NCBI GenBank assembly: GCA_964575235.1
Contig: CAZNQG010000002.1
Coordinates: 1-63,841 of the forward strand
Reading direction: 5' to 3'
Length of the DNA: 63,841 nt
Source of the DNA: an uncultured Bacteroides sp.
GTDB taxonomy: Bacteria; Bacteroidota; Bacteroidia; Bacteroidales; SM23-62
Position numbers and translations under genes: made by a program. The notes under the pieces are model-generated. The model saw nothing but the letters and a program-made list of their open reading frames with translations, was not told where the DNA came from and did no database searches. Shown piece after piece: positions 1 through 63,841 of this stretch; position 1 is the first letter of the stretch, and every line of letters begins with the position of its first letter.

Positions 1-134
1 CAAGAAGAAAAATCAACCGTGGGATGAAATTTTACAGAAAATTAGTTGCACAACTTCACTGAGGTCCTTAATCCTTAAATATACTCTTGATTACAAGAAA
101 CATTATTAAACTGAAATTCTATACAATGTCCAGT

Positions 135-1361
135 TTAACAGTATATTTCTTTAAGTTCATTAATCCTTTCCGATACAGGGACACTAAATCTGCATTTACT
201 TGTGCAGGTAATGCAATTGCTGCAGCTGTCAATACTTCTTCCTTGCTCAATTTGATCGAGGGTCATTTTAGCCATCAGAAGATTACCATATCCTAACCCA
301 TACATGTGTATTCTCATCAGGGTTGGAACATCAACGTTTTTTGCACAGGATGCAATACATGTTCCGCATTGCCGGCAAACCGACTGAATGGCAAGTTTAA
401 CGTTTTTATCACTGAGGAATTTCTTTTCTTCTTCAGTATATTCCAGATCATATGCCACTGTTATATCTTCCCTGATCTGGTCAAATGTGGTAAAACCCGG
501 AACAGCAGTTGCAATGTATTCGTTTTTGAGCACCCATTTAAGCAATGCGGTATTCATGTTGGTTTTACTATAAAACGTCTGCTGTTCAGCAGGAAGCCCT
601 CTCTTATACCATCCTTGTTGGCATTGGGTTTTCATTGCCACCAGTCCAATGCCTGCATTATGAGCACGCTCAATCGAATCAAATACACGTGGATCGTTGT
701 ACATTGAGAAATTGAATGAGAGGAGGATTACATCGTAGAACTCTCTCCGGGCAGCGTCATCTACCAGATCCGGCCAATAAGAATGCGTGGAGAAACCCGA
801 AAATCTTATTTTTCTTTTTTCTTTTAATTCAGTAAATGCTTCGAGGATGTACGGATCATTTATCTGATCCAGGCCTGCCGGCATGTGATAATAAAGTATA
901 TCGACAAAATCCATTTGCAGACGCGAAAGACTTTGATCGAACCTTGTAAGAAACATCTCCTTTGCCTCTTTGCCCCTGACAGGTCCCGGTAATAAGATCT
1001 TGGTGCCAATGCTGACATCCTCACGCTTCGCACCTACTTCACGGAGGACGGATCCAACCATTTTTTCGTTATTGCCATTCTGATAGTACCATGCGGTATC
1101 AAAGAACCTTATGCCTGCCTCCCAGGCAGCTCTGAGCAGTGCGGGATTGTCGGCATTCATCACCCCCATACTAACGATGGGCAGCTTGATTCCTGTTTTC
1201 CCAAGTGATCTGTATATCATCTTATCTCTGGCACCGGCCTGTTGGTCACCGGTATCATTTGTTTTTATCAGGTTCCTGGTAAGACTGTTCTGGGATAGAC
1301 CAAAAAATCCCGCCAAGGCCAGATTCTTAGTTGTATTTCCGAGAAATTTCCTTCTGTTCAT
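135..1361 (-). CDS. Tat-signal aldo/keto reductase fused to a C-terminal ferredoxin-like 4Fe-4S Cys-cluster domain
   Basis: 408-aa ORF. The N-terminus MNRRKFLGN..LALAGFF carries a twin-arginine RRxFL motif. The core is AKR-like (GIRFFDTAWYYQNGNNEKMVG). The C-terminus has CRQCGTCIASC and CSNCITCTSKC motifs. Confidence 0.8.
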   Translation of the reverse strand: MNRRKFLGNTTKNLALAGFFGLSQNSLTRNLIKTNDTGDQQAGARDKMIYRSLGKTGIKLPIVSMGVMNADNPALLRAAWEAGIRFFDTAWYYQNGNNEKMVGSVLREVGAKREDVSIGTKILLPGPVRGKEAKEMFLTRFDQSLSRLQMDFVDILYYHMPAGLDQINDPYILEAFTELKEKRKIRFSGFSTHSYWPDLVDDAARREFYDVILLSFNFSMYNDPRVFDSIERAHNAGIGLVAMKTQCQQGWYKRGLPAEQQTFYSKTNMNTALLKWVLKNEYIATAVPGFTTFDQIREDITVAYDLEYTEEEKKFLSDKNVKLAIQSVCRQCGTCIASCAKNVDVPTLMRIHMYGLGYGNLLMAKMTLDQIEQGRSIDSCSNCITCTSKCRFSVPVSERINELKEIYC

Positions 1362-1641
1362 ATCAATAAATTCATGATCTTACTTTGGTATTTTATTCTT
1401 GGTCGAATTAATTACCAAACAAATTTTTTGTATGTAATATTTCTGTAGGGCAATATAGAGTTTGTAACCGCAATGGCCAAATATATCATTTTATGTCTTT
1501 CCCGGATTTATGTACCCGTTAAAAGTAGAGAAGACGGGTTGCTTGACCCTTCCCATTTACAATTTATAGTTGACGGGATAGAAATGTGAACATCCGGGAT
1601 TATTCCATTAAATTTATTTCATATAATAGGCCCGTTTTACC

Positions 1642-2673
1642 ATGAACATTAAAATCCCTGTACCTGTTTCCGGCGGTTTGTTATTATCCTACAAGTGCAA
1701 TGCTGCATGCCGTCATTGCATGTATGCATGTGCCCCCGGGTGGAAGGCTGACTGGATTTCAGAAGGAGACCTGGAGAAAATATTAAACCAGCTGGCGGGT
1801 AAGATACAGCCAAGTCCCTACGGAAAAGAAAACATCGGTTTGAGCCATGGATTGCATTTCACCGGAGGCGAGCCCTTTTTGAACTTCGACCTGTTGTGCA
1901 AAGCCATAGAGATCGCAACAGGCCTGGATATCCCTTCCGTCTTTGTAGAAACCAATGGCTACTGGTGCAGCAACGATGAAACCACCAAAGAGAAATTATT
2001 GATTCTTCGTGAGAAAGGAATGAAGGGAATCATGATCTCGGTAAATCCGTTCTACCTGGAATACGTACCGTTCGAGAGGACGGAAAGGGCAATCAGGATG
2101 AGTACGGAGATATTCGGTTATAATGCAATAGTCTATCAGATTGAATACTTCAAGCGTTTTAAAGCATTGTGCATCAAAGGAAAAGTATCTTTTGAAGAAT
2201 TCCTGAAAATGGAAAACAGGGCTGATTTTGCCAGGAGGACTGAGTTTTTTATTATGGGAAGAGCTCCTTACAGTCTTTCAGAAGGACTGGCCGACCTGTA
2301 TCCCAGGTATCCTGCCAGGAGTCTTGTGCATTTGCCCTGCAACCCGCCTTTTCTGAGAAGCTGGCATAACCATTTTGATAATTACGGCAATTTCATGCCC
2401 GGATTCTGCGGTGGGATCAGCCTTGGAGATTGCAGGAAATTGGATGATCTGTTGAAATCCGGCGTCGATGCGGATGAATTCCCGGTTTTAAAACATTTGA
2501 TCCTCGGGGATATGGAGGGATTACTGGAATTTACGCTCGAACGGGGATATACTGCAAACGAAGAGGGGTATTATTCAAAATGCCATTTATGCGTCGATCT
2601 GAGGAAGTATCTTCATGCGAGGAATGGATTCAGGGAATTGACTCCGGATGAGTTTTATACCAAACTGGCCTGA
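1642..2673 (+). CDS. radical SAM domain protein, function unknown
   Basis: 343-aa ORF with CNAACRHC (CxxxCxxC) near the N-terminus. Additional C-terminal cysteines are present (CGGISLGDC, CHLC). Confidence 0.7.
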   Translation: MNIKIPVPVSGGLLLSYKCNAACRHCMYACAPGWKADWISEGDLEKILNQLAGKIQPSPYGKENIGLSHGLHFTGGEPFLNFDLLCKAIEIATGLDIPSVFVETNGYWCSNDETTKEKLLILREKGMKGIMISVNPFYLEYVPFERTERAIRMSTEIFGYNAIVYQIEYFKRFKALCIKGKVSFEEFLKMENRADFARRTEFFIMGRAPYSLSEGLADLYPRYPARSLVHLPCNPPFLRSWHNHFDNYGNFMPGFCGGISLGDCRKLDDLLKSGVDADEFPVLKHLILGDMEGLLEFTLERGYTANEEGYYSKCHLCVDLRKYLHARNGFRELTPDEFYTKLA

Positions 2674-2730
2674 TCGTCCCGGAATGGTTTTACCTGCATA
2701 AATACCGCTTATCCTCCGTAACCTCTAGAA

Positions 2731-2759
2731 CCTGGCACCGTTTTGTGGCCAGGTTTTTT
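2731..2759 (+). terminator. putative intrinsic terminator after the radical SAM gene
   Basis: CCTGGC..GCCAGG stem (2731-2753) followed by TTTTTT (2754-2759). Confidence 0.45.
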
Positions 2760-2852
2760 ATTTGGCGCTGACTCAAGCTTGCTTGAAGGAAGAGACAAAT
2801 GATAAATACCGGCGAGCAAGGCGAGTAACCTCACCACCCCGACAAAAGAAAA

Positions 2853-2878
2853 GCCCTGCACGAATGTGCGGGGTTTTT
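2853..2878. terminator. putative bidirectional intrinsic terminator between convergent genes
   Basis: CCCTGCAC-GAAT-GTGCGGGG hairpin with one G-U pair. AAAAGAAAAG lies on its left and TTTTTAT on its right, and it sits about 150 nt downstream of the minus-strand activase gene. Confidence 0.4.
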
Positions 2879-3030
2879 ATTTGACGGAGCCGCTGATTAT
2901 TCGGATGATCGGGGAAGGTCAGAAAATCAAGAAACAGGTATGGGAACTATAAGGAAAATTGGACAAGGACAGTGCAAATATGACCTCCCGGATTCACAGC
3001 ATTTCACTCTTTAGGCTCACGAATAATTAA

Positions 3031-6000
3031 TCATTCCAATACAAGCTGACTCAAACCGAATTTTTTCATATCCCTATCATATCCTTTTCCCCTTGCAAAT
3101 TCCCTTGCCTGGTGCATAAAAGCCTGAATCTTCATATCAATAGATGTATTATCCTGTCCGTCATAAGCAATATTGACATAAGGGATGTTGTCATGGTCTC
3201 TTTTAAACTGATCGGACACAGATTCGATAACCGTCCCCGGCATGCAGGTAAAAGGGAGGATATTTGCAATACCCGATATTCCGGTTTTGGACAAAGCAAC
3301 GGATGTACCCAGATTAAGTGCAGGATCACCATCATAATGTTTATGAATATACGGGCCACAGGATTCCAGCATTTCATGCAGCTCAATATCTCTTTCCCTG
3401 TCATACATTCCCAAAAGAGATTTTTGCAGCTTCTTTGATACTGATTTTTGGACAAAGTCCTGGATCCTGGCTTTCATCAATCCTTTATAATCACCTTTCC
3501 ATATACTGTCACGGTTGTATCTGTATGTAGTATAACTTAACCATTCACCAAAAGGTGCAATCCAGGTTTCAGCACCGTTTTTCTCGAGTCTGTCAATTAA
3601 AAAGCCATTGCAGAAGGGATTATCACGCATAAATATTTCACCGACTACTGCTATAACAGGTTTCCTTAATCCGTTTTTCAATGGAATTTCATGCATTCTG
3701 CGTGCAGTCTGTTTCAGTATGTCAATAACATCCTTACCACCCTGTTCGATGGATTCGACAATCATTGTAAGACCCTCATTGTATACATGCTCCGTTGAAC
3801 CGGGAGTTAATTCATAAGGTTTCCGCTCCTGTTTTAATTTTCGCAGCAGGTCAATTGCAACGATGCCTTTCCATGCAGCATAGCGGAATTTTGTACCCTG
3901 TCCGCCGGAAAGGGCTTCATAAGAAGTATCGTTACTGGGTGAAATGATTCTGACATCTTCAAATCCCAGCCTGTTGAACAGGACACTCTGAAACTTGTTG
4001 TATTGCCCGAAACGGCACGGACCATTATGGTCAGGCATAAAGAAACTTATCTTTTTCGAATCGGCCCCGGGTTCCATTAATCTTTTCAGGAAACTTCCGG
4101 TAGTGCATATCATGGGGAAACATTCCCTTCCCGATGTATATTTTCTGCCCAGGTCAAGGTCCTTTTCATCTTCTCTGGGAAGCACGCGAGCATCGATACC
4201 GCAATATCTCGATGCTGCCGCAACAGCCTCTCCGGCATCACACATATAGGGAAAATACAGAATGCGGTTTTTTTCGGGCGATGAAGCAAAGCCCCTGGGT
4301 TTATATACTTCATTTCGTACTTTATTGATCAGTTTTGACCCTCTCAGACTGTCAAGAAATGCTTCACACCTGGTGATTAAACCCGCATCGGCACTGTGTT
4401 CGTCAATTTCCAGCTCCAGGTACGGTTTGCCTGCCATTTCTTCAATGACGAAATGTGACAGGAACGAATCGGGGCCGCACCTGTAATTGCCCATATAAAC
4501 GGCATGAAGCTTATTATCTCTTCCAATGATTCTGGCAGCAGCAAGAATATCCTGCCCGTTGGGCCAGTACATTTGATGGTAGTCTTTGGTAATTCTTTCA
4601 CCTGATAGCGGCAGAAAATCTGTTGGTATCGGTATGACATCGAGATTGATCAATTTTTCAATCAGGTTCATATTCAGTGCAGGATCACCGGTATTATAAG
4701 GCCTGCCTATTATCACCACACTTTCTTTATCATCCGGAAGATTATCCAACACTTCTTTTCCCCGTAATTCAAGGTTTCGCTCAAACTGTGTTTGTAAACG
4801 GTCCGCCTTCATGATGGCATCGACGGTTTTCTTTTTGGGTATCTTGAATTTGTCCCACATGAAATCCGACAATTCCTTGTTCAGAACTTTACCAAAATAT
4901 CTGAAATTAAGGGCAGGCATCAGCAGTTTCTCCCTGTCTTCCGGAGGGAGTGCAGTTTTTACCATAAATGGATAGGTTTGTACGTAAGTACAATTATAAT
5001 TGTAGGTTGGATTATCTTTTTCACCCTTCTCATTAATAATGAAGGGTGTAAAGATATAATCAACCTGTTTCTCCAGCAGGTCATAAATATGTCCGTGCAT
5101 TACCTCCACAGGCAAACAAGTCTCGGCAACGATCATATCAAGCGACTTTTTAACGATCTTGTTGTCCGTCTCAGAAGACAGCACCACACGAAATCCCAGT
5201 TCTTCGAAAAATGTTCTCCAGAACGGGAATTGCTGGTAAAATAACATCAGCCCTCTCGGGATGCCTATGGAGATCCTTTCATCTTTCTCTTGTTCCCTGT
5301 AATCTCCCATCAACATTTTCAACCTCTCATCGAAATAATTCGGGATATCATGACCTTTGCTTTTACGTTCAGCCACTTCGAACAGTTCGCACCTTGCCCC
5401 ATAGAAAAGGGGCCTTTTCTCTCCTTCTATCCTTACCCTCCTTATCTCACAATAATTGGGGCATTTTTTGCAAATGAACTTATCGACTGTATAAGGAATT
5501 TTACTGATGTCCCAACCTTTAAAGCGGGTATGAATATTATTCTCTTTCACATACTCCCTTGCCAGCATTGCTGCACCAATAGCTCCCGTCACATCAAAGT
5601 GAGGCGGCACATATATTTTTTTACCGGTAACCTCTTCGAATGCTGCTACAACGGCCTTATTATTGGTAACCCCGCCCTGAAAGAGTATATGATTGCCGAT
5701 CCTTTTTTTCCTGACGACCATATGGATATAGTTCAGAACAATGGAATAGGCCAAACCTCCAACCAGATCTTCCGTTTTCGCTCCTTTTTGTTGATATGAA
5801 TTCAAGTCAGATTCCATAAAAACAGTACAACGGTCGCCCAGTGCAGCAGGTTTTTTTGACTGAAGAGCCAGGTTTCCGAATTCATCGATAATGCTGATGC
5901 CAAGTTTTTCTGCCTGTTCTTCCAGGAATGATCCGGTTCCCGCAGCGCATACCTTATTCATCTCAAAGTCAACAACCACGCCATTATCAATACTGATGTA

Positions 6001-7317
6001 TTTCGAATCCTGTCCACCAATCTCAAATATTGTGTCCACTTCCTTATCATAAGCAACTGCTGCGGTAGCCTGAGCCGTGATCTCATTGCGGATCACATCG
6101 GCTCCGATAAAATCACCGGTAAGGTAACGTCCCGAACCCGTTGATCCGGCAGCTTTAACAACAACCTTGCGCCCAACTTCCTTGAATATTTCCAGCATTC
6201 CACGCCTGATGGCATCCAGAGGTTTGCTGGCAGTAGGAAGATATCGCCTGGCAACAACCCGGTTATTATCATCAATCAATACCACATTTGTGCTTAATGA
6301 ACCAACATCCAGTCCAAGGTACACTTCTGTCTTCTCCGTCCCTTCAGGCAATATCCTGACATCTTTACGATATTTTGTATCCGGTTCAATGAGGGGTTCC
6401 AGATATTTTCCCTCTGTATCTCCGCTTTTAAGATATTTATCCAGTTCTTCCAAACCTTTAAAAACAGCCTTATTGCCGGCATTCGTGGATAAAGTATGAA
6501 AAACCGCTCCAATGGCGCCCATTGATGCATGATACTCAGGAATGACCAGGTCTTTCTCATCTGCATGAAGGATTTCCCTGAAAGCTCTCACCACACCAAC
6601 ATTGGCTGCAACACCACCCTGGAATATTACAGGAAATTCAAGCTTTTTCCCCTTGGCCATTGAACTGATAAAGTTCCTCGCTACTGCAAAACACAATCCG
6701 GCAACAATATCATGAACCGGTGTTGCTATTTGCTGCAAGTGGATCATGTCACTCTTTGCAAAAACGCTGCACCTGCCTGCCATCCTTGGTGGGTTTTCCG
6801 ATTTCAATGCAAGTTCACCAAATTCCTTTTCAATGGGAACGCCAATTCTTTTCGCCTGCTGGTCAAGGAATGAACCTGTTCCCGCAGCGCACAGGTTATT
6901 CAACTGAAAATCCAGGAGCTTGGAGGAATTATTTTCTGAAACATCCATAAAAATAAGCTTCGAATCTTCGCCACCCATCTCAATAATGGTTTTCGCCGAA
7001 GGATAAAGTTTTGATACAGAAGTAGATTGGGCAATAATCTCATTTACATAGTGTCCGCCGATTAATTCCGAAGCCAGTTTCCCGCCGGTACCTGTAATGG
7101 ATACCGATGCAATCTGATAATCCCTGTATGCTGTAAGCAGTTCTCCAAGAACATCCCTGAGCCTGTGAAAAGGTTTGCCATGACAATAATCATATCGATT
7201 TACAACGATCCTGTTCTCATCATCCATTAAAACAGTATTCAGGGATATAGATCCAACGTCAATCCCCAGATGTATCCTGATTCGTTCCCGGTTATTGTTA
7301 TCCCCTGCCTTAACCAT
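3031..7317 (-). CDS. BadF/BadG/BcrA/BcrD-type ATPase x2 fused to a Cys-rich dehydratase/DUF2229-like C-terminal half (CoA-substrate-specific enzyme activase-type giant protein)
   Basis: 1428-aa ORF with two repeated ATPase modules (GIDVGSISLN / GLDVGSLSTN). Each module has CAAGTGSFL(D/E)(Q/E)QA and a cluster-bridging Cys motif (GRCSVFAKSD / GDRCTVFMESD). The C-terminal 800 aa has many spaced Cys residues (CKKCPNYC, AETCLP, YRCGPDSF, GRECFPMICT, GPCRFGQ, FTCMPG). Confidence 0.85.
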   Translation of the reverse strand: MVKAGDNNNRERIRIHLGIDVGSISLNTVLMDDENRIVVNRYDYCHGKPFHRLRDVLGELLTAYRDYQIASVSITGTGGKLASELIGGHYVNEIIAQSTSVSKLYPSAKTIIEMGGEDSKLIFMDVSENNSSKLLDFQLNNLCAAGTGSFLDQQAKRIGVPIEKEFGELALKSENPPRMAGRCSVFAKSDMIHLQQIATPVHDIVAGLCFAVARNFISSMAKGKKLEFPVIFQGGVAANVGVVRAFREILHADEKDLVIPEYHASMGAIGAVFHTLSTNAGNKAVFKGLEELDKYLKSGDTEGKYLEPLIEPDTKYRKDVRILPEGTEKTEVYLGLDVGSLSTNVVLIDDNNRVVARRYLPTASKPLDAIRRGMLEIFKEVGRKVVVKAAGSTGSGRYLTGDFIGADVIRNEITAQATAAVAYDKEVDTIFEIGGQDSKYISIDNGVVVDFEMNKVCAAGTGSFLEEQAEKLGISIIDEFGNLALQSKKPAALGDRCTVFMESDLNSYQQKGAKTEDLVGGLAYSIVLNYIHMVVRKKRIGNHILFQGGVTNNKAVVAAFEEVTGKKIYVPPHFDVTGAIGAAMLAREYVKENNIHTRFKGWDISKIPYTVDKFICKKCPNYCEIRRVRIEGEKRPLFYGARCELFEVAERKSKGHDIPNYFDERLKMLMGDYREQEKDERISIGIPRGLMLFYQQFPFWRTFFEELGFRVVLSSETDNKIVKKSLDMIVAETCLPVEVMHGHIYDLLEKQVDYIFTPFIINEKGEKDNPTYNYNCTYVQTYPFMVKTALPPEDREKLLMPALNFRYFGKVLNKELSDFMWDKFKIPKKKTVDAIMKADRLQTQFERNLELRGKEVLDNLPDDKESVVIIGRPYNTGDPALNMNLIEKLINLDVIPIPTDFLPLSGERITKDYHQMYWPNGQDILAAARIIGRDNKLHAVYMGNYRCGPDSFLSHFVIEEMAGKPYLELEIDEHSADAGLITRCEAFLDSLRGSKLINKVRNEVYKPRGFASSPEKNRILYFPYMCDAGEAVAAASRYCGIDARVLPREDEKDLDLGRKYTSGRECFPMICTTGSFLKRLMEPGADSKKISFFMPDHNGPCRFGQYNKFQSVLFNRLGFEDVRIISPSNDTSYEALSGGQGTKFRYAAWKGIVAIDLLRKLKQERKPYELTPGSTEHVYNEGLTMIVESIEQGGKDVIDILKQTARRMHEIPLKNGLRKPVIAVVGEIFMRDNPFCNGFLIDRLEKNGAETWIAPFGEWLSYTTYRYNRDSIWKGDYKGLMKARIQDFVQKSVSKKLQKSLLGMYDRERDIELHEMLESCGPYIHKHYDGDPALNLGTSVALSKTGISGIANILPFTCMPGTVIESVSDQFKRDHDNIPYVNIAYDGQDNTSIDMKIQAFMHQAREFARGKGYDRDMKKFGLSQLVLE

Positions 7318-7386
7318 ATTGATAAGGTTTTAATTATTTGCTTGGTTAACTGTAAGATTCTCCCTGTGAATGATTCGTTTTTTATC

Positions 7387-8748
7387 CTAATTTTTTTTCA
7401 GTACCTGATGGATGATTTCTTCTGCTGCCCTTATTATCGGATTACTTACCGGCGACGATGTCAGCAGCGGGTGTGTACCGATCTGAAAGGATACCAGTTC
7501 ATATACAGTAATGGACTTTTGAATGGCCATGCTGATAATATTTATGATCTCGCCAACCGATTTTCCGCCCCATGCTTCACCACCTATGATGCTTCCATCA
7601 ACGGTAGAAGCATAAAGTTTTACCGTCAGATCAGATGAACCGGACAAAGTTCCGGGATGCCTGTCAGGCGATGTAAATTCTGCAGATATGATTTCAATGC
7701 CGTCTTCTTCTGCATTTTTTTCATTGGCACCTGCAGCCGCCATGGCAAGTCCGTTTATTTCAGTCGAGAAAACTCCCAGGGTTCCTGCCGAGCATTTCTT
7801 AATTCTGATTCCGAAAATGTTATGACCAAGTATACGGGCCTCAGCAGTGGCGGATGAAGCCAGTTTGATGATATCGCTCCGGCCTGTCAGAAAACCGAAT
7901 GTCTGGGCACAGTCGCCTACCGCACTGATATCTTTAATTGAGGTACGTCCGTATTCATCTACATGGATATCCCCGTATTTATTTAATTCAAGTCCTGCCT
8001 CTTTTGCCAGTTGGGTATTGGCTTTGTAGCCGATTGAAAGGATCACCGCATCGGCAGCGATCTTTCTCCTGTCGGCAAGGACGACCTGTTTGACTTTATT
8101 ATTTTCACCGGCAATTTCCTTAACCAGCGAAGAAGTCAAAACGTTAACCTTTGTATTTTTTAATGCGTCGGTCGCTATCCTGCTCAGTTCAGTTGAAAAT
8201 GCTTTTGAAAAACAGTTTGGTTCACTTTCAACCAGAGTAACGTTAATATCTGATGCGGCTATTTGTTCGGCTGCTTCGGCTCCTATAAACCCCCCTCCTA
8301 TAATGACAATATTCCTGAACCCGCTTATTTTTGACGCCAATTCTTTGATATACGGGTAGTCTTTTTTCATATAAAATACATTCTGAAGGTCATGGCCCGG
8401 GATAAAATCAGGAATCTTCGGAAGAGACCCGGTTGCAAAGACAAGTTTGTGGTATCCAAACTGTTCACCGGTTTTCACAGCAACTGTTTTACTTGCTTTA
8501 TCAACAGCTTCTGCCTTATTTATCAATACTTCTCCGCCCAGATCAACAAATGGTTTGGGACCCATTTTATTTTTATCAGCATCGTTGCCCAGCAGGTGAA
8601 AAATATAAGGAATCCCGCAAGGAACAAGTCCCTCGCCGGCTTCTTTAATCATAAGCACCGATTTTTCGTTAAAAAACTTTTTAATGGTTATTCCTGTTAC
8701 GATGGCAGCAGGACCTCCTCCGATGATGATTACATCATAAGTTATCAT
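7387..8748 (-). CDS. FAD-dependent pyridine nucleotide-disulfide oxidoreductase (NADH oxidase / CoA-disulfide reductase-like)
   Basis: 453-aa ORF. FAD fold VIIIGGGPAAIVTG, single redox Cys in LVPCGIPYIF, NAD(P) fold IVIIGGGFIGAEAAE. Confidence 0.85.
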   Translation of the reverse strand: MITYDVIIIGGGPAAIVTGITIKKFFNEKSVLMIKEAGEGLVPCGIPYIFHLLGNDADKNKMGPKPFVDLGGEVLINKAEAVDKASKTVAVKTGEQFGYHKLVFATGSLPKIPDFIPGHDLQNVFYMKKDYPYIKELASKISGFRNIVIIGGGFIGAEAAEQIAASDINVTLVESEPNCFSKAFSTELSRIATDALKNTKVNVLTSSLVKEIAGENNKVKQVVLADRRKIAADAVILSIGYKANTQLAKEAGLELNKYGDIHVDEYGRTSIKDISAVGDCAQTFGFLTGRSDIIKLASSATAEARILGHNIFGIRIKKCSAGTLGVFSTEINGLAMAAAGANEKNAEEDGIEIISAEFTSPDRHPGTLSGSSDLTVKLYASTVDGSIIGGEAWGGKSVGEIINIISMAIQKSITVYELVSFQIGTHPLLTSSPVSNPIIRAAEEIIHQVLKKN

Positions 8749-8770
8749 ATATTATAGAATGATTATCGAT

Positions 8771-8926
8771 TCATTTTATTTCAAACATGTTTCCGCTATT
8801 ATCCCATATGAAATACGTATTGCTGCCGGGATTGCTTTTCACAATAACCTTATAACCCAGCTTTAACGCGTTATTATAGACAGCTTCTGCATTGTTTACC
8901 GTTAATGCAATATGTCTCAGTATAAC
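8771..8926 (-). pseudogene. single-module VOC/glyoxalase-like relic without a canonical start codon
   Basis: My own translation gives VILRHIALTVNNAEAVYNNALKLGYKVIVKSNPGSNTYFIWDNSGNMFEIK*. This looks like one beta-alpha-beta-beta-beta VOC module. The frame is closed by TAA directly upstream and contains no ATG/GTG/TTG. Confidence 0.3.
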
Positions 8927-8950
8927 TTTAAAATGACAGTTCTAATTTAA

Positions 8951-8966
8951 ATGAACATTTGTTCAT
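8951..8966. promoter_or_regulatory. palindromic operator candidate, site 1 (ATGAACATTTGTTCAT)
   Basis: Perfect 6+6 inverted repeat with a 4-nt spacer, in non-coding DNA upstream of the minus-strand flavoprotein/activase unit. Confidence 0.5.
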
Positions 8967-9139
8967 TATAAAATTATTTAGATTAATTTTGAATAAAAAA
9001 TTATAATTGCGGATAATAATCCCGGAATTTATAACTCTTCCGAATACGCCTTGTCATATCCGATTGAATACAATGGTGAAAAACGCTTCCCGATACCAGC
9101 CAGAGCATCAGAACAATGCCATGCGATCTGAATAACCTG

Positions 9140-9778
9140 TTATATTTCAATGCTCCTGCCGGCTCCGCCTTCAACATACCTGTCGGGGTACAGGTTTTGA
9201 ATTTCAGTGATGTGCTGAGTACAATGAGTGGGACAGATCATACCGAAATCCTTAAACAGATAAAACTCATTGAATCCGTGCAAACCGCCGATGATGGCAT
9301 AGATCTCTCCAAATTGTGAGGCCGCATCAAGGATATGTTTCATTTCCGGATGTGAACACCCTGCAATAAGGACCAGTCCTTTATCCGTGCTGACCGCCAT
9401 GGATTGTTCAATATTATCAAGTTCTCCGGTTGAGAAAACATTTTCATGGATCTTTATGGCCTGATCCACATGGATGACCTTTCTTGCATTGCACACGCCC
9501 CTCAGCGAAACCGGCACATAGATGGTGACGTTATTGTTCTTATTAAGAAAGGATGAAAGTCCCCCCACGTGGTCAAAATGATCATGAGAAATAAATACTT
9601 CATCAATTCCCGTCGGATCGATATCCAATTTTTTCATATTATTCAGGAGGATGGATCCGTTGGCTCCGGTATCAAAAAGGATATTGTGATCCCCGGTCTC
9701 AACCAGGGCGGAAAATCCCCAGTCAGATTTCAGTCCCGGCTGAAATAGGGTGTTGTCATAAATGATTGTAATTTTCAT
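9140..9778 (-). CDS. short MBL-fold metallo-hydrolase (COG1237-like type)
   Basis: 212-aa ORF starting MKITIIYDN. It has a GFSALVE..ILFDTG block, the HxHxDH motif as SHDHFDHVGG, and a C-terminal PTHCT. It overlaps the upstream ATPase gene by 4 bp. Confidence 0.8.
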   Translation of the reverse strand: MKITIIYDNTLFQPGLKSDWGFSALVETGDHNILFDTGANGSILLNNMKKLDIDPTGIDEVFISHDHFDHVGGLSSFLNKNNNVTIYVPVSLRGVCNARKVIHVDQAIKIHENVFSTGELDNIEQSMAVSTDKGLVLIAGCSHPEMKHILDAASQFGEIYAIIGGLHGFNEFYLFKDFGMICPTHCTQHITEIQNLYPDRYVEGGAGRSIEI

Positions 9779-10527
9779 ATTTGCTTTATTTCCGGTATTC
9801 TTCTCTTTCTGCTTGCTTCGGCTATCTCACTTATTTCTTCAAGCATTTCTTTTGATATCGGAACCTCTGTTTCCTTGTCTGAGAATTTAACCTCTTTCAT
9901 TTTTGAGATCCTAAAAAACAACCTCATTGGACTTTCAATCCGTGTAAACATTAAATTATCAGCGGCTTCTTCCATCAACCGGATTTTATCTGCAAATGCA
10001 CTGGTGCTTACGGCAAAAGCATAGGTCTTACTTTTATCATCCCTGATGGCTTCCAGTAATTTATTCAATATCCTTTCTTTATAAGTAGGGGAAAAAAGCA
10101 GTAAATTCAGCGCTGAACCAAAAACCATGGTCCCCGGATCGGTATTTTCAACCATCTCTTCTGCCATTTCAATTGCATCATCCCATATTTCCGGCTTTAC
10201 CATATTTGCCAGAAGCATATTATCACTTATCTTCCTGCATATCTCAGCATGGGGATCAAACTGAATATATGCTATTTTCCCTTGATAATCCTGGAGATCA
10301 ATTTGATAAAGCTTTTGGATAGCACTTTGTATTAACTCTGCTGATGGATATTGCAGGGGTATGCTTATCAATGAACCCCCGGCTTTTAGCCATGCAGAAA
10401 CAAAGGCAAGTTCTACCAGTGGTTTCCCGGTTCCGCCGGGTCCGCTTATTAAAGTGGAAGACGGAATTGCAATACCTTCCGGCAGCAGTGCATCCAACCA
10501 TTCAATGTTACTTTTTAACTTCTTCAT
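9775..10527 (-). CDS. KaiC/RecA-superfamily P-loop domain protein with an atypical Walker A
   Basis: 250-aa ORF. IEWLDALLPEGIAIPSSTLISGPGGTGKP resembles KaiC/RadA-like N-termini, but Lys is followed by Pro rather than Ser/Thr. Confidence 0.55.
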   Translation of the reverse strand: MKKLKSNIEWLDALLPEGIAIPSSTLISGPGGTGKPLVELAFVSAWLKAGGSLISIPLQYPSAELIQSAIQKLYQIDLQDYQGKIAYIQFDPHAEICRKISDNMLLANMVKPEIWDDAIEMAEEMVENTDPGTMVFGSALNLLLFSPTYKERILNKLLEAIRDDKSKTYAFAVSTSAFADKIRLMEEAADNLMFTRIESPMRLFFRISKMKEVKFSDKETEVPISKEMLEEISEIAEASRKRRIPEIKQI

Positions 10528-10608
10528 GATTTATTTATTCTTAAACTCTGTCCCAGCTTCCTCGATGGAACCGGTCCAAATGCCAGAGTTGTTAGTTGTT
10601 CATACATC

Positions 10609-11643
10609 TTACAAGCCAATACCAGCAATGTACATTCCGCATTCCGGACACCGATGATCCTGAATCCTGTTTCTTATTTTTCCGAAACCGGATCGCTCAA
10701 TTAATGCTTTACCGCATTGGGGACAAATGGTATGTGAATCCTTGTGGTCCCATATATTACCCGGATATACATAATAAAGCCCGGCTTCCAAACCTGTTTC
10801 CTTTGCCAATTGCAAGGTTTTCAAAGGTGTGGATGGGTATTCTTTCATTCTATTAGCCGGGAAGAACCGGCTGATGTGCCAGGGAATATCCCTGCCCAAT
10901 TCGGTTGCAACAAAATCAGCCATATCCCGGATTTCATCCGGATCATCATTGATGCCGGGTATGATCAAACTGGTAACCTCCAACCATATATTTAACTGTT
11001 TTACTTTCTTCAGGCTGTCCAGAACTGGTTGTAAATGTGCCCCGGTATACCTGCGGTACGTTTCGTCTCGGAAAGCCTTTAAGTCAATGTTGACTGCATC
11101 CAGATAAGGACTGATCATCTCCAGCATTTCACCGGTCATATAACCATTGGTAATATAAAGATTATTAAGCCCGGCTTCATGTGCATGGCGTGCCGTATCA
11201 TAGCTGTATTCAAAAAAAATCGTAGGTTCCGTATAGGAATAAGCAATATGCTCAGAACCTTTCTGTTTTGCATCCAGAACGATTTGTTCCGGTGTTGCCT
11301 CCTTTCCGGATTCCAGTATTTCTTCGCTGAAGATTTCAGCAATATGCCAGTTCTGGCAAAATCTGCAATGAAAGTTACACCCGGGTGTGGCAATGGTATA
11401 CGCGCTGGAACCGGGATAAAAATGATACAATGGCTTTTTTTCTATCGGATCAATGTTTTGGGCAACGGTCCGTCCGTAGGCTTTTGTAACGAGCGTTCCC
11501 GCATCATTTTGCCTTACCTTGCAGATCCCTTTCCTGCCAGGAAATATCACACAACGGTGGGCACAAAGATTACATATGACTTTGCGCTCCTCTATTTTTT
11601 CATATAACAGTCCTTCTCTCACATGAAAGCATTTTATCAGCAA
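10609..11643 (-). CDS. amrS: AmmeMemoRadiSam system-type radical SAM enzyme
   Basis: N-terminal CNLCAHRCVIFPGRKGICKVR, DPIEKKPLYHFYPGS, radical SAM CNFHCRFCQNW, and a C-terminal zinc ribbon CPQCG..CPECG. The ORF-track start is TTG. An in-frame GTG at 11622 gives MREGLLYEK, which looks like the usual N-terminus. Confidence 0.8.
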   Translation of the reverse strand: MLIKCFHVREGLLYEKIEERKVICNLCAHRCVIFPGRKGICKVRQNDAGTLVTKAYGRTVAQNIDPIEKKPLYHFYPGSSAYTIATPGCNFHCRFCQNWHIAEIFSEEILESGKEATPEQIVLDAKQKGSEHIAYSYTEPTIFFEYSYDTARHAHEAGLNNLYITNGYMTGEMLEMISPYLDAVNIDLKAFRDETYRRYTGAHLQPVLDSLKKVKQLNIWLEVTSLIIPGINDDPDEIRDMADFVATELGRDIPWHISRFFPANRMKEYPSTPLKTLQLAKETGLEAGLYYVYPGNIWDHKDSHTICPQCGKALIERSGFGKIRNRIQDHRCPECGMYIAGIGL

Positions 11644-11649
11644 TCAATG

Positions 11650-11886
11650 TCAGTTCTGTGTTTCAGACGGAACGTTGCCAAAAAGTCTTGTCCCAATCCG
11701 TACGATATTGGCTCCTTCTTCGATGGCTATCTTGAAACTGTTACTCATCCCCATAGAAAGATAGCGCATCTCAACATTAGGTATTCCGGCATTTACTGCG
11801 GCCCGGACATCTTCAGGCAGTCTGTTTTTTGCCGCAGCAACCAGTAATATACCAGGCGGCAGAGAGCTTTTGATTTCATGATAAGA
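11650..11886 (-). pseudogene. C-terminal relic of a YggS-family PLP-binding protein
   Basis: The ORF tail ..[57 protein letters not shown] matches the conserved YggS C-terminus (LSMGMS..AI..G...VRIG..IFG). The N-terminal two-thirds or so of a normal YggS is absent. Confidence 0.5.
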
Positions 11887-11915
11887 CATACATAAAATTA
11901 GCAAAACAAGTCGAA

Positions 11916-11931
11916 ATGAACCAATGTTCAT
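11916..11931. promoter_or_regulatory. palindromic operator candidate, site 2 (ATGAACCAATGTTCAT)
   Basis: The arms extend to AAATGAAC/GTTCATTT. The site lies in the divergent region between the amrS unit (minus) and the DUF134 gene (plus). Confidence 0.5.
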
Positions 11932-11940
11932 TTGATTTAT

Positions 11941-11948
11941 TATCTTTG
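11941..11948 (+). promoter_or_regulatory. Bacteroidota-type -7 promoter box TATCTTTG (TAnnTTTG) for the DUF134 gene
   Basis: Exact match to TAnnTTTG, 9 nt downstream of palindrome site 2 and about 100 nt upstream of the ATG at 12050. Confidence 0.35.
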
Positions 11949-12049
11949 TTTGGAAAGCATTGCAGCGTCGATAAAAGGAATGTGATAAAAAATATCTGGC
12001 CGGAGATAAGGAATTGTAATGATGATCACGGGAATTAACTGAATCAGTC

Positions 12050-12460
12050 ATGCCAAACAGGAAAAGGCAAAGAAGAATTATGATGCCTCCAGTAATGGAA
12101 GGATTCAAACCATTTGGTGTTCCCGAGCGGAAGATCGAGCATGTGACTTTATTGTATGAAGAATTCGAAGCGATAAGGCTTTGTGATTATGAAATGCTGA
12201 CTCAGGAAGAAGCCTCTTACAGAATGCATGTTTCAAGGCCCACCTTTAACCGCATATACAATCATGCAAGAATGACCATTGCAAAAGCATTCGTTGAAAA
12301 CAGGGAGATTTTAATAAAAGGGGGAACCTATATATCGGATGACTATTGGTTTAAGTGCGATAATTGCCATGAGATTATGATTACCTTAAAACCAATACTC
12401 CTTTGCAGAAAATGCAATTCTGAGAATATATACCAGTTGAATATGAAGCCGGAAAGATAA
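12050..12460 (+). CDS. DUF134 (UPF0251) family DNA-binding protein with a C-terminal zinc-ribbon extension
   Basis: 136-aa [21 protein letters not shown] and [37 protein letters not shown] form a sigma-70 region-4-like HTH typical of DUF134. The C-terminus has CDNC-16 aa-CRKC. Confidence 0.75.
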
Positions 12461-12480
12461 GACAACCGATGAGTATTGAC

Positions 12481-13110
12481 TCAGTCAGGGTCTTTTTCAA
12501 CGAGCCAATGAACAAATTTTTCAGGAAATCCCACAATCACTTCATCTTTTAAAACGTTTCCGTATTTTCTTGATTCCGGACAGCCAAAAGACACGCAGGA
12601 AATATCTGAATTATAACCCCGGACAAAGACATTTCCACAGATTGAAAGTAATGAATTGTGCTGGATAAACGCAGATTTTCCCGTTTTGCTTAAAAGCTCA
12701 TGGATAAACTCCATTACTTTGGAAGGATGTGCATATATAATGTAAAAATCAGGTTTGTATTCCTGCTCCATTTCACTGGTGATGCCCATGTAGATGTTTT
12801 CAAGGGAGACCGCTATAGTGGGCGTATCCTTTAACATTTTGCGGATATGATTCCGCGGTATACTTGTATATTCCGAAATGTGCAGTGATAATTCATTATC
12901 CATATTTTTCTGGAATCCCAAACTGCGTTTAGCACCCATGCAATCAAGGTTTTCTTTATTGATGAGCAAGGGTATATCAAAGGAATAATGGATTGCTTCA
13001 CAAAACCTGATCTTTTTGGATGGTATGTTGATAATCCCATCCGGGGTACTATTGATAAGTAAACCTGTACACTTGCGTGTATCAAAGTATTCTTTGACTT
13101 TGTCAAGCAT
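12481..13110 (-). CDS. DUF169-like protein
   Basis: 209-aa ORF. The pattern RFCEAI, NLDCMGAKRSLGF, KPDFYIIYAHPSKVMEF, SICGN..SFGCPESRKYGNVLKDEVIVGFP resembles DUF169 as I remember it. Confidence 0.5.
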   Translation of the reverse strand: MLDKVKEYFDTRKCTGLLINSTPDGIINIPSKKIRFCEAIHYSFDIPLLINKENLDCMGAKRSLGFQKNMDNELSLHISEYTSIPRNHIRKMLKDTPTIAVSLENIYMGITSEMEQEYKPDFYIIYAHPSKVMEFIHELLSKTGKSAFIQHNSLLSICGNVFVRGYNSDISCVSFGCPESRKYGNVLKDEVIVGFPEKFVHWLVEKDPD

Positions 13111-13170
13111 GTTACCAGAAAATGTTAATCAATGCATCAAAACATGAATCATTACCGGTAATATAATTAA

Positions 13171-13186
13171 ATGAACTTTTGTTCAT
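13171..13186. promoter_or_regulatory. palindromic operator candidate, site 3 (ATGAACTTTTGTTCAT)
   Basis: The arms extend to AAATGAAC/GTTCATTT. The site lies in the divergent region between DUF169 (minus) and the TsaA-like gene (plus). Confidence 0.5.
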
Positions 13187-13282
13187 TTTAAAATAATTTG
13201 GATTAAATTTAAATAATTTATTCCATTGATACAAAGACCAGGCACATGAGTAATAAAATAAATAACACATTCGATAATAAAC

Positions 13283-13843
13283 ATGTATTGCAGAATTAGT
13301 TATTTTCTTATAATCAACGCATTAATTGTTTTCAGTATGAACGGACAGGATACGACTCAACCAATAATATATCATCCAATTGGAATTTTTCATACCTCCT
13401 ATACCCCCCAAACCGGTGCGCCCCGCCAGGGCATACTAATGCCTGAAACAAAAGGCCGGATTGAAATTTATCCGCCGTATCACAGTGCCTTACAAACCCT
13501 GGAGTTATTTGAATACATTATTGTACTTTATCATTTCAACAAAGTAAAGCGATGGGATGATGTCGTAACCCCACCTGCTTCAGGACACGATTTTGGTTTA
13601 TTTTCCACGCGCAGTCCAAAGAGGCCAAATCCGATCGGATTCTCTATTGTAAAACTTGAAAAAATAGAAAAGGGGATTCTATACGTATCGGGGGTTGATG
13701 CTTTCAACGGGACTCCTGTATTGGACATAAAGCCCTATTTACCTTCAATAGACTGTATTAAAAGCGTTCAAAATGAATTGATCGAAGAAGAACTCGGGCA
13801 TCATGATGAGGATTTTATATACGATTCAACCTATTTCAAGTAA
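13283..13843 (+). CDS. tsaA: TsaA/TrmO (YaeB, UPF0066) family SAM-dependent methyltransferase-like protein
   Basis: IGIFHTSYTPQTGAPRQG, FSTRSPKRPNPIGFSIVKL and GTPVLDIKPYLP are family hallmarks. The first 18 codons are hydrophobic and atypical, so the ATG at 13337 (MNGQD..) is a likely true start. Confidence 0.8.
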   Translation: MYCRISYFLIINALIVFSMNGQDTTQPIIYHPIGIFHTSYTPQTGAPRQGILMPETKGRIEIYPPYHSALQTLELFEYIIVLYHFNKVKRWDDVVTPPASGHDFGLFSTRSPKRPNPIGFSIVKLEKIEKGILYVSGVDAFNGTPVLDIKPYLPSIDCIKSVQNELIEEELGHHDEDFIYDSTYFK

Positions 13844-13976
13844 GAAAGATCACTTGCCTGGAGTTTTAAGTCTACTCAATTGTATTGGATCAGATCCCAC
13901 TGTAGGGATGTTCGTAATTTGGCTCTTATGTACAATAGTATTGTTCATTGAAATATTGCTTAACCTTATGTCCAGT

Positions 13977-14391
13977 TTAATGTTGCAGGTTCAAATAGGC
14001 ATTATTCTTCTTTAGAGAATAACGAATGAGACCTGCTTCCTGATTATTAAGATTCTTCACAATCTCTTGTATTTTAAAGTATATCAGATAATTAGGAAGG
14101 TATTTTGAAGAAACTCCATTAAATTGTCTGATCCATTTCATTAATTTACTATGAACATTATTCACATGCTGTAAATGAAAAATCTTCTTCGTTGTCCACT
14201 TTCTGTCCCAACTCGGTATTTTCTTGTGCAATAGATTCTTCTTCCTGGCAAACGCATCATATACAGTATACTGATCTGTGCATAGAACTGTTATTATTCT
14301 GGGATTTCTCCTCTTAACTACCCGCATACCCAGCGCCTCTGTAATATCTTTGCTATTTGCTTTACCCTTGCCGGTTGCCTTTAGTGCAATT
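13977..14391 (-). mobile_element. 5'-truncated IS1595-family transposase relic
   Basis: ..CTDQYTVYDAF..HLQHVNNVHSKLMKWIRQFNGVSSKYLPNYLIYF resembles the C-terminal part of ISXO2-like DDE transposases. The frame is open only from 14402 and runs straight into the stop codon of the neighbouring esterase gene. No N-terminal zinc-ribbon/DDE part is present. Confidence 0.6.
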
Positions 14392-16479
14392 CTATTGTTT
14401 AATTATTTTTTTCGCAATGGTTTGATATTGATTGGTAATCCTTATGATATGCATACCAGTAGGATAATTTGCCATGTTAACAGTCATATTCCTGGCCTGG
14501 GTATCCTGTTTAAATAGCAGCTCGCCGTTACTGTTGTACATGCTGACCTCAAACGGTGAATCGGGTATGGTTATGTTGATTTCTTCAGATACAGGATTTG
14601 GATAAAGTTCAATGCAGCTGATCGACTCATAATTTAACGCAGATGCATTACAATTGCCGGCAGCCGACCCTTCACCGATTACGTCTGCGCGAATATCGGT
14701 AATCCATAGCTTATCCATCAGTGCACCATCTTCACGATAGCCTATGGTTAGTGTATGGCCCCCCTTGCTCAGGCTAAAACCGGAAGTGAAATTTACCCAC
14801 TGCCATGTAGGAGCTGGAATATTGTTCCACATAGCAAAAGAACCGTTATCCATTTTTATCCAGAAAGAGTCATCGTTGGGGCTGGGACAAATTAACCGGG
14901 CATATAAATTATGGGTGCCACCTTCTTCTACATCAAACGTATAGGATATTAATCCTGCAGCATCTGCCGGAGCGCTGCCGGTGCTGTTATTTCCAGTTTT
15001 TACGGTTACATAATGGTCATTTGAAGCATTTTCGTCTGATTTAATATCCCAAAGTGTTCCTACAGTTCCACATTCCGCTTCCAACCAAATTCCCGAGTCT
15101 TCTAAAAGGGTAATAAATACATCATCAGAATCGGTTTTTCCATCCTTATCCGTTACGGTCAGTGTAATGGTATGAGTACCGACCGTAAGATCAACCTCGG
15201 GGTTTTCTCCTGTTGCTATCTGTGTTTCATCTTCGCTCCAGACATAGGAAACAATATCACTACTCCAGCTTAAACTGCGCGAACCATTCAATTTAACTGA
15301 AACACAGCCGCTGTCGCCAAGGTCCACCAGGGTTTGGTCGGAACCTGCATTTGCAAAGAGTGTTTCTGAGCTTTCAATTTCTGTAAACAGATTCAAGTCT
15401 ACCGAGTTTCCCAAAAACGCATATCCGGCGGCATTGGGATGCAGCCAATCATTAGAATATTCTGCTGTCAGTTTTGCAGTGTCATTCGGATCACGGATCG
15501 TTTTATCAAAATCGATACATGCATCGAAATTCCCCGGTGTCCTGATCCATTCGTTCACTGTATTACGAACCTCCTCATGTGCTTCGGTATAATAGTAGTG
15601 GCCTTTAAATGGTGTAATGGTTGCACCATAAACCTTAATGTTCATGGCATGGGCATCGTCGATAATTGTTTGACAAGCATTGATAATGGTTGTTGCCGAT
15701 GCGCCACCACCAATATCGTTGGTGCCGTTAAAGATAATGATCCATCGCAAACCTGATTGAGTCAGTAAATCATCCTGGTATCTGCTAAGCCCGGTTGTAG
15801 GGCCAGAACCTGCCAGGGTGGTTGCACCAATCCCTAAATTAAGAACACCTATATGTTTGGTACGTTCATCATCGAGTAATTTTTGTGAGAAAATATCGGT
15901 CCACCGGTTCTGCAATCCCCCGGACAGGCCATATCCATCGGTGAGCGAATTTCCAAGAACAGCTACACAACCCGCAGTATCGGCAGAACGAACATCAACG
16001 GTGTTAATATGAAACCAGTGTGCCGTGATGGTTTCTCCGGTAAAATCAGCCGCCGAAGCCTGGTTGCCGGTAACGATATAGGAATCGGTCCGCGAAGCCA
16101 CATGACTGGTCATGTCAACCGTTGAAGCTGCCTCTCCATAATATACGGTAATTGCCAGCCGCATACTTGGTGTCAGGGGAAATGCAACCGGATCGGAAGT
16201 TATGGAAGAATAGGCATCCATGGTAACCGAAGTATCTCCACCAAATTTCAATTTCGTGTTGGTCGAGGCATCAACAGCACTTCCGCCGTTTGACTCAGCG
16301 ATATAAACAGAATTTATTGTTACCGGGGTAGAACAGGTTTTATTTGAAAATTTGATTCTTAATGTATCACCTCCTATTGAAACACGAACCACCTGTCGTA
16401 ATGTGTTGTTTGCCAAATAGGGAGAAGGAGGTGTATTTCCCGAACCTGCAGCATAGGGCGCACAACTCCAGCTGCCCAC
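14392..16479 (-). CDS. secreted SGNH/GDSL-family esterase with PKD-like and CBM-like domains and a T9SS C-terminal sorting domain
   Basis: SGNH blocks are present: VAVLGNSLTDGYG, FNGTNDIGGG and DWLHPN. A PKD-like segment follows (ANAGSDQTLVD..TLTVTDKDGKTDSD), then a beta-sandwich segment (WLEAECG..). The C-terminus YPNPVSEEINITIP...IIRITN..KKIIKQ is T9SS CTD-like. The annotated start is GTG; see the finding on the upstream signal peptide. Confidence 0.8.
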   Translation of the reverse strand: MGSWSCAPYAAGSGNTPPSPYLANNTLRQVVRVSIGGDTLRIKFSNKTCSTPVTINSVYIAESNGGSAVDASTNTKLKFGGDTSVTMDAYSSITSDPVAFPLTPSMRLAITVYYGEAASTVDMTSHVASRTDSYIVTGNQASAADFTGETITAHWFHINTVDVRSADTAGCVAVLGNSLTDGYGLSGGLQNRWTDIFSQKLLDDERTKHIGVLNLGIGATTLAGSGPTTGLSRYQDDLLTQSGLRWIIIFNGTNDIGGGASATTIINACQTIIDDAHAMNIKVYGATITPFKGHYYYTEAHEEVRNTVNEWIRTPGNFDACIDFDKTIRDPNDTAKLTAEYSNDWLHPNAAGYAFLGNSVDLNLFTEIESSETLFANAGSDQTLVDLGDSGCVSVKLNGSRSLSWSSDIVSYVWSEDETQIATGENPEVDLTVGTHTITLTVTDKDGKTDSDDVFITLLEDSGIWLEAECGTVGTLWDIKSDENASNDHYVTVKTGNNSTGSAPADAAGLISYTFDVEEGGTHNLYARLICPSPNDDSFWIKMDNGSFAMWNNIPAPTWQWVNFTSGFSLSKGGHTLTIGYREDGALMDKLWITDIRADVIGEGSAAGNCNASALNYESISCIELYPNPVSEEINITIPDSPFEVSMYNSNGELLFKQDTQARNMTVNMANYPTGMHIIRITNQYQTIAKKIIKQ

Positions 16480-16702
16480 CCATATATCGGATTGGGCGAA
16501 AAGACTTTCGACACCGATTGACAGAACTATTAAAAACAGTGCCGGGTATGAACATATTGGCTTCAGGATTCTTATTTGATTTATATATGCTATCCTTTAA
16601 TTATTTTTTCGTGGATTATTCAATAAATAAAGTTACAAAGGATTTTCCCTTTGTTCAAGGATTTCGGCCTTAATACGCGCGTCCCTGTGTATGGATCGAA
16701 CC

Positions 16703-19369
16703 TTAGCGGTTGATCCAGACCGCGGACCTGACCTCCTCCTCTTCTCCCTCTGCGAACAAGCGGTTCTGGCGGGCAAAATACGGGATGGCCAGGAAGGAGG
16801 TCCCGTCCCCCCAGGTACCTTTGAGGATTACCATGCCTCCCAGCAGGTCGGGATCCCATTCGGCCGACAGGGTGCCTGAGCCGAGCGATTTATCAATGTC
16901 CTGATCAACGCTTTCAACAGCATAGATCAGCGGTCCGTACCGGAGGGCTACCTTGCCGCGGTCGTCTTCTATTCTTTCATCGGCTGTGATGATCTGGACC
17001 TCCATGGGCAATTCGAATTCGATGCGGTCTCCTGCCTCCCAGGTGCGGGTGACAGGCAGGTACCCGAGCTCCGGTTCGCTATCCAGCACTTCCCCGTTGA
17101 CTGCCAAGCTTTTAAGTCCCATAACCTGCGGTTCCGGTGTATACAGTGCACTCGTGGTCCGGTCGGGTACACGAATATAGACGGTAAACTCCTTTGCCTC
17201 CTCGGGATGGACGGTGATGGAAACCCTGCCATCCCATGGATAGTCCGTATCCTGTACCATAACCACATTCGTGCCGGCCACGTTTTCCACCCTGATGGTA
17301 CTCCCGATGAAGAGGTTCACGAAGATACCGTCAGGGCTCTTCACGTAAGTCCAGGTCGGTATCATAAGCAGGGTCCTGGGTATGTTCCCCACGCAGCAGG
17401 GACATACATGCCAGGGATAACGGGGAAAATTGGTTATCAATGGATTGGTATAATAGAAATTCTTTCCCTGATAATCAAGCGAACCCAGCAGGGCATTGTA
17501 CATGGTCTCCTCGTACAGGTCGGCGTATTTCGCGTCGCGGTAGGCCAGGTTCATCTTGTACTGGAAGAAAATGAGTCCGCAGCTCGAACAGGACTCGCAA
17601 TAGGCCCGGTTCCAGAGCGAGTAATCCGGGCCGAAACCTTCTGCGGTTTCCCCGCTTCCTATTCCTCCCGTCACATAATATTTCTTGTTGACTATGTTGT
17701 CCCAAAGCGACAGGACCGCACTCCGGTAATCCACATCCCCCGTTTCAGCCGCGACGTCCGCCATGCCCGAGTAGCAGTAGGCTGCCCGTACGGCATGTCC
17801 GACCGCTTCATATTGTTGCTGGACGGGTAAATGGCTCTGGTCGTATTCGCTTCCGCCCCCACGGTTGTCCAGGAGAAATTTGGCCAGTTCTATGTAGCTG
17901 TCTCCCCGGCCGCCCCCTTCCATGTTATTCACAAAACGGCCGAAGCGCACCAGGGCCTGTTCCATCTCCTCGTGTCCGTCGTACCAGGCTTTTTTGCCCG
18001 GACCGATATTGTCGACCCAGCAGTCGGCAAGCTTCTTGGCTGCATCGTACAGCCGGGTATCCCGGCCCCCGGTCAGGGTATAGTGGTTGATGGCCGACTC
18101 GAGGAAATATCCGGCCACATAGCCCTCATGGGTGCCGCGGTTATCCGGCGACCAGCGTTCTTTCCACAGGCTGGTGTCGCGCAAAGTGTAAGCCGTCTGC
18201 AGGTAACCGTCGGGCTCCTGGGCAGCCAGGATCCTGGGTATCCAGTCCTCCAGGGTCTTTTCCATTTTCTCCTGTGCGGCAATGATCCCGGCATCCCCCT
18301 GGGGGTCAACCATCAGTGCAATGCACATGGACTCAACCGTCTGGTGCACCCAGGCATTCGAGAACACGTATCCAAGGTGCGGTCCATGGGGCTCTCCGCG
18401 CAAAGCTTTGCCCGCTTCGATAAAATTGTCAATACCCCCCTGTCCCCTTTCCAGATCCGTTCGGTTGATCTGGTCGATGCAGTGGGGGATCCAGTTCACG
18501 ATGATCGTTTTTGCCCTTTGGTTCCAGAGCGGGTTGTCGATCTTGTAAGGCTTGGTATAGACCACGTCGAGGCGTTCCTTGTCCGGGGGATTGAGGACCC
18601 GGACCTTCAGCGAGGAACCGGCACTTTTCTTCCCTTCGGCAGCCGTTAGTGTCAGCGTGTATTCGCCGGTCCCGGAGAATTCTGCTGTAGTCTCGATCGA
18701 GCGTGCATCTTCGAATGTGACGCTTCCCGGACCGGACTGCTTGCTCCATTTTGTTTTATCGAACGAACCGACGGTCCTTACGTTGCCTGCCAGGTAGGTT
18801 TTCCCGCCCAGCATCAGGTCCCGGTCGGGACCGGCGGTCACCACGGGCGGGTGGTCGGGCGAACCTTCGGCCTGGTAGACTTTCCATTCCAGCACATTGG
18901 CCATCAGGAACACGGCTGAATCCACTTCCAGGCGAAGCCGGCTGGTTTCCACCTTATCGAAACCGACCCGGTTGTACTTGTTGTTCTCCGGTGTCCGGGA
19001 GGTTGGATTCCGGACGGGGACAAATCCATCGCCGTCCCAGTACAGGAGACGGAAAGTGACCGGCAGGGGCAGGCGCCCGTAATAATCCCAGAAATAAATG
19101 TCCGCCTCGGCGGTCTGCACCGGTTCGACCCAGTCGTACTGGATCCACTGGTCCGGCCACCATTTTAAGTCCCTTCTTCTCCACGGCAGGGAATCGGCCG
19201 GTGTCTCCCCGTCATTCAGTCCCCGGATCCACGGACCCCATCTGACCGATCCGGAGGGATGGGCCACATTGGCGAGGTTCCTTTCGCCTTCTTCGGAAGC
19301 CTTTTGCCGGCAGGAACCGGATATAAGAAACACCGCCAGGAAGACCATCAAGAATTGGATTGTTCTCAT
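16703..19369 (-). CDS. GH127-type (DUF1680, beta-L-arabinofuranosidase-like) enzyme with N-terminal discoidin-like and Ig/PKD-like domains
   Basis: YCESCSSCGL and HVCPCCVGNIPRTL match the Glu/Cys zinc and catalytic Cys motifs of GH127. The start is set at MRTIQFLMVFLAVFLISGSC (lipoprotein-like), because the longer ORF would overlap the sulfatase gene. Confidence 0.85.
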   Translation of the reverse strand: MRTIQFLMVFLAVFLISGSCRQKASEEGERNLANVAHPSGSVRWGPWIRGLNDGETPADSLPWRRRDLKWWPDQWIQYDWVEPVQTAEADIYFWDYYGRLPLPVTFRLLYWDGDGFVPVRNPTSRTPENNKYNRVGFDKVETSRLRLEVDSAVFLMANVLEWKVYQAEGSPDHPPVVTAGPDRDLMLGGKTYLAGNVRTVGSFDKTKWSKQSGPGSVTFEDARSIETTAEFSGTGEYTLTLTAAEGKKSAGSSLKVRVLNPPDKERLDVVYTKPYKIDNPLWNQRAKTIIVNWIPHCIDQINRTDLERGQGGIDNFIEAGKALRGEPHGPHLGYVFSNAWVHQTVESMCIALMVDPQGDAGIIAAQEKMEKTLEDWIPRILAAQEPDGYLQTAYTLRDTSLWKERWSPDNRGTHEGYVAGYFLESAINHYTLTGGRDTRLYDAAKKLADCWVDNIGPGKKAWYDGHEEMEQALVRFGRFVNNMEGGGRGDSYIELAKFLLDNRGGGSEYDQSHLPVQQQYEAVGHAVRAAYCYSGMADVAAETGDVDYRSAVLSLWDNIVNKKYYVTGGIGSGETAEGFGPDYSLWNRAYCESCSSCGLIFFQYKMNLAYRDAKYADLYEETMYNALLGSLDYQGKNFYYTNPLITNFPRYPWHVCPCCVGNIPRTLLMIPTWTYVKSPDGIFVNLFIGSTIRVENVAGTNVVMVQDTDYPWDGRVSITVHPEEAKEFTVYIRVPDRTTSALYTPEPQVMGLKSLAVNGEVLDSEPELGYLPVTRTWEAGDRIEFELPMEVQIITADERIEDDRGKVALRYGPLIYAVESVDQDIDKSLGSGTLSAEWDPDLLGGMVILKGTWGDGTSFLAIPYFARQNRLFAEGEEEEVRSAVWINR

Positions 19370-19388
19370 AACAGATCGTATTTTATGG

Positions 19389-21005
19389 TTACTGAGTTGG
19401 CTTTGGCAATACCCTGGCCCTCCATGCCCATTTTTCCCATTTCCCGGCAAGTTCTTCGGTCTTCCCAGGCATTACGGGGGCCAGGTCGTTTGTTTCCGTC
19501 CGGTCCGCATTCAGATCGTAAAGCTGCCATGGACGCCTGCCGTACCGGACGGCTTTAATGCCTTCACCGTCGATGATGCTCCCCCGCCCGATGTGTTCCA
19601 CGCAATAGGCATCCCGGATGAGTGGTTCATCCGACCGGATGCATCCGACCAGGCTCATCCCCTCCATGGGCAGGATGCTGTCTCCCCTGAACACTTCAGG
19701 ATAACCGGCACCGGCGGCTTCGACAAGAGTCGGCATGATATCAATGATCCCGGCCATCTGCTTCCGGTACATGCCCTTATCCGGTATCCTGCCCGGCCAC
19801 CGGACGATCATCGGTGTTGATATCCCTCCTTCCCGGGTGCCGCTCTTGTAACCGCTGAAGGGGGTATTGCTGTACCGGGCCCATCCCATTCCGTAGCTGC
19901 AGTAGGTGTCCGGGGGACCCGGATCGCGCCGGCCGTCGTTCGAGTAATCGATGACCTTGCCATCCCGGGTCACTTTCGGACCAAACCTCGTTGCCCATGG
20001 GTTTTCAAGGGTCCATGCCTCCTGGCAGCCCCCGTTATCGGAAAGGAACAGGATCAGGGTATTGTCCATCTGCCCGGATTGTTCAAGAAAATCGAGTATC
20101 CGGCCTATTCCCTGGTCCATGCAATCCACCATTGCGGCAAAGACCTCCATCCGCCTGAGCTCCCACTGCTTGTTTTCCACCGAATCCCACAAGGGCACCC
20201 GCGGGTCCCTCATGAACATTTCCCAGTCCGGATCCACCAGTTCCAAAGACTTCATCCGTTCAACCTTTTTTTCACGCAGCCGGTCCCATCCCTCGTCAAA
20301 CCTGCCCCTGTATTTTTCAATATCCCCGGGTTTGGCATGCATGGGCCAGTGCGGTGCCGTATAGGCTACGTACATGAAAAACGGCTTTTGCGGGTTTTCA
20401 CGCATATGGTCTTCAAGAAAATGGATTGTGGTATCCGAGATGGCATCGGTATAGTAGAAATCGTCCGGGGATCCTGAGCTTGTATCGTTATCCCTGACCA
20501 GCAGCCTCGGATCGAAATAGCTTCCGGCCCCGTAAATGGTCCCGAAATACCGTTCAAATCCTCTTTGAAGGGGCCAGTTGTGTTTGTCACTGCCATCCCA
20601 TGACCTGGCCACATGCCATTTGCCGGCCATATAGGTACTGTATCCGGCTGTTCCCAGTACTTCGGCCAGGGTAACGCAACGGTTGTTCAGATCACCCTGG
20701 TAGCCTTCCGCATCCGTGGCCGGTCCGACCATGGCCCCCATTCCCGCCTGGTGCGGATGAAGTCCCGTAAGCAGGCTTGCCCGGCTCGGACAGCACCTGG
20801 CCGTGTTATAGAACCGGGTGAACCTGATCCCGTTTTCCGCAAGCCGGTCAAGGTTGGGGGTTTCGATATCGCCCCCGTAACAGCCGATATCGGAATAGCC
20901 CAGATCATCCGCAAGGATGACCAGGATGTTGGGCCGGTCCGTTCCCGGCCGCCGGCAGGAAAAACTGCAAACAAGGAGAAATATGAATAAAGAATGTATT
21001 TTCAT
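19389..21005 (-). CDS. S1-family arylsulfatase (Cys-type formylglycine motif)
   Basis: A signal peptide is followed by PNILVILADDLGYSD and CCPSRASLLTG (CxPxR). Confidence 0.9.
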   Translation of the reverse strand: MKIHSLFIFLLVCSFSCRRPGTDRPNILVILADDLGYSDIGCYGGDIETPNLDRLAENGIRFTRFYNTARCCPSRASLLTGLHPHQAGMGAMVGPATDAEGYQGDLNNRCVTLAEVLGTAGYSTYMAGKWHVARSWDGSDKHNWPLQRGFERYFGTIYGAGSYFDPRLLVRDNDTSSGSPDDFYYTDAISDTTIHFLEDHMRENPQKPFFMYVAYTAPHWPMHAKPGDIEKYRGRFDEGWDRLREKKVERMKSLELVDPDWEMFMRDPRVPLWDSVENKQWELRRMEVFAAMVDCMDQGIGRILDFLEQSGQMDNTLILFLSDNGGCQEAWTLENPWATRFGPKVTRDGKVIDYSNDGRRDPGPPDTYCSYGMGWARYSNTPFSGYKSGTREGGISTPMIVRWPGRIPDKGMYRKQMAGIIDIMPTLVEAAGAGYPEVFRGDSILPMEGMSLVGCIRSDEPLIRDAYCVEHIGRGSIIDGEGIKAVRYGRRPWQLYDLNADRTETNDLAPVMPGKTEELAGKWEKWAWRARVLPKPTQ

Positions 21006-21171
21006 CGGATGCTCTCACTAACTCGTAATGTTCGATTGCAATCCCGGCCTATCCTCGGTTGATCATGTAAGGCTGAGGCAAAGATTCACCCTTCGCCCCG
21101 GGTACCTGGGACTACGGAGGGCAGTGTGAGAGTGAGTTGGAATTGCAGTATTATCATGATTCGCGATGATA

Positions 21172-21211
21172 AATGCATAAAAAAAGAAAAGCGTGGATCC
21201 GCAAATCCACG
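21172..21211 (-). terminator. intrinsic terminator downstream of the SusD-like gene
   Basis: Perfect 8-bp stem GCGTGGAT-CCGCAA-ATCCACGC (21190-21211). On the minus strand it is followed by TTTTCTTTTTTTAT. Confidence 0.65.
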
Positions 21212-21251
21212 CCATTCAAACTACTATTTCTTTACCATTTATGACAAATCT

Positions 21252-22685
21252 CTATTTATTATCCCACCATACCTTTGTTGTAAGCGGATTGAAGGTATTA
21301 TCAGGGCAGTTTGAATTTCTCTCAGCCTCATCCGTGGGATACGGCCATCTTCTGGGTGTTGTTTCATCACTGGCTGCCCCCACGTTATTATCCAGGAAAG
21401 GAAAGTCCGGATATCCGGTGCGGATATAATCAAACAACATTTCAAAATTTGTTATGAAATTAGCCACGTATTTCTGCATTATGATAAAGGCTTGTGCATC
21501 CTCGGTATTTGTCGGGAATGTAAACTGCCCGATGTAACTGGCTATCGCCGCGGAATCGATGCCCAAGGCTCCCATATCGGCAGTAACGGCTCCTTCCCAG
21601 GCACTTTCAGCATTCGTAAAATCACTTTTCAGGGCATATGCTTCCGCTTCCAGCATTTTGCACTCCACATAATTCATAAATGTCTCCGGATAAGTAGGCC
21701 CGCAGTAATCATTTGAAACATAACTCGGATAATCGTCACCAAGTATATAGGTACCCGATACCCAACCCTGGAATTGTCCTGTTTCCTCTCTGTCAAAATA
21801 GATTTCAAGGCGGGGATCATTGGTGGCATTCATTGTATCCACCATGAAAACGGAGGACGTCAGACGCTGTACATCGGTCCAGTTAGGCCCGTGCTCATAA
21901 TACCCGCTCTGGAAACCCGTCCCCGCATAATGACGGAAGAGGGCATCGTCGTCGTTTGAAGCCATGCCGTTGCCCAACGCTGCCAGTACGGCATCGGCCT
22001 GAGCCGTTGTGGTGTGATTCGGAGCATAGGATAAACGCATCTCATAGCGGGCTTTAAGTGAATAAGCCAGTTTAATCCATTTGCTGATATCTCCTTCATA
22101 TACAAGGTCATCACTCCTCACAGCCAGGTTCTGATCCTGTGTGCTGCTGAGATTCGTGATCGCATCATCCAACAGATTGAAAACCTCGGCATAGACCGTT
22201 TCCTGGCTCTCGAACGAGGGATTCATGATTTCCGGGAACATAAAAGCTTCATTGAGAGGGATGGGGCCGTAATGGTCCGTAAGCGTAGCCCATCCCCAGG
22301 CAAGCATCACCTCTGCAATACCTTTATAATGAGAATTCCCGTTTTCCTCAGCCTGGATCATAAGTTTATTGGCATGTTTCTGTAAACCGGTATAGAGATT
22401 CCAGGGATCGCCGGCATTGGAAGGAGTCAGGTAGTTTCCCCATACTCCGGTAGGTTGTGCCCCGACACGCACCCATTGAATGGTCATGTACATGGCATCG
22501 ATCGTACGGCTGCATACACCGTTGTATGCCCACCGGCCCAACAAGCCCGGCAGTGTGGTAGCTTCAGTTATCTCATCTGAGGCGGGACTGTCCGGATCTT
22601 CATTTACATTCAGAAAATCCTCACAGGAACTGAACATAAAACTAAATCCAGCCAGGATCAGAAAATATTTAATTAATTTTTTCAT
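21252..22685 (-). CDS. SusD/RagB-family nutrient-binding outer-membrane lipoprotein
   Basis: MKKLIKYFLILAGFSFMFSSCEDFLNVNEDPDSP has a lipobox and a typical SusD N-terminus. The gene lies immediately downstream of the SusC-like gene. Confidence 0.9.
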   Translation of the reverse strand: MKKLIKYFLILAGFSFMFSSCEDFLNVNEDPDSPASDEITEATTLPGLLGRWAYNGVCSRTIDAMYMTIQWVRVGAQPTGVWGNYLTPSNAGDPWNLYTGLQKHANKLMIQAEENGNSHYKGIAEVMLAWGWATLTDHYGPIPLNEAFMFPEIMNPSFESQETVYAEVFNLLDDAITNLSSTQDQNLAVRSDDLVYEGDISKWIKLAYSLKARYEMRLSYAPNHTTTAQADAVLAALGNGMASNDDDALFRHYAGTGFQSGYYEHGPNWTDVQRLTSSVFMVDTMNATNDPRLEIYFDREETGQFQGWVSGTYILGDDYPSYVSNDYCGPTYPETFMNYVECKMLEAEAYALKSDFTNAESAWEGAVTADMGALGIDSAAIASYIGQFTFPTNTEDAQAFIIMQKYVANFITNFEMLFDYIRTGYPDFPFLDNNVGAASDETTPRRWPYPTDEAERNSNCPDNTFNPLTTKVWWDNK

Positions 22686-22713
22686 TTTTCTTGATTTTGT
22701 ATTCAGATCAATA

Positions 22714-25700
22714 TTATTTAAATGTAACTGAAACGCCCAGGGTATACGATTTTGTAGCAGGCATCATATATGTATACCAGCCCTGTGCGTTGGTGGTACC
22801 CAACTGGTTGACTTCCGGATCGGGACCCGAGAAGTCCTTATCGAATATTCGCAACAGGTTGCGTCCCTGTGCCGTAAGGCTTACATCCTGAATCCAGCTA
22901 ACTTTTGAAACGAGGCTCTCTGGAAGCTTGTAAGTAAGGGCTACCTCCCTGAGCTTCAGATAATCAGCAGGCTGGATGCTTTCTTCCGTTACATAACTGT
23001 AGTACCACTGCCAGCCTCTCACAACTTGTGACTGGATGGTATTCGGTGAATTGTTAATGACAAGGTTATTACCGGCATCGTAATGGCCCATCACACCCTC
23101 ATGTACAAGGATACCGTTTTCCGGCCGGTCTTCCTGGCGTTTCGCCATCCCGTAATAGAGAAGGTAATAATCCGTACCGCTGCTGATAACAGAACCGACC
23201 CTGAAGTCAAAGAAAGCACTCAGGGACAGGTTCTTGTAAGTAAATGTATTCCTCATCCCTCCTGCATAGTCCGGCTCATTGGTTCCAATTATATTATCGC
23301 CGTAGTCGATAAGATAGTAACCGTATCTCGGATCGGCAGGATCATCGCATACAACCCTGTTTCCGTTTCCGTCCGTGACATAGGTAGAGCCCCTGAAAAG
23401 TGCATAAGGTTCACCCTCGACAATCGATGAATTACCTCCAAGATCAATTGAAGGAACACCATCGGCTATTTTATCAACATTACTGCGATTCCTGTACCAG
23501 TTGAATGCAACATCCCATTTGAAACTGGATAGCTGAACCGGAGTACCATGGAGACTGAGTTCTATTCCCTTGTTGGATATTTTACCGACATTCAGAAGAA
23601 CCGAACTGTATCCCGTGGTAATTGGCGTATTTGCAGGCAGGATCTGGTTCTTGCTCACTTTATTGTAATAGGCAACTTCAAATCCGAACCTGTTTTTGAA
23701 GAAGCGCATATCCAGCCCGATCTCCGTTTCGGTAGTTTCCTCATTTTTAAGTTCAGGGTTGCCGGCATCCGTACCTTCCAGGTAACTGCCTACCCCGTTA
23801 TAGGGAAACTGCATTGTGGGTATACCGGCGCCGCCATATGCATCTGCTACGTACGAGCGTGTAAATATTGAATATGCCGGAGCATCATTACCCACGGTTG
23901 CATATGAAAACCTTAATTTACCAAAGTCCATTAGATTCAAATCGATCAGCTCCGAGAAAATAAAACTCAGACTGTTCGAGGAATAGAAATATGAATTGTT
24001 TTCTTCAGGGAGTGTGGAAGACCAGTCATTCCGTCCTGTAAATGTATAATACAGAAAATCACGATATGAAAGAACAGCCTGACCGTATCCGCTGTAAGAC
24101 CGTTTATTCCAAATATTGCTCCATGGTGTTTGTGTTGAGCAATTGGAGATATTATACCATTCGGGAACATTGTAGTCGGCACCGTTTATTCCCGCAGACA
24201 TCCTGCGATACGTCTGAATATTATGCCCTAACATAAAGTCGGTTTTAAGGTCACCCCCAAACCATTCTTTCCGGTAGGTAAGAATTACATCGGAATTAAA
24301 CCCTAAAAATTCTTCAGTGCTCTGGTTATAACTTCCGGTTGTGGAACCATAAGCGATGGATCCGAGATTAACGAAGTCATAAAAACTCTGGTTGTAGAAA
24401 TCAACCCCGGCCCTGCCGGTCAGAACGAGTCCTTCGACTATATTGTAATCAAGGGTGAAAACCGGTTTAAACCGGTTGCGTTCAACATTATTCCCGGAGT
24501 AATCCTCGATCCATAGGTAATTGTTCCTGCCGGCATATCTGAAAATCCTTTGCCTTCCATCCGCATCAAAAATCGGCTCGGGATTCCATGTCCACGGGCT
24601 GGCCAGGAAAGAGTTCATGAACGATGATAAAGAACTCCAGCCCTCCAACAGACGATCGTTGACGGTACGGGTATAATTCAGGTTTACGTTGGCAGTTATC
24701 TTTCTGTTTACCTTTGCAGTAAGGTTTGTATTGAACGATGTGCGATTCAGCTTGATGGGATCGAGAACACCCTGCTGACCCGTATAATTAACGGACCCGA
24801 AATAGCTTATTACATCGCTGCCGCCTGAAATGCTGAAGTTGGATTCGGATGTATAACCTGTTTTGAAATATTCCCAGCGATCGTATTTAGTTGCCTCTCC
24901 CGAGGCTACCAGGTCATCAATCTTCGGTCCCCAGCTCGAGGAAGTGTATTCGCCTTTCTCGGTGTCATAGTAAACATAACCTCCTTCGGTTTCATCGTAC
25001 AGACCCATAGCCCACGTTTCCTGCAAGGGTGTTTCATAGATTTTATCAAAAGAAGACCGATGCGATATTCTTATCGTAGGCGTCTGGTTGAACTTACCGC
25101 TTTTCGTGGTAACAATGATTACACCGTTGGCTGCCCTTGAACCATAAAGTGCAGAAGCGGCAGCTCCCTTAAGGATCGAGATCGATTCAATATTGCTTGG
25201 ATCGAGGTCGAGTCCCGTTGTAGTACCGGGGCTATAGCCGTCTACAGATCCGGTTTCCGTGTTTTCAAAAGGAATACCATCGACAACGAACAACGGTTCA
25301 TTGTTATAAAGAAGCGATGAATTGCCCCTTATGGTAATCCTGGAAGCACCGCCGGCCTGCGTTGAAGAGGTTGAGATCTGCACCCCGGCGACTTTCCCCG
25401 ATAAGGCGGTAATAACATTATTCTCCTGTGAGGTTTGCAGTTCATCGCCTCCAACCTCACCGACGGAGTATCCCAAGGCTTTGCGCTCCCTTCGGATACC
25501 CAGGGCCGTCACAAGTACTTCTTCAAGTTCCTCAATTGACGGTGTTAAAACAACATCAAGGCTTGATCTTCCGTTTAGGGGTATTTCCTGTCTTTCATAC
25601 CCTACATAACTGAATACAAGCGTAACATTCAAATCAGATACAGTTATGGCATACTGCCCGTTTGCATCTGTGATTGCACCCTGTGTTGTCCCTTTAACAA

Positions 25701-25848
25701 CAACGGATACATACGGAACTGGTCCCCCGCCTTCCTCGGCAGTTGTTACCGTACCCCTAACTTCTGTTTGTGCCATAATGACACCTCCGAGGAAAAGAGG
25801 TACCAGCATTGAAACCAATTGTTTTGAAATCCGATTTTTTAAATTCAT
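22714..25848 (-). CDS. SusC/RagA-family TonB-dependent outer-membrane transporter
   Basis: 1044 aa. It has a carboxypeptidase-regulatory-like N-domain (VRGTVTTAEEGG.PVPYVSVVVKGT), a plug (ITIRGNSSL), and a C-terminal beta-barrel ending in F-K. Confidence 0.9.
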   Translation of the reverse strand: MNLKNRISKQLVSMLVPLFLGGVIMAQTEVRGTVTTAEEGGGPVPYVSVVVKGTTQGAITDANGQYAITVSDLNVTLVFSYVGYERQEIPLNGRSSLDVVLTPSIEELEEVLVTALGIRRERKALGYSVGEVGGDELQTSQENNVITALSGKVAGVQISTSSTQAGGASRITIRGNSSLLYNNEPLFVVDGIPFENTETGSVDGYSPGTTTGLDLDPSNIESISILKGAAASALYGSRAANGVIIVTTKSGKFNQTPTIRISHRSSFDKIYETPLQETWAMGLYDETEGGYVYYDTEKGEYTSSSWGPKIDDLVASGEATKYDRWEYFKTGYTSESNFSISGGSDVISYFGSVNYTGQQGVLDPIKLNRTSFNTNLTAKVNRKITANVNLNYTRTVNDRLLEGWSSLSSFMNSFLASPWTWNPEPIFDADGRQRIFRYAGRNNYLWIEDYSGNNVERNRFKPVFTLDYNIVEGLVLTGRAGVDFYNQSFYDFVNLGSIAYGSTTGSYNQSTEEFLGFNSDVILTYRKEWFGGDLKTDFMLGHNIQTYRRMSAGINGADYNVPEWYNISNCSTQTPWSNIWNKRSYSGYGQAVLSYRDFLYYTFTGRNDWSSTLPEENNSYFYSSNSLSFIFSELIDLNLMDFGKLRFSYATVGNDAPAYSIFTRSYVADAYGGAGIPTMQFPYNGVGSYLEGTDAGNPELKNEETTETEIGLDMRFFKNRFGFEVAYYNKVSKNQILPANTPITTGYSSVLLNVGKISNKGIELSLHGTPVQLSSFKWDVAFNWYRNRSNVDKIADGVPSIDLGGNSSIVEGEPYALFRGSTYVTDGNGNRVVCDDPADPRYGYYLIDYGDNIIGTNEPDYAGGMRNTFTYKNLSLSAFFDFRVGSVISSGTDYYLLYYGMAKRQEDRPENGILVHEGVMGHYDAGNNLVINNSPNTIQSQVVRGWQWYYSYVTEESIQPADYLKLREVALTYKLPESLVSKVSWIQDVSLTAQGRNLLRIFDKDFSGPDPEVNQLGTTNAQGWYTYMMPATKSYTLGVSVTFK

Positions 25849-26171
25849 GGTTAAGTTATTTAGTGATCAAAAGTCGTTTAGTTCGGCTAGTTCGGATCAA
25901 GTATATGTACTCCAGTTTGAATTTCAAAAGTTAAGGCAAGAATAGTATTCCCGGTATTGCAATAATATTCTTATAGTTGCAGACAGAGGTCATCATCTGT
26001 AATTCCATGTCATTTATATGGAAAATTTGATCATTTCCGCTATAAGTCCCCGGTCCGGGATCCTATTGACCGCCCGCCGGCAGCCAGACCCGCATCGGGA
26101 TGCTGCACGTGATGGCAGGAGACCATCGGGAGCAGAATGACAAAACCGGTTGATGCTGATTTAAGCATCGC

Positions 26172-28532
26172 CTACCTCTTGATGGTACGCACGCTGAATA
26201 CCGGTCCGGCCGTATGCCCCTTGTGAGCCCTGAAGGTCACCGTTACAGTTGTCTTATCGACCGTCATTCCGTCCGGGATATCGTAAGTCACATCCACGAA
26301 TCGCTCCTCCTGCATATTTGCCGTGTTCTCGGTTGCCAGCAATTCGTCATTGATGAGGATATCGAAGGTCCTCGAACCCGGGTATCCGCCCCAGTATTCC
26401 ACCACCAGTCCCATGGGCTGGCCCTTGTACACCTTCATATCCACCGAGAACCACCCGTCCCTGCTCTCCCTGCTGTGCTTTCCCTTGAACTCGCCTGCCC
26501 AGGTATTCTCCCCCTGGAAATTATGGTCCCGCTCCGGCTGCATCTCACCCGTCCGGACCAGGTCTATGGTCATTTCCTCTATTTTCCTTTTGCGTTCCAT
26601 CATCTCCTTGTACTCCTGTTCTTTCCTGTTCCAGCCTTCGCCGTCGAACAGGTCCCAGTAAATGGAATATCGGCGTCCGGTGGTGCTGTAAAAAGGTTTC
26701 AGGGTGACATCCCTGGGCTTCCCCACGTCCACGGTACGGAAGGTGTTTGGCTCGTTCTCCACCGGTTCAAGCCAGGATGCCGGGTCCCGGTCTTCCGACA
26801 GAAAGACGGGCACATACATGGGGTCATTGGCATCGGGGTCGTCTTCGGGTCCGAGATCACCTGCCAGTACCAGCGGGCCATACATAATGGCCACCCGGTT
26901 TGAATCATCCGGCATGGGTTCCAGCCGCAGGCTGAAGGGGATCGAGGCCTCTATGACATCCCCCGTTTTCCAGGTCCCGCCGATACGCAGGAACGATCCG
27001 GGTTTCTCACTGAATTTCTTCCGTTCCCCGTTCACCTTCACTTCCATCCCGTTTTTCGCCCAGTAAGGATAGCGCAGCATGATGTCAAGGGGGACTTCAT
27101 TTTGGCATTCGAATTCCAGCCGGGTGCCCTGCTGCCTGGGGTAAGAGGTGACCTGGCTCAGGATGAGTCCCCTCTCCCCCCAGTCCAGCCTGGAAGCAAT
27201 GAACTGGCTGACATAGAGCTCTTTGTCATTGTGGAAATAGATGTTCCGGCCATACTTGGAATGGTTCTCCATGCCCGTTCCGATGCAGCAGGTGAACCAG
27301 TAGGGGTCCTGGTAGGATTTGTACCCGCCCATTTCGAGCGAAAGATTGTAAATCACCCGGCCGTCTTCCGGGTTCTGGGAAGAGAGGATGTGGTTGAACA
27401 AAGCGCGCTCGTAGAAATCCGCCACCTTCGCGGATGCTTCCCACTCGAACAGGTGGCGGCTCAGCTTCAGCATATTATACACATTGCAGCTTTCCGTGGT
27501 CCCCTCGCTAAGGCGGTGGGCCAGCCGGTCCGGTTCCCCGAAATATTCATGGTTGCCGTTCCCGCCGGTAACGTAGGAATGATGGTGCACGACCCTGTCC
27601 CAGAAAAACTCCGCTGTCTGCCGGTCTGTTTTGTCACCGGTCAGTTCATAAAGCCTTGCCAGCCCGATCAGCTTGGGAATCTGGGTATTGGCATGTTTGC
27701 CGGGAAGTACGTCAATCTGCTCCGCCAGGGAATCCAGTATGGCCCTGTGGTGGAATTTCCTCGACATTTCGAGGTATTTCTCCTCGCCGATGATGCCGTA
27801 CAGCTCGGCGAGGGATTCGTTGATCCCGCCGTGTTCACAGTTAAGCAAGACCTGCATCAGCGAATCGTTCAGTGGTCCGATCACGGTTTCCAGCCAGTCG
27901 GCGAAACGGATCTCGATCTCCAGGGCTTTTTTATTCCCGCACAACTCGCAGGCATCCAAAAGCCCGGCCATGATCTTATGCTCGGTATAGAACGGCGCCC
28001 AGATCCCGTTCAGGTCAAAACGCCTCGAACGTACATCCCCCTTTGCCACCTCTTCGGTAAGTATCTTTTTTCCGCCTGTAGATGCGCCCAGGTAACCGTC
28101 TCCCTGCGCCTGCTGTATGGTATCGAGCTCGTCCACGATGTAATTGACCCGATCAAGGAATCGCCGGTCCCCTGTTGTCCTGTACATCAGGGCACAGGCG
28201 CTCAGGTAATGGCCCAGGCTGTGGCCGGCCAGCATCTCGTTTTCCCATCCGTAATACTGTTCGGCTTTCTCCTTCAATCCGGCCTCCCGCCTGAACTTGG
28301 CAAGCAGGCGGTCCGGTTCGTAGTTCAGCAGGGATTGCATGTTCAATTCCGTCGCATGTTTGAAAGGTCCGTCAAGCAGTGTGACATCGGACAGCTCGAA
28401 GGGGATCGCCTTGAACTCCACCACTTCCGGTCCACCGGTGCGGATCCGCCGGTCTCCCTGCCTGGAACAAGCTGCCAGCAAGAAGACCAGCAGGCCAAAC
28501 ACGGCCAATTGTACTGTCTTTTTCATTCGCAT
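26172..28532 (-). CDS. DUF1680 / GH127-GH146-like glycoside hydrolase
   Basis: TESCNVYNMLKL and WFTCCIGTGMENHSKYG correspond to the GH127-type E-x-C and CC motifs. The start is set at MRMKKTVQLAVFGLLVFLLAAC (lipoprotein). Confidence 0.8.
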   Translation of the reverse strand: MRMKKTVQLAVFGLLVFLLAACSRQGDRRIRTGGPEVVEFKAIPFELSDVTLLDGPFKHATELNMQSLLNYEPDRLLAKFRREAGLKEKAEQYYGWENEMLAGHSLGHYLSACALMYRTTGDRRFLDRVNYIVDELDTIQQAQGDGYLGASTGGKKILTEEVAKGDVRSRRFDLNGIWAPFYTEHKIMAGLLDACELCGNKKALEIEIRFADWLETVIGPLNDSLMQVLLNCEHGGINESLAELYGIIGEEKYLEMSRKFHHRAILDSLAEQIDVLPGKHANTQIPKLIGLARLYELTGDKTDRQTAEFFWDRVVHHHSYVTGGNGNHEYFGEPDRLAHRLSEGTTESCNVYNMLKLSRHLFEWEASAKVADFYERALFNHILSSQNPEDGRVIYNLSLEMGGYKSYQDPYWFTCCIGTGMENHSKYGRNIYFHNDKELYVSQFIASRLDWGERGLILSQVTSYPRQQGTRLEFECQNEVPLDIMLRYPYWAKNGMEVKVNGERKKFSEKPGSFLRIGGTWKTGDVIEASIPFSLRLEPMPDDSNRVAIMYGPLVLAGDLGPEDDPDANDPMYVPVFLSEDRDPASWLEPVENEPNTFRTVDVGKPRDVTLKPFYSTTGRRYSIYWDLFDGEGWNRKEQEYKEMMERKRKIEEMTIDLVRTGEMQPERDHNFQGENTWAGEFKGKHSRESRDGWFSVDMKVYKGQPMGLVVEYWGGYPGSRTFDILINDELLATENTANMQEERFVDVTYDIPDGMTVDKTTVTVTFRAHKGHTAGPVFSVRTIKR

Positions 28533-28534
28533 AT

Positions 28535-30457
28535 CTATTTGGTTAGGGGCAGCCAGACCATCATTTCTGCGGCACCGCGGTTGTTCCATGCATAGTAAGG
28601 GATCAGCGTAATGTGACCGGCCGTTGTCCGGATCACTTCCACCCCGTTCAGCAGATCGGGCCGGAATTCGGCGCTGAAATCCGCTTTCCGGTCAAAGACC
28701 AGGTTCAGCACATGCCCGTCCTTCGCATCCGGCCCTTCGGCGCAATAGACGATCGGTCCCCTCTGCACGGCCATCCGGCCTGTATCCGCTTTCACCCGCT
28801 CGTCGGCTATCAGCTCCCTTATCTCCATCGGGAATTCAAGGGAGAGCCGGTCTCCCTTCTGCCAGGTCCTGTCAAGTACCGCAAAACCATTTTCCATATC
28901 CGGATCCATGGCCTCGCCGTTCAGCAGGATGTTCACAGACCCTGCAAGCGGATGAGCGAAGGTATACAGATTGCCGGGAATGGCTTCTTCCCTGCTCCAG
29001 CCGGGTATCCTGACATGCAGGGAGAAAGGGGTATCCTTTTCGGGATCCAGGGTTATCTCCACCTTCCCTTCCCAGGGGTAACCGGTTTCCTGGATAATCC
29101 CGAACGGCATACCGTTAAATTCGAATTCAGCCCGGCTTGCAACGAACAGGTTCACGTAAATGTCCTTATCGGTTGTGGCGTATACATAACCCGGCAGGGA
29201 AGGCAGGGTGCGGGCTACGTTCGGGGGACAACAGGCGCATCCGAACCATTTGCTGCGTTCGTACTGCCCGGAAGATTCGAGGGGATTGGGATAGAAAAAC
29301 CGGTCGCCGGACAGGGATACGCCCGAAAGAAAGGAATTATAGAGTGTGCGTTCAAAGACGTCCAGATACCGGGCATTGCCGTCGTAGAGGAACATCCGGT
29401 AATTCCAGAGCATGTTCCCGACCGATGCGCAGGTTTCACAGTAGGCCGTTTCATTGGGCAGTACATATGGGTCAGCGAAGCCTTCGTTGCCGCCGGAGGC
29501 CCCGATCCCCCCGGTCACATAGGTTTTGGTATAAACAATGTCCTCCCAGATGGCCCGGATTGCCTTGATGTATGACTCGTCGCGGTACAGGGCGGCAATA
29601 TCGGCCATGGCGGTATACATGTAGGTGGCCCGTACCGAATGGCCTACGCCCGCGGTCTGGTCGACGACCTTTTGATGCGCCTGGTTGTACTGCTCCCCTC
29701 CCGGTCCCCTGACATCCAGGAAGAATTTGGCAAGATCCAGGTATTTCTTGTCGCCCGTAACATTGTACAGCTTGACCAGTCCGATCTCAATCTCCTGGTG
29801 TCCCGGGTAGTCCTCTCTTTTCCCCCAGCCGAATGTCTTATCCACGAGGTCGGCGCTCCCGATGGAAATATCCAGGAGTTTCCTCTTTCCCGTTGCCTTG
29901 TAATAGGCCACGGCAGCCTCGTACATATGACCGAGGTTGTACAACTCGTGGCTCAGCTCATTGACCTTTTCCCATTTTTTCCCTATCCAGGGATGGGAAT
30001 CATCTCCCATGATGGTTCGGATGGTGTACAGGTATCCGTCCTCCTCCTGGGCGAGCCCGATTTTGTCGATCAATGAATCCACCGCGGCTTCGAGCTCCGG
30101 ATCGGGATTCGTCTGGAGGGAATAGCCCGCCGCCTCAATGATCTTGTAAATATCGGAATCATCGAAGGGATAAGTCGAGCAGAATTCCCCTTCCGCCAGT
30201 CCCCCGGCAATCTCAAAATTCCTGATCCTCCCGCTCAGGGTCGATTGTTCAATGGCGATCGGAATGGTGACTTCATGATTGATTTTCAGGCGCGGCGCCC
30301 AGAAATCATCGGTGAATTTCACGGCTGTAAACGGAACCGGCCGTATGGGATAGGTATTATCCTTTTCCCCCGATGTGCTGCAGGAATTCATCAGAAGGCC
30401 GAGCAGGACCAGGGAGCCGGCCAAACAAAATACCGGTGTTGTTTTTTTGATCATCAT
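28535..30457 (-). CDS. GH127-type beta-L-arabinofuranosidase-like enzyme
   Basis: Lipoprotein signal (..LLMNSC). YCETCASVGNMLW and FGCACCPPNVARTLPS motifs are present. Confidence 0.85.
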   Translation of the reverse strand: MMIKKTTPVFCLAGSLVLLGLLMNSCSTSGEKDNTYPIRPVPFTAVKFTDDFWAPRLKINHEVTIPIAIEQSTLSGRIRNFEIAGGLAEGEFCSTYPFDDSDIYKIIEAAGYSLQTNPDPELEAAVDSLIDKIGLAQEEDGYLYTIRTIMGDDSHPWIGKKWEKVNELSHELYNLGHMYEAAVAYYKATGKRKLLDISIGSADLVDKTFGWGKREDYPGHQEIEIGLVKLYNVTGDKKYLDLAKFFLDVRGPGGEQYNQAHQKVVDQTAGVGHSVRATYMYTAMADIAALYRDESYIKAIRAIWEDIVYTKTYVTGGIGASGGNEGFADPYVLPNETAYCETCASVGNMLWNYRMFLYDGNARYLDVFERTLYNSFLSGVSLSGDRFFYPNPLESSGQYERSKWFGCACCPPNVARTLPSLPGYVYATTDKDIYVNLFVASRAEFEFNGMPFGIIQETGYPWEGKVEITLDPEKDTPFSLHVRIPGWSREEAIPGNLYTFAHPLAGSVNILLNGEAMDPDMENGFAVLDRTWQKGDRLSLEFPMEIRELIADERVKADTGRMAVQRGPIVYCAEGPDAKDGHVLNLVFDRKADFSAEFRPDLLNGVEVIRTTAGHITLIPYYAWNNRGAAEMMVWLPLTK

Positions 30458-30477
30458 GCTGAATGGTTAGGTTGTTC

Positions 30478-30485
30478 CAAATTTA
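30478..30485 (-). promoter_or_regulatory. possible internal -7 promoter box TAAATTTG (TAnnTTTG)
   Basis: Exact TAnnTTTG match on the minus strand, 20 nt upstream of the ATG at 30457, inside the 107-nt gap after the GH27 gene. Confidence 0.3.
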
Positions 30486-30564
30486 CTAAATAGCTTAAAT
30501 CGCGTACCTGCAGAGAAAAGGAGAACGGATCGAACCGGGCAGGATTGTATCCTGGGTTTTGTTG

Positions 30565-31761
30565 TCATTTGGCGACCGGTGTTAACCGGAGCATCAATAT
30601 CCCGTGGGGAGGTATTTCCGTGTTCAACACATCTGCCGTAGTACCGATGTCCCCGTGCTTCCAGAGATCCCTCATCCTGTATTCCTGCTGGCTGAAGCGT
30701 ATGGCTCCCATGTGGTATATATTTATAGCGGACCAGTCGTAATTCGTGATCCAGGGATAATCCTTCCGGTTCATGAAGCAGACGGCCAGTTCGTCGTTTT
30801 GCAGGTGCCTGACCCAGATCTCGTGGTCGCCCATATCCAGGAATCGGATGGCCTGACGGCCCAGCGAGTCCTGGTTTACGGCAATCACTTCCCCGTTGGT
30901 CAGGATCTCCAGGACCTCAGGGTCCATATCCCTTAGGTCATTGCCGGCCATCAGGGGGGCGGCCAGCATCGCCCACATTGAAAAATGGGTAATGTTCTCG
31001 TCTTTTGTCAGTCCCGGGTTCCCCACTTCAAGCATGTCGGGATCGTTCCAGTGCCCGGGACCTGCGTACCTCCAAAGGACTGCCTGTTTGTCTATGATGT
31101 TCACAATGCCTAGTCCGCCCCAGTTGATCTCGGCCTCATAGATATTTCGGATATCGGGGGTAGTCCTCCAGAGATGTCCCACTCCCTCTCCCCACTCCCA
31201 GGGCTCGTTGCTTCCCCATTCACAAATGCTGAAAACAATGGGGCGACCGCATTGCTTCAGGGCGTCACTCATTGTGGTAAAAGCAGCCCTGGCATTCTGT
31301 CCCCCGTTCGCACACCAGTCGTACTTCAGGTAATCCACTCCCCAGGCAGCATACTGCCGTGCATCCTGGAACTGGTATCCCCGGCTTCCCGGCCTTCCCT
31401 GGCAGGTCCTTGAACCTGCACAGGAATAAAGCCCGAATTTCAGTCCCTTCGAATGCACATAATCGGCCAGGTATTTCATGCCGGAAGGAAAACGTTCGGG
31501 GTCGGGCAGGATGTTCCCTGCACTGTCGCGGGCTACCTGCCAGCAGTCATCGATCACAATGTACCGGTAACCGGCCTCTTTCATCCCGTTTCCGGCCATG
31601 GCATCCGCCATTTCCATGATCATTTTCTCACTGACATCACAGCCGAAGCGGTTCCAGCTGTTCCATCCCATGGGCGGGGTGAGTGCCAGCTCTTCAAAAC
31701 CCTGGGCATGCATCAGGACCATAAGACAGGTCCCTGTAAGAATAATAAGCAAGCGTTTCAT
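30565..31761 (-). CDS. GH27-family glycosidase (alpha-galactosidase / beta-L-arabinopyranosidase type)
   Basis: PPMGWNSWNRFGCD, YRYIVIDDCWQ and YLKYDWC are GH27 hallmarks. Confidence 0.85.
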   Translation of the reverse strand: MKRLLIILTGTCLMVLMHAQGFEELALTPPMGWNSWNRFGCDVSEKMIMEMADAMAGNGMKEAGYRYIVIDDCWQVARDSAGNILPDPERFPSGMKYLADYVHSKGLKFGLYSCAGSRTCQGRPGSRGYQFQDARQYAAWGVDYLKYDWCANGGQNARAAFTTMSDALKQCGRPIVFSICEWGSNEPWEWGEGVGHLWRTTPDIRNIYEAEINWGGLGIVNIIDKQAVLWRYAGPGHWNDPDMLEVGNPGLTKDENITHFSMWAMLAAPLMAGNDLRDMDPEVLEILTNGEVIAVNQDSLGRQAIRFLDMGDHEIWVRHLQNDELAVCFMNRKDYPWITNYDWSAINIYHMGAIRFSQQEYRMRDLWKHGDIGTTADVLNTEIPPHGILMLRLTPVAK

Positions 31762-31788
31762 ATCTGAATTGTTTGGTGATTGATGTTC

Positions 31789-33252
31789 TTATTCTTCTTC
31801 GTTTATAACGGGCAGAAACCGTCTCAGCGAATCCATGAGCACACGGTACTTCTCCTGCCCGGCCAAGTTATGGAATTCGTCGGGATCCGCACGGTGATTG
31901 TAAAGCTCTTCATCCCCGTTGTGGTAACGGATGTACCTCCAGTTTTCCGTCCGGACCGAGTGATTGTTGTAATGGTAGGTGGTGACGGCGGGTTCATCCC
32001 TGTTCAGATCCGGATCCTTTAACAGGGGCAGCAGGCTGGTCCCTTCCAGCTGGGGGAATACTTCCGTGCCCGTCAGTTCGACCAGGGTGGGGAATATGTC
32101 AAGCAGGCTGACGGCCTCTGCCGAGTTACTCCCTTTTTCGGTGATCCCGGGTGCGAAGATGAACAGCGGTACACGGGTGGATTCCTCCCAAAGCGTGAAT
32201 TTCTCCCATTGTTCTTTTTCGCCGATGTGCATCCCGTGGTCGGACCATAGCACGATGACCGTATTTTCCACAGCCCCCGATTTTTCCAGTCCCCGGATCA
32301 GCTTCCCGACCATGTAATCCGAATAGGAGATGCCGGCCTGGTATGCCTGCACGGCTTTCGCCCACTGATCGTTCGCTATCATCCACCGCTGCCAGGAACG
32401 CCTGAGCCATTGCAGGGAGACCGGTGAGACGTCTTCGAGGTCGTTTTCCAGTATCCCGGGCAGTTCAACCTCCTCAAGCGGATAGAGGTCGAAAAACTCC
32501 CGGGGCACGAACCAGGGGATGTGGGGCCTGAAGATGCCCACGGCCAGGAAGAGGGGTTTGTCCCTGTCCCTGTTGAGTTCCCTTATGGCCCAGTCGACCA
32601 CCTTCTGATCGGCCATGTCGCCGGTGGTCCCCAAAGCCCCGTAGTCAAAAAAGTGGGGCGGCCGGTTTTCGGTCCCCGCCCCTGCCAGGGGCACCCAGGT
32701 AACGTAGCCGGTCGAATCCTTTACGGCTGTTTCCGGCCAGAAGCTTTCAGGCATCTGGCGGTTTTTGGACGGGAAATATTCATCCCAGATATCCGGATCG
32801 TTCTGGTCCACGCCGTAGCCGGTACGGATCCAGGACAGGGCATGGAATATCTTGCCTCCCCCCTTGACCGTGTAGCCGATGTCCCGGAAATAATCCGGGA
32901 TGGTCATGGCCGTTGCGAGTACCGGTGATTCACGCCATATGTGGGCGTTTGAATAAACACCGGAGGTGCTCGGCCGCACCCCTGTCATGACGCTGGTACG
33001 GGATGGACAGCAGGCGGGGGCCGTACAATGGGCATTGGTGAACAGCATGCCCCTGCTTACAAGATCATCGATATTCGGGGTATGAATTCCCTCCCTCCCG
33101 TGCAGGCAGTTCACCCAGTCGTTCATGTCGTCGATGGCGATGAAGAGGACATCGGGCCGGGTGCAGGCGCCCTCCTTTCCCCGGTTGCAGGACGGGCAGA
33201 GCAATAATGAGGCAAATACCGTTAATACTATAAATCCTTGAAAATGTTTCAT
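31789..33252 (-). CDS. S1-family sulfatase (Cys-type)
   Basis: PDVLFIAIDDMNDW and CTAPACCPSRTSVMTG (CxPxR). Confidence 0.9.
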   Translation of the reverse strand: MKHFQGFIVLTVFASLLLCPSCNRGKEGACTRPDVLFIAIDDMNDWVNCLHGREGIHTPNIDDLVSRGMLFTNAHCTAPACCPSRTSVMTGVRPSTSGVYSNAHIWRESPVLATAMTIPDYFRDIGYTVKGGGKIFHALSWIRTGYGVDQNDPDIWDEYFPSKNRQMPESFWPETAVKDSTGYVTWVPLAGAGTENRPPHFFDYGALGTTGDMADQKVVDWAIRELNRDRDKPLFLAVGIFRPHIPWFVPREFFDLYPLEEVELPGILENDLEDVSPVSLQWLRRSWQRWMIANDQWAKAVQAYQAGISYSDYMVGKLIRGLEKSGAVENTVIVLWSDHGMHIGEKEQWEKFTLWEESTRVPLFIFAPGITEKGSNSAEAVSLLDIFPTLVELTGTEVFPQLEGTSLLPLLKDPDLNRDEPAVTTYHYNNHSVRTENWRYIRYHNGDEELYNHRADPDEFHNLAGQEKYRVLMDSLRRFLPVINEEE

Positions 33253-33262
33253 ATCCGATCTT

Positions 33263-36223
33263 CTAACGGTTATTTTCCGTTTCCGGCTTCAGTTCTTCCC
33301 AGTCCCGCATCACCTTCTTCGACTCACGGATGAACAGCTCCGACCATTCCAGCTGGGCCCGGGTGGGCGCCCCGCTGTATCCCTGCACCCAGTGGAACAT
33401 CCAGTTCATTCTCGACGCGAGGTTCAGGTGGTCGGGATCCCGGCTGGGGGACCGTATTTTGTTCATCAATTCCCTCACACGTTCTTTTTCGGGCAGGGTA
33501 TCGGGGACGTTTTCCATTTCCCGGTAGCACTGATCCAGCAGGTTCATCTGCAGGGCAAGTTCACGGCACAGAAGGAAGCCTTCCCTGACCTCTCCGGGTG
33601 AATTCTTTACCCGGGGATCGGGAAGGACCACCAGTGTATCCCTCCGGGTGTAACCGCCTGCATCCAGTTCAATGATGTATTTTCCGGCCGGGGAATACAG
33701 GCGGCGCCCGTAGCGATCCCGCTGCAGTTCGGGGTAAGTCATGGTAAGGTCGCAGCCCAGGTTCCACGACACCCGTACGATCCCCTTCTGCTTCCTGCCC
33801 GGGATCCCGGCCACAGGTGTGCCGTCTTCCCCGTAAACCCGTATCAGCCAGTCCGCCGTGTCTGCAGGCGGGATGTATACGGTGACCAGGGCACCGTAAG
33901 GCGGGTTGGGGGCCCTGTAAACGGCATCCCCCATCCTTGACCGGTCGTCGGCAGGGATGTACCGGTAGACGGGGCGCGATGGGAACAGTATTGGTTTGCC
34001 ATCCGTCTTCCCGGCCCATTCCCGCATCCAGCTCATATCGTCCAGGATGTAAATGCCCCGTCCGTGGGTTGCGGCGATCAGGTCATTTTCCACCGGATGC
34101 AAACGTATATCCCGTACCGGAATGCCCGGCAGGCCGTGACCGAAGAATGTCCATTCCTCCCCCCCGTTGAAACTGACGAACATCCCGTTCTCGGTACCGC
34201 AGAACAGCAGTCCGGGTTCGGCAGGATCCTCCAGCAGGCAATGGACATAACCGTTCAGTCCGGAATGGATCGGCTTCCAGGTTTTTCCAAGGTTGTCGGA
34301 ACGGAACAGATGTTGACTGAAATCGCCCAGCCTGTGGTTGTCTATGGCCAGGTAGATCCTGTCCGGATCTGCCCGGGAAAGGTCAACATCCACAATATAC
34401 GCATTTTCTGTTTCCGGGATACGGAGCCGGGTCCAGTTTTCACCTCCGTCAACCGTAAGTTGCAGGTTCCCGTCGTCCGTACCCACGCAGATCCTGTTCG
34501 AATCGACAGGACTCTCGCTGATGCTGATAATGGTACAGTGGTATTCGGCATGTGTGTTATCGGGGGTAATGCCGCCGCTAAGCCTCATCTTTGCGGGATC
34601 GGCCGTGGTCAGATCCGGACTCATGACCCTCCAGGTATCGCCAAGGTCATAGCTGCAGAACAGCACGTTACCCCCGTAGAAGAGTTTATCCGGATTGTGT
34701 GCGGAAAGGTACAGGGGGGAATTCCAGTTGAAACGGTATTTTTCATAGGCGGCGCTGGTGCCGGAAGGCCCGACCGGATAGGGCTGGATGAATCTTTCCT
34801 CGAAATTGGCCCTGTCCACCCTGGAGATGTCGCCGAAATGACCGCTGAAGATAACCAGGCCTTTTTTGCCCGGAATACCGAATGCATGCATCCCGTCGGC
34901 CATGTCCCTCAGGCGGGTCCAGTCGCCCCCCGTTGCCCCCGAGTATGCCCAGCGCCGGCTGGGACCCATCCATATCTCGTGGTCCTGGAAGCCGGCATAC
35001 ACATTATAGGGGATATCGTAATCGAATCCCACATGATAGGCCTGGGCCATGGGAATCTGGTTCAGGAAGATCCAGGTTCTTCCCCTGTCGTAAGAAAGGG
35101 CCGCACCCCCGTCACAGCCATTGATCATGCGGTCAGGGTTTTCCGGGTCTATCCAGTGCGCATGAAAATCCCCGAACAGGCTTCCCATTCCCCTCGGGCG
35201 AAAACTTTTACCGCCGTCCTCTGAAAAATACATGGATACGGAAAGGACCCAGATCTGGTCCGCATCATCGGGTTGTATCCAAAGGGTGTTGAAATAAAAG
35301 GGCCTTGAAGCGATGCCCCGGTAATCGGATACCATGGCCCAGCTCTCCCCCCCGTCCTGGGACCGCCAGAGGACCCCGGGTTCCTCGGACTCAATCATGG
35401 AATAGATCACCCGGGGATCGGAGAGCGAGATGTCCACGTCGATCCGGCCGAGCAGGCCCTTTCCGGGCAGACCGTTGTCCAGTCCCGGATCCGTCAGCCG
35501 CATCCAGGATTGTCCTCCGTCCTCCGACCGGTACAACCCGCTGCCGGGTCCGCCGCTCCGGAAATGCCAGGGCTGCCTGAGGTAATCGTACATCCCGGCA
35601 TACAGGACCTGCGGGTTATCCGGGTGCATGGCCAGAGAACTGCAGCCGGTGGTATTGTTTACAAAAAGGATGCGCTCCCATGTCTTCCCGCCGTTGGTCG
35701 TTTTATAGACGCCCCGATGGCTGCTTTCGTTCCATGCGTTTCCCATGACCGCAGCATAAACCGTTTCCGCATCGTCCGGGCGGATCAGCACCTCTGAAAA
35801 CCGTTCGGATTCCGGGAGTCCCGCATATTTCCAGGTATCCCCTCCATCCCCGGAACGGTAGATCCCGTTCCCGTAAGATACGCTGTTCCTCGGATCGCCT
35901 TCACCGGTACCAAGGTAAAGAATATCCGGATCGGCCGGAGCCACGGCAACGGCCCCGACGGAATAGGTTCCGTGTCCGTCGAAGATGCTTTCGAAGGTAG
36001 TGCCTGCATTTTTGCTACGAAACAGTCCTCCCGCCGCTGTACCCACATAAATTAAATCCGGGTCGCCGGGAACCCCTGCAACAGAGGTGACCCTTCCGCC
36101 GAAATGTGCCGGTCCGACGCATCTCCAACCGATGTTGCTCATTTCAGGCAGCTGGCCGGCTGCACCTGCAAATAACAGGGTTGTGGTCAGAGTTGTCAGT
36201 ATACCGGTTTTTTTCATTTTCAT
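33263..36223 (-). CDS. sortilin/VPS10-type BNR-repeat beta-propeller protein (GH74-like architecture, activity unknown)
   Basis: About ten SxDxGxTW-type repeats (SGDGGDTW, TTNGGKTW, SEDGGQSW, SQDGGESW, TVDGGENW and others) plus a signal peptide. Confidence 0.75.
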   Translation of the reverse strand: MKMKKTGILTTLTTTLLFAGAAGQLPEMSNIGWRCVGPAHFGGRVTSVAGVPGDPDLIYVGTAAGGLFRSKNAGTTFESIFDGHGTYSVGAVAVAPADPDILYLGTGEGDPRNSVSYGNGIYRSGDGGDTWKYAGLPESERFSEVLIRPDDAETVYAAVMGNAWNESSHRGVYKTTNGGKTWERILFVNNTTGCSSLAMHPDNPQVLYAGMYDYLRQPWHFRSGGPGSGLYRSEDGGQSWMRLTDPGLDNGLPGKGLLGRIDVDISLSDPRVIYSMIESEEPGVLWRSQDGGESWAMVSDYRGIASRPFYFNTLWIQPDDADQIWVLSVSMYFSEDGGKSFRPRGMGSLFGDFHAHWIDPENPDRMINGCDGGAALSYDRGRTWIFLNQIPMAQAYHVGFDYDIPYNVYAGFQDHEIWMGPSRRWAYSGATGGDWTRLRDMADGMHAFGIPGKKGLVIFSGHFGDISRVDRANFEERFIQPYPVGPSGTSAAYEKYRFNWNSPLYLSAHNPDKLFYGGNVLFCSYDLGDTWRVMSPDLTTADPAKMRLSGGITPDNTHAEYHCTIISISESPVDSNRICVGTDDGNLQLTVDGGENWTRLRIPETENAYIVDVDLSRADPDRIYLAIDNHRLGDFSQHLFRSDNLGKTWKPIHSGLNGYVHCLLEDPAEPGLLFCGTENGMFVSFNGGEEWTFFGHGLPGIPVRDIRLHPVENDLIAATHGRGIYILDDMSWMREWAGKTDGKPILFPSRPVYRYIPADDRSRMGDAVYRAPNPPYGALVTVYIPPADTADWLIRVYGEDGTPVAGIPGRKQKGIVRVSWNLGCDLTMTYPELQRDRYGRRLYSPAGKYIIELDAGGYTRRDTLVVLPDPRVKNSPGEVREGFLLCRELALQMNLLDQCYREMENVPDTLPEKERVRELMNKIRSPSRDPDHLNLASRMNWMFHWVQGYSGAPTRAQLEWSELFIRESKKVMRDWEELKPETENNR

Positions 36224-36290
36224 TCAATTCAAAAAAACAAACATGCGTCCGACGGGCCCGGGAGATCAGGATTACTTACCCGGCAGGTTT

Positions 36291-38648
36291 TCAGGGTAAG
36301 CCGGTCTGATTTACAGGGATCCTGAGCAATTGGATCGAAAGGGGCCTGATCTCAATACCCGACACCCACCGCGCTTTTACAGGACCCTCGATTCGAATGA
36401 CCGGATCCATTCCCGGGACATTGTATGCCATGGGATCTTTGCCACCAATGGTCCAGCAGAGCGCTTCCGGTTCCGCTTCCGCCCCGTTCAACTCGAGGGG
36501 CAGTTTCCAGCTTTTCATGGTGGGGTTGACAATGCCGATGCATACGGTATCGCCTCCTTCGGTCAGGGTTACGGCTGCTTCAAGCGGCCGGTATGTCTCT
36601 TCGATTGCGACCGGCCGGGTCCCGAATTGATGCCTGTACAGCTTCAGTACCAGTCCCGTGGCAGCAAAGCCGGCATGTATATCGTCGGTCTTGATGCACC
36701 CGATCACATTTACGGTCTGCGCGTAATTGGCCATGTATATCATATCGCTCTGCCGGGAATATTCATGTATGCCGGCGGCGATCCCCAGGGCGTCCTTGAG
36801 GAAGTACCGGGTGCCCAGTTCGCCGTATACATGCGGACCGTACCAGTAGTTCCATTCGTCCATGCAGATCCGGATGTCCTTCTCCGCCAGTCCGGGTATC
36901 TCCTCCCTGTACCTGCGGTGCAGCTCCGCCCTTTCCCGGATGGCATCCGGGATCTGCCGCACATGGGTGATCAATCCTCCCCCGTGCCAGTCCTGGCGGT
37001 AAAAATGCTCGCTGATCAGGTCCATATGATCGGCGCAATGGGTCAGCATCATTTCATCCCACCGGCCCGGATTGCCCACCGCCACAATGACAATGTTGCT
37101 GTCGGCTGATTTCATCGTCTCCACGAACTCATTGTGCTTGCGGACGAACTCCTCCGTCGGCATGTGTCCAAGCTGCCAGTTCCCGTACATTTCATTGCCC
37201 ACGGACCACCATTTCACATGCCAGGGTTCTTTCCTGCCGTTTTTTTCACGGAGTTTTCCCATGGGTGTATCGGCTGATCCGTTTGCATATTCGACCTGTT
37301 CCCTCGCCATTTTACTGCCGCCCAGTCCCGCGTTCACCGCAATATAGGGTTCCGCACCCAGGAGTTCGCAGAACCGGAGGAATTCATGGATCCCTACATC
37401 GTTATGTTCAATCCCCGTCCAGGCCGGATTCTTCCGGGGAGGTCTTTTATCGACCGGCCCGATCCCGTCCCTCCAGTCGTAACCGCTCACGAAATTACCT
37501 CCCGGCCACCGGTATACCGGTGAGTCAAGCTCTTTCAGCAACCTCAGTACATCCGCGCGGAATCCCTCGATGTTGTCTTCCGGCATCAGCGAAATGGTCC
37601 CGATCGAAAAATATCCGCTCCCCCTGGCAGAGATCTCCAGCTTCCCGTCCAGGGTGGTTTCAGCCGGGTGGAGGACAAAATCAGATTCCTTGAATTCCGA
37701 TGAAACATCGTGGATCACGACGGAATCGCATGTTCCCGGCGCCCAGTACAATTTCAGCACGATATCCGATATATCCTGGTTGGCTCTGAGGATAATCCTG
37801 CCCCGGCAGGCAACTCCCTTTTTCAACCCGATCTGTTCCTGGCATAGGCCTCCGCCCGCATTGCCGGGCATGATCACCGGGGTATGCTTGCCGGCATAGG
37901 GATAGTGTATATCCATTTCCAGGCGTGTCCCCTTCCCGCAGATGGTCCACGGTGACATGCTGTCGCCGGGTGCATAGTAGAATTTCCGGTCCTCAAGCAT
38001 CTCGGCCCATATGCCGCCGTAGATGCATCTTCCAAGATGTTCAATGAATTGCCCGTAGATGTATTCCTGCATGGGTTCGCCGGACACATCTCCCAGATCC
38101 GCCCGGATGGCCGGCTCTTTTTTCTCCTGGGAAAGGACCTCGAGCGACAGATCATCCAACCAGACTTTCCCGGTTGCCCCGCCCCTTCTTCCACCGAAAA
38201 CCAGCCGGGCGATCATGCTGTCGTCCCATCCGGATTCAAGTTCATATTCAATCCGGGTCCAGTCGTGTGTTCCGCTGAAAAATTCGGGCTCGGGAACCAT
38301 TCCGGGTACGACCAGTCCCGCCCCTTCGCCATCCCCGGCAACCAGGTCTTCCGTTTTGATCCAGGCCGTGAACCTGTAACGGGTAAAAGGCTCAAGCCGT
38401 ATCCTGGCAGACCACATCCCGGAAGAAGGGGTATCGGCTGAAATGGACAGGCTCCGCTTCCCGCGGTGGGCTACATTGCTTATAGCATGCACGCAGGACT
38501 GGTCTCTTCGGCCGCTTGAATCCCAGCCGACCAGCTTCCCGTCATGCATTTTTTCCATGGAAGGATTCGGGATCTGACGGCCCACCCTGTTGCAGGAAAG
38601 GATCCCTGCAAGGAAGAGAAAGAACCAGATCGTTTTTATGATGCGCAT
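36291..38648 (-). CDS. GH51 alpha-L-arabinofuranosidase with an N-terminal CBM4/9-like domain
   Basis: YRWPGGNFVSGYDWRDGIGP and WWSVGNEMYGNWQLGH match the GH51 catalytic core. Lipoprotein signal (..LAGILSC). Confidence 0.85.
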   Translation of the reverse strand: MRIIKTIWFFLFLAGILSCNRVGRQIPNPSMEKMHDGKLVGWDSSGRRDQSCVHAISNVAHRGKRSLSISADTPSSGMWSARIRLEPFTRYRFTAWIKTEDLVAGDGEGAGLVVPGMVPEPEFFSGTHDWTRIEYELESGWDDSMIARLVFGGRRGGATGKVWLDDLSLEVLSQEKKEPAIRADLGDVSGEPMQEYIYGQFIEHLGRCIYGGIWAEMLEDRKFYYAPGDSMSPWTICGKGTRLEMDIHYPYAGKHTPVIMPGNAGGGLCQEQIGLKKGVACRGRIILRANQDISDIVLKLYWAPGTCDSVVIHDVSSEFKESDFVLHPAETTLDGKLEISARGSGYFSIGTISLMPEDNIEGFRADVLRLLKELDSPVYRWPGGNFVSGYDWRDGIGPVDKRPPRKNPAWTGIEHNDVGIHEFLRFCELLGAEPYIAVNAGLGGSKMAREQVEYANGSADTPMGKLREKNGRKEPWHVKWWSVGNEMYGNWQLGHMPTEEFVRKHNEFVETMKSADSNIVIVAVGNPGRWDEMMLTHCADHMDLISEHFYRQDWHGGGLITHVRQIPDAIRERAELHRRYREEIPGLAEKDIRICMDEWNYWYGPHVYGELGTRYFLKDALGIAAGIHEYSRQSDMIYMANYAQTVNVIGCIKTDDIHAGFAATGLVLKLYRHQFGTRPVAIEETYRPLEAAVTLTEGGDTVCIGIVNPTMKSWKLPLELNGAEAEPEALCWTIGGKDPMAYNVPGMDPVIRIEGPVKARWVSGIEIRPLSIQLLRIPVNQTGLP

Positions 38649-41419
38649 GATATCAAAGGTTTTAGTTGAATTTCCAGATCGTGCCCGGTACCGGAAACGG
38701 GCAAATAGACTTCGTATCCATGGCCGGTCTTGTGAACATCGAGGATTTTTCCGTCCAGCATTACCTTTTCGGGTTCGGAAAGGTACATCCTCAACAGGGT
38801 CCTGTGGACTGTGCCGCTCCGGTTTTCTATCCTGCAGCTGATTTTGCCAAGGTCCTTTGAGAGCACGATGTTTCCTCCTGCAGCGAAACCATCCTTTTCG
38901 AGAATCATGGTGAACCGTCCGCTCCCGGCGACAAAACCGAACCTGGACCGGAGTCCGTCAAGCGGGACCATTTTAAATGCATCCCCGGCATCCTCCAGTC
39001 TTCCGCCATAAGCGATCCATCCGAAAAGCGGGTCCTCTGCAATCAGGCTAATGGCGGTCCGGGTTGCCGCGCCAAAACCCAGGTCGATTTCCCCGTCGTA
39101 ATGCCAGGCTCCACGCGGAACATTCTGCCGTATCCAGGCCCGTCCGTATTTCAGTGACATGAAAGCCCATCCCGTGGCGCCGTCATTCTCTTTTCCCGGG
39201 TACCAGTAGCCATAGTTGGATTCCTCCGTTCCGGTATTCATGAGCGACCATGAGCTCAGGTAGGACGCATAACCCAGCTGCAGCCAGTCCCACGGCACCT
39301 CGCTGAAATAGATCCCGTAGTCGAGAATGGCCCATCCTCCCATGCATGCCATGTAGCTCATGCAATGGCTGTCCGAACTCCAGGCAAAGTCGGCACCCAG
39401 CAGGAAATACTTGGGTTCCAGCCATCCCCGTACGCACAATCCCGCGTAAAGCTGCCTTTCCATGAATTCCCTGGCCTTTTGCCTGCTGACCACCGGGTGG
39501 GACCACCATTTTTCCAGGTTCTTGTCCCACCAGAGGTTCGAGTCAGGCTTCATTTCCGTAAGCACCCCGTATTTGGCCAGGGCATAGCTTGACTCAAAGG
39601 CCGTCCGGTCAACACTGTATTCGGAGCCGTAGGGGTAGTCGTCATCGTAAATGAAGTATTTGGCTTTCTTCTCCCATTCCTTCCTCAGGTGGTCGGCTTT
39701 TTCGGGATATCCTTCCCTTTCCAGGTCCCGCATCAGATCGAGGATGACCAGTTCATTGTAACAGCCGATCTTATAGGTCTGGTACCAGGGAAGCACCTCG
39801 TAGGGATACTGCCAGTAAGCCCTGGCTGTCTGGTATGCCCGCTCCAGGTAACCCCCGGCATCCAGGTAATGAACCAGATCGGGATAGAACTTGGCCACCT
39901 GGTACATATGGTAATACAGCATGATGATGTGCGGATAGTCGTAGGACCGCCAGATCTTCATCTTGTCCAGGTTGCGGGTCCCCTCGACCTCCCTCCGCGC
40001 CGCCGTATCCCGGGCGACTTTCCAGTTGGGCGTTCCGTGGATCCCGTAGGGATACGGATCCTCCTTGTCCGTTCGCTGCAATCCCCCCCAGACGAAATGC
40101 TCCAGGTAATATTCCACCGATCCGATCTCGTCCGGATCGGGATAAAACACGTTTTTAGCCGCTACATAGGGAGCCTTGCAAAGGGCCGGGTCATCGCAGG
40201 CCAGGACATAGCCCCACCATCCGTCGAAGCCATCCGTATTGCCGGGACCCCTCAGCACCGCGTTCCGCATGTCGTAAACCGAGTAGAGCCCGTTGTACCA
40301 TTTCGATGTATCCCGGTGCTGCTGATGTTTCGTTATGAAATCCGCCCTCTTTTTGAACAGGGTCTCCAGGGGTTCCGTGGAAAAGAATTCGAGGCAGGTT
40401 TTTTCCTTCCCGTTGCAGTGTATGGTAAGCATATTCTCGCCCAGGCGGGCAAAGGATACCTCGTAGACGTGGTGATCCTCCTCCGGTTCCCCGAGGTAGG
40501 TCAGGGTGGTCTGTTCCGGGTATTCTGCCGTGATCGAATCGATGTGGTTGAGGGTATGCAGTGAGAACTTTGCCTTCAGGTTGGAGGGAAGGCTCATTCC
40601 CGGAACCACCCTGATATCAAATAACCCTTCCTTGTACAGTACTTCCCTCATCTCGTCGTAGCTGTCGACCCAGTGGAATTTCAGCCCGTAGGTAAAGCTG
40701 TCCTCCGGTCCCCCTTCCCTGCCCAGTTTACGCATGGTATGCTCCTGCCTCCAGGTCCCCCGTTTCTCTGCGTTCCCGCTCACACAGGAATGAATGTACA
40801 TCTTGTAGCCCATCCTCATGGCCTGGTTGAAATATTCGAGATGTGTGCCGGGTTGTGTTGTGATCAACAGGAAGGGAGGATGACCCGAATGTTTTGAGAA
40901 ATAGAGGTAGGAACCGTCGCCGGCGATGAAATGGTGTTTGGTAAATCCACGTTCGAAGATCTGCACCTGTTCCCTGCCGAGGGGCGGGGCCCAGGGCACC
41001 GGGACGGCAAGGTCTCCGATGATCACCGGCTCCTGCGACCCGGATTCGAGGGTAAGCGTATATTCAAGGCTTTCATCGGCAAGCCTGTATTCCTGTGTCA
41101 GGGTAAAGGGCAACTCCCCGGAGAAATCGGTGAAAACGACCCGTTTTCCGGCCGGATCGAAATCCCTTTTCCGGGCCAGGCTGTCCATTACCAGGGTATC
41201 TCCCCTGCTCAGGATGTATGCGATCCTGGGCTCTCCGAAACTCATCCGTTCCCCGATGAAATTCGCCTTAAAGGAATCCTGGGGACAGACCAGGGCTTTC
41301 ATGCCCCTGCCGTCAAAGGAAACCTGGTATCTTTCGTTGGTCAGCTCTGCATCCTGTTGTGCGGCAAGTCCCGCACCAACGAAACAGAAAGCAATAAAGG
41401 CAATCGAAAAACGCGGCAT
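38636..41419 (-). CDS. large secreted protein of unknown function (candidate novel CAZyme)
   Basis: Long ORF on the PUL strand. The start is set at MPRFSIAFIAFCFVGAGLAAQQ (signal peptide). The protein is Trp/Tyr-rich, and I recognise no family motif. Its 3' end overlaps the GH51 start by 13 nt. Confidence 0.6.
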   Translation of the reverse strand: MPRFSIAFIAFCFVGAGLAAQQDAELTNERYQVSFDGRGMKALVCPQDSFKANFIGERMSFGEPRIAYILSRGDTLVMDSLARKRDFDPAGKRVVFTDFSGELPFTLTQEYRLADESLEYTLTLESGSQEPVIIGDLAVPVPWAPPLGREQVQIFERGFTKHHFIAGDGSYLYFSKHSGHPPFLLITTQPGTHLEYFNQAMRMGYKMYIHSCVSGNAEKRGTWRQEHTMRKLGREGGPEDSFTYGLKFHWVDSYDEMREVLYKEGLFDIRVVPGMSLPSNLKAKFSLHTLNHIDSITAEYPEQTTLTYLGEPEEDHHVYEVSFARLGENMLTIHCNGKEKTCLEFFSTEPLETLFKKRADFITKHQQHRDTSKWYNGLYSVYDMRNAVLRGPGNTDGFDGWWGYVLACDDPALCKAPYVAAKNVFYPDPDEIGSVEYYLEHFVWGGLQRTDKEDPYPYGIHGTPNWKVARDTAARREVEGTRNLDKMKIWRSYDYPHIIMLYYHMYQVAKFYPDLVHYLDAGGYLERAYQTARAYWQYPYEVLPWYQTYKIGCYNELVILDLMRDLEREGYPEKADHLRKEWEKKAKYFIYDDDYPYGSEYSVDRTAFESSYALAKYGVLTEMKPDSNLWWDKNLEKWWSHPVVSRQKAREFMERQLYAGLCVRGWLEPKYFLLGADFAWSSDSHCMSYMACMGGWAILDYGIYFSEVPWDWLQLGYASYLSSWSLMNTGTEESNYGYWYPGKENDGATGWAFMSLKYGRAWIRQNVPRGAWHYDGEIDLGFGAATRTAISLIAEDPLFGWIAYGGRLEDAGDAFKMVPLDGLRSRFGFVAGSGRFTMILEKDGFAAGGNIVLSKDLGKISCRIENRSGTVHRTLLRMYLSEPEKVMLDGKILDVHKTGHGYEVYLPVSGTGHDLEIQLKPLISCAS

Positions 41420-41438
41420 ATCATATTGGTTTTCAGGG

Positions 41439-41711
41439 CTATTTAAATGCGCACTCGATTTCCAGGGGGTCTGCAGTTTTTGCGCAAGATGTATCCTTGA
41501 GGCAATTCCGGCGCTCGCCCGGATCTTTTTTCCGGTCATTCGGGGCGGTACAGCAATGGTTCCTGAAAATCACCCCTTCCCCGGATAAGCATTCGAGATT
41601 GGGCATTTTCAGGACTTCCGTTTCATAAAGGATGTTCGGGCGTTCGTGCAATGTCCTGTTGCAGGCGAGGACAATTGAGCCGACGCATAATAGTACAACC
41701 GTTCTTTCCAT
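41439..41711 (-). pseudogene. N-terminal relic of an S1 sulfatase
   Basis: MERTVVLLCVGSIVLAC..ERPNIL..MPNLECLSGEGVIFRNHCCTAP parallels RPDVLFI..TPNIDDLVSRGMLFTNAHCTAP of the intact sulfatase at 31789-33252. The DD..LG block is missing and the frame breaks before the CxPSR motif. Confidence 0.45.
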
Positions 41712-42027
41712 ATTAAATAAATAAAAGAGGCTATCCATCTCAGACAGCCTCCCTTACCAACTAATCTAACCTAAACCTAAAATTTAGATAGTTACCTTCA
41801 CCACTGTTTCGACAACCTAAATATTTGTGACGAGTTGAAGATTGTTTTATTCCTGAAATGAATGCCAAGGCTACTTACCCCTGTATACAATATTATGCAG
41901 ATAATAAGAAACGAAGCGGTAAGATTATGGCTAAGATAGGTTATGACCGATCAAAATCTGTAGATTCCTGTCATTATTCATGAAAAATATTTCAGAAGCG
42001 TAAAGGACACTGCCCGCACAGGCCAGG

Positions 42028-45000
42028 CTACCGGTCGTCCTGGTGGTCGACTTTGGCGTATTCGCTTGGGGAACTCTTGAATTTCTGTTTGAAACTCTTG
42101 GCGAAATATGCGGGATCGTCGTAACCAACCATAAAAGAGACTTCGGAGATGCTCAGTTCATTCTGGCTCAGAATGGTTGCCGCTCTCTTAAGTCGTATCT
42201 CCTTAATGAAATTATTGGTCGATTCACCCGTTATGGCCTTTAGCTTCCGGTAAAGTGTTGACTGACTCATGGCCATATCATGGCTGAATGAGATCACATC
42301 AAACTCAGGGTTGGCTATGTTTTTCTCTACAACTTCAATCGCCCTGCTCAGGAATTTCTCATCCGTTGAGGTGATCACGATGTCGGCCGGTTTGTAGACC
42401 AGTTCCTTCCTGAACCTTTCCTTCATCCTGTCACGGGATTGGATCAGGTTGTTGATCTGGGTCTCAAGCAACTTTAAATTAAACGGTTTGGTGATATATG
42501 CATCGGCGCCGGTTTCCAATCCCTTTTGCCGGCTTTCGTCGCCCGACTTTGCGGTCAGCATTACAACAGGGATATGGCTGATCTCCAGTGTGTGTTTTAT
42601 TCTGGAGCAAAATTCGTACCCGTCCATCTCAGGCATCAGTATATCCGTTATGATCATATCCGGATTGTATTTCATGGCCAGGTCCAGGGCTTCCATCCCG
42701 TTTTCAGCTTCGATGAATTCGTAACTGTTTTTCAGGCTGGACATGATGTATGACCGTATGTCCTCGCTGTCTTCGACGACCAGAACAAGAGGTTTGTCCG
42801 ATTCCCTGGTTACTTCCGTTTTCTTTTTGCGGGTGGCTATATTCATGGACCGGATGATGTTTATCCTTGTCTTTTCGGCATAGGAATAAAGAGCATCCGG
42901 ATCATCATCCCTTTCCTTTTCGTCCTCCTTCAAATATTCTTCCCCGAAGGGTATGAACAGGACGAATTCGCTTCCCTGTCCCAGGACAGAACTGACCTCA
43001 ATCTTCCCATGGTGAATCTCTGCAAGTGATCTCGCCATGCTAAGCCCTATGCCGCTGCCGGCCTGATCAAGGCTGACAAAGCTCCCGCTGTGATAGAACC
43101 GGTCGAAGATGTATGGTAGGATCTCTTCCTCAATGCCTATTCCCGTATCCGTTACGGATACCCGAACCGATTTCACATTCCCCAGTCCGGGCAGTTCCGA
43201 CAGGGCTGTTCCAATTGCAACGGTTACCCCTCCTTCCTCCTCTGTATATTTAAACGCATTCGATAAAAGATTCGAGAGGATCTTCTCGATCTTGTCACGA
43301 TCGAACCAGGTGATTATCGATTTCACCTCCGGCTGGAACTGCAATTCAATTTGCATCTTATCAGCCAGGCTGGTAAAACAGGATACGATATCGCCAACGA
43401 ATCTCACTATATTGCCCTCCGAAGATTTCAAAAGGGTGTTCTGGATTTCAAGCTTCCTGAAATCCATGATCTGGTCAACCAGCGTCAGCAGACGGCTTGC
43501 ATTTTTGTAAATCACATCAAGCTTGTATTTCCGGTCCTTATCGTTAAGATCCTTTTCCTGGTCTATGAGTTCTTCTGCGGGTCCGAGGATAAGGGTGAGC
43601 GGTGTCCGGATCTCATGGGAGATATTGGTAAAGAACTTGAGCTTCTCCTGATTGCTCCGCAGGATTTCCTTGGACATGGCCGACAGGTTGTTGCGTTGTT
43701 GCACCAATTTTTCATTCTGAGCCTTCAACTTTTGCGCCTGGCGGTCGATTTTTTCTTTCTGGTTCATTACCGCCGATGTTCTTTCTTCAACCAGTTGTTC
43801 GAGGTGAACATTGTGCTTTTTAAGCCTGTATCCGTATATCCTGATTCCAAGGTACAGGATAAGGATAAAAGCCACGACATACAAGATTTTCATCAGGAGG
43901 GTGCGATACAGGGGAGGTTTAACGATGAACTGGTAATATCCCTCTTCGCTGATTTCACCCGAGTAATTCCTGGCCCTTACCCTGAAGGTATAGGTGCCTT
44001 CAAAGAGGTTCTGGTAATCTTTATGGGTTGATGTAGTCCAGGCAGACCATTCCTTATCGTAGCCTTCCAGCATATAACTGTATTCGGGTTGAATATCATC
44101 CTGGTAATAGGGGCATGAGAACTCGAATGATATGGTGTTCTTTCTGTGTTCGAACTCGGGTATCCATCCGGCCGGCTGTTCAACGGCCGTGGTCTTCTTC
44201 CCGATTTCACCGGAATAACCGGTGCCGTAATACAGAACCGAATCATTATGAAAAGAAACCTTCCGTATCAATGTGGCGAATTCTTCGGTCCTGATCGGCC
44301 GGACCTTCTTCGTGTCGTACCTGAGGAGCCCGTTCTCGCCGGCGATCCATGTCGCGCCCTTCCCGTCATGAAAATAGAATGTCGTCGCACCGCTGAGCGT
44401 TAACATCTTGTAGGGCAGGCGTATAATTTGGAACTGACCGTCGGGCTGCCTGTCGAATATCTCCGTGTTCAGTCCCCACACATTCCCGTACGGATCTTCC
44501 TCGAGGTCATCCACTGTTTTATTCCACTTCAGTCCCGCTTCACCGAAGATATCCGAGCGGATGAACCGCCCGTTTTCCTTGTCGAATTCAAAAAACCCTT
44601 CGCATGAAACGATGAGGCGGCCTTTATAAATATGAGTGGTTGTCTTGTTGGTATTGGGAAGGCCGTGCTGGCTGGTAAAATTCTCGATTGAGATGGCATC
44701 GAAGGCCGGTGATCCAAGGTGTCCGGACAGCCTGTTCCGTTCATCCCTGAATACCTTGTCAAATCCAACCCTGAACACGCCAAAATACATGGTTCCCAGC
44801 CATACGTTACCATCCGCATCCTCGGCAATTGAATGAACATACGATGATATATCCTTTTCCCAGAGAACCTGCCATCCGTTGTCTCTTTTTTGAAGGACAT
44901 AGAAGGTCGGGTGCGTGCTGAAATACAGGATGGACGGGTTGAGCCTGGACTGGCAAAGCCGAAGAATGCCGACCCGGTCGGTCAGGAATTCAATCCTTTG

Positions 45001-46272
45001 CCTGTCAACATTATACAATCCTTTCTGGGTTGCTGCCAGCAGTTGTATCTCATCATCGTCCTGGAACCGGCCGGTCGGATCGAAACGCAACAGGTCCCAT
45101 ACTTCCGCATCCAGGTTTTTAACCTTGTCAAACCGGTTCACATAATCGTCCGGATCCAGGTATTCCGTATCCGGATAATCCATGTGAAACAGTCCCGAAG
45201 ATGTCCCGACGAAAATCATGCCCCTGTGTTCCGAGACGCACCTGGAAGTACCGTAAAGTCCCATTTCCCAGTTCATGTACGTAAGGGGGGAATTGATGTT
45301 GTACTGGCTTAAGCCGCGGGCCGATGTAATCCAGAGCTCGGACTCATTTGACAGGTAAAGAAAATAGGAACTGAAATCACTTGAGCCGCTAAAGGTGTTG
45401 ATGTAGTTCAGGATGTTGCCTTCGGCATCTGTTATGATGGTGCCCTTGCGCAGCGTCGTGAATGCATACCTGTTTTCCGGCAGTTCTACGCCGTGGTAGA
45501 GATGATTCTCCTTAAGAAATTCTGACGTCTGCGAGTTCACGGGTGAAACGGATGCCCTGCCCGTGCTGGAATAGTCGTAAAGATACAATCCGTGCATCCG
45601 GGTTCCGATCAGCAACTTGCGGTCTCCGAACTCATTCAGGGATGAGACCATCTTGTCCATGAAGAATTCACCCCCGGGCAGCGGTACAAGCGAGTCATGG
45701 ATCATGTAACACAGTCCGACCTGGTTCTGGTTTATATAAAAGCGTTTGTTGATGACGAAGCTCCTGTGATAGGAATCGTTGACCTCCCAGGTGGTCACCT
45801 GCCCGTTCCGAAAGCCGAACAGGCGGTTTGCAGCCTGGAAGATCACCTGGTCGTTCAATATATTGATGCTCCATACATCCGGGAAGGAACGCTTGGTCTC
45901 GGGTACCTTGGGGATCAGGGATACATAGACCAGCTTTCCGTTGTTGTCGGGCGCCAGGTAACCGAATTCACCGACGCCTCCCACATAGATAACCTGATTC
46001 TGATCGATCGCGAGCGAACGGATTACGGATTTATTCGGCAGTTCTATTTTCCTCCATGAGGTGCCGTCAAATTCATGAATCGCTTCCTCCCCGCCCACAT
46101 ACACGAGGCCCCGTTTATCCTTGATCACCGCCCATGTAGCACCTCCCATGCTGCCCAGATTGGTCAGTGAATAATTCTTGACAAGCTGTTTTCCACGGGG
46201 TTGGCCGGGGACAGAAATACCAACCGGTGCCAACAACAGCAGGATACCGAACCGGAATATCAGTTTTTTCAT
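42028..46272 (-). CDS. hybrid two-component system (HTCS) sensor kinase/response regulator with an AraC-type output domain
   Basis: 1414 aa. It has a periplasmic propeller/Y_Y_Y region, a transmembrane segment (LLMKILYVVAFILILYLGI), HisKA SHEIRTPL, and HATPase (DTGIGI, GSGIGL). It also has a receiver domain (VLVVEDSEDIR..DILMPEMDG) and a C-terminal AraC HTH. Confidence 0.9.
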   Translation of the reverse strand: MKKLIFRFGILLLLAPVGISVPGQPRGKQLVKNYSLTNLGSMGGATWAVIKDKRGLVYVGGEEAIHEFDGTSWRKIELPNKSVIRSLAIDQNQVIYVGGVGEFGYLAPDNNGKLVYVSLIPKVPETKRSFPDVWSINILNDQVIFQAANRLFGFRNGQVTTWEVNDSYHRSFVINKRFYINQNQVGLCYMIHDSLVPLPGGEFFMDKMVSSLNEFGDRKLLIGTRMHGLYLYDYSSTGRASVSPVNSQTSEFLKENHLYHGVELPENRYAFTTLRKGTIITDAEGNILNYINTFSGSSDFSSYFLYLSNESELWITSARGLSQYNINSPLTYMNWEMGLYGTSRCVSEHRGMIFVGTSSGLFHMDYPDTEYLDPDDYVNRFDKVKNLDAEVWDLLRFDPTGRFQDDDEIQLLAATQKGLYNVDRQRIEFLTDRVGILRLCQSRLNPSILYFSTHPTFYVLQKRDNGWQVLWEKDISSYVHSIAEDADGNVWLGTMYFGVFRVGFDKVFRDERNRLSGHLGSPAFDAISIENFTSQHGLPNTNKTTTHIYKGRLIVSCEGFFEFDKENGRFIRSDIFGEAGLKWNKTVDDLEEDPYGNVWGLNTEIFDRQPDGQFQIIRLPYKMLTLSGATTFYFHDGKGATWIAGENGLLRYDTKKVRPIRTEEFATLIRKVSFHNDSVLYYGTGYSGEIGKKTTAVEQPAGWIPEFEHRKNTISFEFSCPYYQDDIQPEYSYMLEGYDKEWSAWTTSTHKDYQNLFEGTYTFRVRARNYSGEISEEGYYQFIVKPPLYRTLLMKILYVVAFILILYLGIRIYGYRLKKHNVHLEQLVEERTSAVMNQKEKIDRQAQKLKAQNEKLVQQRNNLSAMSKEILRSNQEKLKFFTNISHEIRTPLTLILGPAEELIDQEKDLNDKDRKYKLDVIYKNASRLLTLVDQIMDFRKLEIQNTLLKSSEGNIVRFVGDIVSCFTSLADKMQIELQFQPEVKSIITWFDRDKIEKILSNLLSNAFKYTEEEGGVTVAIGTALSELPGLGNVKSVRVSVTDTGIGIEEEILPYIFDRFYHSGSFVSLDQAGSGIGLSMARSLAEIHHGKIEVSSVLGQGSEFVLFIPFGEEYLKEDEKERDDDPDALYSYAEKTRINIIRSMNIATRKKKTEVTRESDKPLVLVVEDSEDIRSYIMSSLKNSYEFIEAENGMEALDLAMKYNPDMIITDILMPEMDGYEFCSRIKHTLEISHIPVVMLTAKSGDESRQKGLETGADAYITKPFNLKLLETQINNLIQSRDRMKERFRKELVYKPADIVITSTDEKFLSRAIEVVEKNIANPEFDVISFSHDMAMSQSTLYRKLKAITGESTNNFIKEIRLKRAATILSQNELSISEVSFMVGYDDPAYFAKSFKQKFKSSPSEYAKVDHQDDR

Positions 46273-46556
46273 AACCTTCGAATTTGCCGGATCTCAGGTA
46301 AAGTTAGACAATAATTCTCTTAGTGAATAAAAAGTCATTTCCTGTAAAAATCCATCAATCTGTTGCAATCATCATTCAGGTACAACCCTGATATATGACG
46401 TAACATGCTGGCATACTGAATAATATGCACGCGGTCATAAGAGCCCGGCGGTTGTTCAGCCGCTCTTCCTACTGGAATTTCATTGAATTAATCCCAAAAT
46501 TTATAGGATGGAAGAAACCGAATTGAATTTTTACTGGCAATTAAACCCCTATACTG

Positions 46557-49277
46557 ATGAAACTGCTTAAAAATCTGGCCATTTTAATGGCCTTTGGACT
46601 CTTGCTCACCAACCTGCACGGCCAGGAGATGAATGAGATTTTCGAGACATTTACCTACCGGAATTTCGCCCCCCACCGGGTGGGCTCCTGGATCAGCGAC
46701 ATTGCCGTACCTGAATCCGACGATCCGAAATACGATTATACCTTTTACGTGGCCGGAAGGCACGGAGGTGTCTGGAAAACCGTTAACAACGGGATTACCT
46801 TCGAAGCGGTTTTCGAGGATTACGGCAATCTCTCCATCGGGGCCATTGAGGTATCCAGGTCAAATCCCGAAGTGATCTGGGTGGGTACAGGGGAAGCTTC
46901 CTGTGCCCGGTCGGCACATGCAGGAAACGGTATCTACAAATCCGTGAACGGGGGAAAGGATTTCGAGTGTATGGGACTGGAAGACAGTCACCATATCCCG
47001 CGGATCGTGATCTCCCCGCTGGACGAGAATACCGTTTACGTTGCCGTTATGGGTCATTTGTACTCCCCGAACGAACAGCGGGGGGTATTCAAGACTTCGG
47101 ACGGCGGCAGGACCTGGGAAAAGATGCTGTATATTGATGAAAACACAGGCGTGATCGATCTTGTCATGAATCCGGAAAACACCGACATTCTCTATGCTGC
47201 CACATATGACAAGGCCAGGTATCCCTGGCATTACGAGGCCGGGGGGAGCGAGAGCGGGATTTATAAAACCAGCAACGGGGGTGAAAGCTGGGAAAGGCTT
47301 TCAGGCGGCCTGCCGGGTGGCAACATCGGAAGAATAGGAATCGATATCTACCGTGCTGACCCGGATATCCTCTATACGGTGATCGAAAACCTGAATCCGA
47401 AAGCCAAACCTGTTGATGAGGGACCGGCCGAATTCGACCGTTCGAGGGATCCCTATTTTGACAGGTTCGTCGGCGGAGAGGTCTACCGCACCGGGGATGC
47501 CGGGGGGCAATGGACCAAAATGAACCACGATACGGTTGACGTGAGCAGCAAGGCCGCGTATTCCTTTAACCAGATCATGATCGACCCCAACGACGAGAGG
47601 AACCTGTTCATCAACAATGTGTGGCTGCAGACCTCGCACGACCGGGGTATAACATGGTACGACTGGACATGGCGCACACATCTCTTTACCGACATGTTCG
47701 GGGACATCCGGACCTTCTGGATCGATCCGGATGACTCGCGCCACCTGATCGTGGGCAGCGACGGCGGAGTTTATATCACATACGACGGGGGAAGGAACAT
47801 GCAGCACTTGTATCACCTGCCCATGGGCGAAATGTACACCATTGAAGTGGATATGGAAGTCCCCTACAACATTTACGCCGGCCTCCAGGACCATGAAGGC
47901 TGGAAAGCCCCTTCCAACAGTTTCCAGTGGGCCATCTGTCCGGGCGACTGGCAACTGGTGGGATTTTCGGATGGCATGTATACCCAGGCAGATCCCGTGG
48001 ATGGGAGGTGGCTCTATACGACTTCCCAGTTCGGCTCGCATTTTCGGGTGGACCAATCCACGGGCGAAAGGGAAAGTATCGTCCCGAAGGCCCCCGAGGG
48101 AGAACCGCCATACCGTTTTACATGGAACACCCCCCTGGTGATATCACCCCATGACCCGGCTACCCTTTATGCCGGTGCACAAAAACTACTCAGAACGACC
48201 GACCGGGGGGAAACCTGGGAGGAACTCAGCGACGATCTTACCTCGAACGATTCGGTCAAGATAGCGGGCAAGGGACACATCATGTACTGCACGATCACAA
48301 CGATCTCGGAATCCCCGGTCAAACCGGGGGTGATCTGGGTTGGGACCGATGACGGAAGGGTTTACATGACACCCGATTCTGGGAACACATGGAAGGATTT
48401 CACCGGGGCAATCGAGAAAGAAGGGGTGCCTGAGGAAAGATGGGTAAGCAGGGTGTTCGCCTCCCACCACGATGAAGCGGTTGCATACGTTACCAAAAGC
48501 GGTTACCGCAACGATGATTTCAAGCCTTATGTATTCATAACCCGTGACCGGGGCAAAACCTGGGAGGACATCGGTTCCATCCTTCCGGACCAGCCCGTGT
48601 CTGTGATCTGGGAAGACGATACCAATCCCGACCTGCTGTTCATCGGGAACGATCATGGCGTTTACCTGTCGCTGAACCGCGGAAAGCAATGGGTCCGTTT
48701 CAACCAGAACATTCCGCCTGTCCCGGTCAAGGATCTCAAGGTGCATTCACGCGACCGCGACCTGGTCCTGGCAACCTACGGGCGGGGAGCCTGGGTTACG
48801 GATATTTATCCATTCCTTGAAATCACCCCCGGACTTCTTGAAAAGCAGGTTCACCTGTTCAGGCCGGAGCCGAAACCGCAACTGAATTGTTCCCAGCAGG
48901 CACGATGGGGAAACAGGAGCTTACAGGGATCCAGCCATCTGTTCACACCCAACGAACGCAACGGCATCACCATCTATTATTACCTGAAGGACAGTACGGC
49001 CACCGGTCCCGCTTTCCTTATCCGGGACCAGCAGGGAGATACTCTCCAACAACTGGCCGGAAGTGGCCGGGCCGGGATCAACAGGGTGCAGTGGAACACA
49101 TGGAGGGCGGAGCCGGGCAGCTACCGGGTGACCATGGAAACGGATGCCGGCAGTTTCTCGACCGAAGCGATCGTGAAAAAGAGATGGCTCTGGGAGGTCG
49201 GAAACACCAATGCCAGACAGCCGGAAAGAACATCCCGGGCCACCATCGGCGAACATGACAAACACCCGACCCGGTGA
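46557..49277 (+). CDS. sortilin/VPS10-type BNR-repeat beta-propeller protein (paralog of 33263-36223)
   Basis: Signal peptide. BNR-type repeats (SVNGGKDF, TSDGGRTW, TSNGGESW, TGDAGGQW, TYDGGRNM, TTDRGETW, TPDSGNTW, TRDRGKTW). Its N-terminal block aligns with the paralog (HGGVWKTVNNGITFEAVFEDYG vs AGGLFRSKNAGTTFESIFDGHG). Confidence 0.75.
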   Translation: MKLLKNLAILMAFGLLLTNLHGQEMNEIFETFTYRNFAPHRVGSWISDIAVPESDDPKYDYTFYVAGRHGGVWKTVNNGITFEAVFEDYGNLSIGAIEVSRSNPEVIWVGTGEASCARSAHAGNGIYKSVNGGKDFECMGLEDSHHIPRIVISPLDENTVYVAVMGHLYSPNEQRGVFKTSDGGRTWEKMLYIDENTGVIDLVMNPENTDILYAATYDKARYPWHYEAGGSESGIYKTSNGGESWERLSGGLPGGNIGRIGIDIYRADPDILYTVIENLNPKAKPVDEGPAEFDRSRDPYFDRFVGGEVYRTGDAGGQWTKMNHDTVDVSSKAAYSFNQIMIDPNDERNLFINNVWLQTSHDRGITWYDWTWRTHLFTDMFGDIRTFWIDPDDSRHLIVGSDGGVYITYDGGRNMQHLYHLPMGEMYTIEVDMEVPYNIYAGLQDHEGWKAPSNSFQWAICPGDWQLVGFSDGMYTQADPVDGRWLYTTSQFGSHFRVDQSTGERESIVPKAPEGEPPYRFTWNTPLVISPHDPATLYAGAQKLLRTTDRGETWEELSDDLTSNDSVKIAGKGHIMYCTITTISESPVKPGVIWVGTDDGRVYMTPDSGNTWKDFTGAIEKEGVPEERWVSRVFASHHDEAVAYVTKSGYRNDDFKPYVFITRDRGKTWEDIGSILPDQPVSVIWEDDTNPDLLFIGNDHGVYLSLNRGKQWVRFNQNIPPVPVKDLKVHSRDRDLVLATYGRGAWVTDIYPFLEITPGLLEKQVHLFRPEPKPQLNCSQQARWGNRSLQGSSHLFTPNERNGITIYYYLKDSTATGPAFLIRDQQGDTLQQLAGSGRAGINRVQWNTWRAEPGSYRVTMETDAGSFSTEAIVKKRWLWEVGNTNARQPERTSRATIGEHDKHPTR

Positions 49278-49545
49278 GGTTTATTCCCGCTCCCATAACA
49301 TTCTGAACACGGGTGACGGATCGGCATCCCTGATACGGGTATCGACGAATGCCGGTTCAACGCTGTAAGGGAAACCGATATCAGGGGTACTTCAGCGATC
49401 CCGGACCCGGTTCTTCGGCGCCGGGGGGTGCCTGAATTCTGAATCATGTAAGGTCAAAGGGTGGTCGGTTGTTAAAAAGCAGGGAATTGAAATTTTTGGA
49501 TACTTTTGAAAAACAAGCGCAGCGCATCCGGGGAGATTACATGTA

Positions 49546-51186
49546 GTGTCGAAAGTGCCAAAGAAACAAGGGATAATTATGAATGTGGAAAGCGCGTTCA
49601 GGTCAGAAAACAGAATGATGCTCAGGAAAGTTGTTCTGGGAGGTTTTTTAATTGCGGGAAGCTGGGGCTTATACGCCCGGACACCTCGGCATACAGGGCA
49701 AGCCTTGCTTTCAGAAGAGAAAGCCCATGATTTTGTCGTGGCAAAGGATGGTACGGGAGATTTTGCGACCGTTAACGAAGCCATCGAAGCTGCCCCGGAC
49801 GGCACAGACCGCACAACCGTTTTTATTAAGAAGGGAACCTACGAAGAGAAAGTTTTTATAGGGAACCGCTGGGAAACATCCGATAAGGTAATCAGTCTGA
49901 TTGGCGAGCATGTCGATAGTGTGATCATTACATGGGACGATTACCATGGCAAGGAAATTTCCTATCCGGGGAAGGGTACCATTACCGCCGACGGGATGAC
50001 CGCCGCAACCATGACCACCACTTCACCCGGCTTTTACATGGAAAACATTACCGTGAAGAACCCGTCGACTGCAGCACAGGCAGAGGCCCTGTACCAGTCC
50101 GGCGACGGGCAGGTATTAAAGAATTGCAGGATCCTGGGCAACCAGGATACCCACCGGACCAAAAAGGGACGCCGTTATTTTTATTTCCGTTCGACGATCG
50201 AAGGCGGCGTCGATTTCATATACGCCGGGGGCACCTGTTATTTCTACCGGTGCAACATCGTGAGCAACCGCAGCGGTTATATCACGGCCCCGGAAGACAT
50301 CGTTTATACAGCAACCCTTTTGTCGGGAAAAACATTGCGTTACGGGTTCTTTTTCAAAGACTGCGATATCCTGGCAAAAGAAGGGGTTGCCGATGGAAGC
50401 GTTTACCTGGGAAGGCCCTGGCAGCCCGAATGCGGATCGGTTTTCCTGAACTGCCGCCTCGGCAGCCACATAAATAACGGCGGATGGCAGCCGTTGAGCG
50501 GGAATGAATCCTCGGCCTGCTTCGGCGAATACAAAAGCATGAACGCCGACGGATCCGCCCCGATCGATGTCTCGAATCGCGTCAGCTGGAGCCAGCAGTT
50601 TACCACCGATGACGTAAACGCTCACATGTTGTTGTCTGAAATTTATACAGCGGTATCATCCACGGCATTTGATCCGGTGCCCATGCTGGTTGCCCCCATG
50701 GCACCCGGGTCCCTTGAGGTGGATGACGGCAACCTGGTATGGACAGCGGTTGATGGTGCAACCGGTTATGTGGTTTATGCCAACGGTTCGGCCATCGGGT
50801 TCAGCAAAACAAACCTTTATACCGATACGCTGGGTTACGATTCCCCTCCGGAGTATACGGTCAGAACCGTTGGGCCGCTTGGAAACCTGAGCCCGCCAAA
50901 CGGGTATGCTGAAGATTTTACCGAAGCCGGCATCAATGAAGCCATCAATTCAGAGATCGTTGGTGTTGATGAGAAGAAACTTCAGGATCAGGATGTGCCG
51001 AAAATAGTAAACGGGGTTCTTTGGTTCGAAAGGCCATCCACATGCAGGGTTTTCTCAGTTGTAGGGCAGGAATTATATTATGCGAAAAACAGCCCGGGCT
51101 TCAACCTGGAAAAACTCAAAACGGGGATCTATATTTTCGTGGTATCCGACGATGCGAACCGGTATGCCTTTAAAATCGTGAAATGA
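49546..51186 (+). CDS. CE8 pectin methylesterase with a T9SS C-terminal sorting domain
   Basis: QAEALYQSGDG, ILGNQDT, VDFIYAGG and LGRPW match CE8 catalytic motifs. The C-terminus ..TGIYIFVVSDDANRYAFKIVK is CTD-like. The likely true start is MMLRKVVLGG at 49615. Confidence 0.85.
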   Translation: MSKVPKKQGIIMNVESAFRSENRMMLRKVVLGGFLIAGSWGLYARTPRHTGQALLSEEKAHDFVVAKDGTGDFATVNEAIEAAPDGTDRTTVFIKKGTYEEKVFIGNRWETSDKVISLIGEHVDSVIITWDDYHGKEISYPGKGTITADGMTAATMTTTSPGFYMENITVKNPSTAAQAEALYQSGDGQVLKNCRILGNQDTHRTKKGRRYFYFRSTIEGGVDFIYAGGTCYFYRCNIVSNRSGYITAPEDIVYTATLLSGKTLRYGFFFKDCDILAKEGVADGSVYLGRPWQPECGSVFLNCRLGSHINNGGWQPLSGNESSACFGEYKSMNADGSAPIDVSNRVSWSQQFTTDDVNAHMLLSEIYTAVSSTAFDPVPMLVAPMAPGSLEVDDGNLVWTAVDGATGYVVYANGSAIGFSKTNLYTDTLGYDSPPEYTVRTVGPLGNLSPPNGYAEDFTEAGINEAINSEIVGVDEKKLQDQDVPKIVNGVLWFERPSTCRVFSVVGQELYYAKNSPGFNLEKLKTGIYIFVVSDDANRYAFKIVK

Positions 51187-51246
51187 CCGTGCGGACTAAA
51201 CCTGCCTGAATCCAAGTCCAACGTGCTGCCCCTGTTAACCGGACCC

Positions 51247-52110
51247 TCAAACCCTTCCGTGCATTTTATAATACCCCATCAACCGGCACTTGTTATCCAC
51301 GTTCATATTCAATTCGCCTGATAAAATCCGGTCCTTTTCTTCTTCATTTATTTTTAATCCCTTGGCGAATGCACTTTCATAATCCTTTATCATTGCCCGA
51401 TTCAACAGCAACTTGCCGGCTGTAACCTCATCGTTGACAAAATATTTAAGATACAGATACAGTACGTGCCTTTCAACCCTGGAATGCCAGGGGTAGAGCA
51501 TGTAGCGGTAAGGGAGCAATATATAGTCTCCAGGATTCGTCTTTCCTTGCGGGTACAAGCCCGATCTGGGGAACCGGTAAGTATTCACACCGGACCTTAT
51601 ATGTGGCTTGTCTGAAACGGAAATGCCGAACCGGTGGATGGCATCCAATTCCAGTTTTGCATTGAAAAGCTTTTCGTAGGACCTCACCGGCCCGTCCACA
51701 GTTTGATCTGGTTCGGATCCCAGCGGCAGTACGCCCCGGATCAATATCCCGCCATAATTGGTGCCGTCCCCGAAGGTCAGGTCCTGTCCGACGTTGTGAA
51801 AATACCATACCCCCATTTCAAGCTGGTTCTCATGCTTGTGAACAAAGGGGTCTTCATGAACCCCTTCCCGGTAATAATAAAACTCGATCTCCGTGATCCG
51901 GTATTGGGTATCGTCGACTTCGATCAGGCCATTCCTGAACAGGAAACCGGCGGTCTTGTCAAACCGATCCCGTATCTGCTGAAAACCGGTCAGCAGGCTG
52001 GCGTCAAGGTGCTTCTTCAGGTATTCGGTAATCATATTGTGCAATATATCCATACTTTTGTAAGATAAGAAAGACTCGAAGAAATTCGTTTTTGACGAAA
52101 GGGTATTCAT
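51247..52110 (-). CDS. hypothetical protein with distant AAG/Mpg-like (3-methyladenine DNA glycosylase fold) motif pattern
   Basis: 287-aa ORF. YRITEIEFYYYREGVHEDPFVHKHENQLEMGVWYFHNVGQDLTFG..GGILIRGVLP parallels the Mpg pattern IVETEAY..D.A.H...G..YVY..YG...N....G.....VLIRA.EP. Confidence 0.4.
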   Translation of the reverse strand: MNTLSSKTNFFESFLSYKSMDILHNMITEYLKKHLDASLLTGFQQIRDRFDKTAGFLFRNGLIEVDDTQYRITEIEFYYYREGVHEDPFVHKHENQLEMGVWYFHNVGQDLTFGDGTNYGGILIRGVLPLGSEPDQTVDGPVRSYEKLFNAKLELDAIHRFGISVSDKPHIRSGVNTYRFPRSGLYPQGKTNPGDYILLPYRYMLYPWHSRVERHVLYLYLKYFVNDEVTAGKLLLNRAMIKDYESAFAKGLKINEEEKDRILSGELNMNVDNKCRLMGYYKMHGRV

Positions 52111-52122
52111 CCCGTAAAATCA

Positions 52123-52329
52123 ATGGCACGCTGGATCATCATAACAGGTCTTATCCTGACCGTACTGGGAATCATACTCTATTTCGCTCCCTGGATTTTA
52201 AAATGGTTCGGCAGGCTGCCGGGCGATATCCGGATTGAAACCGGCCGGTACAGTATTTTCATACCGATCGTATCCATGATACTCATCAGCATCATCCTGA
52301 CCCTGATTATTAACCTGTTAAAACGTTAG
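52123..52329 (+). CDS. DUF2905 family small membrane protein
   Basis: 68 aa with two transmembrane segments flanking the conserved GRLPGDIRIE motif. Confidence 0.8.
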   Translation: MARWIIITGLILTVLGIILYFAPWILKWFGRLPGDIRIETGRYSIFIPIVSMILISIILTLIINLLKR

Positions 52330-52443
52330 GCCCTGCAGGCGAAAACCATAACATCACGTGTCCTGTTCCTGCCGGCAGCCGGGACACATCCGGGCCGTCT
52401 GATTGACAAGTAACAGGCGGGGTTTCATCAGGGATTTCTATTT

Positions 52444-53616
52444 TCATGAAAAGCGGACTTCCAGATTTACCGGGTCTTTACTCTCCCTGTTAAGCTCAAG
52501 GCAAAAAATACTTTTTGTCCTGTCTTTATAATCAATCTGACAGTCCATTGCAGCCGTTAGAGGGTGGAGCTCTTCCATTCCGGGAATGCTTTTAAATCCG
52601 GCTCTCACATCCCGGAATTCCCGGTTGCCTTTGATCCGGACTTTATTGGTTTCATTGACCGGGATTGAAATCTCATACCTGGGATTTCGCTGATTCAGCC
52701 TGAGCTTTATGGTATCCTTTTCGTCGGTTACCGGCCGGGTATCAATGACTACACCGTTTTTACGCTTCAATCTGCAAGTCTCAAAGAATAAATTATCTTC
52801 AACCCAGTTTCTGAATTGCCGGATTTTTTTTTCTTCCTTTTCATTAAATAAAAAACGCTCAATATCCTTTACCTTATCTTCCCAGTTCACATTTTCCGTT
52901 GCAGCCAGTATTTTTTCCTGTAAATGAACAGGTCCGAAATATTTTTCTTTTAGTTGTCCGAATTCAAACCTGTTGGATATATACTCTTCATTGGCTTTAG
53001 ATCCGGGTAATCCGGACAGAGCAACGATATCATAGAAGTCCCTGCCCTTTGATCTTACCAGGATTGAGCACAGTTTTGTCGATAATATGACATCTGCCGG
53101 GGTGGCGTTAATCGAGGTAAAGACTTCAAATTTATGGATCAGCACACGTTCCGGTTCATAGTTAAAATCACCGTATGCATGAGCTTCTGCATCGATTTTC
53201 ACCAGGAATTTCTTATTCGGGTCATCGTGAAGCCCCATGTTTTCTAATAACCCGGGGAAATTGATAAATCTTGTAAAAGCTGTACGCTTTGGATTTCTTT
53301 TCGTCCTGTCCTTATCTATTTCAAGGTCATACCCTTCCTTTCCAAGTTCCTTGCAAATGGTAAGGCACAGATCTTCATGAGACCGGTCGGTGTATTCCCC
53401 TTTTATGTCAAAATCCAGGCCTTCTGAAAACCTGTTATGATTATGAATGATTCTCAGGTTGGTTCCTCCAAGCAGTACTAAATTGCCGGTCCATCGGCTG
53501 TTAAAGATTATCTCAAGCATTTTATACTGAAGGTATTCTTTAAGCATTGCCTGGTGAAATCTGCTCTGATCGAGCTCAGCAGGATATGATTTTTGTAGTT
53601 CCTCGAATGAGATCAT
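52444..53616 (-). CDS. AbiEii/AbiGii-family nucleotidyltransferase toxin (type IV TA) with a C-terminal extension of about 100 aa
   Basis: LLGGTNLRIIHNHNRFSEGLDFD matches the GGTAL...R.S.D(L/I)DF nucleotidyltransferase motif. The gene overlaps the upstream antitoxin gene by 4 bp. Confidence 0.8.
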   Translation of the reverse strand: MISFEELQKSYPAELDQSRFHQAMLKEYLQYKMLEIIFNSRWTGNLVLLGGTNLRIIHNHNRFSEGLDFDIKGEYTDRSHEDLCLTICKELGKEGYDLEIDKDRTKRNPKRTAFTRFINFPGLLENMGLHDDPNKKFLVKIDAEAHAYGDFNYEPERVLIHKFEVFTSINATPADVILSTKLCSILVRSKGRDFYDIVALSGLPGSKANEEYISNRFEFGQLKEKYFGPVHLQEKILAATENVNWEDKVKDIERFLFNEKEEKKIRQFRNWVEDNLFFETCRLKRKNGVVIDTRPVTDEKDTIKLRLNQRNPRYEISIPVNETNKVRIKGNREFRDVRAGFKSIPGMEELHPLTAAMDCQIDYKDRTKSIFCLELNRESKDPVNLEVRFS

Positions 53617-54263
53617 AGCTGAATAACCTTAAATAATGTAAATATCCTTTTTTCGAGATTTTTATTTTCAAATTTTGTCAAGTATTCATACAGCTTTGGT
53701 TTTTCCAGTTCATCATGCAGCACGCCCGTATTAAATCGCAATTCCAGAACATCATCTTCCGTATCGTATTGCGTATTTATATAGAAAAAGTCAAGAACGG
53801 CTTTTTCCATTTCTGCAATTTTCACCTGATGAGAAAATCGATTTGATATTTGAATGGTGCCTGGATTGGAATTGATAGAAATCAGTTTATATCCGAAGTA
53901 CAGCTTTGGTTTTACAGCGTTGTAATAGAAGCTCCCGTACACTGTGCTGTATTGTGCCGTCTTATTTGTTGTTATTGAAGTGGAAGAAAATACACCTTCC
54001 GGTATTACCTGATACCATGATAAAGCAGTTTCCAGGCTCACATAGGAGGGAGAATGAATTTTATTTGCGATCAACCATAGAAACTTGTTATTATTCAGAT
54101 ATTCAGGAAAGCAATACCATTTATTTCTGATTTTCACGATCAGTTTTTTGTCCTGCCATTCTGAAAGTCTTCTCCTGTCAAATCTCGGGAATTGTTTTTT
54201 GATGTCATTGGTTGAAAAGACCCCCAGATTATACAAGCTGGTCTTAAACTCTGAAAACCTCAT
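53613..54263 (-). CDS. AbiEi-family antitoxin / transcriptional regulator
   Basis: 216 aa. Winged-helix-like N-terminus (FSTNDIKKQFPRFDRRRLSEWQDKKLIVKIRNKWYCF). Position and 4-bp overlap are typical of AbiEi-AbiEii pairs. Confidence 0.7.
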   Translation of the reverse strand: MRFSEFKTSLYNLGVFSTNDIKKQFPRFDRRRLSEWQDKKLIVKIRNKWYCFPEYLNNNKFLWLIANKIHSPSYVSLETALSWYQVIPEGVFSSTSITTNKTAQYSTVYGSFYYNAVKPKLYFGYKLISINSNPGTIQISNRFSHQVKIAEMEKAVLDFFYINTQYDTEDDVLELRFNTGVLHDELEKPKLYEYLTKFENKNLEKRIFTLFKVIQL

Positions 54264-54281
54264 CCTCCTAAAATTTTTTCA

Positions 54282-54357
54282 AAAATAACATATAATTGTA
54301 ATAATACAAACTTATAATATAATATCATACCTAAAATAACATATATTAGTAATATTT
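54282..54357. repeat. pair of ~25-nt direct repeats in the abiEi promoter region (candidate antitoxin operator)
   Basis: AAAATAACATATAATTGTAATAATA (54282-54306) and AAAATAACATATATTAGTAATATTT (54333-54357). The first repeat starts 19 nt upstream of the abiEi ATG. Confidence 0.4.
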
Positions 54358-54478
54358 AAGATTATTTATACTAAATAAGAGTTATATATAACATTATTTA
54401 GAAATATATACAGGTCTTGTCCTAATCCTGATCATAAACCTGTTAAAACGTTCGATTCATCTATGAAAAACGGGGTCC

Positions 54479-55081
54479 TCAGAAGCTAAGAATGATATCG
54501 TCAAGCGAACGTTTGGGGACGTGGTGGATGCCCTCCTCATCCCTCCAGTATTTAATGTCACCGCCGGGTCCGGCATCTTCGATCCGGACCTTTTCCCTGG
54601 GCTTGCCAAGGGCAATGACAAGCAGTATGTCGTACCCGGGGGGTATGTTCAGATCCTTTCTCAGGGCTTCCCGTTTTATGGAGCCTATCATGCAGCCTCC
54701 CAGTCCCATTTCAGCGGCCCCGAGCAGGATGCTCTGCGCGGCTATCCCGTGGTCGCAGCCGGGGGTCCTGCTGATCTTCCGGTCCCCCAGGATGATGATG
54801 TAGGCCGAAGGGCGTTCCCCCTCGGGCGGACCCGGCCAATCCTTCAGGTAACCGGCCCATGCGAGATGAGGAAAAATGGATGCATTCATTACTGCCCCGC
54901 GGGACAGGATGTACTTTAAAGGCTGCAGGTTGGACCCGGAGGCAGACAATCTTGCCAGGTCGACAAGCTGCCGGAGCGTGCTTAAATCAATGCTTTCGTC
55001 CTGGTAAAACCTGCGGTAACTGCGATTGCGGATTACGAGTTCCCTGAGTGTCATAAGGATGTTCAAATAAGTATACGGCAT
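54479..55081 (-). CDS. nitroreductase family protein
   Basis: IRNRSYRRFYQDE (the RRSxRxF-type motif), SASGSNLQPLKYIL and a conserved C-terminal core. The start may be the ATG at 55054 (MTLRELV). Confidence 0.85.
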   Translation of the reverse strand: MPYTYLNILMTLRELVIRNRSYRRFYQDESIDLSTLRQLVDLARLSASGSNLQPLKYILSRGAVMNASIFPHLAWAGYLKDWPGPPEGERPSAYIIILGDRKISRTPGCDHGIAAQSILLGAAEMGLGGCMIGSIKREALRKDLNIPPGYDILLVIALGKPREKVRIEDAGPGGDIKYWRDEEGIHHVPKRSLDDIILSF

Positions 55082-55285
55082 AAAATTAAGAAGGTCTTAC
55101 CGGATTTTTTTAGTGATGCCGATAAAAATTACCATCCCTATGCACTCAGAAGGATCGCGAGAAGGATATTAACCTCCATCCCCCGGCAGGGCCGGCCGCA
55201 TCTTCCGGTGGACTCCCCGCTCAGAGAGCCTGCGGCATTTCTCCGGTCGAGAAATTCAGTAATCCGGGATCTGTACCGGGTCGAA

Positions 55286-55861
55286 TTAACGCTGGATGGT
55301 CTGGATTTTCACCGTATTCCCTTCCAGGTCAAAAAACACCCTCTCTTTCCGGTCGTCCTTGCTGACGTTGACGATGAAGCCCGTCGGCTCACCCGTAACG
55401 TTGTCCAGGGTTTCATAAACGTCCCCGACAACCTGCCAGCCTTTATAATCATCCCGCTGGATTACGTTCAGGGCCGGATCCGGGAGTACCGAAAGTCCAA
55501 CCATGTGGTTCATGGTCAGGATATCCCCTTCCCTGGAATATTTAGCCCGGTAATTCTGGTCATTGCTCCTGAATGCGACAATGTACACATCGGGAAGCTT
55601 AACATTGACCTGTTCTTCAGCTGGCTCCTTATAAACCAGCCACTTTCTTTTGACGGTATCGTTCCGGCCTTTCATGAATTCCTCGACCACCACTGCCGGA
55701 ACATTGTTTTCTTCAATGTAGACCTCGGCTTTTTCCTTAATGAGTTCCTTTTCCATTGCCGTTCTTACCGCATCGCCGGGAGTTCCTGTTCTGCAGCTGC
55801 TCGCCAGCAAGGCCATCAAACCTGCAATGGATATGCTCAGGTAAAAATTTGTTGTTTTCAT
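55286..55861 (-). CDS. hypothetical lipoprotein
   Basis: MKTTNFYLSISIAGLMALLASSC has a lipobox. I recognise no family with confidence. Confidence 0.55.
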   Translation of the reverse strand: MKTTNFYLSISIAGLMALLASSCRTGTPGDAVRTAMEKELIKEKAEVYIEENNVPAVVVEEFMKGRNDTVKRKWLVYKEPAEEQVNVKLPDVYIVAFRSNDQNYRAKYSREGDILTMNHMVGLSVLPDPALNVIQRDDYKGWQVVGDVYETLDNVTGEPTGFIVNVSKDDRKERVFFDLEGNTVKIQTIQR

Positions 55862-56107
55862 AACGTTTCATTTTTACGGTGAATAAAATGTCTTATAACC
55901 CTTGGCGTTGCGAAAAACGCCAACAAAGTTATATCCACCCCGGTCCTTTCTGTCCGGAAATTGTATTAAAAAACCTTAAAGTAATGTTAAGAATTCTTAA
56001 ATGATCCGGAGATGATGCGGTCATTTGCAGGGTAAAAAATCAAATCGCCACGACGTGAATGTGCCCGGATTTTTATTTCTTTACAGAATCATAGGGGCAC
56101 CGCTGCA

Positions 56108-57169
56108 ATGCACGAAAACCTGATCTTCTTTGGAATATTCCTGGTCCTGGTCCTGGGAATCCTTCTGCTCGACCTGCTGGTCATTGGACGAAAGAGCCAT
56201 GAGGTATCCCTTCGGGAAGCCGCCATCTGGAGCAGTGTCTGGATATCCCTGGCCTTCGGATTTGCCCTTCTCCTCCGGTTCCATGCGGAATACATGCACG
56301 GGATCCACGATATGGACGGCCTGATGGCCGTCACTAAGAAATTCGCACCCCATCTGAAGCTGGATCCCTCAAGCTACGGGAACAGCCTGGAAATCTTCCG
56401 CAAGGAAAGCGCGATCAACTACATATCCGGCTACCTGATCGAGTGGTCGCTATCGGTGGACAACCTTTTTGTGATCATGGCCATCCTTACCGCCTTCTCG
56501 GTAAAAAAGGCCGAGTACAAGCGGGTTCTTTTCTGGGGGATCCTGGGGGCGGTCGTGATGCGCTTCGTATTCATCTTCGCCGGGGCTGCCCTGATCTACC
56601 GCTTTGAATGGGTGCTCTATGTATTCGGAGCATACCTGATCTATGTGGGGGTGAAAATGTACCTGGAAAGGAACAAGGAAAAGAAGATCGAGCCGCAGCA
56701 CCACCCGGTTGTAAAATTCCTGTCGCGCCACTTCAATGTTTACCCCAGGTACGTCAACGATCGCTTCTTCATAAGGAAGGAGGGCGTGCTGTACATCACA
56801 CCGCTGTTCGTCGTATTGATGATCGTTGAGTTTGCCGACCTCATCTTTGCCACGGATTCGATCCCCGCTATTTTCGCGGTCACCCGCGATCCATACATCG
56901 TTTTTTTCTCGAACATCTTCGCGATCCTCGGCCTGCGTTCGCTTTTCTTCCTGCTGGTCAAGGTGGTCGAGAAATTCTACGTGCTCAGGATCGGCGTGGC
57001 CATCCTGCTGAGCTATGTGGGACTAAAGCTGGTCCTGCACGAATGGCTGGATAAGCTAGACTGGTACAAACCGGTATATTCCCTTTATGTTATTCTTGCC
57101 GTCCTGCTCGGGAGCATCCTGCTGTCCATCGTGATCCCCAGAAAGCAAACGGGAACAGAAAACGGCTGA
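56108..57169 (+). CDS. TerC/Alx-family integral membrane protein
   Basis: 353 aa, multi-pass membrane protein. EWSLSVDNLFVI and ATDSIPAIFAVTRDPYIVFFSNIFAILGLRSLFF are TerC hallmarks. Confidence 0.85.
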   Translation: MHENLIFFGIFLVLVLGILLLDLLVIGRKSHEVSLREAAIWSSVWISLAFGFALLLRFHAEYMHGIHDMDGLMAVTKKFAPHLKLDPSSYGNSLEIFRKESAINYISGYLIEWSLSVDNLFVIMAILTAFSVKKAEYKRVLFWGILGAVVMRFVFIFAGAALIYRFEWVLYVFGAYLIYVGVKMYLERNKEKKIEPQHHPVVKFLSRHFNVYPRYVNDRFFIRKEGVLYITPLFVVLMIVEFADLIFATDSIPAIFAVTRDPYIVFFSNIFAILGLRSLFFLLVKVVEKFYVLRIGVAILLSYVGLKLVLHEWLDKLDWYKPVYSLYVILAVLLGSILLSIVIPRKQTGTENG

Positions 57170-57195
57170 CCGTATGCATTGTCTTGTGAGTCTGT

Positions 57196-57471
57196 TCATC
57201 CAGTGCCTTGATCGGTGCGAAGGCACAAATACCACCGGTCCTTCTCCAGGTCATGCTTGAGGATATGCGGTCCCCCGCGGCCGGTATTTACCTTGAAGTA
57301 ATTTGAAACCGGCCATTCCGGACTGGAATCCGACTGGTACCAGCGGTCCAGGATTTCCAGTATCTCATACCTTTTCTCGCCCAGGATGAAGCTTTTCGGA
57401 TATTCATCGGCCTTGTATCCTGCATGGCACTCAACCCGGACCGGGATCATTTCTTCGGAGTTCAACACCAT
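57196..57471 (-). CDS. small hypothetical protein
   Basis: The ORF-track start at 57477 is TTG. The first ATG is at 57471 (MVLNSEEMIPVRVECHAGYK..). The gene lies 6 nt after the DUF72 stop codon. Confidence 0.45.
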   Translation of the reverse strand: MVLNSEEMIPVRVECHAGYKADEYPKSFILGEKRYEILEILDRWYQSDSSPEWPVSNYFKVNTGRGGPHILKHDLEKDRWYLCLRTDQGTG

Positions 57472-57477
57472 ATGCAA

Positions 57478-58227
57478 TTATTGTATGGATTGAACCATTT
57501 CTCTGATTTTCAAGGCATTCTTCACCGCAAAGCCGCCAAAGTCGTTGTTGAAGAAGACCCAGACCTCGCGTCCTGTACCCAGCCAGTTTACGATTTTCTG
57601 CGCAGCCCTCATCAGGTCCGGATCCGTGTAATCCGAAGCATACAGCGTTTCGCGGCCGTGGAACCGCAGGTATACAAAATCCGAGGTAACTGCTTCATGA
57701 TAAGGAAAGCGCCTGCCGGAATCCGCAATCACAAAGGCAATCTTATGCTTTCTTAGCAGATCCAGGAAATCATCCCGGATCCAGGATTTATGCCTTATTT
57801 CAATGGCGAACCGGTAGGAACTGTAATTTTCCTCGAGAAGATCGAAAAATCCGGATATCATGGATTTGTCGTAAGCCAGTCGCGGGGGGCACTGGATCAG
57901 GACCGGTCCCAGGCGGGATCCCATTCCGTCAAAAATGTCAAAATACCGTTCCAGGGCCTCCCCGCTGTCCTTCAGCCTTTTCTGGTGCGTGATGAAACGG
58001 CTCAGCTTGGCACAGAACCGGAATTCCCCGGGCGTACGGGCAACCCAGCCTTTTACGGTGGACTCTCTGGGCAGGTGGTAAAAGCTTGAGTTCAACTCGA
58101 CGCAATTGAACTTCGTAAGGTAATATTCCAGGTATTCGGCCGGCCTGATTTCTTCGGGATAGAAGACGCCGGACCAGTGCTTGTAGCTCCAGCCGGAGGT
58201 GCCTATGTATAAATTCTGATAAATCAA
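57478..58227 (-). CDS. DUF72 (UPF0759, YecE-like) protein
   Basis: YIGTSGWSYKHWSGVFYPE and ..VELNSSFYHLP.. are typical DUF72 N-terminal motifs. Confidence 0.85.
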   Translation of the reverse strand: MIYQNLYIGTSGWSYKHWSGVFYPEEIRPAEYLEYYLTKFNCVELNSSFYHLPRESTVKGWVARTPGEFRFCAKLSRFITHQKRLKDSGEALERYFDIFDGMGSRLGPVLIQCPPRLAYDKSMISGFFDLLEENYSSYRFAIEIRHKSWIRDDFLDLLRKHKIAFVIADSGRRFPYHEAVTSDFVYLRFHGRETLYASDYTDPDLMRAAQKIVNWLGTGREVWVFFNNDFGGFAVKNALKIREMVQSIQ

Positions 58228-58304
58228 TATTATTTACTTCCGGTATCTAACGCCAACCGGTGAACAAAGAAACCTATCGGGATTAACCTTATGGTGTTTA
58301 AGGA

Positions 58305-59105
58305 TCAGAATACCGAAAAGAATATGGCCGTACCCAAGCCGATCAATAACAGCCATAAGGCAATGCCAACGATTCCGCAAACCAAACCCGCCAGGGCCAT
58401 GCCCCTTCCCTCCTGTGATGGATTGGCTTTTATCCTCTTCAGGGCGATCGCTCCGAATACAATTCCCAGGGTACCCGTTGCCAATGGAAATAAGAATAAG
58501 GACACGATCCCGAGGACCAGTGCAGCAATGGCCATAGGTTTTGCCGGTTTATCACTGCTCTGTGGCAAGGCACTGTGTGCCGCAAGCATGCTTTTCCGTA
58601 AGTCTTTCTTGAATTTCCTGTTAAACTGTCTTTGCTCCCTCGGGCTGAGAAGCTCAACCGGACCGGATCTGGATTCATCCAGAACCTGCACTGCAGGAAT
58701 CGCGGGAATCCCTTGACCGGTGCTCTTCTCTGGTAAATAAAGATCATTCTTAACGGAGGCGGTCAGGGCATTGGCGACGACCCACTCATTTTCAATCCAC
58801 CCGGGTACGGAAGGAATCCGGGATATTTCAACCTTTGGAATACTTACCGGATCTTTACCAGGCAGGCTTTTTAGTTTAACAGTCTGGAAACGGTACTTGT
58901 TCGCGCTTAAGTTTTTAAAGTTCCCTTTTTTATGGGAATTACGGTTGTGCACAAGATCGTTGCGAGGACGGTTGGGCTTCCTCACCAGGAGTTTATTCTG
59001 TTCGATCTCCGGGCAGGCGACCTCCTTGAAACTGGTGCACGATCCCAATACCAGGGAGGCGATGAGCAGAACCGCAAGATGAAACTTGAAATGGATTCTT
59101 TTCAT
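58305..59105 (-). CDS. lipoprotein-signal protein with a C-terminal DUF4190-like double transmembrane domain
   Basis: The signal LLIASLVLGSC has a lipobox. The C-terminus IAALVLGIVSLFLF..GIVFGAIALKRIKANPSQEGRGMALAGLVCGIVG resembles DUF4190. Confidence 0.6.
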   Translation of the reverse strand: MKRIHFKFHLAVLLIASLVLGSCTSFKEVACPEIEQNKLLVRKPNRPRNDLVHNRNSHKKGNFKNLSANKYRFQTVKLKSLPGKDPVSIPKVEISRIPSVPGWIENEWVVANALTASVKNDLYLPEKSTGQGIPAIPAVQVLDESRSGPVELLSPREQRQFNRKFKKDLRKSMLAAHSALPQSSDKPAKPMAIAALVLGIVSLFLFPLATGTLGIVFGAIALKRIKANPSQEGRGMALAGLVCGIVGIALWLLLIGLGTAIFFSVF

Positions 59106-59620
59106 GATTCAAGTTTTTAGTTTGGTTTGGGGAAATATTATTCAAGTTAAGAAAGATTTGTTGAATAATTATGATAAAATTCCACGATATGGGTTTTAGA
59201 TGTTCACCTTGTTCAGCAGCGATACCATGTATTTAGAGGTGATCCCGGTATACCAGTAACCGGACCTGAGGGATCTTTGAATAATCCCGGAAGGTCACCC
59301 TAATACTCCATTGAAAAATGACCGATAAAATAATACCACACCTGAAACACCGGATTGTATTTTTACATAAATTCGCGGAAATAATCGCTCAGAAATGGCT
59401 GTAAATATAAGGGACAAAATGCTGATTGTCAGCAGGTTGAAAACCGTGATCCTTCCCCGGACATTTTCAGTATGCATTGAGATGTGAGTACTTTGGAAAT
59501 TGGAGCTTCGCATTGCATCCCCGGCCCGGGTGCTGGAGCCAGAAAATTCCCTGAAATTTTAATGCAAAAACAGAATGGTCTTTTCATGGCTGGTACTACA
59601 GTTATGGATAAACCGATGAA

Positions 59621-61606
59621 ATGAACATCATGAAAAAAACAACGGCAAACGCCACAAAGACCAAGAAAACCTCTAAACCTTTCATTCCTTCCCTGGGACC
59701 TGTACAAAACCTGGAAGAATACCTGCAACCCGACTGGTGGCGCAGGATCTTCAATTCCATGTACCTGAAAACAGATGCGGATGTTGTTGAAGACCAGAAG
59801 CTTACTGGCTTCGAGCTGGATCTGTTCACAAAGATCCTGGGCCTTGAACACGGGCATGCGATCCTGGACCTGGCCTGTGGGCAGGGAAGGCACAGCCTGG
59901 GACTGGCACGCAGGGGATTCAAGAATGTATCCGGGCTCGACCGATCGCATTACCTGATCCACAAGGCCAAACAGGCAAACCAGAAGGAAGGACTGAACGT
60001 GAATTTCAAGGAGGGGGATGCCCGCAAACTGCCCTATCCCACCGACACATTCGACGTGGTAATGATACTGGGGAACAGTTTCGGGTATTTCGAAAGCGTG
60101 GACGACGACGTGAAGATCCTCAAGGAAGTACTCCGTGTACTGAAACCCGGGGGAAAGTTCCTGCTGGACGTGGCGGACGGAAATTTCCTCAAGAAGAATT
60201 TCAATCCCCGGAGCTGGGAGTGGATCGGAAAAAACCATTTCGTCTGCCGGGAGCGATCCCTGGCAAGCGACAACGAGCGCCTGATATCCCGCGAGGTGAT
60301 CACCGACACCCGCAAGGGGATCATCGTGGACCAGTTCTACGCGGAACGCCTCTACACCCGTAAAGCCCTGAAGGACCTCATGAACAAGGCCGGGTTCAGG
60401 GACATCCGCATCTACGATGAATACAGGACCGAATCGGTCCGTAACCAGGACCTGGGCATGATGGAGCGGCGCATCATCATTTCTTCACTAGTGGTCAAGG
60501 ACTGGACTCCCGTCGTGAAAAAGGCACCGGCGGAATTGAAGAACGTGGTCGTGCTCCTGGGCGATCCCAGGAAAGCGGATATCATCAAACCGGAAGCCGT
60601 CTTCGACGAGGATGACATCGAGACCATCAACCGGCTTAAGGCTGCCCTGAAAAACCTGGAAGGCTACCGGTTCACCTACCTCGACAACCACGACAACTTC
60701 ATCCCGGATCTTCTGAGGCTGAAACCGAAGACCGATTTCGTCCTGAACCTTTGCGACGAGGGATTCAACAACGACCCGAAGCGGGAACTGCACGTGCCGG
60801 CCATGCTGGAGGCCCTGGATATCCCCTATACCGGGTCCAATCCACAGTGCCTGGCCTTCTGCTACGATAAGTCCCTGATCCGCGGGATCGCCAAGGAAAT
60901 GGAGATCCCGGTCGCCGACGCGATCTATATCAACCCGGTGGACAATGTATTCGAGATCGCCATCGATTTCCCGGTCCTGGCCAAGCCCAATTTCGGGGAT
61001 TCCAGCTTCGGCATTACTCAGAAAAGCGTGGCCCATACGGTGGAGGAACTCAACGATGCCATACTGAAGGCCCGCGAACAGTTCGGTTACGACAAGCCGG
61101 TGCTGGTGGAGGAATTTCTCACCGGGAAGGACCTTTCCGTGGGCATCATCGGCAATCCCCCGGAATCCTACACAGTACTGCCCATCGTCGAGGAAGACTA
61201 CTCCCGGCTTCCGAAGCACCTTCCCCGGATCTGCGGGTATGAGGCTAAGTGGATGCAGGATTCCCCCTATTTCAAGCTGCTGAGGTCGATCCGGGCGGAA
61301 CTGGAGCCGGAAACCGAGAAACGGATCATCGAATGGTGCCTGAAACTGGCCGAGAGGCTGGACTGCCGCGACTACACCCGCTTCGACTGGAGGCTGGATG
61401 CAACCGGCGTCCCGAAATTGCTTGAAGTCAACCCGAACCCGGGATGGTGCTGGGACGGTCACCTGGCCAAAATGGCCGGTCTGAAAGGTATGGATTACTC
61501 CGCCATGCTGGGACACATCCTCGCAGAAGCCGAGCAGAGGATCAACCTGCCTAGGATTAACCATGTCAGGGAAAAACAGGCGGCCGTTTACAACCACCAG
61601 GTTTGA
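59621..61606 (+). CDS. fusion of a class I SAM-dependent methyltransferase and a D-Ala-D-Ala ligase-like ATP-grasp enzyme
   Basis: The N-terminal half has ILDLACGQGRHSLGLARRG (motif I) and VLKPGGKFLLDV. The C-terminal half has Ddl-like blocks (LEALDIPYTGSN, DKSLIRGIAKEMEIPV, FPVLAKPNFGDSSFGI, VLVEEFLTGKDLSVGIIG, LLEVNPNPGW). Confidence 0.8.
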   Translation: MNIMKKTTANATKTKKTSKPFIPSLGPVQNLEEYLQPDWWRRIFNSMYLKTDADVVEDQKLTGFELDLFTKILGLEHGHAILDLACGQGRHSLGLARRGFKNVSGLDRSHYLIHKAKQANQKEGLNVNFKEGDARKLPYPTDTFDVVMILGNSFGYFESVDDDVKILKEVLRVLKPGGKFLLDVADGNFLKKNFNPRSWEWIGKNHFVCRERSLASDNERLISREVITDTRKGIIVDQFYAERLYTRKALKDLMNKAGFRDIRIYDEYRTESVRNQDLGMMERRIIISSLVVKDWTPVVKKAPAELKNVVVLLGDPRKADIIKPEAVFDEDDIETINRLKAALKNLEGYRFTYLDNHDNFIPDLLRLKPKTDFVLNLCDEGFNNDPKRELHVPAMLEALDIPYTGSNPQCLAFCYDKSLIRGIAKEMEIPVADAIYINPVDNVFEIAIDFPVLAKPNFGDSSFGITQKSVAHTVEELNDAILKAREQFGYDKPVLVEEFLTGKDLSVGIIGNPPESYTVLPIVEEDYSRLPKHLPRICGYEAKWMQDSPYFKLLRSIRAELEPETEKRIIEWCLKLAERLDCRDYTRFDWRLDATGVPKLLEVNPNPGWCWDGHLAKMAGLKGMDYSAMLGHILAEAEQRINLPRINHVREKQAAVYNHQV

Positions 61607-61678
61607 TCCATGGATATGTGGATTGCTGTCTGAAGCCCGGTCAGGAAGATTTCCGTCTCTTCCTTTCGGGGTGCATAA

Positions 61679-63052
61679 CTAATCAACCCTGATCTTGCGA
61701 ACGACGGCATCCGGCCCGTTACCCAGCCGCACCAGGTACAGGCCTGGTCCTGCCGGACGGAACACGATCCCATCCTCTCCGCCGGTTTTCCCCTGCATGA
61801 CCACCCGGCCGAACAGGTCGAACACTGCAATGTCCATTTCACGGTCCGGACACGGGAGGATGTAAATCCGGCCCGGGACCGGATCATAATGTACCTGAGT
61901 TTCCGGAAGGAAACCTGCCGGGGAAATGCCTGTAAAATCGGGTGCGTACATCCCCCCGACCCCTGAATACTGCAGCACGACCCTTTTCAGGTAATCCAGG
62001 TCGGTATGCAGAACGTTGTCGTATACGTAGCCCAGTGAAGCGGTGCATTCGTTCGGGTATGGGTAAGTGTTAGAACAATCCACCTCCCGGTTGTCGATCC
62101 GCTCGGCGAAGCCGTCGGAGCTGGCAGAACGAACGGTGTTCTTCGACTGTTCGTAATAATTCCTCTCCACCCGGATGCAGGCCCCGATGCGGGTGTCCAC
62201 GCAGGAACCCAGGGCCTTAAAGACGTAATTGTTGAAAACATGAACGACGCTCCCACGGCACATGGGAAGGCGGGAATTGATGTTCTCGTAACGGTTGTGA
62301 TGGTAAGTGACCTTCCGGTCCTCGTAAAGGTCCGCATCGTTCGACCCCATCAGGTGCACCTTGTAATGGTCGTGAAAATAACACCAGGAAATGGTGATGA
62401 ATCCGGTCTGGTGCTTGATATCGATCAGCCCGTCGTAAAGGTCCTTGTTCGGCTGTACGGCGGGGTCCTCGGAGTACAGTTCGCAGTGGTCGATCCAGAT
62501 GTTCCTGCTGGTATTCTGGATGGAAATGAGGTCCCCCCCGTTGACCAGGATCTGGGCCCGGCCCTCGTCGCCCAGTTCGCTGTAGATCCCCGGAATGTCG
62601 TGCGAACCTTCCGGTATGGCCTCGGCTATGCTGATAAAGGATATCCGTATGTTCTGTATAATGACGTTCGACCCGCCTGCCAGTTTAAGTCCCACACCAT
62701 CCAGGAAGGCCGAGCTGTCCATTCCGACGATGCTCTTGTTCGACCCGACGGTGACCGAGCCGTCGTAGGTGCCGGCGGCCACCGAACCGGACCCCCTGAT
62801 GGTGCCGCTGACCTTGATGATGTAGGGATCGGTCGCCTTTTCGGCATAGTTTTTAAGATCCGCGTAGTTGCTGACCACTACCTCCGCGCCCCCTTCGCCA
62901 CCGGTTGTCCCCCCGTTCAGGGTGGCAAAACCGGCCAGGGAAAAATCGGGGCGCTGGGCCGCCGCCGGTTTCACTGAAAACAGAACCAGCAGGCAGATCA
63001 ATGGATACTTTATTGCTTTCATAGCGGGATGATCTTTATGGTTAACATCCAC
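61679..63052 (-). CDS. PL1-family pectate lyase with a T9SS C-terminal sorting domain
   Basis: GFATLNGGTTGGEGG, WIDHCEL, DGLIDIKH and RLPMCRGSVVHVFNN are PL1 hallmarks. The C-terminus ..GLYLVRLGNGPDAVVRKIRVD is CTD-like. The likely start is MKAIKYPLI at 63022. Confidence 0.85.
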   Translation of the reverse strand: MDVNHKDHPAMKAIKYPLICLLVLFSVKPAAAQRPDFSLAGFATLNGGTTGGEGGAEVVVSNYADLKNYAEKATDPYIIKVSGTIRGSGSVAAGTYDGSVTVGSNKSIVGMDSSAFLDGVGLKLAGGSNVIIQNIRISFISIAEAIPEGSHDIPGIYSELGDEGRAQILVNGGDLISIQNTSRNIWIDHCELYSEDPAVQPNKDLYDGLIDIKHQTGFITISWCYFHDHYKVHLMGSNDADLYEDRKVTYHHNRYENINSRLPMCRGSVVHVFNNYVFKALGSCVDTRIGACIRVERNYYEQSKNTVRSASSDGFAERIDNREVDCSNTYPYPNECTASLGYVYDNVLHTDLDYLKRVVLQYSGVGGMYAPDFTGISPAGFLPETQVHYDPVPGRIYILPCPDREMDIAVFDLFGRVVMQGKTGGEDGIVFRPAGPGLYLVRLGNGPDAVVRKIRVD

Positions 63053-63183
63053 AAATGTAAGTTATGGGAAACGGTCCAGTCTGCAACATTTGTGTCGAGA
63101 ATTATAAGGTTTATTGCACAAACCGGAACCCTGCCGGCCGGTCAGCCCTTATAAATTATACAGCGGTATTCCATATTTACATT

Positions 63184-63841
63184 TCACCGGGTGATCATGA
63201 ACCGGGCGGAGCGTGTCCGGACCGGATGGTCTGGGGATTCGGAGAACCAAGCCACGAAATGGTAGATGCCCGCCGGAAGTTCACCCACCGGCAGGCTTAC
63301 CGGGCCCTTGTGAAGGTCGGGATCAGGCACGAAAACCTCCCTGACCCGCCGGCCCGATGGGTCGTAAATACTCAGCATCGCCGTTCCGGTTTCGCCCGGG
63401 AGGATTACCCGGATCCATTCCCCCGCCGGGTTCGGATATATTGCAAGCTCCATCGTTCCATCCGTAAGGATCTCCGCGTAACCCGCCGGCGGCGTGGAAT
63501 CGGCCGTGAAAGTCCAGACTCGACCCGGTGTAGTCCCGCTGTCGTTCACCTCGTCTATGCGCCAGTAATAGGTGACGGCCCGTTCCAGTTCGCCAGGGTC
63601 GTAAGAGTCATCGGTAAAGTTACCAGCAAATTCCGGCGGGTATTCGGTACCGAAATACACATCGTGGGATGTCGCGAGCCATCCGCTCTTCCAGGAAAGC
63701 ACCTGGTCGACGGGGACCATGTGCACACCGTCTGCGGGCACCGGCTTCTCAGCCGGCAAGGGCTGGCCGTTCCGATACAGGGCGGTCAGGGTATATGTAT
63801 TTGAATAACGCGAACTCATGGTATCGTTGCATGCCCTGACC
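63184..63841 (-). CDS. partial gene (5' end outside the window): secreted protein with a T9SS C-terminal sorting domain
   Basis: The frame stays open to the window edge. The tail reads ..ELAIYPNPAGEWIRVIL..GIYHFVAWF... An LSWKSG..SHDVYFGTE...YYWRIDEVN module occurs upstream of the CTD. Confidence 0.6.
   Translation of the reverse strand, partial: VRACNDTMSSRYSNTYTLTALYRNGQPLPAEKPVPADGVHMVPVDQVLSWKSGWLATSHDVYFGTEYPPEFAGNFTDDSYDPGELERAVTYYWRIDEVNDSGTTPGRVWTFTADSTPPAGYAEILTDGTMELAIYPNPAGEWIRVILPGETGTAMLSIYDPSGRRVREVFVPDPDLHKGPVSLPVGELPAGIYHFVAWFSESPDHPVRTRSARFMITR

Follow-up and report, generated by a model that had tools for sequence, protein, structure and literature searches.

Three palindromes around a DUF134 gene

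The window, a 63.8 kb stretch of DNA, was searched for ATGAACNNNNGTTCAT, and exact matches were found only at positions 8951-8966, 11916-11931 and 13171-13186; by comparison with these three, 100 of 100 dinucleotide-preserving shuffles contained 0 matches. All three copies of ATGAAC-N4-GTTCAT were intergenic and lay within 4.3 kb around a DUF134 gene, which confirmed the positions, the uniqueness and the non-coding location given in the first-pass annotation. The arms reached AAATGAAC/GTTCATTT in sites 2 and 3 and AAATGAAC/GTTCATTA in site 1; sites 1 and 3 also had about 50 bp of similar flanking DNA in common. A scan allowing up to two mismatches found 8 matches against 3.35 expected, which is in the chance range, and the five beyond the exact three were in coding DNA, for example at 25286 inside a SusC-like gene. 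When the window was scanned with a position weight matrix (PWM) built from 94 orthologous sites, the type of scan proposed with the annotation, only the three sites scored high (34.3, 26.0 and 34.1 bits; next best 9.5).

Operator 2 (ATGAACCAATGTTCAT, 11916-11931), an exact match also found with the PWM, is the candidate autoregulatory site of the DUF134 gene (12050-12460, plus strand). The perfect TAnnTTTG -7 box that had been noted 9 nt beyond the end of this site was present as TATCTTTG at 11941-11948 on the plus strand; it belongs to the +24 class described below, with the operator centre at about -30. Site 2 kept its position upstream of DUF134 in L161, a near-identical contig that is too close a relative for footprinting, and was retained with one mismatch in L162, whose DUF134 protein is 74% identical. 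The divergent minus-strand unit (9140-11889), assigned with Pfam and NCBIfam, comprises a YggS relic (11653-11889), the radical-SAM gene AmrS (10609-11643), a KaiC-like ATPase gene (9775-10527) and an MBL gene (9140-9778). Operator 2 may control this unit too, a role to which conservation gives no support: the unit's genes fell into clusters of size 1-2 among the related loci, and only imperfect -7-like boxes were seen by eye on the minus side.

Operator 1 (ATGAACATTTGTTCAT, 8951-8966; PWM 34.3), also an exact match, lies between a VOC relic and the Nox operon on the minus strand and an MBL relic on the plus strand. A -7 box (TAATTTTG, 8984-8991, plus strand) has its first base 32 nt beyond the T of TGAAC (+32 class) and now drives the MBL relic only. 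This relic (9000-9128, plus strand), the N-terminus of a 259-aa-type gene ending at a stop codon, was detected by a frame-specific local alignment that scored 83 in its frame versus 25-30 in the two other frames. On the minus side, where the -7 box is imperfect, the VOC/glyoxalase relic (8774-8923) keeps residues 72-121 of about 125, the C-terminal third; tblastn with the proteins of cluster 47 gave 46-56% identity (E 1e-12 to 1e-15), and the intact VOC orthologs matched Pfam Glyoxalase. The first intact gene downstream encodes a Nox/CoA-disulfide-reductase-like (CoADR) flavoprotein (7387-8748, minus strand), whose orthologs had a site with at most one mismatch upstream in 12 of 27 cases. It is followed on the same strand by the gene of a 1428-aa BcrAD/DUF2229 activase (3031-7317); both were assigned with Pfam and NCBIfam. 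Orthologous arrangements, with the site between divergent VOC and MBL genes or between divergent Nox and MBL genes, were found in L002, L009, L015, L033 and L054. Site 1 is an ancestral VOC-MBL divergent promoter of which both flanking genes are now relics. This corrects the view that it heads a VOC relic/Nox/activase unit: the adjoining genes on both sides are relics, and Nox follows on the minus strand. The activase is possibly a member of the Nox operon and is not a conserved regulon member.

Operator 3 (ATGAACTTTTGTTCAT, 13171-13186; PWM 34.1) is an exact match in the divergent promoter region of two candidate targets, a DUF169 gene (12481-13110, minus strand; Pfam) and a TrmO/TsaA-like gene (13283-13843, plus strand; Pfam and NCBIfam above cut-off). 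The latter is served by a -7-like box, TAAATTTA (13204-13211, plus strand), at +32 from the operator and with one mismatch versus TAnnTTTG. Operator 3 was identical in L161; among orthologs, exact sites were found for 4 of 12 TrmO-like genes and sites for 2 of 5 DUF169 genes.

The motif in related loci and its place in promoters

About 160 related loci were gathered by DUF134 homology. The first set consisted of 80 loci (844 kb) from other Bacteroidales and Prolixibacteraceae species with a DUF134 ortholog. TGAAC-N4-GTTCA occurred 95 times in these loci versus a mean of about 0.9 for half-site controls of the same composition, and TGAAC ranked first of all 1024 five-mer/N4 palindromes; spacings other than N4 gave 0-2 matches each. 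The motif was not as dense in coding DNA, with 92 of 98 sites (94%) being intergenic. Site density dropped with distance from DUF134 (30 sites within 0.5 kb, 80 of 94 within 3 kb), a co-localisation that is partly built in by the way the loci were gathered. A site with at most one mismatch was found upstream of 34 of 37 DUF5320 genes and 45 of 82 DUF134 genes, the other 37 of the 82 having none within 400 bp upstream; neighbouring families outside the regulon had almost no upstream sites. Of the 54 loci with an exact site, 43 had no Crp/Fnr or ArsR gene nearby.

On this conservation, the predicted conserved targets are DUF5320, DUF134, NifX-like, MBL-fold protein, Nox/CoADR, VOC, Dps, ARMT1, TrmO-like and DUF169 genes. 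AmrS, the KaiC-like ATPase, the aldo-keto reductase and the second radical-SAM gene each had zero or one counterpart in the 80 loci, and the 1428-aa activase had none in L001-L080; the radical-SAM and activase genes were thus rejected as a conserved regulon. The first-pass annotation had described a compact, undescribed regulon. The operators at promoters and the motif enrichment (95 versus about 1) agree with this description, and our literature search found no paper on a DUF134 regulator or on the ATGAAC-N4-GTTCAT motif; the membership of the radical-SAM and activase genes did not stand.

The sites occupied fixed places in promoters. In about 80 promoters, the -7 box TAnnTTTG started +16, +24 or +32 from the operator, and these fixed offsets indicated that the sites overlap the core promoter. 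The +24 class comprised 44 promoters, mostly orthologous DUF5320 promoters; here the left half-site was exactly at the position of the -33 TTG, and TTG was absent there. Divergent promoter pairs shared a single palindrome, one promoter having its -7 box at +16 and the opposite one at +32. In about 12 DUF134 promoters, the nearest -7 box was 52-66 nt from the site, a position without occlusion. The three palindromes are thus, by computation, real, conserved and promoter-locked sites clustered around DUF134.

DUF134 as the candidate regulator

The DUF134/UPF0251 protein (Pfam PF02001, E 1.6e-22) has a basic N-terminal arm, a sigma-70-region-4/DeoR-type helix-turn-helix (HTH) and a C-terminal Cys4 zinc-ribbon-like domain. 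Its invariant residues are C103/C106/C119/C122 and R63/R68; across DUF134 clades, R63 switches between Arg and Gln. In agreement with the annotation, it was the only protein with a DNA-binding domain encoded in 1-14 kb (Pfam), and tblastn with the Crp/Fnr and ArsR proteins of the related loci gave no match anywhere in the window.

A second set, 80 metagenome loci with distant DUF134 genes, was used for de novo analysis. The top palindrome was TGAAT-N4-ATTCA (44 matches versus 0.55 in controls, N4 spacing only). TGAAT was found in 19 of 20 loci whose DUF134 recognition helix reads SQPTF(H/F/Q)R and never alongside TGAAC or TGAGC; it also occurred in 3-4 of 80 SRPTFTR loci, there without AT-rich flanks. 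The SQPTFHR clade with TGAAT half-sites is mostly named DPANN archaea by its sources, and clades with the helix SRPT..R had TGAAC or TGAGC half-sites. Genes for SR(Q/P)TFGR and SRPTFQR proteins carried TTATGAGCATATGCT(C/T)ATAAT 33-53 nt upstream of the start codon. In L110 and P0326/L165, where Arg-type proteins have an archaeal-like backbone, position 5 of the half-site was C. Because clades are not independent samples, this covariation rests on about three clades and two within-clade switches. It points to the neighbouring DUF134 protein as the probable DNA-binding partner of the motif, and the proposal of an autoregulated DUF134 factor as candidate regulator gains computational support from three clades, archaea included.

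The DUF134 fold was compared through an AF2 model with Foldseek and through a PDB profile search. Among solved structures, the HTH was closest in sequence to the DNA-binding domain of Bacillus subtilis DeoR (SorC/DeoR family; PDB 7BHY, 8R7Y; profile E 7e-4), in a match spanning 37 residues only (ISRPTVSRLL versus ISRPTFTRLY; Foldseek rmsd 0.8 Å). Like the DUF134 motif, the DeoR operator (ATTGAACAAAATTTCAAT) is laid out as TGAA-N6-TTCA, with TGAAC half-sites. DeoR R39, which contacts the G of TGAA, aligns with DUF134 R68, and DeoR R34, which contacts the innermost base pair of the half-site, T12, aligns with R63 (PMC11229326). DeoR also resembles the proposed DUF134 role in being a repressor that binds as a dimer to a palindrome over the promoter. 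However, DeoR has 313 aa and a sugar-phosphate effector domain and binds a composite operator of 39 bp as a tetramer, whereas DUF134 proteins have 96-160 aa, a basic N-terminal arm, a Cys4 zinc-ribbon-like module or no effector domain at all, and a different regulon. The archaeal Tfx-family protein EnfR (TON_1525, PDB 8HNP) is likewise small, with a sigma-70-region-4-like HTH and an N-terminal loop, and its dimer represses by way of a pseudo-palindrome that covers the promoter (PMC10570040). It resembles DUF134 in structure alone (Foldseek E 0.38). EnfR belongs to another Pfam family, has another C-terminal domain and binds a 36-bp AT-rich pseudo-palindrome without a TGAA core.

Our preferred reading, to which we give a probability of roughly three in four, is that the three palindromes are operators of the DUF134 protein, acting as an autoregulated dimer that represses by promoter occlusion; that it binds the DNA physically and as a dimer is what we infer, as are the sign of regulation and the signal. 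The dimer would place two HTHs in successive major grooves of ATGAAC-N4-GTTCAT, with invariant Arg68 reading the G of TGAA and Arg63 of the SRPT motif reading the G:C pair at half-site position 5. With 2, 10 or 18 bp between it and the -7 box downstream, an operator would be centred at about -22, -30 or -38, and bound DUF134 would block RNA polymerase because of this position. Repression would cover DUF134, DUF169, the TrmO-like gene, the Nox/CoADR(-activase) unit and perhaps the AmrS unit in the window, and in relatives also DUF5320, NifX-like/MinD-ferredoxin operons, MBL, VOC, Dps and ARMT1. It would be relieved by a signal that may be sensed through the invariant Cys4 module; this module cannot be a universal sensor because many archaeal DUF134 proteins lack the domain. 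The DUF134 family, uncharacterised and widespread in bacteria and archaea, would thereby gain its first predicted operator and regulon.

Alternative regulators and roles

DUF134 could also bind the sites as an activator replacing the missing -33 element, or act dually, which we regard as unlikely. The half-site at the TTG place in the +24 class, the rigid spacing, the sigma-region-4 type of the HTH and the class-I-like position 52-66 nt upstream of the -7 box in about 12 DUF134 promoters would suit activation. However, with spacing classes 8 bp apart the protein would face RNA polymerase from three helical faces, the +16 class abuts the -7 box and archaeal sites precede the start codon by about 20 nt, all of which is typical of occlusion; the rigidity itself may be largely inherited, given the orthologous DUF5320 promoters. 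Somewhat less probable still is an ArsR/SmtB-family metal or persulfide sensor encoded elsewhere, with DUF134 merely one of its targets. SmtB/ArsR 12-2-12 operators, TGAACA-NN-TGTTCA, have an identical palindromic core and spacing (e.g. AATACCTGAACA-GA-TGTTCAAGTATT; PMC8790569), lie over promoters and serve autoregulated repressors with small local regulons. In six related loci, an ArsR gene (Pfam HTH_5) had TGAAC-N4-GTTCA 18 nt upstream, and MBL, CoADR-like and Dps targets would fit a metal or sulfur stress regulon. Yet only these 6 of 80 loci had ArsR and the 64-kb window had none, the ArsR-linked sites formed a separate subclass (TATATGAACAAyTGTTCAATCG) with different flanks, lacking TAAA/TTTA, and DUF134 does not match the model of the ArsR winged HTH. 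An unlinked ArsR would also not explain why the half-site variant tracks the DUF134 helix class in bacteria and archaea.

The same covariation opposes any other unlinked regulator of the Crp/Fnr, SorC/DeoR, TetR or Rex type as the protein that binds the sites, which is very improbable. FNR boxes (TTGAT-N4-ATCAA) are also 14-bp palindromes of the 5-N4-5 form at promoters of anaerobic redox genes, and 13 of the 80 related loci contained Crp/Fnr genes; TTGAAC half-sites are recognised by DeoR itself, and in Corynebacterium TGAAC-N4-GTTCA is bound by AtsR, a TetR protein (PMC9210681). However, the FNR half-site differs, its regulators need a cNMP-binding-like sensor and an HTH_Crp_2 domain, both absent from the window, and FNR-type activators bind at -41.5 rather than -22, -30 or -38. 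Crp genes were found in 8 of 26 loci without an exact site versus 5 of 54 with one, had no site upstream and were absent from the window by tblastn; Rex boxes are spaced as TGAA-N4-TTCA, and enrichment was limited to the motif's own spacing. The least probable explanation is that the palindromes form hairpins in RNA or DNA, as weak bidirectional terminators or attenuators, or are duplicated promoter cassettes without a dedicated regulator. Each site could fold into a hairpin of 7-8 bp with T residues after it (dG -7 to -9.6 kcal/mol, z about -3), and the similar flanks of sites 1 and 3 could reflect cassette copies. Against this, the stems have 2 G-C pairs only and the terminator scan made no call; the sites precede the -7 boxes and are probably not transcribed. 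The arm sequence itself was invariant over 95 sites, beyond mere pairing, and the motif recurred before non-orthologous genes in many species.

Predicted operator sites in the window and in related loci

The window carries SusC/D genes, a T9SS sorting tail and TAnnTTTG -7 boxes, marking it as part of a Bacteroidota genome. We searched it for ATGAACNNNNGTTCAT and found exactly three matches, at 8951–8966 (site 1), 11916–11931 (site 2) and 13171–13186 (site 3), all intergenic; none of 100 dinucleotide-preserving shuffles of the window contained a match. This agreed with the first-pass annotation, which had reported three intergenic ATGAAC-N4-GTTCAT palindromes at these positions. When up to two mismatches to ATGAACNNNNGTTCAT were allowed, just five extra matches appeared in the window, within chance range and in coding DNA. 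Neither this search nor a PWM scan gave a further credible site in the window, the divergent region at 1361–1642 (aldo-keto reductase/radical SAM) included, and the earlier statement that no full site occurs elsewhere in the window held. The symmetry of the three sites reached into their flanks (AAATGAAC/GTTCATT(T)). A perfect TATCTTTG box begins 9 nt past the end of site 2, as had been described for the -7 box of the DUF134 promoter.

We then considered DUF134 relatives, one genome per species, from Bacteroidales, Rikenellaceae-labelled genomes and Prolixibacteraceae (L001–L080), whose DUF134 proteins were 57–69% identical to that of the window. TGAAC-N4-GTTCA occurred 95 times in the 844 kb of these loci and ranked first among all 1024 five-mer/N4 palindromes, same-composition half-sites averaging 0.9; at spacings other than N4, TGAAC/GTTCA gave 0–2 matches. 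With the window included, 92 of 98 sites were intergenic according to the ORFs called in this analysis. The consensus was TAAATGAAC-ATAT-GTTCATTTA, and when the window was scored with a matrix built from the related-locus sites, sites 1–3 alone stood out. Site density peaked near DUF134 (30 sites within 0.5 kb, few past 4 kb), a co-localisation that is partly circular because the loci were gathered via DUF134 homology; the scans covered these loci and the window.

A near-identical contig, L161, kept operators 2 and 3. Its DUF169–TrmO intergenic region was ~97% identical to that of the window and therefore too close for footprinting. In L162, whose DUF134 ortholog is 74% identical, a one-mismatch site lies in the same place. 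The first-pass annotation had named absence of the motif upstream of orthologous genes as counting against its proposal; the motif was kept there, as the 95 sites and the 45 of 82 DUF134 genes with an upstream site show.

The DUF134 protein and covariation of its helix with the half-site

The window DUF134 protein (12050–12460, + strand; 136 aa) matched Pfam PF02001 (UPF0251) over residues 5–96 with 80.4 bits (cut-off 27; E 1.6e-22) and NCBIfam PRK04217 with 70.6 bits, under the equivalog cut-off of 115; it had no Pfam match besides DUF134 and Sigma70_r4. Both the helix S-[RQ]-x-T-x-x-R, which reads VSRPTFNR, and the EEYEA-RL-D motif were present, and S62, T65 and R68 were invariant, distant members included. 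The protein opens with a basic arm, continues with a sigma-70-region-4-like HTH and closes with a CxxC...CxxC module that is invariant, and its AlphaFold model (pLDDT 74) showed a three-helix HTH followed by a small beta zinc-ribbon-like domain. Foldseek matched the HTH part to sigma region 4 domains and to the DeoR DNA-binding domain. EnfR/Tfx was rejected as the family of DUF134, since the two resemble each other in structure alone and belong to different Pfam families. The HTH family comprised 3134 representatives at 50% identity. Many archaeal members lack the Cys4 module, which is a candidate sensor in Bacteroidales.

A further 80 metagenome loci (L081–L160) were retrieved with an alignment of distant DUF134 members. 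De novo palindrome enumeration placed TGAAT-N4-ATTCA on top, with 44 occurrences in 25 loci (same-composition controls, 0.55) and enrichment at N4 spacing only. These sites preceded DUF5320, where they frequently formed tandem pairs 23–24 bp apart, and also lay ~20 nt ahead of the DUF134 start codon. Tandem pairs were seen in archaeal-type loci, at 4011/4034 in L087, 4642/4666 in L089, 2116/2140 in L091 and 4038/4062 in L107, as well as in L114, L133 and L137; by analogy with DeoR, tandem operators plus a third site near DUF134 suggest cooperative or tetrameric binding.

The half-site varied with the recognition helix. Loci with the helix SQPTF(H/F/Q)R had TGAAT in 19 of 20 cases, and none of them had TGAAC or TGAGC. 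The Bacteroidales helix SRPTF(T/N)R was accompanied by TGAAC in 54 of 81 loci. For SR(Q/P)TFGR or SRPTFQR, TTATGAGCATATGCT(C/T)ATAAT was found 33–53 nt upstream of the DUF134 gene in 15 of 28 cases; examples lie at 547 in L082, 1216 in L105, 4961 in L116, 463 in L118 and 65 in L125, among others, with helices SR(Q/P)TFGRII or SRPTFQR(I/V)L. Two Arg-type proteins in an otherwise Gln-type backbone, those of L110 (with ATGAACATATGTTCAT) and L165 (with ATGAGCATATGTTCAT), had C at half-site position 5, the innermost base; L164 ends inside DUF5320 and contributed no operator. From these sequences we infer a rule, supported by a few clades and two within-clade switches: half-site position 5 is C:G when the SRPT residue is Arg and T:A when it is Gln. 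Arg–guanine and Gln–adenine are classic pairings. The lineages that sources give for DUF134/UPF0251 members include Bacteroidota, DPANN and Asgard archaea; because the Gln-type clade members are named as DPANN and Asgard archaea, with one Phycisphaerae MAG, the operator architecture appears to span both domains.

The closest solved structure by sequence to the DUF134 HTH was the DNA-binding domain of Bacillus subtilis DeoR (7bhy profile, E 7e-4), in which ISRPTVSRLL aligns with ISRPTFTRLY of DUF134; Foldseek superposed the two with an rmsd of 0.8 Å over 39 residues (28% identity). DUF134 has the DeoR-type N-terminal HTH of SorC/DeoR repressors but lacks their C-terminal sugar-phosphate (NagB-like) effector domain of ~250 aa, its 136 residues containing the Cys4 beta module instead. 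The half-sites of the DeoR operator, ATTGAACAAAATTTCAAT, are of the TGAAC type (PMC11229326 and its supplement), and the TGAA-N6-TTCA spacing of this operator is common to the DUF134-linked sites. According to the same paper and supplement, R39 makes contact with the guanine of TGAA in the DeoR complex, and R34 forms a hydrogen bond to T12, the base pair at the inner end of the half-site. The alignment equates R39 with DUF134 R68 and R34 with R63, so that the residue switching with the half-site is the one that reads the same base pair in DeoR.

Candidate binding proteins and promoter geometry

We consider DUF134 the probable binding protein of the sites, at a probability of about 0.75. Binding by an ArsR/SmtB protein is unlikely, although the core of the 12-2-12 operators of that family, TGAACA-NN-TGTTCA (PMC8790569), has the same sequence and spacing as the DUF134-linked sites, and six related loci hold an ArsR gene with a TGAAC-N4-GTTCA site 18 nt upstream. 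These ArsR-linked sites form a separate subclass, TATATGAACAAyTGTTCAATCG, and the outer arms of ArsR/SmtB operators read AATA..TATT, versus TAAA/TTTA in the flanks of the DUF134-linked sites. An ArsR gene is absent from 74 of the 80 related loci and from the window (tblastn with the ArsR proteins of related loci), and the window DUF134 had no match to the winged-HTH family HTH_5 (PF01022). The subclass occurs at 2587 in L023, 9064 in L043, 8991 in L045, 3719 in L056, 7036 in L069 and 9070 in L072, divergent from a C_GCAxxG_C_C gene, and probably serves as a 12-2-12-type operator for the ArsR protein itself.

Crp/Fnr genes, whose products combine a cNMP-binding-like domain with HTH_Crp_2, were present in 13 of the 80 related loci; however, no sites were found upstream of them, they were commoner in loci without exact sites, and tblastn with the proteins from related loci found none in the window. 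A TetR-type protein might be proposed on the grounds that this palindrome is bound by AtsR in Corynebacterium (PMC9210681); none was noticed among the genes annotated here. A Pfam scan of candidate ORFs at 49–64 kb of the window gave no other regulators. The palindromes could also be read as hairpins or terminators, but their stems are weak and AT-rich (-7 to -9.6 kcal/mol, two G-C pairs), a terminator scan made no call, and the sites lie upstream of -7 boxes. None of the ArsR/SmtB, Crp/Fnr, TetR and hairpin explanations accounts for the covariation with the DUF134 helix, and we regard the last three as very improbable. A Rex-type box was rejected: it would require TGAA-N4-TTCA, and the enrichment was confined to TGAAC-N4-GTTCA (that is, TGAA-N6-TTCA).

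The position of the sites bears on how DUF134 would act. Counted from the T of TGAAC, the TAnnTTTG box started at +24 in 44 cases, at +16 in 18 and at +32 in 18; these classes recurred before non-orthologous genes, and a single palindrome was often shared by a pair of divergent promoters, the box standing at +16 in one and at +32 in the other. In Bacteroidetes promoters this box lies at about -12 to -5, and on that placement the operator centre would be at about -22, -30 or -38, always within the core promoter. Exceptions were about a dozen DUF134 promoters with the nearest box 52–66 nt from the site. Because the operator would lie within the core promoter on three different helical faces, steric repression fits better than activation. 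A palindrome that covers part of the core promoter and recurs ahead of orthologous genes and of the regulator's own gene is what is looked for in a classical autoregulated operator/repressor pair, and the predicted operator has these features. Given binding, this geometry makes it likely that DUF134 represses: bound at the predicted operator, it would sterically block the core promoter. The proposed mechanism is of a standard type, a dimeric HTH repressor with a palindromic operator and autoregulation.

Promoters of the +32 class share a ~35-bp conserved spacer, GTTCATTTAAAAATTATTTAGAyTAAATTTGAATAAAA, located at 8952–9000 and 13172–13220 in the window and at 10920 in L001, 1040 in L011, 7424 in L032, 3201 in L043 and 4959 in L054, among others. 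It precedes non-orthologous genes (MBL, Dps, ARMT1, TrmO) and may be a second conserved element, for example one of -33 or UP-like type or a site for another protein to bind.

Predicted regulon content and state of the locus

Neighbour proteins were clustered, the clusters were named by Pfam, and we counted the genes whose upstream 400 bp hold a site with no more than one mismatch. Such a site preceded 34 of 37 DUF5320 genes, 19 of 33 genes for a 259-aa MBL-fold protein, 12 of 27 Nox/CoADR, 7 of 10 Nitro_FeMo-Co (NifX-like), 7 of 10 DUF4405, 6 of 7 thioesterase, 5 of 7 C_GCAxxG_C_C, 5 of 10 Dps, all four VOC, 4 of 12 ARMT1, 4 of 12 TrmO-like and 2 of 5 DUF169 genes. The same operons continue with MinD-ferredoxin and Mrp/NUBPL ATPases, and control families of L001–L080 were almost site-free upstream. 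The count for DUF134 itself (45/82) bears out the earlier observation that its own promoter carries a site. The regulon had also been described as a radical-SAM cluster, and this part was not upheld: the window's AmrS, KaiC-like ATPase, activase, aldo-keto reductase and second radical SAM had 0 or 1 counterpart in L001–L080, and therefore the conserved regulon is not a radical-SAM cluster. A second DUF134 paralog, which reads MARPxK...NVSRPTFTRIYNRALK and has CxxC pairs of its own, adjoins a small membrane protein at 639 in L001, 2113–2780 in L006 and 773–1430 in L062; the sites near it have a GC-rich spacer, TGAACCTGCGTTCA.

We found no report of experimental function for DUF134/UPF0251 in the searchable literature, and searches on the family (COG1342, PF02001), DUF5320 and the motif gave no account of the regulator, operator or regulon. 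Taken jointly, we put at somewhat better than even the proposal that DUF134/UPF0251 is a bacterial and archaeal family, with >3000 clusters at 50% identity, whose members are small autoregulated repressors with one operator architecture, ATGAnn-N4-nnTCAT, and an Arg/Gln–C/T code at half-site position 5, controlling a DUF5320/NifX-like/MinD-ferredoxin module and redox-stress genes, the Cys4 module having been gained in Bacteroidales, where it may sense metal or redox state. A predicted 16–22 bp operator, an R63 recognition rule, a promoter geometry predicting repression and a conserved target set are now available for DUF134. The target set ties DUF5320, NifX-like Nitro_FeMo-Co, MinD-ferredoxin ATPases, DUF169, ARMT1 and C_GCAxxG_C_C to one regulatory signal, and a widespread orphan gene module of anaerobes becomes experimentally approachable, for which the cultured Prolixibacter bellariivorans is suitable. 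It would also become feasible to annotate the predicted operators in genomes of Bacteroidales and archaea. The family that would be de-orphanised in this way is large, occurs in bacteria and archaea, and is linked with several further families whose function is unknown.

In the window, an aldo-keto reductase with an Fe-S domain (135–1361, -) and a radical SAM gene (1642–2673, +) are followed by the 1428-aa BcrAD/DUF2229 activase (3031–7317, -), a Nox/CoADR-like flavoprotein (7387–8748, -), MBL (9140–9778, -), the KaiC-like ATPase (9775–10527, -) and AmrS radical SAM (10609–11643, -); DUF169 (12481–13110, -) and a TrmO/TsaA-like gene (13283–13843, +) lie beyond DUF134. The counterpart of site 1 in relatives is a divergent VOC<>MBL (or Nox<>MBL) promoter. 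Both genes flanking site 1 in the window are relics: VOC (8774–8923, -) retains residues 72–121 only, and MBL (~9000–9128, +) only ~43 N-terminal codons. The YggS gene adjoining site 2 (11653–11889, -) has an internal deletion of ~residues 59–194 (~135 codons) relative to the intact 240-aa copy in L161, and the deletion is strain-specific by this comparison. Together with an IS1595 transposase fragment (13977–14327, -), these features show that the locus is decaying.

Downstream of the regulon lies a polysaccharide-utilisation region (16703–41539) with GH127, a sulfatase and several SusC/SusD pairs, with which we counted a 1414-aa ORF at 42028–46272; it has no operator sites and appears unrelated to the DUF134 regulon. 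Further on, an AbiEii-type nucleotidyltransferase toxin gene (52444–53616, -; type IV toxin-antitoxin or abortive infection) has an unannotated 216-aa ORF (53613–54263) directly upstream.
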